A stretch of 64,000 nucleotides of DNA from Tubulanus polymorphus (Eukaryota > Animalia > Nemertea). The notes under the pieces are model-generated. The model made no database searches and was not told where the DNA came from. It saw only the letters and a list, made by a program, of their open reading frames with translations. Made by a program: the position numbers and the translations under genes. The stretch spans positions 6,593,001 to 6,657,000 of the forward strand of contig NC_134035.1 in the NCBI RefSeq assembly GCF_964204645.1. The letters run 5' to 3'. This document shows positions 1 to 64,000 of this stretch, one piece after another; the first letter of the stretch is position 1; the number at the start of each line of letters is the position of its first letter.

Positions 1-520
1 TTCAAAAGACCTTTCGCTTGAAAATTCTTTCGTCGGAACAAAATCTATTTCGTTCGAACCAATAATATTCTATACGATTGAACCAATTTGAAAAAATCGT
101 TAGAACAAAGTTGAACAAACTTTTTTTGTCCAAACGAAAGGTTTTTCGTTTGAACAATCGTTCAAGTGAACAGAATCGTTTTAATTTGAACAGAATTTTC
201 TTGTCAGAACATTAAGTTTTTCGTTCGAACAAGTATATTGAAAAAAGTTTTTTCTCCGAACCGAAAGTATTAAGTATTTCGTTCAATAGAACAGAATTGT
301 TTTCATTCAAACATTCGTTCGAAAAAATTGTTTTCGCTCAACCAAATTTTTTTTGCCGGGACTAAAAATTTTTCATTTCAACAATAACATAGCTTTTTAT
401 TCGAACACATTTTTTGTCAGAATGAAGAAAATTTTTGGTTCAAGCAAAAAGCGTATTGTTCGATCAAACAGTATTATTTTCATTCGAACAAGATTTTCTT
501 GTTGGAACATTAAGTTTTTT
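1..520. repeat. Degenerate short-period tandem repeat rich in TTCGTTCGAAC/GAACA motifs
   Basis: Recurrent 'tttcgttcgaacaa'-like words between A/T runs; no credible ORF; runs off the window start. Confidence 0.55.
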
Positions 521-1915
521 GGTCGAACGGCGTGTTAAGGTCGATTTGGAAATTTACTCGGTCTGGTATATGTAGGATTACAGTGTATGTCATTTGTCAG
601 GACATTAAACAGAAGACAACTTAGGATACTACCTTGCGTGACTCCACTAGTTTGACCGACTTATTCCAAGATGAGGTGTTCCGTTGATTTCGGCTACAAG
701 TTTTCGTTCAGAGATAACTGCTGAGCCATTTGGGCGACCTATCATTGATACTGTTTTCTAATAGCCTGTTTAGTAATGGCTGATGTTGTGCCTTATCAAA
801 TGCTTCGTCGAAATCCACCGTGGCACAGGATTCTAAGACTGTGCAGAAAACCCGTTATCGCGGCTTTGCAGCTATATTTATTATTATTATTTTCTTCCAC
901 ACTATTTTTACCAAAAGAACATAGGCTTTGTTACCTTACCGCTGTTTCATATACAATCCATATAATATCGTCCAGCTCACTGAGATCTACAAATAGTCCG
1001 CGTGTTTTTTCACGAATCATCGTTACAAAAACGCTGTCGGGCCGTAAACATCGAAAATTTAGCCCCATTCAATGGGGCGACATGTTTATCGAGTCGTCAT
1101 CCCGAAATCAACCCGCAGGCCGACTGTCACTTCGATTATCAATTCAAGTATAAATGAACTAATTTATTGCCGCAGACTTCACATTCAGTCGCGGTCTTCA
1201 AACAGTGATTTTAACAATAGCCCATTTTCCTCATCAAATCATATTACCGATACACTGGAAATTTACTACTTTAGATTTTAAAAGCACTGTCGAGCCGTAA
1301 ACATCGACGAATCGACGTGTGTTACTACATCGTCGTTCCGGGGATCAGCTGCGAGTTTCTCCTCATCATGAGAATCAAATCGAGTACAAATTAATTTATA
1401 ACTACCAGTGATTTGGCTGCGGGCGTCAAACAGTTAGTTTAGCAATACCTATTTTCCTTTACCAAATTAACCGTGTATTTACTTAGATAAATCATAAGTG
1501 TACCGGGGAGTCGTAGGCCTAAACTAAACAAGAGATATAACGGAGAAAAGCTGTTATGTCGACGAGGTATCAAAATAAAGAAATATATTACTTTATTCGG
1601 CCGCGGGCTTTAACCTCTTTATCAATACCGTCAATACTCTATATTTCCTACAGTACATACCGATCATTGTCAAATCCACAAGGTATTTACTAAATACAAG
1701 TATACAACACACTCCTATCCGTAGGCTGGACTCACACTTGACATTCGGAGTAAGCGTTCGCTGTGGAGGAAAGGAGATCGTTCGCTGTGTCGCTTGAAGT
1801 GTTTATCGAGTTTTACGCGACCTTAAGGCTTAAGTATGGTGGCTGATACGATAAAAAAAACACGAATATGCAAATGAGGGCGACAAAACGAAAATAACGC
1901 GAGAAAACAATGATT
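495..1915. repeat. ~1.3-1.4 kb non-coding module, copy 1
   Basis: Colinear with 4262-5945 from 'ggaacattaagttttttggtcgaac' to 'gtttatcgagttttacgcg'; both copies lead into the 31-bp array. Confidence 0.85.
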
Positions 1916-3470
1916 TTGATTTTGTCGCCCGCGACAATTCAATATTTTGGTTTTGTCGCCCGCGAAAAATTCAATATTTTGGTTTTATCGCCCACGACAA
2001 TTCATTACTTTGGTTTTATCGCCAGCGACAATTCATTATTTTGGTTTGTCGCCCGCGACAATCCTTCTTTTTAGTTTTGTCGCCCGCGACAATGCATTAT
2101 TTTGGTTTTATATTTTGTTTTTGTCGCCTGCGACAATTCACCATTTTGCTTTTGTCGCCCGCGACAATTCATTAGTTTGGTTTTATCGCCCGCGACAATT
2201 CATTTTTTTGGTTTAGTCGCCCCGAAATTCTTTTTTTGGTTTTGTCGGCCGCGACAATTCATTAGTTTGGTTTTGTCGCCCGCGACAGTTCAATATTTTG
2301 GTTTTGTCGCCCGCGACAATTCAATATTTTGGTTTTATCGCCCGCGACATTTCGTTACCTTGGTTTTATCTCCAGCGACAATTCGTTATTTTGGTTTTGT
2401 CGCCCGCGACAATTCTTCTTTTTGGTTTTGTCGCCCGAGACAATTCATTATTTTTTTTTAATATCTTGTTTTTGTCGTCCGCGACAATTTTTTTTTTGGT
2501 TTTGTTGCCCGCAACAATTCAATATTTTGGTTTTGTCGCCCGCGATAATTCATTATTTTGGTTTTGTCGCCCGAGACAATTCATCATTTTGGTTTTATCG
2601 CCCGCGACAATTCAATATTTTGGTTTTGTCGCCCGCGAAAAATTCAATATTTTGGTTTTGTCGCCTCGACAATTCATTACTTTGGTTTTATCGCCAGCGA
2701 CAATTCATTGTTTTGGTTTTGTCGCCCGCGACAATTCATCATTTTGGTTTTATATTTTGTTTCTGTCGCCCGCGACAATTTTTTTTTTGGTTTTGTCGCC
2801 TGTGACAATTCAATATTTTGGTTTTATCGCCTGCGACAATTCAATATTTTGGTTTTATCGCCCGCGATAATTCATTATTTTGGTTTTGTCGCCCGCGACA
2901 ATTCATTATTTTGGTTTAGTCGCACGAGACAATTCATTATTTTGGTTTTATCGCCCGCAACAATTCATTATTTTGGTTTTGTCGCCCGCGACAATTCATT
3001 ATTTTGGTTTTGTCGCACGTGACAATTCAATATTTTGTTTTTGTCGCCCAAACAATTCATTATTTTGGTTTTATCGCCCACGACAATTCATTACTTTGGT
3101 TTAATCGCCAGCGACAATTCATTATTTTGGTTTTATATTTTGTTTTTGTCGCCCGCGACAATTTTTTTTTGGTTTTTTCGCCCGTGACAATTCAATATTT
3201 TGCTTTTATCGCTTGCGACAATTCAATATTTTGCTTTTATCGCCCGCGATAATTCATTATTTTGGTTTTGTCGCCCGCGACAATTCATTATTTTGGTTTA
3301 GTCGCACGAGACAATTCATTATTTTGGTTTTATCGCCCGCAACAATTCATTATTTTGGTTTTGTCGCCCGCGACAATTCAATATTTTGGTTTTGTCGCTC
3401 GCGACAATTCATTATTTTGGTTTTATCGCCCGCGACAATTCATTAGTTTGGTTTTGTCGCCCGCGACAAT
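1910..3470. repeat. 31-bp minisatellite array (TTTTGGTTTTGTCGCCCGCGACAATTCATTA) with internal palindrome TTGTCGC-CC-GCGACAA
   Basis: Tandem units directly visible; explains the repetitive 'VLSPATIHYFGFVARDN' ORFs. Confidence 0.95.
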
Positions 3471-3472
3471 TC

Positions 3473-3961
3473 TTTTTCAGTCCACTTGGGACTTTAGTCC
3501 CAGCGGGCTATTACGTTCATTTTTCGTCCGTGAGTTTTTAAGGACATTAGATATTCCATATAGTCACCAGGGAGCGTTGAATAGTAGAAAAGCTTAGTTT
3601 TTCCTTATTAGATTGGTACCTAGGCATAGTTTGTTACCATGATCCATTGCAAAGTTGTAGTTCATGACATCGTCTATGATTGTGGTGAGTTTTTAAGGAC
3701 ATTAGTTATTCCATATAGTCACCAGGGGGCGTTGAATAGTAGAATAATTTAGTATTTCCATATTAAATTGGTAACGAGGCATATTTTGTTATCACAATCA
3801 ATTACAAAATCATAGCTGCTCACATGTTCTATGATTGTGGTGGGTTTCAAGGTCATTGGTTTTTGTATATGGTCACTAGCGGGCGTTATGTATTGAAATT
3901 GTTAGATTGTTGAGCATTTGAATCCACTTCCCAAGTGAGCATGGTGTCCCTGGACCCCTAG
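3473..3961 (+). mobile_element. Non-autonomous Helentron/Helitron-like element (HINE type) inserted in the 31-bp array
   Basis: Subterminal inverted repeats CACTTGGGA (3483-3491) / TCCCAAGTG (3929-3937), 3' stem-loop GGTGTCC-CT-GGACCCC then CTAG, T-run target without TSD, ~155-bp internal tandem repeats (3530, 3685, degenerate 3840). Confidence 0.7.
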
Positions 3962-4262
3962 TTTGGTTTTGTCGCCCGCGACAATTCATTATTTTGGTTT
4001 TGTCGCACGCAACAATTCAATATTTTGTTTTTGTCGTCCGGAACCATACATTATTTTGGTTTTATCACCCGCGACAATTCAATATTTTGGTTTTAACGCC
4101 CGCGACAATTCATTATTGTGGTTTTATCGCCCGCGACAATTCACTATTTTGGTTTTATCGCCCGCGGAAACCATTATTTTTGTTTTGTCGCCCGTGACAA
4201 TTCAATATTTTGGTTTTGTCACCAGCGACAATTCATAATTTTGGTTTAGTTGCCCGTGGTTT
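3962..4262. repeat. 31-bp minisatellite array (continuation)
   Basis: Same unit resumes after the insertion. Confidence 0.9.
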
Positions 4263-5945
4263 TGTCGGAACATTAAGTTTTTTGGTCGAACAGTGTGTTA
4301 AGGTATTTTTGGAAATTTACTCGGTCTGGTATATTTTGGATTACTGTGTATGTCATTTGTCAGGACATTAAATAGAAGACGACTTAGGATACTACCTTGC
4401 GTGACTCCACTAGTTAGACCGTCTCATTCCAAGATGAGGCGTTCTGTTGACTTCGGTTACAAGTTTCCGTTCAGAGATAACTGCTGAGCCATTTGAGCGA
4501 CCTATCATTGATACTGATACCTAATAGCCTGTTTAGTAATGGCTGATGTTGAGCCTAATCAAATGCTTTGTTGAAATCCACCGTTGAACGGGATTCTAAG
4601 ACTGTGCAGAAAACCCGTTATCGCTGCTTTGCAGCTATATTTATAATTATTTTCTTCCACACTATTTTTACTAAAAGAACAAAGGCTTTGTTACCTTGCC
4701 GCTGTTGTCGATACAATCCGTCTGATATCATTCAGCTCACTTCGATCTACAAATACCCCGTGCGTATTTTGAAGAATCATCGGTACAAAAGCACTGTCGG
4801 GCCGTAAACATCGAAAATTGAGCCCCATTCAAAGAGCCGACATGTTTTTCTAAGTCCTCTTTCCGAAATCTACCGCACGTTTCTTGTCACATCAATTATC
4901 AATTCAAGCATAAATTAACAAATTTATTACCCAAAGATTGCACATTCTGTCGCGGTTTTTAAAAACTAATTTTAACAATAGCCCATTTTCCTCATCAAAT
5001 CATATTACCGATATACAGGAAATTTACTTCTTTAGATTTTGAAAGCACTTTCGAGCCGTAAACATCGACGAATCGACGTGTGTCACTACATCGTCGTTCC
5101 GGGGATCAGCTGCGAGTTTCACCTCATCATGAGAATCAAATCGAGTACAAATTAATTTATTACTACCAGTGATTTGGCTGCGGGCGTCATGCAATTAGTT
5201 TAGCAATACCTATTTTTCTTTATCAAATTAACCGTGTATTTACTAAGATAATCATTAGTGTACCGGGGACACGCCGAAGAGATATAGCGGAGAAAAGCTG
5301 TTATGTCGACGAGGTATCAAAATAAAAGAATATATTACTTTATTCGGCCGCGGGCTTCAACCTCTATATCAATACCATCAATACTCTATATTTCCTACAG
5401 TACATACCGATCATTGTCAAATGCACAAGGTATTTACTAAATACAAGTATATAACACATAATCCTTTCCGTATGCTGGACTCACACTTTACATTCGGAGT
5501 AAGCGTTCGCTGTGGGGTAAAGGGATCGTTCGCTGTGTCGCTTGAAGTGTTTATCGAGTTTGACGCGGCTTTAGGCCTACCGTACTGAGCTTTACTGTCT
5601 CAAACAAACACAGTATAATTGTTGCGTTTATTAACGGACTCATTGGATTGAACTTCAAAACAAAATTTACGATATTTAGGTGGGTTGTTATTCAATAGGC
5701 CTACGACCAATCTGTCCGGATGTTAGGCCTACGCATGTACATAGGCTAGTAGCCTCTACTAGGTTAAGCGTTCGCTGTGGGGGAAAGGAGATCGTTCGCT
5801 GTGTCGCTTGAAGTGTTTATCGAGTTTTACGCGACCTTAAGGCTTTAGTATGGTGGCTGATAAGGGCCATGCGTAAAAAGAACACGTATATGCAAATGAG
5901 GGCGACATTATGACAACACGACAAAACTAAAATAACGCGACAAAA
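4262..5945. repeat. Non-coding module, copy 2, with ~190 bp extra sequence and a duplicated 3' end
   Basis: Homologous to 495-1915; 'taagcgttcgctgtgg...gtttatcgagttt' occurs twice (~5500 and ~5765). Confidence 0.8.
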
Positions 5946-6840
5946 CAATAATTTTGGTTTTGTCGCCCGCGACAATTCATTATTTTCGTTTTATCGCCCG
6001 CGCCAATTCATTATTTTCGTTTTATCGCCCGCGACAATTCATTATTTTCGTTTTATCGCCCGCGACAATTCAATATTTTGGTTTTGTCGCCTAAGACAAT
6101 TCAATATTTTGGTTTTATCGCCCGCGACAATTCATTATTTTGGTTTTGTCGCACGCGACAATTCATTATTTTGGTTTTATTGCCCGCAACAATTTTATTT
6201 TTTTGTCGCGGTTTTATCGCCTGCGACCATACAATATTTTGGTTTTATCGCCAGCGACAATTCATTAGTTTGGTTTTGTCGCCTGCAAAAATTCAAGATT
6301 TTGGTTTTATCGCCCGCGACAATTCATTTTTTTGGTTTTGTCACCCGCGACAATTCAATATTTTGGTTTTATCGCCAGCGACAATTGATTATTTTGGTTT
6401 TATCGCCCGCGACAATTCATTATTTTGGTTTTATCGCCTGCGACAATTCATTAATTTGGTTTTGTCACCCGCGACAAATCAATATTTTGGTTTTTTCGCC
6501 CACGACAATTCAATATTTTGGTTTTATCGCCCGCGAAATTCATTATTTTGGTTTTATCGCCCGCGACAATTCATTATTTTGGTTTTATCGCCAGCGACAA
6601 TTCATTATTTTGGTTTTATCGCCCGCGACAATTCATTATTTTGGTTTTATCGCCCGCGACAATTCATTAGTTTGGTTTTGTTGCCCGCGACAATTCAATA
6701 TTTTGGTTTTGTCGCCCGCGACAATTCAATATTTTGGTTTTATCGCCAGCGACAATTGATTATTTTGGTTTTATCGCCCGCGACAATTGATTATTTTGGT
6801 TTTATCGCCCGCGACAATTAATTTTTTTGATTTTGTCGCC
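5945..6840. repeat. 31-bp minisatellite array
   Basis: Same unit as 1910-3470. Confidence 0.95.
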
Positions 6841-8415
6841 CACTTTATTAGCTTTTGAATAATAAGGCCAATTAATAACGTATTTAAGACTTATGCTTTC
6901 GCCTATTTTGAAGTCGATTAATCTGATATACTACGGAAGCGATAAAGGGACTCGAGTTGTCGCGTTCAAACTCGACAAGTCGCCATATTTATGTCGATAT
7001 AATATCGCGATATATCGCGTCAAGTCCACATGAATATGTCTATATATCGTGACGTTTTCACGACAAATTTCGCTTTTTTGCCCATTTTCCACGGGACAAG
7101 CCGTCATTTGAAGACATGTCTAAATGTAAGATGAGGACGCCAGTAATATGACGACTGAGTTTCAAGTCGTCATGAATATGTCGACTTGTCGCGAGGAAAA
7201 TTGTGCACGCCCTTCTCCTCCGGCGATCGTGAGGGGTAATCAGGGGTCGAACACGTAATATTAATTATTCGATTCGACAATCCGACGATTCGCTGGTACC
7301 TCGTCGCAGCGGCTTTGTTGGGGGTGTACAGCCTTGGCTCCAACCACCAGTAGAAAAGAAGTTACTCCACGGCCTCTCCAACAACCTGCGACAAACAATA
7401 TTTCATGATAACCAAATTCCAAATATTTATTCATCAACAGTTAGGTACGTTACCGCCATTCGCGGAATCAATACGATGTATGACCACACAAACCCACAAC
7501 CAGAACATAACCGAGAGGGCGCCACAGGCTGGAGTGTCGTTCAGAAAACAAAAGATTACTCAACCAATGTCATTTTTGAATGTCTGTCACATACTCCCCC
7601 GAGCCGTAAAATATCGTCCTCGATATCTCAAAGTGTATCTGAACAAATCGTACACGAACTGGGACAGCATAAGAAGAAGAATAAAATGTCAAGGCCAACA
7701 ACAACTGATTTCAGCAGTCAACCACATGATACAATAAACGATACAACAACACGTTCCCTCCCCCTTTTTTGATAGTTTTTTTTTAATTTTTTTCTTATAT
7801 CATATTGCATATACTAAATGAGTTTACATGTTACACTCTACTATATACCAGTCCGGATCATGTTGGCAAGCGCATCCAACAGTTTAGGATTCTCTAAAAC
7901 CTCCGGACTTTCACATATTCCAGGAAAAATTCAATCCTCCTACGATCCGTTTGCATGTTGAACATTAGAAATTCACCTGAACGCTGCCAAGCCGGGGTTG
8001 TCTCGTCCGCGGTCGGGGCACAGGACGTTCCTCCGAACTAGGACTTGGCTCGTCAACATCCGGTGAAGTTGAAACAGAGGGTGAACTAGCCGGCACGCTA
8101 TCCACCGACAAAGGGCTCAACGGAGGAGTCTCCACGTCAACCAGAACTGGATGCTCCACAGAATCGCTTGTTTCCTCAGCTCCCGGTGAATTCGGAACGG
8201 AGGCCATTTCCGATCGCACAATCTCCTCAGAAATTGGAGCTGGAGAAACACTCTCAATGGAACTTCGAGATAACACGGTGTCCGCACCGGCAATCCCAGG
8301 CTCAACGATGGGAGGTTCCTCCGCAGTTTCCACCTCGCGTGAGACAAGTACCCAGTCTTCCTCGTCGGACCCATCGTCCGCTACTTCGGCAACTATTTCC
8401 TCCGGCATATTAGTA

Positions 8416-8625
8416 TTACCGACAGCGACTTTTTTCGGAGTAACAGGTTCCGGGTTTGCTTCCTTTACTCGGAATGATGTCACGCAAAGGAGTAGCCAAA
8501 GGTAATAACTTGTTCCTATGCAGAATCCTCCTCCCCCCACCTTCAATTCTTTTTAGCTCGTAAACAGGTACATCTCCAGTTACCTTGTTTTCTACGATAT
8601 AAGGCACCGATTCCCAGCGGTCAGC
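8416..8625 (-). pseudogene. Gypsy integrase C-terminal (GPY/F-like) fragment
   Basis: 'ADRWESVPYIV...PVYELK...RILHRNKLLP' is typical of the Gypsy pol C-terminus; followed by a low-complexity S/P/E tail (7965-8546). Confidence 0.75.
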
Positions 8626-9330
8626 TTATATATGTCGTTCCCTGAATGCTGTTATCTCCCGTTTCAGTTCATTAACGGTTTCCACCAATGATTCAACGGT
8701 CTTTACGAGTTGGCCCGAGCCTTCAGCGTACATCTGGTGCTTCCTAGGCACCAGATTCCTTCCAAGGTTAGATGCCTCTTTCCCAACGCTTGCTATCTCC
8801 CGACCTCCAGGTTGGAACCCAAACTCTTGCTCCAATTTCCTCGCCTCAACCACCATTTCCTGGTATGAATGAGATAACAACAGCGGACGCAGCCCATGAT
8901 TAAGCTGCCTGTTAAAAAATCCCTGCCAAAACTGCGTCTTCAGTTCCGCCTCATCAATCTGTCCAGGGGCGTGACCCCGTATCTCCTCCAACCGACACGC
9001 CCAGAGATTCACACTCTCATCCCTACCTTGCTCTGCTGTATAAAATTTTCCGTATACTTGCCTAGCAGTTAAAATCTCCCCAAACAGGGTATCCAGTCGA
9101 TTGATCACCATGTTCAACGACAAGTCTGACCCGTACTCACCCTCAAGGTTCAACAAACAATCACGTGCTGTACCCTTCAGTGACCTACGAATGAAATTCA
9201 CCACTTGAGAATCCGAGTACACACCATCTGCCTGCAAACCCTGCACCTCACTCTTCCACTGCCGATACGAGACATCAGTTTAATTCTCCTCACCGGAAAA
9301 CGTACTGAGACGTGATGGAGTGTTTATCAC
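8626..9330 (-). pseudogene. Ty3/Gypsy Gag capsid domain (PNMA-like)
   Basis: 'RLSTFSGE..*..SYRQWKSEV...IRRSLKGTAR...L..LFG...FY.AEQ..DESV..WACRLE...QFWQG' matches the PNMA/Gypsy Gag pattern; in-frame stop upstream of the called ORF. Confidence 0.8.
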
Positions 9331-9599
9331 GACATTTTGTCTTCCTTTAGACGACTCAGCAAACTCCTTCGGCCTCGGATCCTCGAACGGCACAAAACTG
9401 GGCGGAGTCACCGGTTCAATCCCCAATCGCTTCCGTGAAGTAGCACCATCCCCGTAAGAAAATCTGTTTACAACGGATCCACGTAAAGTAGGGTTTAACC
9501 CTCCTCTACAGGCGCTTCAGCGATTTGTTGTTCGACATCCGATAACTGGTCCAACGGCACAACCACTATCTGCACCACATTACCCTGAAATTCGATTTA

Positions 9600-10310
9600 T
9601 CAGCACATTTTCCCCGTATCGGAAAAATGACAGTGTCGATCCGTATAAGCGCTCAAATCGTCAGGAAAAGCACATTTCGACCCGAAAACGTCGTTCTCCG
9701 CGAGAAAAGACGTTTTCTCATCCGATTTTCCCCGTATCCGAAAAATGGCAATGTCGATTTTTCGTCGCGAAAACGTCGTTCAGCGCGAGAAAAGACGTTT
9801 TTGTATCAAATATTCCCCCTATCGGAAAAACGAAAATGTCGATGCGTAAAAGCGCTCAAATCGTCAGGAAAAGCACTTTTCGACCCGAAAACGTCGTTCA
9901 GCGCGAGAAAAGACGTTTTCGTATCAAATATTCCCCCAATCGGAAAAATGACAAAGTCGATGCGTAAAAGTGCTCATATCGTCAGGAAAAGCACTTTTCG
10001 ACCCGAAAACGTCGTTCAGCGCGAGAAAAGACGTTTTTGTATCAAATATTCCCTCTATCGGAAAAATGAAAATGTCGATGCGTAAAAGCACTCAAATCGT
10101 CAGGAAAAGCACTTTTCGACCCGAAAGTCGTTCTCCGCGAGAAAAGATGTTTTCTCGTCAAATTTTCCCCCTATCGGAAAAATGACAAAGTCGATCCGTA
10201 AAAGCGCTCCAATCGTCAGGAAAAGCACTTTTCGACCCGAAAACGTCGTTCAGCGCGAGAAAAGACGTTTTCGTATCAAATATTCCCCCTATCGGAAAAA
10301 TGACAAAGTC
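9600..10310. repeat. 118-bp satellite, diverged edge monomers (~6 units)
   Basis: Same monomer as 44708-64000 with more substitutions and a short deletion. Confidence 0.95.
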
Positions 10311-10678
10311 AGTAATAGGGGTAATGGGCTTTCAAGCCAAAGGTCGAAGGGTCGAGCTCGTAAAAAAATGAAAATAACAATATTTTACAGTTGAATTAGT
10401 CGCGCACACTCCTAATTCAACTGTAAATTATTGTTATTTTCATTTTTTACTCACTCGCCCCTTCAACCTTTAGCCTGAAAGCCCATTACCCCTATTACTC
10501 TTAAAATATTCATTTACATGAATAACATTTAAATTGATAGATTATTCAATATAAAAGTGTGAGCTCTTATAGAATAGATATATAGATATATTTACAACAT
10601 TATTTCAATATTCATATTTGTGTGAGTTAGATTTTTAAACATTAAAAGTGTTAGTAAAGTGTGATTGAAATAATGCAT
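10311..10678 (+). repeat. Left TIR of element 1, containing a 189-bp terminal palindrome (10311-10499)
   Basis: Reverse complement of 27438-27804. Confidence 0.95.
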
Positions 10679-11339
10679 AGCTGTTTATACTAGAACATGA
10701 TTCTATTTGAGCCTATATACATTTCATGTAATGAACTATTGAATAAATCTATAAATTCACAGCTGTTACAGCTGTTACTATGACGCCGAGACATATGAGT
10801 CATAATATTGCAAACGTGTAGAGAACATTCTAGAAAGGTGTGCCGGAACCAGATGACGTGGCAGGAAATGAACAGACTGTAACATTACGCTTAGGATATT
10901 CTATCTCTCGAAACGAAATTAGGAGTTTATAGTTTACAATTCTAAATCTAAATGTATAGTACTGTTTTTTGTAGTTATTAGGGCTATTAAATATGAAACC
11001 TTTAGATATATTCTTTTAGATGGCTAGAGTTGCCGCTAATATCTTTTAGATTAATAAAACGCCCGCCATACGCATCAAGAAGTGATAGAGAAACTCAAGA
11101 TACTCTTTCTGACTGAGGAATCAACAGCAATGGATATCGAACCAATAGAAATTAGCACAAGAAACACAAGAATCGCCAAAAGATCGACGAAGAAACTATA
11201 TAAGAATTTCAAAAACATTAAGACTCCAATGATTAAGTTTAACATTTGTTGATGTAGTTAAATATTTACCAGCAATTGAAAAAATGTTTGATTTCTATAA
11301 ATTGTATTTATAGAAATCAAATGATGTATTGGAAGAAAC

Positions 11340-11700
11340 GGCCGAACAACTTGTATAATGTATTGTGTAAATCTGTTTGGTGAATTTTTATGTTCAGTCG
11401 TTTCTATTATGATTAGCGCATGCGCATTGATCCAAACCGGGCCTGAATGCCCGGTCTTGCCTAATGCGAACACGTTTTGATATCTTATGTGTTCAGTTGT
11501 TTCTATTTACAGAATGAATATATAATTATGATTAAAACATGTGCATTAAGCAAAACCGGACATCAATGGCCGCATGTGACGCATGTAACGCATGTGTTGT
11601 TTCTATTTTACAGAATTTATAGAATGAATATATAATTATGATTAGCGCATGCGCATTGATCCAAACCGGGCCTGAATGCGCGGTTTTGCCCAGTGGTATT
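11340..11700. repeat. ~115-bp imperfect tandem repeats (about 3 copies) with GCGCATGCGCA palindromes
   Basis: 'attagcgcatgcgcattgatccaaaccgggcctgaatgc' at ~11412 and ~11641, degenerate copy at ~11531. Confidence 0.75.
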
Positions 11701-11827
11701 ATTTAGATATCAAGGAATCGAAACAACTTATCAAAAGCAGCGAAATGAAAAAAGGATGACGTTGGTCGAAGAAATGGAAGAGGATTCTAAAATATTAACC
11801 AATTTAGTGAAAAAATACGTATAATAA

Positions 11828-12496
11828 ATGGAACCAGAACAACCACAAACTATCAATATTACAAATAACACTGGTGTTATAAATATATATTACAAGAAGT
11901 GTTCTAAATGTGAATTAGATAAATTAGCTTTAACAGAATTTAGTAAGCGTAAGATTAGCAAAGATGGTTTTCAATATTGCTGTAAAACTTGTTTTAAACT
12001 ATATACCAAACAATACCGAGAAGATAATATAGAACATTATAATTATTATATGGCAGAATATATGAGAGAAAGATATCAAACAGATCTTAATTTTAGATTG
12101 AAACAATGCTTAAGATCTAGATTAACACAATTATTCAACAAAGAAACACATTCAGAAACACTATCTAATTTATTGGGTTGTTCAGATAAATTTCTTAAAT
12201 CATGGATTGTATATCAATTCGACGATAAAATGAATATAGATAATTATGGTGAATACTTTCATATTGATCATACGTTACCGATTTCTAAATTTAACATGAA
12301 TGATGAATACAATAAAAAACTTATTTGGAATTGGAAGAATTTAAGACCTTTAGAAAAGAAGGAAAACATAATTAAATCTAATAAACTAGATTTACAGTTA
12401 TATTTAGAACAGTTAACAAAGGCAAAGAAATTTATTGATCAATGGAACAATGATCCAAATAATGAACAATACGTTGAGTCTTTAATGAGTGGTTAA
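11828..12496 (+). CDS. Putative HNH endonuclease with N-terminal Cys4 zinc module (type common in large DNA viruses)
   Basis: KKCSKC...CKTC, then 'LRSRL..LGCS..HIDHTLP..WKNLRPL..EN..KS' beta-beta-alpha-metal pattern; intact ORF starting in TAAATG. Confidence 0.75.
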   Translation: MEPEQPQTINITNNTGVINIYYKKCSKCELDKLALTEFSKRKISKDGFQYCCKTCFKLYTKQYREDNIEHYNYYMAEYMRERYQTDLNFRLKQCLRSRLTQLFNKETHSETLSNLLGCSDKFLKSWIVYQFDDKMNIDNYGEYFHIDHTLPISKFNMNDEYNKKLIWNWKNLRPLEKKENIIKSNKLDLQLYLEQLTKAKKFIDQWNNDPNNEQYVESLMSG

Positions 12497-12703
12497 AGAT
12501 TAATATATCTCAAATAAAAATATTAACAATTACATAACTTCAACTAACCAGTGAATTCTATTATATTTTTAATATTTTCTTTTCAAAAAGAGAATACTTT
12601 ATATTTTGAATAGATCCGAATAGAAATTCTTTAGCTTTAACTAGCTAGTATCATTTGAAGAATACTTATAATATTTTTTTTCGCTTTTTTTTCTCTAATA
12701 TAA

Positions 12704-13306
12704 ATGTCAAAGAAATCTAATAAGAATAGTATTGATATTGAAAAAACATTAGATGATTTGGGTATAAGTGATAATAAAGATACAGTTGTAACTAATTGTG
12801 CTCAAGTTAATTGTAATATAGATTATGAATACTATTTATATTGTAAGCATCATCTAAAACTATTGATTGCCGGTGGAAAAACAAAAGAGTTTTTAAATAG
12901 AATTATTACTTTTCAAGAATTAGATGCTATGAAACCAGATAAAGTAATGAAATATTTTAAGATTCATGAAGAGGCAAGATTAGCCCGAATAAATGATTCT
13001 ATTTCAGATGGTATTGTCAAATGTTATTCTAAGTTATGTAACCAGTTAATACCAATTAATGATGAAAATAAATTATATAGTGATTTCAAAAATGACTACT
13101 TAGTTATGACTGAATTACAAAAATGGGTTGGTTATGCTTCATTTCAATTAGGATCGGTTATGACATTAATTTCTACTGGCGTCATAACATTTTCGAATAT
13201 CAAGCCTATGGAATATAAATCAGGTAAGAACGAAACAGATGTACTACAACCAAACGTCGAAACAGAAAATGAATCAGAACAAAAATTAACTAAAATAAAT
13301 GAGTGA
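12704..13306 (+). CDS. Conserved Polinton protein of unknown function with a hydrophobic C-terminal segment
   Basis: Homologous to 42946-43488 (IEKTLDDLGI, YEYYLYCKH, KNDYLVMTEL). Confidence 0.85.
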   Translation: MSKKSNKNSIDIEKTLDDLGISDNKDTVVTNCAQVNCNIDYEYYLYCKHHLKLLIAGGKTKEFLNRIITFQELDAMKPDKVMKYFKIHEEARLARINDSISDGIVKCYSKLCNQLIPINDENKLYSDFKNDYLVMTELQKWVGYASFQLGSVMTLISTGVITFSNIKPMEYKSGKNETDVLQPNVETENESEQKLTKINE

Positions 13307-13655
13307 TGGAGTTAAGAAAAAGGCTAGATCCGAGAAACAAATTAAATGGGCAAGAGAATTAGGTAAAAGATCTTCATTAAAAAAAGCTAAGAAAAAGAAA
13401 TTAACTGATATAAATGAATCACCTGATATTGATTCAAATAATAATCCATCTAATTCTTCTAATGCTGGAAGTAATTAAAAATTATATATTACAATTGGAT
13501 TAGTAACAGTTATTATATTATCCGGTGTAATATATAAATCAAAATTCAAATCTGATGATAAATATGATTCCAATGACAATAAACCTATCATACCAGAAAA
13601 TAAGTCAAATCATAAAACCATTGAAACTAAATCTAAATTATTATTAATGAATTAA
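13299..13655 (+). pseudogene. Small basic protein with one TM helix, interrupted by a stop
   Basis: TAAATG start; 'KKKARSEKQIKWARELG' matches 'KKKPRSQ*QIEWSRQLG' at ~43520; hydrophobic 'LYITIGLVTVIILSGVIY'. Confidence 0.6.
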
Positions 13656-13661
13656 AATAAG

Positions 13662-14772
13662 ATGAAAAAAGAAGAATATTTAAGAGAGTTATATAATAAC
13701 CCAGAAAGTGAAGTATCATATTCTAACGTTACAGAATTATGGAATAAAATTAAATCTGATAATGAAAATGGTGATGGTGCCGTATGGCACCCACATGGTG
13801 GTATAAGATATAGTGAATTAAAATCATGGTTACAAAATCAACCAACATATCAAATACACAAGAAAATGGATAAAACTTATTTAACAAGAAAGGTTATGGT
13901 TTCATATATTGATCAACAATGGCAAGCTGATTTAATTGACATGAAGAACTTAGAGGAATACAACAAAGGATATTTCTGGATATTAAATGTTATAGATATA
14001 TTCAGTAGATACGCATGGTCAATTCCAATCAAAAATATAACTGGTATAGAAGTGACAAATGCTTTTAAATCAATATTTAAAGAAGCTATTCCAGATAAGA
14101 TACAATTTGATGAAGGTAAGGAATTTTATAACAAACATTTCAAAAAACTATTATCTGATAACGATGTAGATTATTTTTCAACACATTCAGATAAAAAAGC
14201 ATCTATTATAGAAAGATTTAATAAAACATTGAAAACTAGAATGTGGAAATATTTTACTGCTAATGAAACATATAAATATATCAATGTGTTAGATGATTTA
14301 GTGAAAGGTTATAATAATTCTAAACAAGTTCTATAAATATGAAACCTATAGAAGCTAGAAAAGAAGATAATTCGGAAATAGTATGGAATAATTTATATGG
14401 AGCGTTTGTAACACATAATTTCGGTGAACCTAAATTTAAAATTGGACAACACGTAAGAATATCTAAATATGGAAAAATATTTTATAAAGGTTATACCCCT
14501 AATTTTACAGAAGAAATATTCAAGATTAAAAAGATAATATAAACTAAACCATTTGTTTATAAATTAGAAGATTTAAAAGATGAAGAAATATTAGGTTATT
14601 TCTATGAACAAGAATTATCACTTGTACCAAATCCAGATGAAATAGAATACAAAATAGAAAAAGTATTGAAAACAAAAACCCTTAAAGGAAAAAAGTATTC
14701 TTTGGTGAAATATAAAGGATATGATGATAAATTTAATGAATGGATTTTATCTAGTAAAATTAAAAGAATAAA
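13662..14772 (+). pseudogene. int: Polinton retroviral-like (rve, DDE) integrase with C-terminal chromodomain; disrupted
   Basis: WQADLIDM, VIDIFSRYAW, QFDEGKEF, IERFNKTLK; tail 'EYKIEKVLK...LVKYKGYDDKFNEWI'; split at ~14336 and ~14542. Confidence 0.93.
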
Positions 14773-15383
14773 TGAATAAAGATTTATTTATATTTGAACC
14801 GGATAATATGTTAGTTACTGGAGTAACCAATTGTGGTAAAACACATTTCATATTAGATTTGTTAGAAACTGTTTATAAGAATCATTTTGATAATATAATA
14901 TTATTCTGTCCTACTTATGAAATGAATAAAACATATAATAGAGATATAGTTAAGATGAAAAAGTTTATTATATTAGATCCTAAAACAGTAAAAGAAAATT
15001 TAGATAATTGTATAAAAATAGCAATTGATACTTATAAAGGATCAAATACATTATTCATCGTAGATGATTGCGCAAATTTACATGATTCAAAAGTGAGAGA
15101 AAGTGAGTTATGTTATTTAGCTTTCTCTGGGAGACATTTTGGGATAACAACATGGGTTTTAAATCAAAAATATAATTCAATTGTTAAAGACTTTAGGGAG
15201 AATATAAGATTTCTAGTTTTATTTTATAACAAAGATAAAAAATCTATGCAACAATCATTGGAAGAAAATCAAATTATACCTACTGAGTTACATGATGAAT
15301 ATATGAATAAATTAAAGAATAATAAAGGTTCAAAATTATTACTGAGATTACAATTTCCCTATGAATATAAATTTATAAAATAA
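14772..15383 (+). CDS. DNA packaging ATPase (A32/FtsK-HerA family)
   Basis: Walker A GVTNCGKT, Walker B FIVDD, GRH arginine finger and downstream Q; homolog at 42033-42641. Confidence 0.93.
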   Translation: MNKDLFIFEPDNMLVTGVTNCGKTHFILDLLETVYKNHFDNIILFCPTYEMNKTYNRDIVKMKKFIILDPKTVKENLDNCIKIAIDTYKGSNTLFIVDDCANLHDSKVRESELCYLAFSGRHFGITTWVLNQKYNSIVKDFRENIRFLVLFYNKDKKSMQQSLEENQIIPTELHDEYMNKLKNNKGSKLLLRLQFPYEYKFIK

Positions 15384-15750
15384 CTATTTGTATATCTATG
15401 TATTAGATACCCTATTAGATACCCTAATACCTGATGCCCTATTAGATACCCTATTAGATACCTTAAATACTTAAAACCCCCTTTTTTAAAATTAATATTA
15501 TTTATACAATTTTCAACCAGTTTATTTTTATTTTTTCAACTAATATATGAATAAGTTTGAAAATAATAAAGGTTATTTATTATTACTGAGGTTTCAATTT
15601 CCATATGAATATAAGTTTATAAAATAAGATATTTTATGTATTAGATTGTATTAGATATGTATTAGATATGTATTAGATACCTTAAATACCTTAAATACTT
15701 AAAAGCCCCTTTTTTATTTACTATTATTTTTACAATTTTCAACCTTTATT
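15297..15750. repeat. ~240-bp tandem duplication of the ATPase 3' end plus TATTAGATACCC micro-repeats
   Basis: 'aatatatgaataa...tttataaaataa' at ~15297 and ~15542, each followed by tattagata repeats and 'aaatacttaaaa.cccc.tttttt'. Confidence 0.75.
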
Positions 15751-15778
15751 ATTATTTGAGTTAAATATAATTAATATC

Positions 15779-16662
15779 TTAATCACTTTCACTATCAGAC
15801 CCTAACAATCTATTCAATTTCTCTACCGAATCTTCTTCTAATTCTTCATTATTTTTATACTTATTCTTCACCCTTTTTACCGCATCATCAATAGTTGTTT
15901 CATTGTTATGCTTATTCATCCAATCAAATTTATCATTATTTTCTACTTTATGTTTCATAGAATCTTTAATATCAATATGCTTATCTGTAACTATATCTTC
16001 ATTATTATCTTTATTAGTGTTTGCTCCTAATATTTCATTCACAGTGTTTGATCCTAATAAATCTTTATTATTAGCATCGGTTAAATCTAATTCATCTTTA
16101 TTAGGTGTTGCTAATAATAAATCTTTATATAATTCTTTACCATTTACTTTTTGATTTGAAACAAACTTATCAAAACATATCTAAATGGGTGTTCTAAAAA
16201 TTCTTTTAAACCAACACGATCTATTACATTAGTAATATGTAAATTTGTATTCATATGTTTATTCCAATTTGATGTAGCGTTTGAATATTCACCTTTACAA
16301 TATCCACAATAATTTCTATTTTCACTAACATTTAATATTATTTCATTATTTGATGTAGAGGGTATTACATTATTAGATGTAGAAGGTATTACATTATTAG
16401 ATGTAGTAGGTATTACTCTATTAGATGTAGTAGGTATTACATTATTAGATGTAGAAGGTATTACATTATTATCAATTACATTACTTAAATTATCAACGAC
16501 ACCACTTTTATCATTATCGATTTCTATTAGTTTAGTTTTATAAATTTTGAAAATAGGATCAAATATCAAAGCTATATTACAAGGTATTTCATAATATAAA
16601 CCATCATTATTTTCATGTGTATCGATGTATGGAATATGTTTATATACTTTACCTCCTTCCAT
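15779..16662 (-). pseudogene. Element 1-specific protein with 8-aa repeats (NNVIPSTS), a C2H2 zinc finger and acidic tail; probably one gene with a frameshift at ~16146
   Basis: ORF 16144-16662 continues in another frame (NGKELYKDLLL...) into ORF 15779-16042; YCGYC...HMNTNLH finger. Confidence 0.65.
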
Positions 16663-16694
16663 TTATTATATAAATTTTTATTAAAGTTAAAATT

Positions 16695-17940
16695 TTAATA
16701 CATAACACTATTCAATTGAGAATTTACAATATTTAATTGCGCGTCAGATATAATATAAATGTGCATTTTAAAATTTTTGATTCCTTTATTCTTTGTCATG
16801 AATAATTGTATTCCATCTTCAGTGTTCTGTAGTTTTTTTCCAGAACCATGTAATGAATTATCCTCTGTTGTTCTAAAATCTAACCATAATGCGTATTTAT
16901 TACCGGTATAATAATCAATTTGATTAATGTTACAATTTTCAGATGATTTTACTTTTTCATTCATAAAAAGTTTTCTAATTTCTGGCCATTGATCTATCAT
17001 TCTCATTCCTTGACAAAATATGTTATTTGCTATTCCTTCGATAGTTATTTCTACTTTTGTTATTTCAGGATTATAATAATTATCAACATTTATTGCGCCA
17101 TTTGTATATGTTGCATTGGTAAAAAATATTAATATACTTTTAATAGATCTTCTTGGGAAGTTAATATTCTCATTAATAATTTCATCATTTGCATTAATAG
17201 TTACAGTTTTAAATTTATCAATATAATCATATAATAATGAAAATCCTTGATTGTATTTAGTTTGAATTATACTTGAAATATTTTCATCAGTTACTGTATC
17301 ATATTCTAAACATATATTCGATAATTTATAACTCATATCTTTATTAACGCTAGATATTACAATTTCATTAACAGGAGCAAATGTTATTTCGAATATAACG
17401 TCTTCTTGAATTGCGTATTTATATAAAGGCGCATTGTTATTTATCAATTCAAAGTCTAATGGAATTTTATATTTGCTTCCATATATACTTTTTATCAATT
17501 TATCTATAGCATTAGTTAATATTGCATTATGTGCTTCTGATCTTAATTTATTTTGGTTTTCTGATTGGATTCCTTGAAATATCATATTATTTGTAAGTTT
17601 CAGTTAACCATAAATCTTTATAATGCATAAATAAATTATAATCATCTAATGAGAAAACTGTTTCTGGACCAATCTTTATAGTTTATTTTTTAATCAAATA
17701 TCTCCCAACATTATCGACAACATAATTATTATTATTACCGATTACTTTTATATCGGCTGATAAATAAATACTATTTGGAACATAAAAAGTATTTTGTGTT
17801 AATCGAGGGATTCTAACATATAAAGTTTCATCAGGATTAATATTAGAAGGGTTATGAGTAATTATATGATGTGATCTTTCTGCTTTAATAGCATTAGATA
17901 TTCTATGATTCTTAGAAGGATTGATATAACTCCCACTCAT
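16695..17940 (-). pseudogene. Putative major capsid protein (double jelly-roll), frameshifted
   Basis: ORFs 17683-17940 + 16695-17585 give ~410 aa, beta-rich (IPLDFEL, LSNICLEYD, KVEITIEG, LWLDFR); size and context fit a Polinton MCP; near-identical copy in element 2. Confidence 0.75.
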
Positions 17941-19403
17941 TTATTTAACAAAAAAATTAAACATTTATTTTTTATCATGTTTACTAAACCAAAAATAATA
18001 GCACTTACAACTGTAATTAAAAATAAAATAATATGTTCAGCAGCAAAGTTAATAATGTTTCCTGCAGATTTCAATATAAAACCAACAATTGATGCAATAA
18101 CTCCTGGCAATGCTGCAGCAGATCTTTTAGATAGTTCCCATAAATATTTTGCTAATTTCTTTAAACCATCCTTAACTTTATCTTGTATAGAATTATTATC
18201 ATTCGGGGGTTTATCTGGTTTATTGGGAGTAGGAGTGGATTTCAAAGCATTTGATATTGCTAAACCAATTGTTGTAAATAACATAGTTACAGCTGTTAGA
18301 ATTGAAAGAATTGTTATTCCTTCTAACATAAATAATAATTTTATTCTATCTTTCAATGATATTTCAGAATTTGGTTTTATCAACAAATCTTTAAAAATAA
18401 CTTTTAATCTATTAATATTAAATTCATATGATTTTAATAATGATTTAATTACTTCTTTTTGTACTTCTAAATTATCTTTTAAATTATTAATTTCTTTTTC
18501 TAAACGTAATTCTTTTTTCCTATATTCTATTTCATCAATTACTTGACGATCAAGATCAGACTTTAGTTGTTCTATCTCTTTATTTTTATCAGTTAATTCT
18601 TTTTCTAAAGTACTAATTTTAATATCTCTTATACTTTTATTATGTGCAATTTTATCAGCTTCATTTCTTATACTAATAATTTCTCTAATTGCTTCATCAG
18701 ACAATATATTTAAATCTTCTAATTCTTGATCTGTTGCATCAAGTAATCCATTTGGTAAAAGTTTTTCAGTTTGAACTCTTCTTGATTTAGGTTTACTAGT
18801 TTTGGAATTAATAACTTCTTTAGTAATTGTTTCTGGTTCTAAATTTTCATTAATTATCTTCAAAAAATAATCATTTCTTTGTTTAAATTCTTTTATATTA
18901 TCATCTCTTTTTTCTTGTTGTAACATCAGTTATAACATCATTAATGATTTTCTTAATTCTAGATTGTTTTAATAAATTAAAAGTTGATTGTGTTATTATT
19001 TTATCGTTACTGTTAAGATTTGAAATCTTAAAATAATTGCCTTTCAATTTCCAATAATAATCGCCATTTAAATATTTCAAATCTTCTACTAAATAATCCA
19101 TACCTTTATTTGTTATATCGAAACCAGATCTTTTTAACATTGGTTTAAAATCACTAGCAATTTCATTATATTTTAATTTTCTTTTTCTAATTCTGGTACT
19201 TCATTTTGAATATATATTCTCGATTTAGCTCCTCTAATATATTCATCTGTTGATGGGGTTTCAGAACCAGGAACAACTTCTGGTAAATTAGTATTATAAT
19301 CTGGCTCATTATCATCATTAAAACTTGCTTCATCAAAATCAGGTTGTTGTTCATCACTTATACCGGGTTCATATAAAGGATCTACTCCACCTTCTACATC
19401 CAT
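17937..19403 (-). pseudogene. Coiled-coil protein with C-terminal transmembrane helices, two frameshifts
   Basis: ORFs 19173-19403, 18901-19140 and 17937-18926 together match the continuous ORF 38070-39452. Confidence 0.85.
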
Positions 19404-19419
19404 TTATATAATAAAAAAA

Positions 19420-20742
19420 TCAAAATTTTAAATATAATATTCCTCCGATTACAATTCCTATACAAGTTAAAGCTAATTTAGTATTTTCATGGGATTTATT
19501 ATCATCATTTAGTTTAATTATTTCATGTTGAATATTATCAGTTTTATATTTTCTGTAGTATTGTAATCTTTTATTTTAGAATCATTATTTAATTTAATAT
19601 TCTTAGTTTTAGTTTCTGTTGATTGAATGTGTTTTTTATTTTTTTCACCTTCCATTAATTTTGGAGCAGTAATAATCTTTTTATTTATATCATTTAATCC
19701 AAATGAATTATTATTGTTGCAGTTTTAATTAGATTATTATAACCAATTATGTTTCCCATCTTTAATACTAAATCATTAGAAATAACAAATAGATTAGGGC
19801 CTATACAATAATTTAATCTAATATGTGATCTATCTAAATAATTTTGATATCTTACAATGTTTTCTGGAATCGATCTATTTTATCATTATGAATTGAATCT
19901 TCAAATAATACTTTGAATTGTTTCTGCGCATCGAATGAAGTGTTATCATTTCTAATTATTGGGGATCTTGTTTCAACTTTCGCGCCTAAAATACATATCA
20001 AATAAGTTCTAATAGATTGATTTATTCTTTGTATACCAGCTTTAGTAAAACCTTCACTATTTTCTAAAATGAAATTAACCCAACCATTATTGTTTTGTTG
20101 TTGTATATTATTATAATATTTTGGTAATTCATTCCAATTTAGTGTTCTTATATCTGAATTTGTCATTATTTTTCCAAATTCCTTAGTATACAATATTCCT
20201 AATCCACCCATTGTTCCAATTTTTGCTCTAAAATCTTTATTTGAATCAATATTAAATTCATAACATATTTTATAAAACTTAGAAAAATTAATATTATTAT
20301 TCAATTCTTTAAAATATTTTGAACCTGGTAAAGGACATTCTAATTCATCTAATATTAATTTTATTTGAAAATATGTATGAAATCTAAAAAGTGATAACAT
20401 CAATGGTAAACTTGGTTTGTTTAAATGATCATTCCAACTAATTCCGCATCCTGTTGTTGCGCAATAAACAGCAAAATTTAATTGGTTCTGCCAATACTTC
20501 ATATTAGATTTTATTAACCATTGTTTTGCCTCATTTAAATTTTTAAATTTAATTTCATAAACATTGAATATATTTTCCATCTTTACATGAAAATTATTAC
20601 TTTCAGTAACATAAATATATAAATCAATTAATGAATCTAAAACTTCATTTCTATATGTAATATCTTTATTAAAATCTATTGCAGGAATATTATATTTAAT
20701 TGATTTATTATATTGGAAAGCTTTTGGAAAACTATCTGCCAT
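19420..20742 (-). pseudogene. Conserved Polinton protein (WQNQLNFAVYCATTGCGIS) with C-terminal TM anchor, frameshifted
   Basis: ORF 19852-20742 plus broken tail ending 'NLALTCIGIVIGGILY'; both ends match 37418-38053. Confidence 0.8.
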
Positions 20743-20758
20743 TTATATAATTAAAAAA

Positions 20759-21184
20759 TTAATAATTTATTAATTCTTTTAATAATTTATCTTGTTCTTC
20801 AACTGTTATATGACCATTTAAACTTATTATATAATCTAGTGTATTCTTTAATTTATTAATTTCTTTTATATTAATTTTAATTTTTTGTTTATTACTTTTT
20901 ATATTTAATTTTGAACTTATATCAGTTAAAACACTTGAACTTAATCCTAATACACCAATTGATATAGCTAAAGGTGTTAATGGTGAAAATATTGCTAGAA
21001 ATGTTATTACAGAACTAATTGTAACCGAACCACTAATAATCAAATAATATATAATTTTACTTTTTAAATATTTTTTCTTTTTTATCTTTAAGTCACTTTC
21101 AAATTCTAATATTTGTTTTTCTAAATATGTTTTTAATTTAGTTTTATTTATATCATGAGGAATAATATCAATATTATCATCCAT
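20759..21184 (-). CDS. Small two-TM membrane protein
   Basis: Hydrophobic hairpin IIYYLIISGSVTISSVITFLAIFSPLTPLAISIGVLGLSS; homolog 36978-37401. Confidence 0.85.
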   Translation of the reverse strand: MDDNIDIIPHDINKTKLKTYLEKQILEFESDLKIKKKKYLKSKIIYYLIISGSVTISSVITFLAIFSPLTPLAISIGVLGLSSSVLTDISSKLNIKSNKQKIKINIKEINKLKNTLDYIISLNGHITVEEQDKLLKELINY

Positions 21185-21204
21185 TTATTTAGCAAAAAAA
21201 ATTA

Positions 21205-21625
21205 CTAATTAGTAAACTTATAAGCAACAAATATAACAATAACTGTTCCACCTAAAATCCAAATTATTTCATATTTCTGTTGTTCATTACTTGGGGTATA
21301 ATAATCTGATAATTTAGGTTTGTATAGATGTAATTTTTCTTTATTTGTTACCGCGTTATATAAACTCATTGCATCATCAGCTGATTGAAAATCTCTGTAA
21401 AATCTTCTGATCATATAATTCTTTATTGATGTAATCCATATAGTTTTGTCGTTTTTCTCTGTATTCTTCTGCTGCTTTATTGTATTTTTCTAATGCTAAG
21501 TTATGTCTTTTTTGTTCTGTTAATGATCCATTTTTATCAATATGCTTGAATAAATAACCGCCACCAGTAAATGCTAAAGCGTTAACAATTGCCGATCCTA
21601 TAATAGTTATAACTGCAGAAGCCAT
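21205..21625 (-). pseudogene. Small protein with N- and C-terminal hydrophobic helices, frameshifted
   Basis: ORFs 21377-21625 + 21205-21414; homolog 36534-36957. Confidence 0.8.
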
Positions 21626-21876
21626 TTATTTAGTAAAATAATTATGCATTTATATAGGAGGAATATATTTTTGTTTTGTTTTTCCAAATAATCAATAGTT
21701 AAACTAGATAAAGTAACTGCTAATGTTAATTTTAAAATATCATTGATATCAAATCTATCAACATTAACACTTCCCATTTTGAATACTTTTTTTAATACCA
21801 TTGAATAACCAACAGTTCCAACTGATAGTAATGCTCCATTATATAATCCAGTTATTATCCACTTATTATCACTCAT
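21607..21876 (-). CDS. Small hydrophobic protein (true stop probably near 21650)
   Basis: TAAATG start; homolog 36289-36509. Confidence 0.7.
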   Translation of the reverse strand: MSDNKWIITGLYNGALLSVGTVGYSMVLKKVFKMGSVNVDRFDINDILKLTLAVTLSSLTIDYLEKQNKNIFLLYKCIIILLNKWLLQL

Positions 21877-21879
21877 TTA

Positions 21880-22234
21880 TTTATCAAAAAAATTACTATC
21901 ATCAAAATATTTAGTTAACTTATTTATGATTAATTCAACATTTATTTCATTACTAGTTTCATTTGTATATATTTCAATTATTATTTTTTTTAATATCATC
22001 GATGATAAAATCTTCATCTAATTCATAAAATCTTAAAGATCTTCTAATTAAATTAGTAATCTTTTCTACATTTAAAGTTTCTTTATCTATTGTTTTTTCA
22101 TACTCAAATGTTGTTTCATTAGAAAATGCAATATTTTTGATATGTGTAATTACATCATTAATGTTAAATTTCATTTCTTTCTCACGTTTAAAATCAAACC
22201 CAAAGCATATACTCGGTCCAACAGTTATATTCAT
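21880..22234 (-). pseudogene. Small hypothetical protein, frameshifted
   Basis: ORF 21974-22234; homolog 35928-36284. Confidence 0.65.
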
Positions 22235-22249
22235 TTATATAATGAAAAA

Positions 22250-22952
22250 TTACTCTCTACATCTTATAACTAATTCATATATCACAGGAAAGTTATTTAA
22301 ATCAATTAAGTATCCATTATGATTTCTTATTTCTATAATTTATTTGCGTTCCAAATTGTTTAACATTCTTTAATGGTAAAATATTTAATATACTAGAATT
22401 ACAAATTGCATCTTTAGTTGCTTCAAATGTTTTTGTAGGATCAATTAAATTGCAATAAATATAAAAGTGTGTAAAAGGTATTAAGTTTGGTGTAGCATCA
22501 GCATTGCGTATCCTTACATCTGGGGTTATTCCTAAAATTTTAGCTAAAGGTTTTTTAACTAGAAATTGATGTTGATCTTCATTACCTAATTTTATTCTTA
22601 TTTTATCGGAGCTATCACTTTTAATCAGTCTTAATCCAAATCCAGCAGATGCACCCATTTTCAACCGAGCTCTTCTATTAATTTCCTGCGCTAATGTATC
22701 TAAATTATATAATCCTGGTTTAAGGTAAAGATGAAACCATTCACTTTTATTTCTATCATGAATTAAAAAGACTCTATGTTCAATAGTTTTATCCGATATA
22801 TTGTAAAAAGAATTACATAAACTTATATTTACTAATTTTAAATCTACACAATTCTTGAATTCTCTATCTAATTGTACTAGTAAATTATGAGATTTATAAT
22901 TTGTAAGTTTTCTAGAATCAACAAATATTCTGTATTCTTTTAATTCCGCCAT
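22250..22952 (-). pseudogene. Putative minor capsid (penton) protein with a small 3' deletion
   Basis: 'IFVDSR..ISLCNSFYNI..PGLYN...L...IN..FYIYCNLI..ILNILP..G..INY' pattern resembles Polinton/PLV pentons; lacks 'NLTECDFKPCIPQFNNFKL' seen in element 2. Confidence 0.7.
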
Positions 22953-22969
22953 TTATTTTACATATTTTC

Positions 22970-23323
22970 TTATTCGAAATCTATTTCATGGTGCCCTTTT
23001 GCATTCTTACCTTTGTATACGAAATAGAAATCTCCAGAACATAATTCTTCCAAGTCTTCACTTGATAATCTATGAAATCTATCTGGTAAATATGTTCTGA
23101 ATTTATATGTATTTCCTTTTAATCCTTCATATTCTAAGTGTATAAATAATTTATTTCCATATTTGTTAGTAACTGTATCAATATTTGTAATTAGATATTT
23201 CTTATGGATTGTTAATTCTGTTAACTTCTTAAATTTATAATCTACAGATTTTACATTTGTAGTATCTTTTATTCTATCTAGAAATAATTTGTTGTTCTCA
23301 CTGTGTGTTTGTTTACTCTCCAT
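22970..23323 (-). CDS. Small hypothetical protein, possibly OB-fold nucleic-acid binding
   Basis: Intact ORF; 'KKL.E....KYG.K....LPD....GKN..GHH' shared with 44002-44328; fold is inference. Confidence 0.7.
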   Translation of the reverse strand: MESKQTHSENNKLFLDRIKDTTNVKSVDYKFKKLTELTIHKKYLITNIDTVTNKYGNKLFIHLEYEGLKGNTYKFRTYLPDRFHRLSSEDLEELCSGDFYFVYKGKNAKGHHEIDFE

Positions 23324-23352
23324 TTATAATACATAGTTTTATTAAAATTTGA

Positions 23353-26300
23353 TTAACACGTTAGAATTCTTTTCATTATTTCCTTCTCTTTTGTTTCTTC
23401 TCTTTTAAATTTTAAATATTCATCTAAATTACAACCATAAGCAACTGTATGAATTCCATCATCTAAAATATATCTTTTATCATCAAATGGGTTTAGACTA
23501 ATCTTTTCAATTTCTTCAATAAACATTTCATGATCTTCAGATCTTAAACATCTCATCTTATGTTTTCTAACTTCTTCATTGAATATACAATTGATGTAAT
23601 CTCTGAAATGAATATTCTTTTCTACTACACTTTTGGTTATTCCTTTTAACTTTTTAGCTTCATGTTCTTTAGTTTTATATGAATACATTTTAGATCTAAT
23701 ACCGATGAACTCTATCATTTCTTCACCACCTAATTCATCTTTGAATTTACCGGGAACTTTCTTATTATCATTGCTAAACAATTCATGATCTTTAGGATAG
23801 TTACTGAAATCAAAATGATGTTTTAATGTTTTTAAATCATCTGTTATGTTATCAGTTTTTATCTTTAATATGTAAGAATCGGTATCAAAATATAATATTT
23901 CTATATGTTTTTCTCCAAAAAGTGGTTGTAATACATTATAATAGAATTCATACATTAGTAATTTTGATAATTCTAAAACTGAAGCGCCAACATAGATTGG
24001 TTTATTAAATTTCATTAATGTTCTTCTCATCTTAACTGCAGCTAAATTTTCATCAAATATTCTGTTACCAATGAACTTAGGATATGATTGTAAATGTCTA
24101 ATTCTTTTACCATTACTAACTAACTCAATATCATTTCTATTTCTAATATTTTCACAAGTCTTACCATAGAATGCATTATTCATTAACTTGAAGAAATCTT
24201 TCTCAAAATCAGTTTTAGCTTCAGTTATCTGTTTGGTGTTAAAATCTATATATTTTTCTAACCACTTAGATTGACTGAATGAAATATATCTATGTACTTT
24301 TTTTAGAACCATTCCTTGTTTTAGATAAAACTTTAACATTCTATAATGTACTACATAATTATATTTATCTTCTTGAGTTACCATTAACTTTTCTGTATGA
24401 ATATGATTTTCGGGTTTAATTCTTTTTTGATGATTTGATAATTCTTCATGAGTAACAGTTTTATGTCCTGGACAGTATGCTAGATTTCTAGATTTAAATG
24501 TTTTATCTTCAGGATATTCTAAATCTACAACAAAGAAGTAACCAGTATCTGAATCATCTGCAATATCTAGAATTCTTTTCTTCCAATCAAATTTATCATT
24601 ATATTCATTCTGTAAAACTTCAGTTAATTCAAATACTCCATAAGGTTGTGGTTCCATCATTGCCCAACCATATAAATTATTTGCATCTATATATAATAAC
24701 TTATATCCAGGGTTATCATTTACATTGAAATATCTATCCCCTAATACACCTGAAACTCCTCCTCTTATAGATTTTTCAAATAATAGTAATTGATCTATAT
24801 TTGTTAACAAATCCATTTTTATATCTGTAAATTTTAATCCACAATCCCATGTTAAACCTGGTGATGAATAACAATGACAAGGATCAATGTTAAAATATTT
24901 TAGGTTTACATCTCTAAACCTTTCGAATATATCAGTTAATAATAATACATCTGATTTTAGATATGAATCTACTAATTGTCCATGATTTTCTATTTTGAAA
25001 TGATTCCAAATATTCAATGTTCTATTATATACTTCATCTTTAACATATTCATTTTTTAATTCATCATAGAATTGTTCTTTTAATAATTCAGTTATGCTAA
25101 AATCATTATGATTTTTATAGAAAGAATATGGAATTGCGCCTTTATATCTCATTTATTGGAAATCATCATTATTTGGGTAGTGTTGTTTTAATATTCTTAA
25201 TTCATCATCAACTAATGATTTTGATAAGTTATCTAATGAACTATTTAAAAATCTATATGAATCTATAAATCTTAAACACCCAAATTGGAATGATATAATT
25301 CTCAGATGTTTTAGCTAACATTCTAAATTTATAAGTTGGTATTTTATCTTTAGATCTATTTGAATTTAATCTTTTTATTTCATTATTAATTTCTTCTATT
25401 TTATGGCATAACTGTTTGATGAATAAATGTGCATCATATCCTGATAGATTATGAAATATAACTGGTACAAAGTTAATTTTCTTAGCTTGTAAGTTACAAT
25501 TCTCATGTGCAGCGCCTCTAAACTTTCCGTTCAAATGATCATGGTCTCTTACTATTTTATCTTTATAATTAGATATCTTTTCACAATAATAACATTTACC
25601 TGTAAACACAAATTCTTCTTTATCTTCTTCTGTCATAATTATTTCTATATTTGTATTCAATAATTTACTAAATCTTATTTCATATTCAATTAATAAGTCA
25701 CAAAAATGATTGATAACATTTTCATTTCTATAATGATAATATTCACTTTCAATTAGTTCTAAATAATCAGATTTAATATATAACCCGAAAGCTGCAGCTG
25801 ATTGATGAATCTTTTTAATTGTATTTGTTATTGGTGGTTCATCTGAAAATTTTCATTAGAATTTAATTTCTTTCTTTTATAATATATTTCTTTTCTATCT
25901 TGATCAGTTAGTTCTTTATTTAATGATTCAAAATCTCCATATATAACAAATGGAACTTTATTTTTGTAATCATATTTTTTGAATTCTAATATTTTATCTT
26001 TTTCATTTGGTAAAACTAATTTACAATAATCATGATTTTCACATAATTGTTTATGATTCAATAATGTACTTTCATTACTGAATCTATATAAACATTTTCT
26101 ACAAAGATATATTTTATGGTGATCATTTTCTGATTTAAAAAATAAATCGATTTGTTTAATCCACATATAATGATTCTCATAATATAGTATATCTATAACA
26201 TCGTTTGAATCATAATCTTTTGATAGATATAAAGGTTCTAATGTATAATGTTTTATATTGTTACCTTTCGTATTTGGTAATTTGATTAAATCAAATACAT

Positions 26301-27384
26301 TTATCTTTATATTATTATCTCTTTTTTTTGGGATGTTTTTAATTCTAACAGGATACTTATCTATCTTATAATTATTTTCAAATTGTTTATAATTTGTTAA
26401 TCTATAAGTATGTTTATTATAATCTTCAACTGGGTGTAAACAACTTATTATAGCCCATAGAAAACATTTATCATCTTCATTTAGTACATTTATGACAGCA
26501 TTAGTTTTAAATGGTAGTTTAATATAACTCGATGCTTCAATATCTGGTTCTTTATAATATGATACATTATTTTCATCAATTGGTTTTGATTTAGTTAACT
26601 TATTATATTTTGTGTTATGAACATGTAAAGTCATAAATATTATTTCATCAAATATTAAACCAGATCCTTCAAAATATTTCTCTTCTATTTTAGTTTTTAC
26701 TTCATTATAACATTTAGCTAATTTACCATCTATATGTTGTTTAGATATAATATGTTGTGAATGAGAATTTATATTGTATATTGGTTTATCTTCAGATTTT
26801 ATAAACTTTACTTTAGAAGATATACTAATTTTAGGGTATTCAACATCAGTTATTATTTTTATTATTTCTTTCATATTTTCTAAATGTTTTTTATTTTCTT
26901 CTAATGTTTTTCCTTTATGAAATTTAAACTCAATAGCTGCTGGACCAATATCACTTTTAAATGCTTCGGTCATCTCTATATCTTTTTTATTATCTAATGA
27001 ATTAATATAATTTCTTACATCTTCCATGTATGGTCTTTTATTGTTTAATTTATTTTTTATGCTTTTAATTGTCTTCTGTTTCTTATCATTATCTTTATCA
27101 AAATAATCTTCACCTAAAATATCATTATTCATATTTCTAATATGACTTTTAGATTTTAAATGTTCATTATAATATCTTTTATCACTGAATGATAGATTAA
27201 ATGTATCACATTTGTATGTTTCTTTTTCATTCTTTAATTCATCTAATTTAGTTTCTAATATATCATCTTTATATTCTAGTTTCAATTTATTCTCTAAATG
27301 TGTTTTAGTTTTATTGTGTCTTGCTTTTTGGGATTTATCTATATTGATATTACATGTTGGACAGTAGTACTTATTTGCTTCCAT
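23353..27384 (-). pseudogene. polB: Protein-primed family B DNA polymerase (N-terminal C2H2 fingers, putative vOTU-like domain, endonuclease VII-like insert), frameshifted; intein-free allele
   Basis: ExoI YGDFES, ExoII FHNLSGYD, ExoIII YLKSDV, motif A YIDANNLYGWAM, motif B KLMNNAFYGK, motif C YFDTDS, RSKMY, KGI; CxxC..VRDHDH..G..RG.AH..CNL. Confidence 0.96.
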
Positions 27385-27437
27385 TTTAATACTAATTTTT
27401 TTTTAAAATTGATTTTAGAAGTTCAATGATTTATATC

Positions 27438-27804
27438 ATGTATTATTTCAATCACACTTTACTAACACTTTTAATGTTTAAAAATCAAACTCATACAAAT
27501 ATAAATATTGAAATAATGTTGTAAATATATCTATATATCTATTCTATAAGAGCTCACACTTTTATATTGAATAATCTATCAATTTAAATGTTATTCATGT
27601 AAATGAATATTTTAAGAGTCATAGGGGTAATGGGCTTTCAGGCTAAAGGTTGAAGGGGCGAGTGAGTAAAAAATGAAAATAACAATAATTTACAGTTGAA
27701 TTAGGAGTGTGCGCGACTAATTTAACTGTAAATTATTGTTATTTTTATTTTTTACGAGCTCGACCCTTCGACCTTTGGCCTGAAAGCCCATTACCCCTAT
27801 TACT
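27438..27804 (-). repeat. Right TIR of element 1 with terminal palindrome (27617-27804)
   Basis: Reverse complement of 10311-10678. Confidence 0.95.
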
Positions 27805-28719
27805 AAAGTCGATCCGTAAAAGTGCTCATATCGTCAGGAAAAGCGTTTTTTGACCCGAAAACGTCGTTCAGCGCGAGAAAAGACGTTTTCGTATCAAACA
27901 TTCACCCTATCGGAAAGATGAAAATGTCGATGCGTAAAAGCGCTCAAATCGTCAGGAAAAGCACTTTTCTACCCGAAAACGTCGTTCAGCGCGAGAAAAG
28001 ACGTTTTCGTATCAAATATTCCCCCTATCGAAAAAATGAAAATGTCGATGGGTAAAAGCGCTCAAACCGTCAGAAAAAGCACTTTTCGTCGCGAAAACGT
28101 CGTTCAGCGCGAGAAAAGTCGTTTTTGTATCAAATATTCCCCCTATCGGAAAAACGACAATGTCCATGCGTAAAAACGCTAAAATCGTCAGGAAAAGCAC
28201 TTTTCGTCGCGAAAACGTCGTTCAGCGCGAGAAAAGACGTTTTCGTATCAAATATTCCCCCTATCGGAAAACCGACAATGTCGATGCGTAAAAGCGCTCA
28301 AATCGTCAGGAAAAGCGCTTTTCCACCCGAAAACGTTGTTCAGCGCGAGAAAAGACGTTTTCGTATCAAATGTTCACTCTATCGGAAAAACGACAACGTC
28401 CATGCGTAAATGCGCTCAAATCGTCAGGAAAAGCGCTATTCGACCCGAAAACGTCGTTCAGCGCGAGAAAAGACGTTTTCGTATCAAATATTCCCTCTAT
28501 CGGAAAAACGACAATGTCGATGCGTAAAAGCGCTCAAATCGTCAGAAAAAGCACTTTTCGACGCGAAAACGTCGTTCAGCGCGAGAAAAGACGTTTTCTC
28601 ATCACATTTTCCCCGTATCGGAAAAATGACAAAGTCGATCCGTAAAAGCGCTCCAATCGTCAGGAAAAGCACTTTTCGACCCGAAAACGTCGTTCAGTGC
28701 GAGAAAAGACTTTTTCGTA
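27805..28719. repeat. 118-bp satellite spacer (~7.7 diverged monomers) between the two Polintons
   Basis: Same monomer, in phase with the flanks of both insertions. Confidence 0.95.
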
Positions 28720-28789
28720 AGTAATTGGAAAAGTGGGCTTTCAGATCAGAGGACGAGAGGACGAGACACCACTCATCACCACAAGTAAT
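28720..28789 (+). repeat. Left TIR of element 2
   Basis: Reverse complement of 44638-44707. Confidence 0.95.
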
Positions 28790-28804
28790 TTTTTTTCCTA
28801 ATAA

Positions 28805-31800
28805 ATGGGGGAGAATGAACACCAGCCAGAAAACAATAATGTGAATAAAAATCAATATTATTGCACATATTGTAAAAAATACGTCGTAACATCTAATGAA
28901 ACACGACATGAAAAAACTGCAAATCATATAAAAAATGTAATAGATTTTGAAACTCCAGAAAATTCCAATGAAAGAAAAGAAAGATTAGAAAATATGAATG
29001 TGGATGAAATAAAATGTGAAGTTTGTAATGAATTTATAGTAAAAAGGAATTATAATAGACATCTCGAATCACATAAACACCATCAAAATTTGAGTAATAA
29101 TGTTTTAGGAAAAGATTTTTTTGATGATAAACCTCAAAAAGTAAAAAAACCAAATTCAAAAACTAAATCCATTTCAAATAAACCTTACATGGAAAATGTT
29201 AGAAATTATATTGATTCACTAGAAATAAAAGATACAATTGAAATTTTAGAAACATTACTACATAGTAAAATTGGTCCTGCAGCTATTATATTTAGATTTT
29301 TTAAAGGTACAACAATAGAAGATTATAGTAAATTTAATGAAATAATAGAAAAAATACTAGATTTGATAACAGATGTTGAATATCCAAAAATTAGTATCTC
29401 TGGGAAAGTAAGTTTTATAAAGTCAGAAGAAAAAATGGATTATAATATTCAAACACACTCTGAAGAAATAATTTCAAAAACACAAATAAAAGAGAAGTTA
29501 GAAAAAATATTTGATGAATTTAAACGTCATATTGAAGAAAGATATTTTGAGGGTTCTGGCTTAACATTGAATGAAATTATATATTTAGATTTAAATGTTT
29601 ATAATATAAAAAGAAATACAAAATCAAAAAGTAATAAAATGTTTAAAAATGATTCAAACTTTACAACAGAAAAGGATATTAAAGCATCATCTTATATTAA
29701 ATTACCATTTACAACAAAAGCAGTAATAAATATTTAAAATGAAGATTTTCTATGGTCAATTATTAGTTGCTTACATCCAACACAGGAAAATGTTTGTAGA
29801 ATAACAGATTATCGGAAATATGAAACATTATATAAAATTGATCAATATCCAGTAACTATAAAAATGATTTCTAAAATAGAAAAAGTTAATAATTTAAAAA
29901 TAAATGTATTCGAATTAATGCAATTACCAAAGACAAAAGGTGAACATATTAAAGATTATACATTGGAAGCTTTATATTTAACAGAATATTATGATGATGA
30001 AAATGCTATAGATTTGTTTTATTACAAAAAAGATGAAAATGAACATTATATGTGGTTAAAACAAATTGATTTATTCTTTAGAACAGAAAGTGATTATCAT
30101 CAAAAAATTTATCTATGTAGAAAATGTTTATCTAAATTTATGACTGAGAATACATTATTAAAACATAAAGAATTATGATAATAAAGATTTTTGTAAATTA
30201 ATAATGCCAACAGAAAAAGATTATAAATTGAAATTTACTAATCATAAATTTAAGAATATTGTTCCATTTGTAATTTATGGGGATTTTGAATCGTTGAATA
30301 AAGAATTAACCGATCAAGATAGAAAAGAAATATATAACAAAAAGCAATTATTTAAATCAATGGATAAAGGAAATGAATTAAATGAAGACACAACACAAGA
30401 CCCACCCATTATAAATACAATTAACAAAGTTCATCAAAGAGCTGCTGCTTATGGAATTTATATAAAATCAAATTATCCTGAATTATATGAAAGTCAATAT
30501 ATTTCTTTTAGAGGTGAAAATGTAGTTAATGATTTTTGTAATAAAATGATTGAATTAGAAAGTGATTTTGCAAAATTATTAAACAAAAATAAAAGAATAG
30601 TTATGACAAAAGAAGATGAAATTGATTTTAATTATGCAACTCATTGTTGTTATTGTGAAAAACGTTTTTATTCATTTGATAAAAAAGTTAGAGATCATGA
30701 TCATTTAAATTCAAAATAACGTGGAGCTGCTCATGAAGATTGCAATTTACAAGCTAAGAAAGTTAATTTCGTACCAATATTATTTCATAATTTATCAGGC
30801 TATGATACCCATCTATTTATAAAACAATTATCAGGAAAATTGGGTTCAATTAATCAAGAAATAGAAGAATATAATGCTATGAATGGTGTAAATGTAAGAA
30901 AATATGATTTTAAACTATTAGCTAAAACATCTGAAAATTATATTTCATTTCAATTTGGTTGTATTTGATTTTTAGATTCTTATAGATTTCTAGCAAGTTC
31001 ATTAGATAATTTATCAAAAAGTTTAGTTGATAATGATTTTGTTATAACTCGATATTATTATCCAAAAGACCAAGATTTTAAATTATTGAGATATAAAGGC
31101 GCAATTCCTTATTCATTTTATAAAACACACAATGATTTTAATGTAACAGAATTATTAAGAGATCAATTTTATGATCAATTAAAAGAGGAGTATGTGAAAG
31201 ACGAAGTGTTTAATAGAACATTACATATTTGGAACCATTTTAAGATGAAAAATCATGGTGAATTAGTTGATTTATATTCAAAATCAGATGTTATGATATT
31301 GGCTGACATATTTGAAAAATTTAGAGAAGTTAATTTGAATCATTTTAATGTTGATCCTTGTTATTGCTACCCTAGTCCTGGTTTAACCTGGCAATGTGGT
31401 TTAAAATATACAAATGTAGAATTAGATTTATTAAAAGAACCAGATATGGTTTTATTATTTGAAAAATCAATTAGAGGTGGAATGATGAATATAAATTATT
31501 ATATATTGACGCCAATAATTTGTATGGTTGGGCAATGATGCAACCTCAGCCATATAAAAATTTTATATTAACAGAAGTTGAAAATGATGATAAAACTAAT
31601 TGGGAAAGCGCAATTATGAGTTTAGAATATGAAGCACCAATTGGTTATTTCTTTGTAGTTGATTTAGAATATCCTGAAAATATAAAGTTTAAAACAAGAA
31701 ACTTACCTTATTGCCCAGAACATTTAACTGTAGATGATAGTTATTTAAGTGAATACCAGAAGAAAATAAAACCGAAAGATCATGTTTTTACAGAAAATTT

Positions 31801-33870
31801 AATACTTTCTCAAAATAATAAATACAATTATATTGTTCATTATAGAATGTTAAAATTTTATCTAAAACAAGGAATGAAATTAAAGAAAGTACATAGATAT
31901 ATTGAATTTAATCAATCGAAGTGGTTAGAAAAATATATAGATTTCAATACTCAACAGAGAACCATATCAAAAACAGATTTTGAAAAAGATTTCTTCAAAT
32001 TAATGAATAATAGTTTTTATGGTAAAACATGTGAAAATATTAGAAATAGAAATGATATTGAATTAGTAAATAATTCTGAAAGATTAAGACATTTACAATC
32101 AAGTCCTAGACATTTAGGAAATACAAGATTTGAAGATTATTTAACCGCAGTAAAATTAAAAAGAACGTCAATGAAATTTAATAAACCTATATTCATTGGT
32201 CCAACTGTTTTAGAAGTATCAAAATTATTAATGTATGATTTTTATTATAATGTTTTACAACCACTTTTTGGGGAAAAGCATATTGAATTATTATATTTTG
32301 ATTCTGTAACAGCTGACACCCCAATATTATTAAAATGTAATGATAAAATATTGATAAGAAGAATTTCAGAAATAATTCCAAAACAAAATGAATGTTATAT
32401 TTCATATGGTGAAAAAGAATTAATACAAATAAATGGATTAATGGATGTTTGGACAATAAATGGATGGAAAAAATTAAAGAATATTATTAGACATAAAACA
32501 AATAAGAAAATCTATAGAGTTAGAACTAAATTAGGGTTTGTTGATGTTACAGAAGACCATAGTTTAATTAAACGAAATGGCGATGAAATAAAACCAACTG
32601 ATTTAAAAATTGGAGATGAATTATTACATTAAAGATTTTTCCAAAGAATGAATCATATTAATATTAAGGATTTTTCATGAGTGATGGTTCAGCAGGTGTG
32701 TATAATTATGTTAATCGCACTCAATATTGCTGGTATTTATGCAATCAAGACTTAAAATTATTAGAAAGAATAAAGAAATTCTGTGAAGAAGTTTATCCAA
32801 ATAAAACATTTAAAATCATGGATGTTATGAAATCATCGCAATGTTATAGAATACATGTGAATAATCCTAAAGATTTTGCTATAAAATATAATGACGAATT
32901 CCATATTCATGCAATAGTGAAAAGTAATACTTCAACTAAAGAAAAGATAGTGCCAGATTATGTATTAAATGCAAAAAATAATTTAAGAAAATGGTTCTTC
33001 ATTGGATTCTATGCCGCAGATGGCACTAAAAAATTTACAAAGGATAAAAAGATAACCTTTGCACAGAAAGGAAAAGTTGCTATATCAGGGTTAAATATAT
33101 TATGTAATTCATTAGGCTTCAATACGAATATTGGGTTGATTAAATCTAAACCAAATTGCTTGAATTTAAGCCACACAGAAAAAGATTTAACTGAAGAAGT
33201 TAAAGATTTATTTGAAATATATAACCCAACAGATTATGTTTATGATTTATCAACTGAAGATGGTACATTTAACTGTGGATTTCCATTAATAGCCCAAAAT
33301 ACCGACGCCTACATACTAAAAATCAAGACAAATGACATAACAAAAGACTTAAAAACATTAAAACATCATTTTGATTTTAGCAATTATCCCAAAGATCATG
33401 AACTATTTAGCAATGATAATAAAAAGATTCCTGGTAAGTTTAAAGATGAATTAGGGGGTGATGAAATGATTGAATTTGTTGGGATAAGAAATAAAATGTA
33501 TAGTTACAGAACAAAAGATCATGAAGCTAAAAAGTTAAAAGGAATAACAAAACATGTGGTTGATAAACATATAGAATTTCAAGATTATATAAAGTGTTTA
33601 TATAACTCAATTGTAATGAAACATAAAATGAATTGTTTAGGATCAGAGGATCACGAGATGTACATTAATGAAGTTGAAAAAACTACTTTGAATCCATTTG
33701 ATGATAAAAGGCATATTTTAGATGATGGTATAAAAACATTACCTTATGGCCATAAAAACATAAAATCAATATCATCATACTCGAAATCACTATTGGCTTC
33801 TTCATTTTCATTTAATTGTTCTTGTATAATTTGTTTAGGTTCTTCCATTTCATTTTTCTCATTTCAATAA
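28805..33870 (+). pseudogene. polB: Protein-primed family B DNA polymerase with intein; several stops, frameshifts and small deletions
   Basis: ORFs 28805, 29864, 30204, 31086, 31520 and 32677 are colinear with the element 1 polymerase; YGDFES, FHNLSGYD, DANNLYGWAM, KLMNNSFYGK, YFD|TD. Confidence 0.96.
32303..33300 (+). mobile_element. Intein with LAGLIDADG homing endonuclease inserted in PolB motif C; frameshifted
   Basis: YFD|SVTADTPILL (block A), DVTEDHSL (block B TxxH), GFFMSDGS and GFYAADGT (two LAGLIDADG helices), YVYDLSTEDGTF (block F), LIAQN|T (terminal Asn, +1 Thr); removal restores YFDTD. Confidence 0.95.
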
Positions 33871-34217
33871 AGTTCTATCTTGTTCCACATTTCATCTCGC
33901 TCTCTTTGTTTCTTTTTGTTTGTTAATTCATCAAATGGAATTATAATAGCTATGTTTAAATAATTTACAATCTTATTTAAAAAGAATTCATTGAATTTAT
34001 TGAATCTGTTATTCTATTTTCCAAATGATACATTAATATTTGTTTAAATATTTTTTTTATATTTTCCATATCTTCTTCTGTTAATTTAGGTTTTTCATAA
34101 TAATCGTTAAATAATAAATATAAATACATTTTCTTTTGTTTTGTGTTAAACGTTGATGGAATAATTGTTTTATAATATCTTTTTTAGTTATTTCACCATT
34201 TTTATTTTCTATTATTT

Positions 34218-35075
34218 TCATTTTTTCAAGCCATTGCATATATTCTGATCTTCTATAGAAAATATTTTAGAAATTTCATCTAGATAATTTAATTTTGGAT
34301 CTATGAGAAAATTTCTAGTTTTTTCTTCACCCCATAAATTCTTTTGCCATCCACAATCAACACAAAATAACACAGTACCTTCTTGTCTTAAGGTCGCGTA
34401 TTTACATTGTGGGCATTTTTGTTTATAATTTCTTGGTAATAGATCTCCATTAAGCTCTTGGTATTTTCTTACGTTTTCTTTATGTTTTATTGTTCTATTA
34501 TGTAGATTTGAATTACTTGTTGTAATAATCAATTTACAATATTTACAATAATATGTTTTTCTTGTTAATTCATTATATTGTTTTTCTAACTTTTCAACTG
34601 TTTCTTTATTATCTGGTAACGTTTTCTCATATTTTATTTTTTCTAATATATTATTTTTTCTTTCATTGAATTCAGTTTCAAATTTATTAGAAATTTTATC
34701 TATATGTGCTTTACGATATTGATGATTCTCCCAATCTTCTATATTTTCAGGGCTATATTTTATTCGACAAGGCTCGCAGAAATGATCTTTTATATTATCC
34801 TTATCATAGAATATGAAAGGTCTTTTCCAAATAATTTCAGGTTCAAGTTCAACAGAATTACTATTACTTTCATTACTATCAACATTAGCCATTGCGCCAT
34901 TAATTTTACACTTCTCTGAATGTTTTTTAACATAATTTCTTGAGAATAATTTATTACATTTTGGGCAGTTTAGTTTAGGGGGTTTATAATTTTCATCATG
35001 TTTTTTCATATGTCGAGCCATATTACTTTTTCTTAGAAGTTCACCACAAATTTCACATCCTATCTTCTCATCCAT
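34218..35075 (-). CDS. Multi-zinc-finger protein (C2H2 fingers and a Cys4 ribbon); a broken tail probably extends to ~33760
   Basis: CEIC..HMKKH, CPKC..HSEKC, CEPC..HQYRKAH, CKYC..HNRTIKH, CPQC..CVDC. Confidence 0.8.
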   Translation of the reverse strand: MDEKIGCEICGELLRKSNMARHMKKHDENYKPPKLNCPKCNKLFSRNYVKKHSEKCKINGAMANVDSNESNSNSVELEPEIIWKRPFIFYDKDNIKDHFCEPCRIKYSPENIEDWENHQYRKAHIDKISNKFETEFNERKNNILEKIKYEKTLPDNKETVEKLEKQYNELTRKTYYCKYCKLIITTSNSNLHNRTIKHKENVRKYQELNGDLLPRNYKQKCPQCKYATLRQEGTVLFCVDCGWQKNLWGEEKTRNFLIDPKLNYLDEISKIFSIEDQNICNGLKK

Positions 35076-35139
35076 TTATTAAGGAAAAATTTTTTTAAAA
35101 TTAATTTTTAGTGATGAGCGGTTATTTATGTTATAAATA

Positions 35140-35911
35140 ATGGTAGAATTAAAAGAATACAGAATATTTGTTGATTCAAGAAAACTTACAAATTATAAAT
35201 CTCATAATTTACTAGTACAATTAGATAGAGAATTCAAGAATTGTGTTGATTTAAGATTAGTAGATATAAGTTTATGTAATTCTTTTTTATAACACATCGG
35301 ATAAATCTATTGAACATAGATTGTTTATGATTTTTGATAGAAATGCCGATGAATGGTATCATATATTTATAAGACCAGGATTAAATAATTTAAAAACATT
35401 AGCGAAAGAAATTAATAGAAGAGCTAGGGCAAAAATGGGCGCGGCTGCTGGATTTGTAATTAAATTTTTAAAAAGTGATATCAATAATAAAGTAAGAATA
35501 AAGTTAGACAAAGACATAAATTTAATTTTAAAACATAAATTTTTAGTTAAAAAACCTATGGCAAAACTGTTAGGAATTAATCTAGATAAACTTTATTCAA
35601 ATGTTGATACTACGCCAAATATAATACCTGTTACGCACTTCTATATTTATTGTAATTTAATTGATCCTACAAAAACTTTCGAAGCAACTAAAGATACAAT
35701 TTGTAATTCTAGTATACTAAATATTTTACCATTAAAAAATGTTAAACAATTTGGAACGCAAATAAATTATAATTTAACAGAATGTGATTTTAAACCTTGT
35801 ATTCCTCAATTTAATAATTTTAAATTAGAAATAAGAAATCATAATGGATATTAAATTGATTTGAATAACTTTCCTGTAATATATGAATTAGTTATAAGAT
35901 GTAAAGAGTAA
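35140..35911 (+). pseudogene. Putative minor capsid (penton) protein, frameshifted
   Basis: Homolog of 22250-22952; includes ORF 35321-35854. Confidence 0.7.
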
Positions 35912-35927
35912 TTTTTTCACTATATAA

Positions 35928-36284
35928 ATGAATATAGCTGTTGGACCGAGTTTATGTTTTGGATTTGATTTTAAACGTGAGAAAGAAATGAATTTAACGT
36001 TAATGATGTAATTACACATATCAAAAATATTGCATTTTCTAATGAAACAACATTAGAGTATGAAACAACAATAGATAAAGAAACTTTAAATGTAGAAAAG
36101 TTTACTAATTTAATTAGAGAATCTTAAGAATAAGATTTTATGAATTAGATGAAGATTTTATTATAGATGATATCAAAAAAATAATAATTGAAATATATAC
36201 AAATGAAACTAGTAATGAAATAAATGTTGATTTAATCATAAATAAGTTATCTAAATATTTTGATGATAGTAATTTTTATGATTA
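35928..36284 (+). pseudogene. Small hypothetical protein, disrupted
   Basis: Near-identical to 21880-22234. Confidence 0.65.
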
Positions 36285-36288
36285 ATAA

Positions 36289-36509
36289 ATGAGTGATAAT
36301 AAGTGGATAATAACTGGATTATATAATGGCGCATTACTATCAGTTGGAACTGTTGGTTATACAATGGTATTAAAAAGGTATTCAAAATGGGAAGTGTTAA
36401 TGTTGATAGATTTGATATCAATGATATTTTAAAATTAACATTAGCAGTTACTTTATCTAATTTAACTATTGATTATTTAGAAAAACCAAAATATATTCCT
36501 CCCATATAA
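36289..36509 (+). pseudogene. Small hydrophobic protein, frameshifted
   Basis: MSDNKWIITGLYNG... as in 21607-21876. Confidence 0.7.
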
Positions 36510-36533
36510 ATACATAATTATTTTACTAAATAA

Positions 36534-36957
36534 ATGGCTTCTGCAGTTATAACTATTATAGGATCGGCAATTGTTAACGCTTTAGCATTTACTGGTGGTG
36601 CTTATTTATTTAAACATATTGATAAAAATGGATCATTAACAGAACAAAAAAAGGCATAACTTAGCATTAGAGAAATATAATAAAGCAGCAGAAGAATATA
36701 GAGAAAAGAGACAAAACTATATGTATTATATTAACAAAGAATTATATGATCAGAAGATTTCACATAGAGATTTTCAATCAGTTGATGATGCAATGAGTTT
36801 ATATAACGCGGTAAGCAATAAAGAAAAATTACATCTATACAAACCTAAATTATCAGATTATTATACCCCAAGTAATGAACAGAAGAAATATGAAATAATG
36901 TGGATTTTAGGCGGAACTGTTATTGTTATATTTGTTGCTTATAAGTTTACTAATTAG
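36534..36957 (+). pseudogene. Small membrane protein, frameshifted
   Basis: MASAVITIIG... and ...WILGGTVIVIFVAYKFTN as in 21205-21625. Confidence 0.8.
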
Positions 36958-36977
36958 TAATTTTTTTTGTTAAATAA

Positions 36978-37401
36978 ATGGAAGATAAAGTTGATAATAT
37001 TGATATTATTCCTCATGATATAAATAAAACTAAATTAAAAATATATTCAGAAAAACAAATATTAGAATTTGAAAATGACTTAAAAGTTAAAAAGAAAAAA
37101 TATTTAAAAGGTAAAATTATATATTATTTGATTATAAGTGGTTCGGTTACGATTAGTTCTGTAATAACTTTTCTAGCAATATTTTCACCATTAACACCTT
37201 TAGCTATATCAATTGGCGTACTAGGATTAAGTTCAAGTGTTTTAACTGGTATAGGTTCAAAATTAAATATAAAAGGTAATAAAGAAAAAATTAAAACTAA
37301 TTAATTAATTAAAGAATACACTAGATTATATAATAAGTTTAAATGGCAATAAAACAGTTGAAGAACAAGATAAATTATTAAAAGAATTAATAAATTATTA
37401 A
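36978..37401 (+). pseudogene. Two-TM membrane protein with 3' deletion
   Basis: Homolog of 20759-21184. Confidence 0.8.
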
Positions 37402-37417
37402 TTTTTTAGTTATATAA

Positions 37418-38053
37418 ATGGCAGATAGTTTTCCAAAAGCTTTCCAATATAATAAATCAATTAAATATAATATTCCTGCAATAGATTTTAATAAAGATAT
37501 TACATATAGAAATGTTTTAAATTCATTAATTGATTTATATATTTATGTTACTGAAAGTAATAATTTTCATGTAAAGATGGAAAATATATTTCATGTGTAT
37601 ACAATTAAAAACATTGTAAGATATCAAAATTATTTAGATAAATTACATATTAGATTAAATTATTGTATAGGCCCTAATCTATTAATTATTTCTAATGATT
37701 TAGTATTATAGATGGGAAACATAATTGGTTATAATAATCTAATTAAAACTGCAACAATAAATAATTCATTTGGAATAAATGATATAAATGAAAAGAGTAT
37801 TACTGCTCCAAAATTAATGGAAGGTGGAAAAAATAAAAAACATATTCAATCAACAGAAACTAAAACAAAAGATATTAAATTGGATAATGATTCTAAAATA
37901 AAAGATTACAATACATCAGAAAATATTAAAACTGATAATATTCAACATGATATAATTAAAACTGATAATGATAATAAATTCCATGAAAATACTAATTTAG
38001 CTTTAACTTGTATAGGAATTGTTATAGGAGGAATATTATATTTTAAATTTTAA
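37418..38053 (+). pseudogene. Conserved Polinton protein with ~700-bp internal deletion
   Basis: Both ends match 19420-20742; the middle is missing at ~37600. Confidence 0.8.
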
Positions 38054-38069
38054 TTTTTTTATTATATAA

Positions 38070-39452
38070 ATGGATGTAGAAGGTGGAGTAGATATTCAGT
38101 TGGATCATTTAGATGAACCTGGTATAAGTGATGAACAACCACCTGATTTTGGTGAAATAAGTTTTAATGACGGTAATGAGCCAGGACGTAATTCTAATTC
38201 AACTACACCTGAATTTATTGATAAAACACGTTCAAAGATAAGTATTGAAAATGAAGTACCAGAATTAACAGAAAAAAAATTTAAATATAATGAAATTGCT
38301 AGTGATTTTAAACCAATGTTAAAAAGATCTGGTTTCAATATAACAAATAAAGGTATGGATTATTTAGTAGAAGATTTGAAATGTTTAAATGGCGATTATT
38401 ATTGGAAATTGAAAGGCGACTATTATTTTAAGATTTCTTCTAATAAAAGTCTCGATAAAATAATAACAAAATCAACTTTTAATTTATTAAAACCAGATAG
38501 AATTAAGAAAATCATTAATGATATTATAACTGATGTTACACAAGAAGAAAGAGATGATAATATAAGAGAATTTGAAAAAAGAAATGATTATTTTTTGAAG
38601 ATAATTAATGAAAATTTAGAACCAGAAACAACTTCTGAACAGAATAAAACTTCCAAAACTAGTAAACCTAAATCAACCGAAGTTCAAACTGAAAAACTTT
38701 TACAAAATGGGTTACTTGATGCAACAAATCAAGAATTAGAAGATTTAAATATATTTTCTGATGAAGCAATTAGAGAAATTATTAGTATAAGAAATGAAGC
38801 TGATAAAATTGCACATAATAAAAGTAAAAGTGATATTAAAATTAGAACTTTAGAAAAAGAATTAACTGATAAAAATAAAGAAATAGAACAACTAAAGTCT
38901 GATCTTGATAGTCAAGTAATTGTTGAAATGGAATATAGGCAAAAAGAATTACGTTTAGAAAAAGAAATTAATAATTTAAAAGATAATTTAGAAGTACAGA
39001 AAGAAGAAATAAAATTATTATTAAAATCATATGATTATAATATTAATAGATTAAAAGTTATTTTTAAAGATTTGTTGATAAAACCAAATTCTGAAATATC
39101 ATTGAAAGATAGAATAAAGTTATTATTTAAATTAGAAGGAATAACAATTCTTTCAATTCTAACAGCTGTAACTATGTTATTTACAACAATTGGTTTAGCA
39201 ATATCAAATGCTTTAAAATCTACTCCTACTCCAAATAAACCGGATAAACCCCCGAATGATAATAATTCTATACAAGATAAAGTTAAAGATGGTTTGAAAA
39301 AATTAGCAAAATATTTATGGGAACTATCTAAAAAATCTGCTGCAGCTTTACCAGGAATTATTGCATCAATTGTTGGTTTTATATTGAAATCTGCTGGGAA
39401 TATTCTTAACTTTGCTGCTGAACATATTATTTTATTTTTTGACGCCTTATAA
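38070..39452 (+). CDS. Coiled-coil protein with C-terminal TM helices; last helix cut by a foreign insertion
   Basis: 460-aa ORF homologous to 17937-19403. Confidence 0.85.
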   Translation: MDVEGGVDIQLDHLDEPGISDEQPPDFGEISFNDGNEPGRNSNSTTPEFIDKTRSKISIENEVPELTEKKFKYNEIASDFKPMLKRSGFNITNKGMDYLVEDLKCLNGDYYWKLKGDYYFKISSNKSLDKIITKSTFNLLKPDRIKKIINDIITDVTQEERDDNIREFEKRNDYFLKIINENLEPETTSEQNKTSKTSKPKSTEVQTEKLLQNGLLDATNQELEDLNIFSDEAIREIISIRNEADKIAHNKSKSDIKIRTLEKELTDKNKEIEQLKSDLDSQVIVEMEYRQKELRLEKEINNLKDNLEVQKEEIKLLLKSYDYNINRLKVIFKDLLIKPNSEISLKDRIKLLFKLEGITILSILTAVTMLFTTIGLAISNALKSTPTPNKPDKPPNDNNSIQDKVKDGLKKLAKYLWELSKKSAAALPGIIASIVGFILKSAGNILNFAAEHIILFFDAL

Positions 39453-39802
39453 AACGTTACCATTATGAAACCTAAACAATGCTAACCATTCAGCGTCATT
39501 TTACAAACGACAGCCGTAAATCGATGTGCAAAACGTCACAGGTTTATGTGTACACAAACAAGCTATCTGGCAAAATATTATTGACATAGATGTAGAATGG
39601 CTTCCTGTGATTATATAATGACCTATATTTGAACGTCGAAATGTTATATTGCATTGAATATCATTAGAAGACGTTTTGTTTTAGTAAAGGATGTATGATT
39701 ATATCAGAAGCGGCAGGCATAAATATAAATGATAAGTAAATCGGATTATTCGGTTAAATGGCGGATGTATACACGATGCGGAAGTCTGATATAAAAGTCA
39801 GA
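39442..39802. other. ~360-bp foreign insertion replacing the 5' end of the MCP gene
   Basis: Homology to element 1 stops after 'catattattttattttt' and resumes at 'ccgatataaaagtaa'; higher GC than flanks. Confidence 0.75.
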
Positions 39803-40873
39803 CCGATATAAAAGTAACTGGTCATGATAATAATTATGTTGTCGATAATGTTGGGAGATATTTGATTAAAAAATTAACTATAAAGATTGGTCCAGAAACA
39901 GTTTTCTCATTAGATGATTATAATTTATTTATGCATTATAAAGATTTATGGTTAACTAAAGAAAATAGATTTAATATGATATTTCAAGGCATTCAATCGG
40001 AAAACCATAATAAATTAAGATCTGAAGCCAATAATGCAGTAGTAACTAGTGCCGCAGATAATTTGATAAAAAAGATTTATGGAAGCAAATATAAAATTCC
40101 ATTAGACTTTGAATTGATGAATAATAATGCACCTTTATATAAATATGTAATTCAAGAACATATTATATTTGAGATAACATTTGCTCCTGTAAATGAAATT
40201 GTATTATCTAGCGTTGTTAAAGATATGGGTTATAAATTATCGAATATATGTTTAGAATATGACACAGTAACTAATGACAATAATGCTAGCACAATTCAAA
40301 CTCAATACAATCAAGGATTTTCATTATTATATGATTATATTGATAAATTTAAAACTGTAACTATTAATGCAAATGATGAAATAATTAATGAGAATATTAA
40401 CTCCCCAAGAAGATCTATTAAAGGTATATTAATATTTTTTACCATTGCAACATATTATAATGGCACAATAAAGGTAGATAATTATTATAATCCTAAAATA
40501 ACAAAAGTAGAAATAACTATCGAAGGAATAGCAAATAAAATATTTTGTCAAGGAATGAGAATGATTGATCAATGGCCAGAAATTAGAAAACATTTTATGA
40601 ATGAAAAAGTAAAATCATTTGAAAATTGAAATTTGAAATATTAATCAAATTGATTATTATACCGGCAATAAATATGCATTATGGTTAGATTTTAGAACAA
40701 CAGAGGATAATTCATTACATGGTTCTGGGAAAAAACTACAGAACACAAAAGATGGAATACAATTATTCATGAAAAAGAAAAAAGGAAGCTTAAATTTTAA
40801 AATGCACATTTATATTATATCTGACGCACAATTAAATATTGTAAATTCACAATTAGATAGTATTCAATATTAG
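39803..40873 (+). pseudogene. Putative major capsid protein, 5'-truncated and disrupted
   Basis: ORF 39862-40629 plus tail, near-identical to 16695-17940. Confidence 0.75.
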
Positions 40874-40903
40874 AAATATAAAGTTAAAATTAAGGATATA
40901 TAA

Positions 40904-42032
40904 ATTGGTGGTAAAAAAACTCCTAATACTAAAGAACAATATTTAAGAAATTTATATTACAACCCTGAGAGTTCGGTTGCTTATTCTTCTACCAAAAATA
41001 TATGGCGTCAAGTAAAACAAGATAAATTAGATAAGATAATCCCACGAAATTTAGTTAAATATAAAGATATAAATGAATTTGTGTTAGAACAACCAACATA
41101 CACAACACATAAAAAAATTGTTAGAAAATATAAAACTCGTAAAACTATGGTAAGTTATGTAGATCAACAGTGGCAAGGAGATTTAATTGATATGAAAAAT
41201 GTTAAGAAAGAAAATGATGATTATTGGTGGATCTTAAACATAATTGATATTTTTAGTCGTTATGTATGGAGCTTCCCACTTTATAGAAAAGATGCTGTAC
41301 AAACATCAAATGTTTTAAGAAAATTTCTTTCGGATGATAAACTAAAACCAGAAAAAATACAATTTGATGATGGAAAAGAGTTTGATAATTCACTTGTTCA
41401 TGAACTCTTAGACAATCATAATATTAAATATTTTTTCAACAAAATCGGATAAAAAAGCAGCAGTTGTTGAACGATTTAATAGAACATTAAGAACAAGAAT
41501 GTGGAAATATTTTACAGCAAATAATACTTTTAAATGGATTGATGTTTTACCAAAATTGATAGAAGGATATAATAATTCTTATCATTCTTCTATTGGAATG
41601 AAACCTATTGATGCTAGAAAACCTGAAAATGCTGAAATTGTTTGGAATAATTTATATGGAGCATTTCTTGTAGATGATTTTGGTGAACCTAGATTTAAAG
41701 TTGGTCAAAATGTTAGAATTTCTAAGTATAAAAAGATATTTGATAAAGGATACGATCGAAATTTTACTAGAGAATTATATAAAATAAAAAAGGTTATAAC
41801 AACAAAACCATATGTCTATAAATTAGAAGATTTAGATAGTGAAGAAGTTGATGGCTACTTTTACAAAGAAGAATTGAGTTTAACTACTGAAAATCTAGAA
41901 CAAGAATATAAAATTGAAAAAGTATTAAAAACAAAAACTGTTAAAAGAAAAAAATATTCTTTAGTAAAATGGGTTGGATGGCCAGATAAATTCAATGAAT
42001 GGATATTATCAAGTAAAATTAAAAATATATAA
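40904..42032 (+). pseudogene. int: rve integrase with C-terminal chromodomain, frameshifted
   Basis: WQGDLIDM, IIDIFSRY, QFDDGKEF, VERFNRTLR; tail 'EYKIEKVLK...LVKWVGWPDKFNEWI'; start codon appears mutated. Confidence 0.93.
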
Positions 42033-42641
42033 ATGAATAAAGAATTATTTATATTTGAGCCTCATAATATGTTAATTTCTGGCGTAACAAATTGTGGAAA
42101 AACTTATTCTATATTAGATTTATTAGAAACTGTTTATGAAAACTATTTTGATAATATAGTATTATTTTGTCCAACATATGAATTTAATCAAACTTATGAT
42201 AGAAATATTACTAGAAATAATAAATTTATTATATTAGATCCTAAAACAGTAAAAGAAAATTTAGATAATTGTATTAAAATAGCAATAGATATTTATAAAG
42301 GATCAAATACATTATTCATTATAGATGATTGTGCTAATCTACATGATTCAAAAGTTAGAGAGAGTGAGTTATGCTATTTCGTTTTTTCTGGCAGACATTT
42401 TGGGATAACAACTTGGGTTTTAAATCAAAAATATAATTCAATTGTTAAAGACTTTAGAGAAAACATTAGATTTCTAGTTTTATTCTACAATAAAGATAGA
42501 AAATCGATGAAAAATGCACTTGAGGAAAATGATATTATTCCACATGATTTACATAATGAATATATGGATAAGTTGAAAAATATTAAAAGATCAAAATTAC
42601 TATTTAGATTACAACACCCATTTAAAAATGAATTTATTTAA
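42033..42641 (+). CDS. DNA packaging ATPase (A32-like)
   Basis: GVTNCGKT, FIIDD, GRH. Confidence 0.93.
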   Translation: MNKELFIFEPHNMLISGVTNCGKTYSILDLLETVYENYFDNIVLFCPTYEFNQTYDRNITRNNKFIILDPKTVKENLDNCIKIAIDIYKGSNTLFIIDDCANLHDSKVRESELCYFVFSGRHFGITTWVLNQKYNSIVKDFRENIRFLVLFYNKDRKSMKNALEENDIIPHDLHNEYMDKLKNIKRSKLLFRLQHPFKNEFI

Positions 42642-42928
42642 ATTCAACTAGCTTGTTAATCTAGTTGAATTCTAGTTACATTCTAGTTGAATTCTAGTTA
42701 TTGGTATTTGTAACAAAAATCAACTAGATTTAACAATATTTCAACTAGCTTGTTAATCTAGTTTAATTCTAGTTACATTCTAGTTGAATTCTAGTTGTTA
42801 GTAGTTGGAACAAAAATCAACTAGATTTAACAAGATATAAACAAAAACAACAATATTTCAACTAGCTTGTTAATCTAGTTGAATTCTAGTTACATTCTAG
42901 TTGAATTCTAGTTGCAACATCACAACTA
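42642..42928. repeat. Three ~100-bp units built of CTAG-centred sub-repeats
   Basis: 'ttcaactagcttgttaatctagttgaattctagttacattctagttgaattctagtt' at ~42643, ~42740, ~42857. Confidence 0.85.
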
Positions 42929-42945
42929 ATTTTTTTGTTATATAA

Positions 42946-43488
42946 ATGGTAGGTGAAAAGAAAATAAAATCTAAAAATGGTGATGTTCCAATTGAAAAAA
43001 CTTTAGATGATTTAGGAATAACAGAAAACAAATTAATTCAAGATAATGGTGCTTTAAATAATGTTACAACAAATAATAATTATGAATATTATCTTTATTG
43101 TAAACATCAATTAGAAATATTAATAGCATCTGGAAAATGTAAAAATTTTGTCGGTAAAAATTTAACTTATAATGAATTAGATACAATGAAATCAGATGAA
43201 ATTATTAGATTATTTAAGATTTATGAAGCCGCGAGAACAGCTAGAATTAATGACGCGATATCAGAAAATGTAGTAAAAGGTTATAGTAAATTATGTAATT
43301 ATATACTACCAATTGAAGATGAAAATAGATTATATTCCGATTTAAAAAATGATTATTTAGTTATGACTGAATTAAATAAATGGATTGGATATTTATCATT
43401 TCAATTAGGTGGATTTATGACATTATTATCAACTGGGGTTATAACATTTTCAAATATTGAAAGTAAAAATATTTCTATAATAAATTAG
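42946..43488 (+). CDS. Conserved protein of unknown function
   Basis: Homolog of 12704-13306. Confidence 0.85.
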   Translation: MVGEKKIKSKNGDVPIEKTLDDLGITENKLIQDNGALNNVTTNNNYEYYLYCKHQLEILIASGKCKNFVGKNLTYNELDTMKSDEIIRLFKIYEAARTARINDAISENVVKGYSKLCNYILPIEDENRLYSDLKNDYLVMTELNKWIGYLSFQLGGFMTLLSTGVITFSNIESKNISIIN

Positions 43489-43851
43489 CGAGGTGGAAGA
43501 AGTGAAGGAATTAACTGTGAAGAAAAAACCGAGATCACAGTAACAAATTGAATGGTCTCGGCAATTAGGAATTAAATCACAAGAATATAAAAAAGCTGTA
43601 AAAGAAAAAATAAGTAATACAAATGTTAATAAAAATAGTGAAAATATGGTTATTTCTACTCCTTCTAATGATAGAATATTTGATAAATGTTTATATTTTA
43701 CAGTTGGATTTGTAATTGTATTCATTTTGATTTGTGTAATTGGTATAAGAAATCAAATAAAATTCATGATATTAATAATTCTGAAACAACTGCTATCAAA
43801 AATGAAAATAATTCTGAAATTCCAAAATTGATTATAAAAAAAATGGATTAA
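43484..43851 (+). pseudogene. Small basic protein with TM helix, disrupted
   Basis: Homolog of 13299-13655; 'LYFTVGFVIVFILICVIGI'. Confidence 0.55.
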
Positions 43852-44001
43852 TATTTTAGAAAAAAAGCAAAAAAAATAATTTTTTTAAATTAATTGAATA
43901 TCTCACTACTTTTGTTTATCTATGCGGAGCAATTAAATTGTCCAGATAAGTCATTTCGGATTCTAGATATTCATTATTTTTATTGATTTATTTTGTTTAA
44001 T

Positions 44002-44328
44002 TTAATCAACAATTTCTAAATCATGATGGCCATCTTCATTTTTTCCATGATAGATTATTTTAAATCCTTCTGAATCTTATAATTCCTCTGTACTCAATGA
44101 AACCCATTTATCAGGTAAAAATACTTTAAATTCTCGCGATGTACTAACATTGCAGTAGCTTAAATTAGCTGATACTTTCTCTCCGTATTTAGTTTTTATC
44201 TTTTCTAATTTCAATATTTTATGTTCAATTTCTTTTGTAACATCAACTAACTTTTTTATTTCAAATTGTTTTTTTGCTGGTTTTATTCTGTTATTTATTG
44301 TTGCTAAGAATGCTTTTCTATCTCCCAT
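44002..44328 (-). pseudogene. Homolog of 22970-23323, with premature stop
   Basis: KKL.D..KYGEK..FLPD..LSTEEL*, continuing to GKNEDGHHDLE. Confidence 0.7.
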
Positions 44329-44637
44329 TTATAAGGAAAACAAATTACTTGTGGTGATGAGTGGGGATTACTTCCCCCTGTATATAACAAACACGCTATT
44401 AACCGTTCTCACCCAAGCCTCACAGCATCTATTTATCTGGGCACAGTTGACACGCAATCACTGTACTACAGTAACAGCACACGCGTTAATAACCGTTCTC
44501 AGTAGCGACTCACTGTATCGATCTATCCACGCGCAGCTGTTGTTACGCGCACTCACTGTATATGTGTATCATAGAGCAATCGTCCGTTCTCACTAGAGCC
44601 TAGCTGTGATGAGTGGTGTCTCATACTCAATTGAATT

Positions 44638-44707
44638 ATTACTTGTGGTGATGAGTGGTGTCTCGTCCTCTCGTCCTCTGATCTGAAAGCCCACTTTTCC
44701 AATTACT
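44638..44707 (-). repeat. Right TIR of element 2
   Basis: Reverse complement of 28720-28789. Confidence 0.95.
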
Positions 44708-47700
44708 TTCGTATCAAATATTCCCCTTATCGGAAAACGACAATGTCGATGCGTAAAAGCGCTCAAACCGTGAGGAAAAGCACTTTTCGACCCGAAAACG
44801 TCGTTCAGCGCGAAAAAAAGACGTTTTCGTATCAAATGTTCCCTCTATCGGAAAAACGACAACGTCCATGGGTAAATGCGCTCAAATCGTCAGGAAAAGC
44901 ACTATTCAACCCGAAAACGTCGTTCAGCGCGGGAAAAGACGTTTTCGTATCAAATATTCCCTCTATCGGAAAAATGAAAATGTCGATGCGTAAAAGCACT
45001 CAAATCGTCAGGAAAAGCACTTTTCGACCCGAAAATCGTTCTCCGCGAGAAAAGACGTTTTCTCGTCACATTTTCCCGTATCGGAAAAATGACAAAGTCG
45101 ATCCGTAAAAGCGCTCAAATCGTCAGGAAAAGCACTTTTCGACCCGAAAACGTCGTTCAGCGCGAGAAAAGACGTTTTCGTATCAAATATTCCCCCTATC
45201 GGAAAAACGACAATGTCGATGCGTAAAAGCGCTCGAATCGTCAGGAAAAGCACTTTTCGACCCGAAAACGTCGTTCAGCGCGAGAAAAGACGTTTTCGTA
45301 TCAAATATTCCCCCTATCGGAAAAACGACAATGTCGATGCGTAAAAGCGCTCGAATCGTCAGGAAAAGCACTTTTCGACCCGAAAACGTCGTTCAGCTCG
45401 AGAAAAGACGTTTTCGTATCATATATTCCCCCTATCGGAAAAACGACAATGTCGATGCGTAAAAGCGCTCGAATCGTCAGGAAAAGCACTTTTCGACCCG
45501 AAAACGTCGTTCAGCGCGAGAAAAGACGTTTTCGTATCAAATATTCCCCCTATCGGAAAAACGACAATGTCGATGCGTAAAAGCGCTCGAATCGTCAGGA
45601 AAAGCACTTTTCGACCCGAAAACGTCGTTCAGCGCGAGAAAAGACGTATTCGTATCAAATATTCCCCCTATCGGAAAAACGACAATGTCGATGCGTAAAA
45701 GCGCTCGAATCGTCAGGAAAAGCACTTTTCGACCCGAAAACGTCGTTCAGCGCGAGAAAAGACGTTTTCGTATCAAATATTCCCCCTATCGGAAAAACGA
45801 CAATGTCCATGCGTGAAAGCGCTCGAATCGTCAGGAAAAGCACTTTTCGACCCGAAAACGTCGTTCAGCGCGAGAAAAGACGTTTTCGTATAAAAAATTC
45901 CCCCTATCGGAAAAACGACAATGTCGATGCGTATAAGCGCTCGAATCGTCAGGAAAAGAACTTTTCGACCCGAAAACGTCGTTCAGCGCGAGAAAAGACG
46001 TTTTCGTATCAAATATTCCCCCTATCGGAAAAACGACAATGTCGATGCGTAAAAGCGCTCGAATCGTCAGGAAAAGCACTTTTCGACCCGAAAACGTCGT
46101 TCAGCGCGAGAAAAGACGTTTTCGTATCAAATATTCCCCCTATCGGAAAAACGACAATGTCGATGCGTAAAAGCGCTCGAATCGTCAGGAAAAGCACTTT
46201 TCGACCCGAAAACGTCGTTCAGCGCGAGAAAAGACGTTTTCGTATCAAATATTCCCCCTATCGGAAAAACGACAATGTCGATGCGTAAAAGCGCTCGAAT
46301 CGTCAGGAAAAGCACTTTTCGACCCGAAAACGTCGTTCAGCGCGAGAAAAGACGTTTTCGTATCAAATATTCCCCCTATCGGAAAAACGACAATGTCGAT
46401 GCGTAAAAGCGCTCGAATCGTCAGGAAAAGCACTTTTCGACCCGAAAACGTCGTTCAGCGCGAGAAAAGACGTTTTCGTATCAAATATTCCCCCTATCGG
46501 AAAAACGACAATGTCGATGCGTAAAAGCGCTCGAATCGTCAGGAAAAGCACTTTTCGACCCGAAAACGTCGTTCAGCGCGAGAAAAGACGTTTTCGTATC
46601 AAATATTCCCCCTATCGGAAAAACGACAATGTCGATGCGTAAAAGCGCTCGAATCGTCAGGAAAAGCACTTTTCGACCCGAAAACGTCGTTCAGCGCGAG
46701 AAAAGACGTTTTCGTATCAAATATTCCCCCTATCGGAAAAACGACAATGTCGATGCGTAAAAGCGCTCGAATCGTCAGGAAAAGCACTTTTCGACCCGAA
46801 AACGTCGTTCAGCGCGAGAAAAGATGTTTTCGTATCAAATATTCCCCCTATCGGAAAAACGACAATGTCCATGCGTGAAAGCGCTCGAATCGTCAGGAAA
46901 AGCACTTTTCGACCCGAAAACGTCGTTCAGCGCGAGAAAAGACGTTTTCGTATCAAAAATTCCCCCTATCGGAAAAACGACAATGTCGATGCGTATAAGC
47001 GCTCGAATCGTCAGGAAAAGAACTTTTCGACCCGAAAACGTCGTTCAGCGCGAGAAAAGACGTTTTCGTATCAAATATTCCCCCTATCGGAAAAACGACA
47101 ATGTCGATGCGTAAAAGCGCTCGAATCGTCAGGAAAAGCACTTTTCGACCCGAAAACGTCGTTCAGCGCGAGAAAAGACGTATTCGTATCAAATATTCCC
47201 TTTATCGGAAAAACGACAATGTCGATGCGTAAAAGCGCTCGAATCGTCAGGAAAAGCCCTTTTCGACCCGAAAACGTCGTTCAGCGCGAGAAAAGACGTT
47301 TTCGTATCAAATATTCCCCCTATCGGAAAAACGACAATGTCGATGCGTAAAAGCGCTCGAATCGTCAGGAAAAGCACTTTTCGACCCGAAAACGTCGTTC
47401 AGCGCGAGAAAAGACGTTTTCGTATCAAATATTCCCCCTATCGGAAAAACGACTATGTCGATGCGTAAAAGCGCTCGAATCGTCAGGAAAAGCACTTTTC
47501 GACCCGAAAACGTCGTTCAGCGCGAGAAAAGACGTTTTCGTATCAAATATTCCCCCTATCGGAAAAACGACAATGTCGATGCGTAAAAGCGCTCGAATCG
47601 TCAGGAAAAGCACTTTTCGACCCGAAAACGTCGTTCAGCGCGAGAAAAGACGTTTTCGTATCAAATATTCCCCCTATCGGAAAAACGACAATGTCGATGC

Positions 47701-50700
47701 GTAAAAGCGCTCGAATCGTCAGGAAAAGCACTTTTCGACCCGAAAACGTCGTTCAGCGCGAGAAAAGACGTTTTCGTATCAAATATTCCCCCTATCGGAA
47801 AAACGACAATGTCGATGCGTAAAAGCGCTCGAATCGTCAGGAAAAGCACTTTTCGACCCGAAAACGTCGTTCAGCGCGAGAAAAGACGTATTCGTATCAA
47901 ATATTCCCCCTATCGGAAAAACGACAATGTCGATGCGTAAAAGCGCTCGAATCGTCAGGAAAAGCACTTTTCGACCCGAAAACGTCGTTCAGCGCGAGAA
48001 AAGACGTTTTCGTATCAAATATTCCCCCTATCGGAAAAACGACAATGTCGATGCGTAAAAGCGCTCGAATCGTCAGGAAAAGCACTTTTCGACCCGAAAA
48101 CGTCGTTCAGCGCGAGAAAAGACGTTTTCGTATCAAATATTCCCCCTATCGGAAAAACGACAATGTCGATGCGTAAAAGCGCTCGAATCGTCAGGAAAAG
48201 CACTTTTCGACCCGAAAACGTCGTTCAGCGCGAGAAAAGACGTTTTCGTATCAAATATTCCCCCTATCGGAAAAACGACAATGTCGATGCGTAAAAGCGC
48301 TCGAATCGTCAGGAAAAGCACTTTTCGACCCGAAAACGTCGTTCAGCGCGAGAAAAGACGTTTTCGTATCAAAAATTCCCCCTATCGGAAAAACGACAAT
48401 GTCGATGCGTATAAGCGCTCGAATCGTCAGGAAAAGAACTTTTCGACCCGAAAACGTCGTTCAGCGCGAGAAAAGACGTTTTCGTATCAAATATTCCCCC
48501 TATCGGAAAAACGACAATGTCTATGCGTAAAAGCGCTCGAATCGTCAGGAGAAGCACTTTTCGACCCGAAAACGTCGTTCAGCGCGAGAAAAGACGTTTT
48601 CGTATCAAATATTCCCCCTATCGGAAACACGACAATGTCGATGCGTAAAAGCGCTCGAATCGTCAGGAAAAGCACATTTCGACCCGAAAACGTCGTTCAG
48701 CGCGAGAAAAGACGTTTTCGTATCAAATATTCCCCCTATCGGAAAAACAACAATGTCGATGCGTAAAAGCGCTCGAATCGTCAGGAAAAGCACTTTTCGA
48801 CCCGAAAACGTCGTTCAGCGCGAGAAAAGACGTTTTCGTATCAAATATTCCCCCTATCGGAAAAACGACAATGTCGATGCGTAAAAGCGCTCGAATCGTC
48901 AGGAAAAGCACTTTTCGACCCGAAAACGTCGTTCAGCGCGAGAAAAGACGATTTCGTATCAAATATTCCCCCTATCGGAAACACGACAATGTCGATGCGT
49001 AAAAGCGCTCGAATCGTCAGGAAAAGCACATTTCGACCCGAAAACGTCGTTCAGCGCGAGAAAAGACGTTTTCGTATCAAATATTCCCCCTATCGGAAAA
49101 ACGACAATGTCGATGCGTAAAAGCGCTCGAATCGTCAGGAAAAGCACTTTTCGACCCGAAAACGTCGTTCAGCGCGAGAAAAGACGTTTTCGTATCAAAA
49201 ATTCCCCCTATCGGAAAAACGACAATGTCGATGCGTATAAGCGCTCGAATCGTCAGGAAAAGAACTTTTCGACCCGAAAACGTCGTTCAGCGCGAGAAAA
49301 GACGTTTTCGTATCAAATATTCCCCCTATCGGAAAAACGACAATGTCGATGCGTAAAAGCGCTCGAATCGTCAGGAAAAGCACTTTTCGACCCGAAAACG
49401 TCGTTCAGCGCGAGAAAAGACGTTTTCGTATCAAATATTCCCCCTATCGGAAAAACAACAATGTCGATGCGTAAAAGCGCTCGAATCGTCAGGAAAAGCA
49501 CTTTTCGACCCGAAAACGTCGTTCAGCGCGAGAAAAGACGTTTTCGTATCAAATGTTCCCCCTATCGGAAAAACGACAATGTCGATGCGTAAAAGCGCTC
49601 GAATCGTCAGGAAAAGCACTTTTCGACCCGAAAACGTCGTTCAGCGCGAGAAAAGACGTTTTCGTATCAAATATTCCCCCTATCGGAAACACGACAATGT
49701 CGATGCGTAAAAGCGCTCGAATCGTCAGGAAAAGCACATTTCGACCCGAAAACGTCGTTCAGCGCGAGAAAAGACGTTTTCGTATCAAATATTCCCCCTA
49801 TCGGAAAAACGACAATGTCGATGCGTAAAAGCGCTCGAATCGTCAGGAAAAGCACTTTTCGACCCGAAAACGTCGTTCAGCGCGAGAAAAGACGTTTTCG
49901 TATCAAAAATTCCCCCTAGCGGAAAAACGACAATGTCGATGCGTATAAGCGCTCGAATCGTCAGGAAAAGAACTTTTCGACCCGAAAACGTCGTTCAGCG
50001 CGAGAAAAGACGTTTTCGTATCAAATATTCCCCCTATCGGAAAAACGACAATGTCTATGCGTAAAAGCGCTCGAATCGTCAGGAGAAGCACTTTTCGACC
50101 CGAAAACGTCGTTCAGCGCGAGAAAAGACGTTTTCGTATCAAATATTCCCCCTATCGGAAACACGACAATGTCGATGCGTAAAAGCGCTCGAATCGTCAG
50201 GAAAAGCACATTTCGACCCGAAAACGTCGTTCAGCGCGAGAAAAGACGTTTTCGTATCAAATATTCCCCCTATCGGAAAAACAACAATGTCGATGCGTAA
50301 AAGCGCTCGAATCGTCAGGAAAAGCACTTTTGGACCGAAAACGTCGTTCAGCGCGAGAAAAGACGTTTTCGTATCAAATATTCCCCCTATCGGAAAAACG
50401 ACAATGTCGATGCGTAAAAGCGCTCGAATCGTCAGGAAAAGCACTTTTCGACCCGAAAACGTCGTTCAGCGCGAGAAAAGACGTTTTCGTATCAAATATT
50501 CCCCCTATCGGAAACACGACAATGTCGATGCGTAAAAGCGCTCGAATCGTCAGGAAAAGCACATTTCGACCCGAAAACGTCGTTCAGCGCGAGAAAAGAC
50601 GTTTTCGTATCAAATATTCCCCCTATCGGAAAAACGACAATGTCGATGCGTAAAAGCGCTCGAATCGTCAGGAAAAGCACTTTTCGACCCGAAAACGTCG

Positions 50701-53700
50701 TTCAGCGCGAGAAAAGACGTTTTCGTATCAAAAATTCCCCCTATCGGAAAAACGACAATGTCGATGCGTATAAGCGCTCGAATCGTCAGGAAAAGAACTT
50801 TTCGACCCGAAAACGTCGTTCAGCGCGAGAAAAGACGTTTTCGTATCAAATATTCCCCCTATCGGAAAAACGACAATGTCGATGCGTAAAAGCGCTCGAA
50901 TCGTCAGGAAAAGCACTTTTCGACCCGAAAACGTCGTTCAGCGCGAGAAAAGACGTTTTCGTATCAAATATTCCCCCTATCGGAAAAACGACAATGTCGA
51001 TGCGTAAAAGCGCTCGAATCGTCAGGAAAAGCACTTTTCGACCCGAAAACGTCGTTCAGCGCGAGAAAAGACGTTTTCGTATCAAATATTCCCCCTATCG
51101 GAAAAACGACAATGTCGATGCGTAAAAGCGCTCGAATCGTCAGGAAAAGCACTTTTCGACCCGAAAACGTCGTTCAGCGCGAGAAAAGACGTTTTCGTAT
51201 CAAATATTCCCCCTATCGGAAAAACGACAATGTCGATGCGTAAAAGCGCTCGAATCGTCAGGAAAAGCACTTTTCGACCCGAAAACGTCGTTCAGCGCGA
51301 GAAAAGACGTTTTCGTATCAAATATTCCCTCTATCGGAAAAACGACAATGTCCATGCGTGAAAGCGCTCGAATCGTCAGGAAAAGCACTTTTCGACCCGA
51401 AAACGTCGTTCAGCGCGAGAAAAGACGTTTTCGTATCAAAAATTCCCCCTATCGGAAAAACGACAATGTCGATGCGTATAAGCGCTCGAATCGTCAGGAA
51501 AAGAACTTTTCGACCCGAAAACGTCGTTCAGCGCGAGAAAAGACGTTTTCGTATCAAATATTCCCCCTATCGGAAAAACGACAATGTCGATGCGTAAAAG
51601 CGCTCGAATCGTCAGGAAAAGCACTTTTCGACCCGAAAACGTCGTTCAGCGCGAGAAAAGACGTTTTCGTATCAAATATTCCCCCTATCGGAAAAACGAC
51701 AATGTCGATGCGTAAAAGCGCTCGAATCGTCAGGAAAAGCACTTATCGACCCGAAAACGTCGTTCAGCGCGAGAAAAGACGTTTTCGTATCAAAAATTCC
51801 CCCTATTGGAAAAACGACAATGTCGATACGTATAAGCGCTCGAAGCGTCAGGAAAAGAACTTTTCGACCCGAAAACGTCGTTCAGCGCGAGAAAAGACGT
51901 TTTCGTATCAAATATTCCCCCTATCGGAAAAACGACAATGTCGATGCGTAAAAGCGCTCGAATCGTCAGGAAAAGCACTTTTCGACCCGAAAACGTCGTT
52001 CAGCGCGAGAAAAGACGTATTCGTATCAAATATTCCCCCTATCGGAAAAACGACAATGTCGATGCGTAAAAGCGCTCGAATCGTCAGGAAAAGCACTTTT
52101 CGACCCGAAAACGTCGTTCAGCGCGAGAAAAGACGTTTTCGTATCAAATATTCCCCCTATCGGAAAAACGACAATGTCGATGCGTAAAAGCGCTCGAATC
52201 GTCAGGAAAAGCACTTTTCGACCCGAAAACGTCGTTCAGCGCGAGAAAAGACGTTTTCGTATCAAATATTCCCCCTATCGGAAAAACGACAATGTCGATG
52301 CGTAAAAGCGCTCGAATCGTCAGGAAAAGCACTTTTCGACCCGAAAACGTCGTTCAGCGCGAGAAAAGACGTTTTCGTATCAAATATTCCCCCTATCGGA
52401 AAAACGACAATGTCGATGCGTAAAAGCGCTCGAATCGTCAGGAAAAGCACTTTTCGACCCGAAAACGTCGTTCAGCGCGAGAAAAGACGTTTTCGTATCA
52501 AATATTCCCCCTATCGGAAAAACGACAATGTCGATGCGTAAAAGCGCTCGAATCGTCAGGAAAAGCACTTTTCGACCCGAAAACGTCGTTCAGCGCGAGA
52601 AAAGACGTTTTCGTATCAAAAATTCCCCCTATCGGAAAAACGACAATGTCTATGCGTAAAAGCGCTCGAATCGTCAGGAGAAGCACTTTTCGACCCGAAA
52701 ACGTCGTTCAGCGCGAGAAAAGACGTTTTCGTATCAAATATTCCCCCTATCGGAAACACGACAATGTCGATGCGTAAAAGCGCTCGAATCGTCAGGAAAA
52801 GCACATTTCGACCCGAAAACGTCGTTCAGCGCGAGAAAAGACGTTTTCGTATCAAATATTCCCCCTATCGGAAAAACAACAATGTCGATGCGTAAAAGCG
52901 CTCGAATCGTCAGGAAAAGCACTTTTCGACCCGAAAACGTCGTTCAGCGCGAGAAAAGACGTTTTCGTATCAAATATTCCCCCCTATCGGAAAAACGACA
53001 ATGTCGATGCGTAAAAGCGCTCGAATCGTCAGGAAAAGCACTTTTCGACCCGAAAACGTCGTTCAGCGCGAGAAAAGACGTTTTCGTATCAAATATTCCC
53101 CCTATCGGAAACACGACAATGTCGATGCGTAAAAGCGCTCGAATCGTCAGGAAAAGCACATTTCGACCCGAAAACGTCGTTCAGCGCGAGAAAAGACGTT
53201 TTCGTATCAAATATTCCCCCTATCGGAAAAACGACAATGTCGATGCGTAAAAGCGCTCGAATCGTCAGGAAAAGCACTTTTCGACCCGAAAACGTCGTTC
53301 AGCGCGAGAAAAGACGTTTTCGTATCAAAAATTCCCCCTATCGGAAAAACGACAATGTCGATGCGTATAAGCGCTCGAATCGTCAGGAAAAGAACTTTTC
53401 GACCCGAAAACGTCGCTCAGCGCGAGCAAAGACGTTTTCGTATCAAATATTCCCCCTATCGGAAAAACGACAATGTCGATGCGTAAAAGCGCTCGAATCG
53501 TCAGGAAAAGCACTTTTCGACCCGAAAACGTCGTTCAGCGCGAGAAAGACGTTTTCGTATCAAATATTCCCCCTATCGGAAAAACGACAATGTCGATGCG
53601 TAAAAGCGCTCGAATCGTCAGGGAAAAGCACTTTCGACCCGAAAACGTCGTTCAGCGCGAGAAAAGACGTTTTCGTATCAAATATTCCCCCTATCGGAAA

Positions 53701-56700
53701 AACGACAATGTCGATGCGTAAAAGCGCTCGAATCGTCAGGAAAAGCACTTTTCGACCCGAAAACGTCGTTCAGCGCGAGAAAAGACGTTTTCGTATCAAA
53801 TATTCCCTCTATCGGAAAAACGACAATGTCCATGCGTGAAAGCGCTCGAATCGTCAGGAAAAGCACTTTTCGACCCGAAAACGTCGTTCAGCGCGAGAAA
53901 AGACGTTTTCGTATCAAAAATTCCCCCTATCGGAAAAACGACAATGTCGATGCGTATAAGCGCTCGAATCGTCAGGAAAAGAACTTTTCGACCCGAAAAC
54001 GTCGTTCAGCGCGAGAAAAGACGTTTTCGTTTCAAATATTCCCCCTATCGGAAAAACGACAATGTCGATGCGTAAAAGCGCTCGAATCGTCAGGAAAAGC
54101 ACTTTTCGACCCGAAAACGTCGTTCAGCGCGAGAAAAGACGTTTTCGTATCAAATATTCCCCCTATCGGAAAAACGACAATGTCGATGCGTAAAAGCGCT
54201 CGAATCGTCAGGAAAAGCACTTTTCGACCCGAAAACGTCGTTCAGCGCGAGAAAAGACGTTTTCGTATCAAAAATTCCCCCTATTGGAAAAACGACAATG
54301 TCGATACGTATAAGCTTTCGAATCGTCAGGAAAAGAACTTTTCGACCCGAAAACGTCGTTCAGCGCGAGAAAAGACGTTTTCGTATCAAATATTCCCCCT
54401 ATCGGAAAAACGACAATGTCGATGCGTAAAAGTGCTCGAATCGTCAGGAAAAGCACTTTTCGACCCGAAAACGTCGTTCAGCGCGAGAAAAGACGTTTTC
54501 GTATCAAATATTCCCCCTATCGGAAAAACGACAACGTCGATGCGTAAAAGGGCCCGAATCGTCAGGAAAAGCACTTTTCGACCCGAAAACGTCGTTCAGC
54601 GCGAGCAAAGACGTTTTCGTATCAAATAATCCCCCTATCGGAAAAACGACAACGTCGATGCGTAAAAGCGCCCGAATCGTCAGGAAAAGCACTTTTCGAC
54701 CCGAAAACGTCGTTCAGCGCGAGCAAAGACGTTTTCGTATCAAATATTCCCCCTATCGGAAAAACGACAATGTCGATGCGTAAAAGCGCTCGAATCGTCA
54801 GGAATAAGCACTTTTCGACCCGAAAACGTCGTTCAGCGCTAGAAAAGACGTTTTCGTATCAAATATTCCCCCTATCGGAAAAACGACAATGTCGATGCGT
54901 AAAAGCGCTCGAATCGTCAGGAAAAGCACTTTTCGACCCGAAAACGTCGTTCAGCGCGAGAAAAGACGTTTTCGTATCAAATATTCCCCCTATCGGAAAA
55001 CGACAATGTCGATGCGTAAAAGCGCCCGAATCGTCAGGAAAAGCACTTTTCGACCCGAAAACGTCGTTCAGCGCGAGAAAAGACGTTTTCGTATCAAATA
55101 TTCCCCCTTTCGGAAAAACGACAATGTCGATGCGTAAAAGCGCCCGAATCGTCAGGAAAAGCACTTTTCGACCCGAAAACGTCGTTCAGCGCGAGAAAAG
55201 ACGTTTTCGTATCAAATATTCCCCCTATCGGAAAAACGACAATGTCGATGCTTAAAAGCGCCCGAATCGTCAGGAAAAGCACTTTTCGACCCGAAAACGT
55301 CGTTCAGCGCGAGAAAAGACGTTTTCGTATCAAATATTCCCCCTATCGGAAAAACGACAATGTCGATGCGTAAAAGCGCTCGAATCGTCAGGAAAGCACT
55401 TTTCGACCCGAAAACGTCGTTCAGCGCGAGAAAAGACGTTTTCGTATCAAATATTCCCCCTATCGGAAAAACGACAATGTCGATGCGTAAAAGCGCTCAA
55501 ATCGTCAGGAAAAGCACTTTTCGACCCGAAAACGTCGTTCAGCGCGAGAAAAGACGTTTTCGTATCAAATATTCCCCCTATCGGAAACACGACAATGTCG
55601 ATGCGTAAAAGCGCTCGAATCGTCAGGAAAAGCACATTTCGACCCGAAAACGTCGTTCAGCGCGAGAAAAGACGTTTTCGTATCAAATATTCCCCCTATC
55701 GGAAAAACGACAATGTCGATGCGTAAAAGCGCTCGAATCGTCAGGAAAAGCACTTTTCGACCCGAAAACGTCGTTCAGCGCGAGAAAAGACGTTTTCGTA
55801 TCAAAAATTCCCCCTATCGGAAAAACGACAATGTCGATGCGTATAAGCGCTCGAATCGTCAGGAAAAGAACTTTTCGACCCGAAAACGTCGTTCAGCGCG
55901 AGAAAAGACGTTTTCGTATCAAATATTCCCCCTATCGGAAAAACGACAATGTCGATGCGTAAAAAGCGCTCGAATCGTCAGGAAAAGCACTTTTCGACCC
56001 GAAAACGTCGTTCAGCGCGAGAAAAGACGTTTTCGTATCAAATATTCCCCCTATCGGAAAAACGACAATGTCGATGGCGTAAAGCGCTCGAATCGTCAGG
56101 AAAAGCACTTTTCGACCCGAAAACGTCGTTCAGCGCGAGAAAAGACGTTTCGTATCAAATATTCCCCCTATCGGAAAAACGACAATGTCGATGCGTAAAA
56201 GCGCTCGAATCGTCAGGAAAAGCACTTTTCGACCCGAAAACGTCGTTCAGCGCGAGAAAAGACGTTTTTCGTATCAAATATTCCCCCTATCGGAAAAACG
56301 ACAATGTCGATGCGTAAAAGCGCTCGAATCGTCAGGAAAAGCACTTTTCGACCCGAAAACGTCGTTCAGCGCGAGAAAAGACGTTTTCGTATCAAATATT
56401 CCCCCTATCGGAAAAACGACAATGTCGATGCGTAAAAGCGCTCGAATCGTCAGGAAAAGCACTTTTCGACCCGAAAACGTCGTTCAGCGCGAGAAAAGAC
56501 GTTTTCGTATCAAATATTCCCCCTATCGGAAAAACGACAATGTCGATGCGTAAAAGCGCTCGAATCGTCAGGAAAAGCACTTTTCGACCCGAAAACGTCG
56601 TTCAGCGCGAGAAAAGACGTTTTCGTATCAAATATTCCCCTATCGGAAAAACGACAATGTCGATGCGTAAAAGCGCTCGAATCGTCAGGAAAGCACTTTT

Positions 56701-59700
56701 CGACCCGAAAACGTCGTTCAGCGCGAGAAAAGACGTTTTCGTATCAAATATTCCCCTATCGGAAAAACGACAACGTCGATGCGTAAAAGCGCTCGAATCG
56801 TCAGGAAAAGCACTTTTCGACCCGAAAACGTCGTTCAGCGCGAGAAAAGACGTTTTCGTATCAAATATTCCCCTATCGGAAAAACGACAAATGTCGATGC
56901 GTAAAAGCGCTCGAATCGTCAGGAAAAGCACTTTTCGACCCGAAAACGTCGTTCAGCGCGAGAAAAGACGTTTTCGTATCAAATATTCCCCCTATCGGAA
57001 ACACGACAATGTCGATGCGTAAAAGCGCACGAATCGTCAGGAAAAGCACTTTCGACCCGAAAACGTCGTTCAGCGCGAGAAAAAGACGATTTCGTATCAA
57101 ATATTCCCCCTATCGGAAAAACGACAATGTCGATGCGTAAAAGCGCTCGAATCGTCAGGAAAAGCACATTTCGACCCGAAAACGTCGTTCAGCGCGAGAA
57201 AAGACGATTTCGTATCAATATTCCCCCTATCGGAAAAACGACAATGTCGATGCGTAAAAGCGCTCGAATCGTCAGGAAAAGCACATTTCGACCCGAAAAC
57301 GTCGTTCAGCGCGAGAAAAGACGTTTTCGTATCAATATTCCCCCTATCGGAAAAACGACAATGTCGATGCGTAAAAGCGCTCGAATCGTCAGGAAAAGCA
57401 CTTTTCGACCCGAAAACGTCGTTCAGCGCGAGGAAAAGACGTTTTCGTATCAAAATAGTCCCCCTATCGGAAAAACGACAATGTCGATGCGTAAAAGCGC
57501 TCGAATCGTCAGGAAAAGAACTTTTCGACCCCGAAAACGTCGTTCAGCGCGAGAAAAGATGTTTTCTCATCACATTTCCCCCGTATCGGAAAAACGACAA
57601 TGTCGATGCGTAAAAGCGCTCAAATCGTCAGGAAAAGCACATTTCGACCCGAAAACGTCGTTCAGCGCGAGAAAAGACGTTTTCTCATCACATTCTCTCC
57701 GTATCGGAAAAACGACAAAGTCGATCCGTAAAAAGCGCTCAAATCGTCAGGAAAAGCACGTTTCGACCCGAAAACGTCGTTCATCGCGAGAAAGACGTTT
57801 TCGTATCAAATATTCCCCCTATCGGAAAAACGACAATGTCGATGCGTAAAAGCGCTCAAATCGTCAGGAAAAGCACTTTTCGTCGCGAAAACGTCGTTCA
57901 GCGCGAGAAAAGACGTTTTCTCATCACATTCTCCCCGTATCGGAAAAAACGACAATGTCGATGCGTAAAAGCGCTCAAATCGTCAGGAAAAGCACTTTTC
58001 GACCCGAAAACGTCGTTCAGCGCGAGAAAGACGTTTTCGTATCAAATATTCCCCTATCGGAAAAACGACAATGTCGATGCGTAAAAGCGCTCAAATCGTC
58101 AGGAAAAGCACTTTTCGCTCCGAAAACGTCGTTCAGCGCGAGAAAAGACGTTTTCGTATCAAATATTCCCCCTATCGGAAAAACGACAATGTCGATGCGT
58201 ATAAGCGCTCGAATTCGTCAGGAAAAGAACTTTTCGACCCGAAAACGTCGTTCAGCGCGAGAAAAGACGTTTTCGTATCAAATATTCCCCCTATCGGAAA
58301 AACGACAATGTCGATGCGTAAAAGCGCTCGAATCGTCAGGAAAAGCACTTTTCGACCCGAAAACGTCGTTCAGCGCGAGAAAAGACGTTTTCGTATCAAA
58401 TATTCCCCCTATCGGAAAAACGACAATGTCGATGCGTAAAAGCGCTCGAATCGTCAGGAAAAGCACTTTTCGACCCGAAAACGTCGTTCAGCGCGAGAAA
58501 AGACGTTTTCGTATCAAAAATTCCCCCTATCGGAAAAACGACAATGTCGATACGTATAAGCGCTCGAATCGTCAGGAAAAGAACTTTTCGACCCGAAAAC
58601 GTCGTTCAGCGCGAGAAAAGACGTTTTCGTATCAAATATTCCCCCTATCGGAAAAACGACAATGTCGATGCGTAAAAGCGCTCGAATCGTCAGGAAAAGC
58701 ACTTTTCGACCCGAAAACGTCGTTCAGCGCGAGAAAAGACGTTTTCGTATCAAATATTCCCCCTATCGGAAAAACGACAACGTCGATGCGTAAAAGCGCT
58801 CGAATCGTCAGGAAAAGCACTTTTCGACCCGAAAACGTCGTTCAGCGCGAGAAAAGACGTTTTCGTATCAAATATTCCCCCTATCGGAAAAACGACAATG
58901 TCGATGCGTAAAAGCGCTCGAATCGTCAGGAAAAGCACTTTTCGACCCGAAAACGTCGTTCAGCGCGAGAAAAGACGTTTTCGTATCAAATATTCCCCCT
59001 ATCGGAAAAACGACAATGTCGATGCGTAAAAGCGCACGAATCGTCAGGAAAAGCACTTTTCGACCCGAAAACGTCGTTCAGCGCGAGAAAAGACGTTTTC
59101 GTATCAAATATTCCCCCTATCGGAAACACGACAATGTCGATGCGTAAAAGCGCTCGAATCGTCAGGAAAAGCACATTTCGACCCGAAAACGTCGTTCAGC
59201 GCGAGAAAAGACGATTTCGTATCAAATATTCCCCCTATCGGAAAAACGACAATGTCGATGCGTAAAAGCGCTCGAATCGTCAGGAAAAGCACATTTCGAC
59301 CCGAAAACGTCGTTCAGCGCGAGAAAAGACGTTTTCGTATCAAATATTCCCCCTATCGGAAAAACGACAATGTCGATGCGTAAAAGCGCTCGAATCGTCA
59401 GGAAAAGCACTTTTCGACCCGAAAACGTCGTTCAGCGCGAGAAAAGACGTTTTCGTATCAAATAGTCCCCCTATCGGAAAAACGACAATGTCGATGCGTA
59501 AAAGCGCTCGAATCGTCAGGAAAAGCACTTTTCGACCCGAAAACGTCGTTCAGCGCGAGAAAAGATGTTTTCTCATCACATTTCCCCCGTATCGGAAAAA
59601 CGACAATGTCGATGCGTAAAAGCGCTCAAATCGTCAGGAAAAGCACATTTCGACCCGAAAACGTCGTTCAGCGCGAGAAAAGACGTTTTCTCATCACATT

Positions 59701-62700
59701 CTCTCCGTATCGGAAAAACGACAAAGTCGATCCGTAAAAGCGCTCAAATCGTCAGGAAAAGCACGTTTCGACCCGAAAACGTCGTTCATCGCGAGAAAAG
59801 ACGTTTTCGTATCAAATATTCCCCCTATCGGAAAAACGACAATGTCGATGCGTAAAAGCGCTCAAATCGTCAGGAAAAGCACTTTTCGTCGCGAAAACGT
59901 CGTTCAGCGCGAGAAAAGACGTTTTCTCATCACATTCTCCCCCTATCGGAAAAACGACAATGTCGATGCGTAAAAGCGCTCGAATCGTCAGGAAAAGCAC
60001 TTTTCGACCCGAAAACGTCGTTCAGCGCGAGAAAAGACGTTTTCGTATCAAATATTCCCCCTATCGGAAAAACGACAATGTCGATGCGTAAAAGCGCTCG
60101 AATCGTCAGGAAAAGCACTTTTCGACCCGAAAACGTCGTTCAGCGCGAGAAAAGACGTTTTCGTATCAAATATTCCCCCTATCGGAAAAACGACAATGTC
60201 GATGCGTAAAAGCGCTCGAATCGTCAGGAAAAGCACTTTTCGACCCGAAAACGTCGTTCAGCGCGAGAAAAGACGTTTTCGTATCAAATATTCCCCCTAT
60301 CGGAAAAACGACAATGTCGATGCGTAAAAGCGCTCGAATCGTCAGGAAAAGCACTTTTCGACCCGAAAACGTCGTTCAGCGCGAGAAAAGACGTTTTCGT
60401 ATCAAATATTCCCCCTATCGGAAAAACGACAATGTCGATGCGTAAAAGCGCTCGAATCGTCAGGAAAAGCACTTTTCGACCCGAAAACGTCGTTCAGCGC
60501 GAGAAAAGACGTTTTCGTATCAAATATTCCCTCTATCGGAAAAACGACAATGTCCATGCGTGAAAGCGCTCGAATCGTCAGGAAAAGCACTTTTCGACCG
60601 GAAAACGTCGTTCAGCGCGAGAAAAGACGTTTTCGTATCAAAAATTCCCCCTATCGGAAAAACGACAATGTCGATGCGTATAAGCGCTCGAATCGTCAGG
60701 AAAAGAACTTTTCGACCCGAAAACGTCGTTCAGCGCGAGAAAAGACGTTTTCGTATCAAATATTCCCCCTATCGGAAAAACGACAATGTCGATGCGTAAA
60801 AGCGCTCGAATCGTCAGGAAAAGCACTTTTCGACCCGAAAACGTCGTTCAGCGCGAGAAAAGACGTTTTCGTATCAAATATTCCCCCTATCGGAAAAACG
60901 ACAATGTCGATGCGTAAAAGCGCTCGAATCGTCAGGAAAAGCACTTTTCGACCCGAAAACGTCGTTCAGCGCGAGAAAAGACGTTTTCGTATCAAAAATT
61001 CCCCCTATCGGAAAAACGACAATGTCGATACGTATAAGCGCTCGAATCGTCAGGAAAAGAACTTTTCGACCCGAAAACGTCGTTCAGCGCGAGAAAAGAC
61101 GTTTTCGTATCAAATATTCCCCCTATCGGAAAAACGACAATGTCGATGCGTAAAAGCGCTCGAATCGTCAGGAAAAGCACTTTTCGACCCGAAAACGTCG
61201 TTCAGCGCGAGAAAAGACGTTTTCGTATCAAATATTCCCCCTATCGGAAAAACGACAACGTCGATGCGTAAAAGCGCTCGAATCGTCAGGAAAAGCACTT
61301 TTCGACCCGAAAACGTCGTTCAGCGCGAGAAAAGACGTTTTCGTATCAAATATTCCCCCTATCGGAAAAACGACAATGTCGATGCGTAAAAGCGCTCGAA
61401 TCGTCAGGAAAAGCACTTTTCGACCCGAAAACGTCGTTCAGCGCGAGAAAAGACGTTTTCGTATCAAATATTCCCCCTATCGGAAAAACGACAATGTCGA
61501 TGCGTAAAAGCGCACGAATCGTCAGGAAAAGCACTTTTCGACCCGAAAACGTCGTTCAGCGCGAGAAAAGACGTTTTCGTATCAAATATTCCCCCTATCG
61601 GAAAGACGACAATGTCGATGCGTAAAAGCGCTCGAATCGTCAGGAAAAGCACATTTCGACCCGAAAACGTCGTTCAGCGCGAGAAAAGACGATTTCGTAT
61701 CAAATATTCCCCCTATCGGAAAAACGACAATGTCGATGCGTAAAAGCGCTCGAATCGTCAGGAAAAGCACATTTCGACCCGAAAACGTCGTTCAGCGCGA
61801 GAAAAGACGTTTTCGTATCAAATATTCCCCCTATCGGAAAAACGACAATGTCGATGCGTAAAAGCGCTCGAATCGTCAGGAAAAGCACTTTTCGACCCGA
61901 AAACGTCGTTCAGCGCGAGAAAAGACGTTTTCGTATCAAATAGTCCCCCTATCGGAAAAACGACAATGTCGATGCGTAAAAGCGCTCGAATCGTCAGGAA
62001 AAGCACTTTTCGACCCGAAAACGTCGTTCAGCGCGAGAAAAGATGTTTTCTCATCACATTTCCCCCGTATCGGAAAAACGACAATGTCGATGCGTAAAAG
62101 CGCTCAAATCGTCAGGAAAAGCACATTTCGACCCGAAAACGTCGTTCAGCGCGAGAAAAGACGTTTTCTCATCACATTCTCTCCGTATCGGAAAAACGAC
62201 AAAGTCGATCCGTAAAAGCGCTCAAATCGTCAGGAAAAGCACGTTTCGACCCGAAAACGTCGTTCATCGCGAGAAAAGACGTTTTCGTATCAAATATTCC
62301 CCCTATCGGAAAAACGACAATGTCGATGCGTAAAAGCGCTCAAATCGTCAGGAAAAGCACTTTTCGTCGCGAAAACGTCGTTCAGCGCGAGAAAAGACGT
62401 TTTCTCATCACATTCTCCCCGTATCGGAAAAACGACAATGTCGATGCGTAAAAGCACTCAAATCGTCAGGAAAAGCACTTTTCGACCCGAAAACGTCGTT
62501 CAGCGCGAGAAAAGACGTTTTCGTATCAAATATTCCCCCTATCGGAAAAACGACAATGTCGATGCGTAAAAGCGCTCAAATCGTCAGGAAAAGCACTTTT
62601 CGCTCCGAAAACGTCGTTCAGCGCGAGAAAAGACGTTTTCGTATCAAATATTCCCCCTATCGGAAAAACGACAATGTCGATGCGTATAAGCGCTCGAATC

Positions 62701-64000
62701 GTCAGGAAAAGAACTTTTCGACCCGAAAACGTCGTTCAGCGCGAGAAAAGACGTTTTCGTATCAAATATTCCCCCTATCGGAAAAACGACAATGTCGATG
62801 CGTAAAAGCGCTCGAATCGTCAGGAAAAGCATTTTTCGACCCGAAAACGTCGTTCAGCGCGAGAAAAGACGTTTTCGTATCAAATATTCCCCCTATCGGA
62901 AAAACGACAATGTCGATGCGTAAAAGCGCTCGAATCGTCAGGAAAAGCACTTTTCGACCCGAAAACGTCGTTCAGCGCGAGAAAAGACGTTTTCGTATCA
63001 AAAATTCCCCCTATCGGAAAAACGACAATGTCGATACGTATAAGCGCTCGAATCGTCAGGAAAAGAACTTTTCGACCCGAAAACGTCGTTCAGCGCGAGA
63101 AAAGACGTTTTCGTATCAAATATTCCCCCTATCGGAAAAACGACAATGTCGATGCGTAAAAGCGCTCGAATCGTCAGGAAAAGCACTTTTCGACCCGAAA
63201 ACGTCGTTCAGCGCGAGAAAAGACGTTTTCGTATCAAATATTCCCCCTATCGGAAAAACGACAACGTCGATGCGTAAAAGCGCTCGAATCGTCAGGAAAA
63301 GCACTTTTCGACCCGAAAACGTCGTTCAGCGCGAGAAAAGACGTTTTCGTATCAAATATTCCCCCTATCGGAAAAACGACAATGTCGATGCGTAAAAGCG
63401 CTCGAATCGTCAGGAAAAGCACTTTTCGACCCGAAAACGTCGTTCAGCGCGAGAAAAGACGTTTTCGTATCAAATATTCCCCCTATCGGAAAAACGACAA
63501 TGTCGATGCGTAAAAGCGCACGAATCGTCAGGAAAAGCACTTTTCGACCCGAAAACGTCGTTCAGCGCGAGAAAAGACGTTTTCGTATCAAATATTCCCC
63601 CTATCGGAAACACGACAATGTCGATGCGTAAAAGCGCTCGAATCGTCAGGAAAAGCACATTTCGACCCGAAAACGTCGTTCAGCGCGAGAAAAGACGTTT
63701 TCGTATCAAATATTCCCCCTATCGGAAAAACGACAATGTCGATGCGTAAAAGCGCTCGAATCGTCAGGAAAAGCACTTTTCGACCCGAAAACGTCGTTCA
63801 GCGCGAGAAAAGACGTTTTCGTATCAAATATTCCCCCTATCGGAAAAACGACAATGTCGATGCGTAAAAGCGCACGAATCGTCAGGAAAAGCACTTTTCG
63901 ACCCGAAAACGTCGTTCAGCGCGAGAAAAGACGTTTTCGTATCAAATATTCCCCCTATCGGAAAGACGACAATGTCGATGCGTAAAAGCGCTCGAATCGT
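44708..64000. repeat. 118-bp satellite array (~163 monomers, runs off the window), possibly (peri)centromeric
   Basis: Monomer TATCAAATATTCCCCCTATCGGAAAAACGACAATGTCGATGCGTAAAAGCGCTCGAATCGTCAGGAAAAGCACTTTTCGACCCGAAAACGTCGTTCAGCGCGAGAAAAGACGTTTTCG; the ORF track repeats every 118 bp. Confidence 0.99.

Follow-up and report, generated by a model that had tools for sequence, protein, structure and literature searches.

The closest described counterpart of the insert reported here is the mimivirus PolB intein, which sits at YGD|TDS, the pol-c site (PMC549080). In the accessible text of PMC5784728, viral inteins are listed for giant-virus families and unclassified viruses only. Giant-virus-like polymerase inteins have also been described on nuclear scaffolds of algae and protists, with intragenomic intein spread in Anaeramoeba (PMC10710043), and the accessible text of PMC8529194 states that inteins are absent from metazoan genomes. 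The protein-primed polymerase (pPolB) of Polintons contains HNH and VSR nuclease domains (PMC10748475), and it was suggested that such domains come from intein invasions (PMC11071308).

Here, we analyzed a window of 64,000 nucleotides from contig NC_134035.1 of the nemertean Tubulanus polymorphus, which contains two Polinton elements. The polymerase gene of the first (element 1) has an uninterrupted pol-c site, and that of the second (element 2) carries an insert at the same codon. By its site and motifs, this insert is the pol-c (site III) allele of the PolB intein, and its splicing is predicted. It shares with the mimivirus intein (pol-c, site III; PMC549080) and allelic giant-virus inteins the motif C codon, a Ser start, an Asn end, Thr at position +1 and LAGLIDADG motifs. 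Its pieces are 47% and 36% identical to the mimivirus intein, and 76 of the 93 inteins parsed from 122 matches have YGD|TDS flanks. Unlike in mimivirus, the host gene is the protein-primed polymerase of an integrated, multi-copy element, the flanks vary (YFD, YMD, ASD, YLD), the Polinton inteins form a clade of their own, and filled and empty copies occur in one nucleus.

As with the domains described in PMC10748475, a nuclease lies inside a Polinton polymerase, and an HNH (endonuclease VII) domain is present here too. Those HNH/VSR domains, however, lie elsewhere in the protein, and the accessible text of that paper describes no splicing motifs for them and does not use the word intein, whereas the present insert has splicing motifs, interrupts a catalytic motif and is carried by some near-identical copies but not by others. 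The parallel with PMC10710043 lies in virus-borne polymerase inteins that reside in eukaryotic chromosomes and move between related genes of one genome; its main text mentions no Polinton, Maverick or metazoan, whereas here a Polinton carries the intein, probably in an animal host. We found no report of a splicing-competent intein in a Polinton polymerase in the literature searched, although the supplementary intein tables of PMC5784728 and PMC10710043, Repbase entries and subscription papers could hold one. What appears to be new is the class of host gene in which this pol-c intein allele occurs, together with sequence evidence of homing. We read elements 1 and 2 as the empty and filled forms of the pol-c site, with an intein that likely persists by homing with flanking DNA carried along, and we put the probability of this reading at roughly 0.6.

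Layout and modules of the two Polinton elements

Polintons (Mavericks) are defined by terminal inverted repeats and a 6-bp target duplication, and an adenain-like protease also belongs to their definition. Both elements have such repeats and duplications. Element 1 (10311..27804) has 368-nt terminal inverted repeats starting with AGT, the target duplication AAAGTC, an integrase, an A32 ATPase and a capsid-like gene, and element 2 (28720..44707) has terminal inverted repeats of ~70 nt, likewise starting with AGT, and the target duplication TTCGTA. Since each element has its own target duplication, they represent two separate insertions about 0.9 kb apart. Both are AT-rich and embedded in a 118-bp satellite, which separates them at 27808..28719 and recurs at 9759-10310 and from about 44708 to the window end. 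An Rfam search returned no match, and the 118-bp repeat is not a listed RNA. Both elements were inserted independently into this one satellite, and targeting of a centromere-like array is possible. The left flank of the window additionally holds a gag-like retrotransposon remnant (7965-9279, minus strand; weak PNMA match, E=0.0012) and a 31-bp tandem repeat at 1908-6841.

The RVE integrase and the A32 packaging ATPase scored above the Pfam cut-off in both elements. PF03175 (protein-primed family B polymerase) matched one piece of the window weakly (E=3e-4) and scored above the cut-off in the relatives P0001, P0121 and P0250; the homologues include a named adintovirus PolB. For the double jelly-roll major capsid protein, the signal was weak (Pfam Capsid_N, E=0.0099; Atlas 0.96 to capsid clusters, with recognition below the tool's trust line), and no adenain-like protease was matched among the 31 ORFs scanned in the window, where many ORFs are fragmented. 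Both elements are decayed, and their polymerase genes are split into pieces.

The capsid/structural module of element 1 (16681..22958, minus strand) is mostly 89-97% identical to 35135-40887 of element 2, and four of its genes show a dS of 0.11-0.35. The polymerase, integrase and ATPase are 67-84% identical between the elements (dS 0.92, 1.25 and 0.66, respectively), and gene order and terminal repeats differ. Close sharing between the two elements is limited to the capsid module. Elements 1 and 2 are mosaics with a recently shared structural module, reflecting module swapping between Polinton lineages.

A patch of 77% identity between the elements at 22548-22748 lies inside a gene that is otherwise 92-96% identical. 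Element 1 has a free-standing endonuclease VII/HNH-like gene (11828-12496, plus strand; PHROG 1035, E=1e-14) without an element 2 counterpart. A zinc-finger-rich ORF (34218-35075, minus strand) occurs only in element 2, and element 1 has a 117-aa ORF in that place (22970-23323).

Filled and empty pol-c sites

The protein-primed DNA polymerase B gene of element 1 occupies 23353..27402 on the minus strand in three reading-frame pieces and includes an endonuclease VII (HNH) domain. Its empty pol-c intein site (23860..23945, minus strand) lies in polymerase motif C, YFD|TDS, with the junction at 23883/23884. The original prediction had described this site as uninterrupted, and the minus strand of 23840-23960 indeed reads TTA TAT TTT GAT|ACC GAT TCT within a 599-aa frame, with the junction at that position. 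It had further described almost identical exteins around the site next to much more diverged polymerase N-termini. We found the quoted peptides in both elements, with 88% amino acid identity within 30 codons of the site, and an identity of 38-67% in the first six 60-codon blocks. Over the whole polymerase (1231 codons), the two elements are 74% identical in DNA and 65% in amino acids. At the site, 12 of 12 bases agree on the 5' side and 9 of 12 on the 3' side, that is 21 of the 24 bases within 12 nt of the element 1 site and the element 2 flanks, with mismatches at +6, +7 and +9; within 24 nt, 40 of 48 agree. An empty site on its own is the normal, ordinary state of this gene, and the value of the locus lies in the filled/empty system: among 120 listed long homologues of the Polinton type, 111 were empty, five filled and four unscored, despite an intein-containing query.

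The polymerase gene of element 2 (28805..33870, plus strand) consists of several reading-frame pieces. It reads YFD at 32294-32302, is interrupted at the same codon as the element 1 site and continues with Thr-Asp-Ala. The intein measures 998 nt (32303..33300, plus strand) and comprises an N-terminal splicing region, two LAGLIDADG motifs and a C-terminal Asn before Thr. It starts with Ser, contains an N3 Thr/His motif and ends with Gln-Asn, followed by Thr at +1; the penultimate residue, Gln in this insert, is Lys in the mimivirus intein, so the pol-c allele does not depend on His at that position. Profile matches were obtained to TIGR01445 (37.2 bits, cut-off 24.5) and LAGLIDADG_3 (23.7 bits, cut-off 22.5), and a search of solved structures gave one weak match, PI-PkoII (E=0.018). 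The element 2 copy is broken by a premature stop (32630-32632) and a frameshift near 32658-32666, and no intact in-frame LAGLIDADG endonuclease is present. In the read run X5, 221 of 222 reads have another letter at the premature stop and 128 reads continue into unlike sequence at the frameshift; both lesions look private to this copy.

Run X5 comprises raw reads with the same species label from another sample, of which 12% was read. Depth was ~180-240 over most of the intein (~100-150 at 33009-33341) at 88% likeness, and ~350 reads with 91% likeness covered the empty site. According to the original prediction, filled and empty alleles coexist in one Polinton family. The read depths confirm the coexistence, with ~220 filled to ~350 empty and many copies of each in the genome, and suggest that ~35-40% of the related copies are filled, which is a depth ratio and not a count. 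For the polymerase, the notion of one family did not hold: two alleles of a single polB family were rejected, given a dS of 0.92 and distal columns that reject a clade of elements 1 and 2 (AU p 4e-120). In an extein tree of 44 rows (8 filled, 36 empty), element 2 is sister to P0005 (100/100) and element 1 falls into a group with P0007, P0008 and P0258 (97/96), all four relatives being empty. Filled and empty states are interleaved in this tree and need at least five state changes, forced by the starred branches; P0006 and P0013 were left out, and P0240 and P0242 are fragments without the site.

Reads were also followed across the intein boundaries. At 23884, 53 X5 reads pass from the element 1 5' flank into the intein start; the element 2 flank is 90% identical there, so these reads need not be filled element-1 copies. 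In the six rows listed, no class of 14 or more reads connects the end of the intein with a 3' extein of the element 1 type, and no intein-skipping joint, as in an empty element-2-type copy, is found among the 15 of 26 joints listed. The element 2 lineage therefore looks filled and the element 1 lineage empty. This bears on the earlier proposal that the pair of sites defines the endonuclease target, of which the position is retained; the sequence is not, as three of the first nine bases 3' of the site differ, and the lack of the first class of joints among the rows listed also speaks against it. The element 1 site need not be a current target of the endonuclease. The site might resist cutting, or flank conversion might conceal copies that were newly filled.

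Further searches added P0121, P0236, P0399 and P0400. Among 119 shorter proteins, 36 join a Polinton-type extein to an intein, six of them complete. P0002 is a filled protein labelled as coming from a clam-associated metagenome bin, and the named relatives from damselfly, pearl oyster and a coral adintovirus, at 41-45% over the C-extein, are all empty. Together with the weak PNMA match in the left flank, these proteins hint at an animal host, which we consider fairly probable. Across 160 loci from viral and metagenome contigs, a protein-primed extein was found in L081 only, and a search of viral contigs with P0255 gave no match.

Probable old exchange around the intein site

The high local identity had been attributed to either co-conversion or active-site conservation, with uniform dS along polB named as the observation that would speak against the former. 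Of the 54 synonymous codons up to 30 codons from the site, 17 differ, compared with 237 of 728 in the rest of the gene (p=1), which refutes recent co-conversion between elements 1 and 2: synonymous divergence shows no dip at the site, and a tract no older than the shared capsid module is excluded. As synonymous sites stand at 93% of the saturation expected from codon use, the flat dS rules out a recent tract only, and older tracts would be invisible to it. The identity near the site exceeds that expected from the divergence of the lineages.

A candidate old exchange (co-conversion) tract was delimited by a four-taxon pattern. In element 1 it covers codons -35 to +53 (23725..23988, minus strand), matched in element 2 by the intein with its flanks (32198..33459, plus strand). 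In the comparison of element 2, its empty sister P0255, element 1 and its empty relative P0007, 105 sites support the lineages, and none of these falls within -35 to +53. Elements 1 and 2 differ at 11 of 80 residues up to 40 from the site and at 144 of 550 overall; the corresponding values are 12/80 and 90/550 for element 2 and P0255, and 14/80 and 76/550 for element 1 and its own relative. With three alternative fourth taxa, permutation gave p values of 5e-5, 0.005 and 0.003 (<0.001, 0.012 and 0.012 after scan correction), with an 80-residue window picked after the four-taxon pattern was known and sites treated as independent. The strongest discordant window in the 550 polymerase residues is centred on the site (start at -35 or -28). 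In the 3' flank from +1 to +53, element 2 shows five differences to element 1, five to P0006 and ten to its sister P0255, and from +54 to +73 this order is reversed, with five differences to element 1 and two to P0255.

An alternative explanation, which we consider unlikely, is that the local identity reflects active-site conservation plus chance convergence, that the empty state is simply the default, and that the two elements are neighbours by accident of shared satellite integration. The flat dS along polB and the 111 of 120 listed relatives scored as empty are in line with it, as is the identity of P0255 and P0007, both empty, at 29 of 30 residues just 5' of the site. The same holds for the weak tree of 88 near-site columns, which supports element 1 with element 2 at 66/82 and does not reject element 2 with P0255 (AU p 0.31). 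Conservation alone nevertheless fits poorly, because motif B, which is more conserved within lineages, keeps the lineage split: in the block from -160 to -60, identity is 83% between elements 1 and 2 and 93-94% within lineages. From -30 to +60, by contrast, the two elements are more alike (89%) than members of the same lineage (83%). It would also leave the footprint in the P0121 family, described below, unexplained. With moderate support, the near-site identity of elements 1 and 2 is likely to represent an old exchange tract, which, we infer, reached element 2 from an element-1/P0006-like donor.

Of the 136 members of the P0121 90%-identity cluster, 15 are listed; their ENA contigs range in length from 57 kb to 1.0 Mb. 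Thirteen of them were usable. These comprise seven filled and six empty polymerases that are ~98% alike away from the site. All 10 fixed filled/empty differences in 1191 columns lie at -7 to +44, and none of the others among the 1716 labellings yields more than one fixed difference. We place no weight on a Fisher p of 8e-9, for which the window was chosen from the data. Filled and empty copies are separated by a distance of 0.25 close to the site and of 0.017 over the remainder; near the site, the filled copies are uniform (0.016) and the empty ones varied (0.114 vs 0.025 elsewhere). This footprint is a protein-level one, and the members may come from one or several genomes. If an intein swept through this family together with donor flanks, and empty sites were diversified by repair or escape, such a pattern would be expected. 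P0121, a relative with an intact intein, passes the Pfam cut-offs for Intein_splicing, Hom_end and LAGLIDADG_3.

Proposed homing and probable long residence of the intein

In LAGLIDADG inteins, the endonuclease cuts empty sites, and repair from a filled copy transfers the intein together with its flanks. According to our main reading, the Polinton polymerase would be made as a precursor and would have to be spliced, since motif C is interrupted by the insert. Empty pol-c copies would be cleaved by the LAGLIDADG endonuclease and repaired on a filled template, thereby gaining the intein and tens of codons of adjacent polymerase sequence. With numerous Polintons integrated or replicating in one nucleus, donor and target would never be apart. 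We infer splicing, cutting and homing for this system.

The phylogeny of the inteins adds a longer time scale. In a tree that also contains 20 inteins of RNA-primed PolB, the 14 Polinton inteins are united in a single clade (100/100), and 12 of 12 full-length Polinton inteins retain both LAGLIDADG motifs, the first Ser and the last Asn. The intein tree mirrors the extein tree except for P0013, with three HNH-type subclades branching alike, and this agreement points to long residence, with exchange presumably occurring mostly between close relatives. The N-extein of P0013 has no clear likeness to P0001 (E=0.16), and its polymerase motif is one which we take to be VSR-like. Its intein is placed among the other Polinton inteins (83/79), with a basal position not rejected (AU p 0.061), and seems to imply an intein jump between polymerase clades. 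These intein trees are midpoint-rooted, without an outgroup; the root moved between the two trees, and P0121 is absent from the first. A direction of transfer from giant virus to Polinton is unsupported by them.

Because the intein tree mirrors the extein tree and the basal place of P0013 is not rejected, long vertical inheritance with losses fits the data as well. A single ancient intein entry, followed by vertical inheritance and many losses through recombination with empty copies, would make element 1 a case of loss or a lineage never invaded, and homing would now be rare. The like branching of the three HNH-type subclades and the single, fully supported Polinton clade agree with this scenario, but it needs about ten precise losses vs the five changes counted in the extein tree, and both endonuclease motifs are kept in all 12 full inteins. 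In the P0121 family, moreover, the filled copies are uniform beside the site (0.016) and the empty ones vary (0.114), as after a recent sweep, and P0013 demands transfer between polymerase clades. We hold this scenario to be quite improbable. Least probable of all is one ordinary recombination patch among co-resident Polintons, unrelated to the endonuclease: although the recent capsid module next to an older polymerase, integrase and ATPase (dS 0.11-0.35 vs 0.66-1.25) and the 77% patch within the 92-96% region near 22548-22748 conform to patchwise recombination, the site lies at the centre of the strongest discordant window, and nearly the same interval is covered by the P0121 footprint, which is independent evidence.

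Beyond homing as the main reading, a more far-reaching interpretation is offered tentatively, at somewhat less than even odds. A giant-virus-type intein clade in the Polinton polymerases of animal chromosomes may be actively homing between copies in one nucleus. It would then act among endogenous viruses as a natural gene drive, rewriting 50-90 active-site codons and promoting escape variation at empty sites, and the rule that animals have no inteins would fall. A true intein in Polinton polymerases would give substance to the speculation on intein invasions (PMC11071308). With dozens to hundreds of filled and empty copies per genome, one assembly would suffice to follow the homing cycle of invasion, co-conversion, escape and loss, something that is not possible with single-copy host genes. 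Polinton mosaicism would gain an explanation, and new LAGLIDADG enzymes with known natural sites would become available.

Several minor observations concern the empty sites. In P0244 and P0246, both of the P0121 cluster, and in P0019, motif C is altered at the empty site (D|CDS, D|TDC), and one 98%-identical family includes three kinds of empty flank. In run X5, 25 reads join the element 1 3' extein to unlike sequence at 23873, 10 nt from the intein site, possibly from a rearranged copy whose breakpoint lies at the endonuclease site. At 23875-23881, about half of the empty-site reads differ at three adjacent bases, leaving the Asp-Ser residues unchanged, and the Thr codon of the empty site occurs in three synonymous forms. 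These variants may represent a further empty lineage or escape variation.

Follow-up and report, generated by a model that had tools for sequence, protein, structure and literature searches.

A 998-bp insert in the window (the whole stretch of 64,000 nucleotides that we analysed) is a homing intein, here in a decayed state, that sits in a Polinton protein-primed DNA polymerase (pPolB), and we consider it likely that this kind of intein entered Polintons once, from a giant-virus-type PolB, and then spread by homing between Polintons. Sequence comparison establishes the intein and nuclease domains, the insertion site, empty alleles in the same species, a single clade of Polinton inteins, and a mismatch between the divergence of the intein and that of the polymerase. 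At this level of evidence, Polinton polymerases do harbour a lineage of pol-c inteins, one without precedent in the literature searched.

The intein occupies 32303–33300 on the plus strand and splits motif C at D|TD in the pPolB of the element that we call Polinton 2. The window frame reads ...IELLYFD|SVTADTPILL...DVTEDHSL... up to a stop at 32630–32632, and the second half of the intein continues in another frame, starting at 32668, as GFFMSDG...GFYAADG...YVYDL...LIAQN|TDAY. Ser1 lies at 32303, the last Asn at 33298–33300, and the +1 Thr at 33301. The N-terminal Hint region (32303–32629), with block B (TEDH) at 32549–32560, is 72% identical to that of a relative, P0003, and 62% identical to that of another, P0001. 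TIGR01445 intein_Nterm is matched by the first 109 codons at 37.2 bits (E 4.5e-9, against a cut-off of 24.5), and Pfam Intein_splicing scores 17.9 against the N half, under its cut-off of 35.8. The LAGLIDADG homing-endonuclease domain (32668–33180), with motifs GFFMSDG at 32668 and GFYAADG at 33004, matches LAGLIDADG_3 at 27.2 bits (cut-off 22.5), and the C-terminal Hint blocks F and G (VYDL...AQN) with the +1 Thr lie at 33235–33303. An AlphaFold model of the second half, made with 46 sequences, has a pLDDT of 86.6 and resembles I-DmoI, PI-PkoII, and PI-SceI in a fold search (E ~1e-5); its best fold matches in BFVD are Pandoravirus and phycodnavirus polymerases. The initial annotation had described a full intein splitting motif C of a Polinton pPolB, and this is borne out by the sequence, by the Hint and LAGLIDADG matches above cut-off, and by an empty site.

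The boundaries have two independent supports. Polinton 1, the other element in the window, has an empty site that reads ILYFD|TDSY, and inverted-repeat arms stop at both junctions; separately, 21 reads skip exactly 998 bases. The features of a class 1 intein are present, namely Ser1, a block-B TxxH (TEDH), a block-F Asp, the terminal Asn, and the +1 Thr, and VYDL...N|T is found in the window and in five unbroken relatives. Two LAGLIDADG motifs with acidic residues and a two-domain fold are present as well. The insert is thus confirmed as an intein of class-1 type, for which splicing is predicted, and its nuclease as a two-motif LAGLIDADG. A class 3 intein is ruled out by Ser1 and the block-F Asp, and an intein of a host gene is ruled out because the insert sits within an element bounded by TIRs and target duplications (TSDs). 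The Gln reported at the penultimate position of the window intein is real and is uninformative: this residue is Lys in 108, His in 82, Ser in 7, and Ile in 1 of 198 relatives, counts that rule it out as a special feature. It is His in P0004, P0017, and P0027, and both the block-F His and the penultimate His are absent from the window and P0001 inteins. The GC content of the intein (26%) is close to that of the element (24%), so composition gives no hint of a recent arrival from a different source.

The two Polintons are related and lie in opposite orientation, each within a 118-bp satellite. Polinton 2 (28720–44707, plus strand, 16 kb) has 70-bp TIRs (AGT...ACT) and the 6-bp target duplication TTCGTA (28714–28719 and 44708–44713). 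Polinton 1 (10311–27804, minus strand, 17.5 kb), which is without the intein, has 368-bp TIRs and the target duplication AAAGTC (10305–10310 and 27805–27810), and the two insertions are ~900 bp apart. The intein host gene (28805–33762, plus strand), broken by stops and frameshifts, was delimited by tblastn to P0003; its weak PF03175 match and ~20% identity to the Alpha type fit a Beta-type polymerase. The empty homing site YFD|TDS of the Polinton 1 pPolB lies at 23872–23895 on the minus strand, with 12 bases left of the junction in common with Polinton 2, and the polymerase cores of the two elements are 74% identical. Polinton 2 also encodes, on the plus strand, a candidate major capsid protein (39790–40626; weak Capsid_N match, E 0.0099), an rve integrase with a chromodomain in two frames (40904–42029; Pfam), and an A32-like packaging ATPase (42033–42638; Pox_A32, E 6e-12), and the integrase and A32-type ATPase are found in each of the two elements. 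The capsid candidate has no relatives among viral_contigs, and the model of its Polinton 1 copy (pLDDT 34.6) is unusable. An adenain-like protease gave no Pfam match among the scanned ORFs, which did not include all short or broken ORFs, and no motif match; Rfam gave no matches in the window. By their TIRs, 6-bp TSDs, pPolB, rve integrase, and packaging ATPase, both elements are Polintons/Mavericks. The two Polintons possibly target the 118-bp satellite, the Polinton 2 integrase having a chromodomain.

Several other features of the window were noted. The DNA identity of the two Polintons is mosaic, at 88–91% in structural-gene blocks, 72% in the polymerase, and 76% in the integrase-ATPase section, which suggests module exchange. 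Polinton 1 carries a free-standing HNH/endonuclease-VII-like gene (11828–12493, plus strand; phrog_1035, E 1.4e-14; 47 phage records) outside the stretches common to both elements. A candidate minor capsid gene occurs in both (22320–22952, minus strand, and 35270–35851, plus strand). A zinc-finger ORF of Polinton 2 (34221–35075, minus strand) stands tail-to-tail with the polymerase, and at that place Polinton 1 has a 117-aa ORF (22973–23323) of unassigned kind. Outside the Polintons there is a 3.76-kb duplicated unit with 31-bp tandem arrays (499–1850 and 4262–5860; 1908–6841). The flanks are CpG-rich (observed/expected 1.05–1.5, versus 0.6 in the Polintons). An internally deleted Ty3/gypsy-like remnant lies at 7968–9516 on the minus strand with a PNMA-like gag (Pfam E 0.0013, below cut-off), directly followed by a peptide that we take to be integrase-tail-like. 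A search with the gag gave no matches, and none of 10 window ORFs has an entry in the collection searched.

The host is probably an animal, as judged from the PNMA-like gag remnant, the large satellite arrays, and a Beta-adintovirus-like gene set. We also presume that several window ORFs resemble animal Polinton ORFs. Giant viruses with pol-c inteins infect mostly protists, and it is conceivable, if rather unlikely, that the same element with the same history resides in a protist, oomycete, or fungus, in which case the point about an intein in an animal genome lapses. According to 10.1101/2023.08.22.554363, HNH-type pPolBs occur in oomycetes too, and PMC10710043 places viral intein-bearing PolBs on algal and labyrinthulid nuclear scaffolds. 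Against a host of this kind stand the gag remnant, even at a score below cut-off, with the satellite arrays, and the virion genes of the Beta-adintovirus-like set, which are apparently restricted to animals according to PMC8502044.

The window copy of the intein carries two lesions within 32630–32667 on the plus strand, a single stop at 32630 followed by a linker gap near 32658–32666 with a change of frame, and against the 354-aa intein of P0003 it lacks ~64 nt. The Polinton 2 polymerase gene is broken outside the intein too, where it has another three stops and no fewer than two frameshifts. We mapped reads of run X5, which has the same species label and comes from another individual and from a study other than the single one behind the four listed runs with the window stretch, which may be the source of the window; 1,934 million letters were read, and 3,259 reads were placed at 80% likeness. 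At the stop, 224 of 225 X5 reads differ from the window, and at the two sides of the gap 129 and 130 reads continue with other letters, so both lesions are private to the window copy. The initial description of a dead 998-bp copy holds for this copy only, with its stop and gap. No net frameshift is common to 10% or more of the X5 reads, and the sole indels at this level are a compensating pair; these short reads span no single whole copy, and lesions below 10% are invisible to them. Among the polymorphic intein sites at intermediate frequency, 11 of 19 listed fall at third codon positions (p=0.024), a weak result since only 40 of 223 rows were counted.

The same reads reveal filled and empty alleles side by side. 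Mean X5 depth is 207 within the intein versus 594–734 in three flanking bins (ratio 0.28–0.35), which puts the intein in ~30% of similar polymerase copies, and 86 reads join the flanks directly, among them the 21 that skip exactly 998 bases. Depth corresponds to ~11 intein copies per haploid genome if the genome is 100 Mb and to 107 if it is 1 Gb, counts that include free forms and fragments. An assembly artefact is ruled out by the reads of a separate study, which extend over the intein as well as over junctions of both types. In 32 X5 reads from empty alleles (32306–33310), the motif C +1 codon differs from the usual Thr codon; these are possibly homing-resistant variants.

At least four more lineages of Polinton polymerase carry unbroken relatives of the intein. 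P0001, a 1,603-aa pPolB with an unbroken 350-aa intein (YLD|S...KN|TDS), came up when the second half of the intein was used as query, and a search with the P0001 intein returned 1,443 proteins, whose best 120 comprise 111 RNA-primed PolBs, 5 pPolBs (P0001, P0003, P0004, P0017, and P0027, all with the intein in frame), and 4 others. The closest non-Polinton relatives lie in RNA-primed PolBs of giant-virus type. The unbroken intein-bearing pPolBs are P0001, P0003, the P0004 family, P0017/P0136, and P0027; none is annotated as an intein-bearing Polinton gene, and they are described merely as "hypothetical protein". A representative search gave 550 matches (best P0138, 73%), including 7 short fragments with a pPolB intein as best match, and a pattern scan of metagenome contigs gave 4 matches, one of them a pPolB (L018, with one frameshift). 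No intein-bearing Polinton was found in viral_contigs. The only named neighbour among the intein relatives is Mimiviridae sp. ChoanoV1 (P0044), and the same intein allele occurs in 15 IMG/VR loci, 13 of them labelled GVMAG. P0001 has a strong PF03175 match (E 9e-32), and its insert is presumably VSR-like; it fits the Alpha class as described in PMC8502044.

P0011, P0012, P0013, and P0048 are giant-virus-type PolBs with two inteins 2 residues apart in motif C (D|TD|S), and some of them have a third at motif B. P0139/P0276, encoded on a 47-kb contig, is a Pol-delta-like polymerase that has a pol-c intein and, at its C-terminus, a zinc finger. Related inteins lie within type II topoisomerase-like proteins (P0042, P0148, P0199, and P0215), where the P0042 site, EGD|S, is similar to the polymerase site. 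The giant-virus PolB inteins of L001 (855–5963), L017 (895–6573), and L019 (3–1676) have visibly decayed nuclease motifs, unlike the Polinton inteins.

In every tree the pPolB inteins form a single clade, with SH-aLRT 100 in the large tree of 193 rows (192 distinct inteins of 300–440 aa, from 198, plus the window row) and 100/100 in trees of 58, 20, and 41 rows. The 41-row tree was rooted with 8 non-allelic (site-B) inteins as outgroup and contained no archaeal pol-c inteins of known origin. The window intein groups with pol-c inteins against these 8 at 100/100, and in the rooted tree the Polinton clade is nested within the pol-c inteins of PolBs. It falls outside them in 0 of 200 bootstrap trees, but a topology in which PolB inteins form a clade and the Polinton inteins stand apart is not rejected by an AU test (p=0.086). 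P0139 is sister to the Polinton inteins at 99/92 in the 58-row tree, a position not recovered in two other trees, so we do not name a donor. The direction from a giant-virus-type PolB to Polintons is favoured by these trees, not proven. The initial annotation had proposed such a move, and the nearest non-Polinton relatives do belong to giant-virus-type PolBs, but it was not a one-off capture by Polinton 2: the intein is an established Polinton lineage in several divergent pPolBs, so the jump from a giant virus would be older and may have taken place earlier in another host.

Within Polintons, the intein and the polymerase disagree in divergence. Between the window and P0001 the exteins are 20% identical and the inteins 47%, which points to transfer between the classes Alpha and Beta. 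The window and P0001 inteins group at 99/94 and 96/89; P0001 is placed at 83/68 under a mixture model, and a clade of Beta-type inteins that leaves P0001 out passes an AU test (p=0.19), so that we are less sure of the exact branch of the Alpha/Beta transfer. We think it improbable that the intein is instead old in pPolBs, inherited by vertical descent since the ancestor that Alpha and Beta have in common, lost in most lineages, and never homing afterwards. The single Polinton clade would suit such descent, as would the two AU results, which leave room for P0001 as sister to all Beta-type inteins or for Polinton inteins outside PolB, and the window and P0003 are close in both intein (63%) and extein (58%). 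Under vertical descent, nevertheless, the intein (47%) would need to have changed much less than the surrounding polymerase core (20%). It is further opposed by the coexistence of filled and empty alleles among near-identical polymerases in two species-level sets, and by the nuclease, whose acidic residues are both kept in 13 of 13 pPolB intein rows. It is very improbable that different Polintons each acquired the intein independently from giant viruses, with no spread between Polintons: deep Polinton intein lineages are 43–50% identical, little above their 37–45% identity to viral inteins, but they form one clade at 100/100 in three trees and share the end FN[CS]GFPL, seen in 14 pPolB proteins versus 2 of 221 PolB proteins.

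The second set with filled and empty alleles is the P0004 cluster, which has 136 members on contigs of up to 1 Mb; among the 15 listed there are 7 filled and 5 full-length empty alleles. Filled alleles depart from empty ones at 8 of 20 residues beside the site, and upstream at 1–16 of 1,031 residues for four of the five empty alleles and at 43–50 for P0134. The filled flank resembles that of L018, and co-conversion with a donor lineage as the source would fit the pattern. These differences could also be due to escape variants or to adaptation to splicing, a reading allowed by the empty alleles, which too differ from one another beside the site (3–5 of 20).

We propose the following cycle for single entry followed by homing. 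From an unbroken copy the polymerase would be made as a precursor, and splicing would follow the class 1 chemistry of Ser1, +1 Thr, and last Asn: Ser1 would shift its bond from N to O, the +1 Thr would attack, and the last Asn would cyclise, rejoining motif C and restoring the catalytic aspartates. Since the intein splits motif C, replication is predicted to depend on splicing. Within one nucleus, the LAGLIDADG domain would cut a further Polinton at its empty TAT-NNN-GAY|ACN-GAY site, and the intein with some flank would be copied during repair of the cut. Giant-virus sites share this core with the Polinton empty site, and motif C, being the one stretch common to RNA-primed and protein-primed PolBs, would permit the first jump as well as later ones between Alpha and Beta. 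An integrated multi-copy family would offer a standing supply of empty targets within one genome. A fuller account, which we judge to be as likely as not, has a giant-virus intein that truly splices and that homes actively in an animal germline, where its integrated hosts number tens to hundreds; it would have crossed between Alpha and Beta and would be the first in a protein-primed polymerase.

The pol-c inteins of Mimivirus, Nucleocytoviricota, and archaeal PolBs, as treated in PMC549080, are alike in site, Ser1, block-B Thr and His, terminal Asn, +1 Thr, two-motif LAGLIDADG, and length (~340–360 aa). The same source defines pol-c at YGD|TDS, common to Mimivirus and archaea, in agreement with the initial annotation's YGD|TD. 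The Polinton inteins, which are 38–45% identical to those of giant-virus-type PolBs, differ from the inteins of that source in residing in the protein-primed polymerase of an integrating element instead of an RNA-primed PolB, in a varying −2 residue (YFD, YLD, YMD, SSD), and in forming a separate clade. The window elements are like Polintons/Mavericks and Beta-class adintoviruses, as presented in PMC8502044 and 10.1101/2023.08.22.554363, in their TIRs, 6-bp target duplication, rve integrase, A32 ATPase, candidate capsid gene, and pPolB with an HNH/EndoVII-like insert; the available portions of these two sources contain no mention of a polymerase intein, and the window Polintons differ in that no protease gene was found. 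A passage of PMC11071308 suggests that nuclease inserts (HNH, VSR) in Polinton pPolBs stem from intein invasions. Those inserts are likewise nuclease domains inside a Polinton polymerase, but the passage names no splicing domain, whereas the window has Hint and LAGLIDADG at the catalytic motif. The endogenised intein-bearing viral PolBs of Klebsormidium, Tetrabaena, and a labyrinthulid, from PMC10710043, also put a viral polymerase intein on a nuclear scaffold; they are giant-virus polymerases in algae and a protist, whereas the intein in the window belongs to a transposon family that has many copies and both kinds of allele, filled and empty. In our search of PMC-CC and bioRxiv, no protein-primed polymerase, of a Polinton or otherwise, was described with an intein, and InBase, Repbase, and subscription journals may hold a precedent. 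A motif search of the supplements of PMC8502044 (without its sequence file), PMC11131425, and PMC10748475 gave no matches.

An intein family in Polinton polymerases is a new host class for inteins. A survey of eukaryotic inteins (PMC5784728) has viral inteins only in large DNA viruses, and a 2021 review has inteins absent from metazoan genomes (PMC8529194), a rule to which the present case would be an exception if the host is an animal. At the level of sequence, the intein also documents an encounter of Polintons with giant-virus-type polymerases in one compartment, a point relevant to whether Polintons behave as viruses or virophages. With a multi-copy family that has filled and empty alleles in one genome, the homing cycle may be measurable by long reads alone, and the jump between polymerases that are 20% identical would be a test of how relaxed homing can be.
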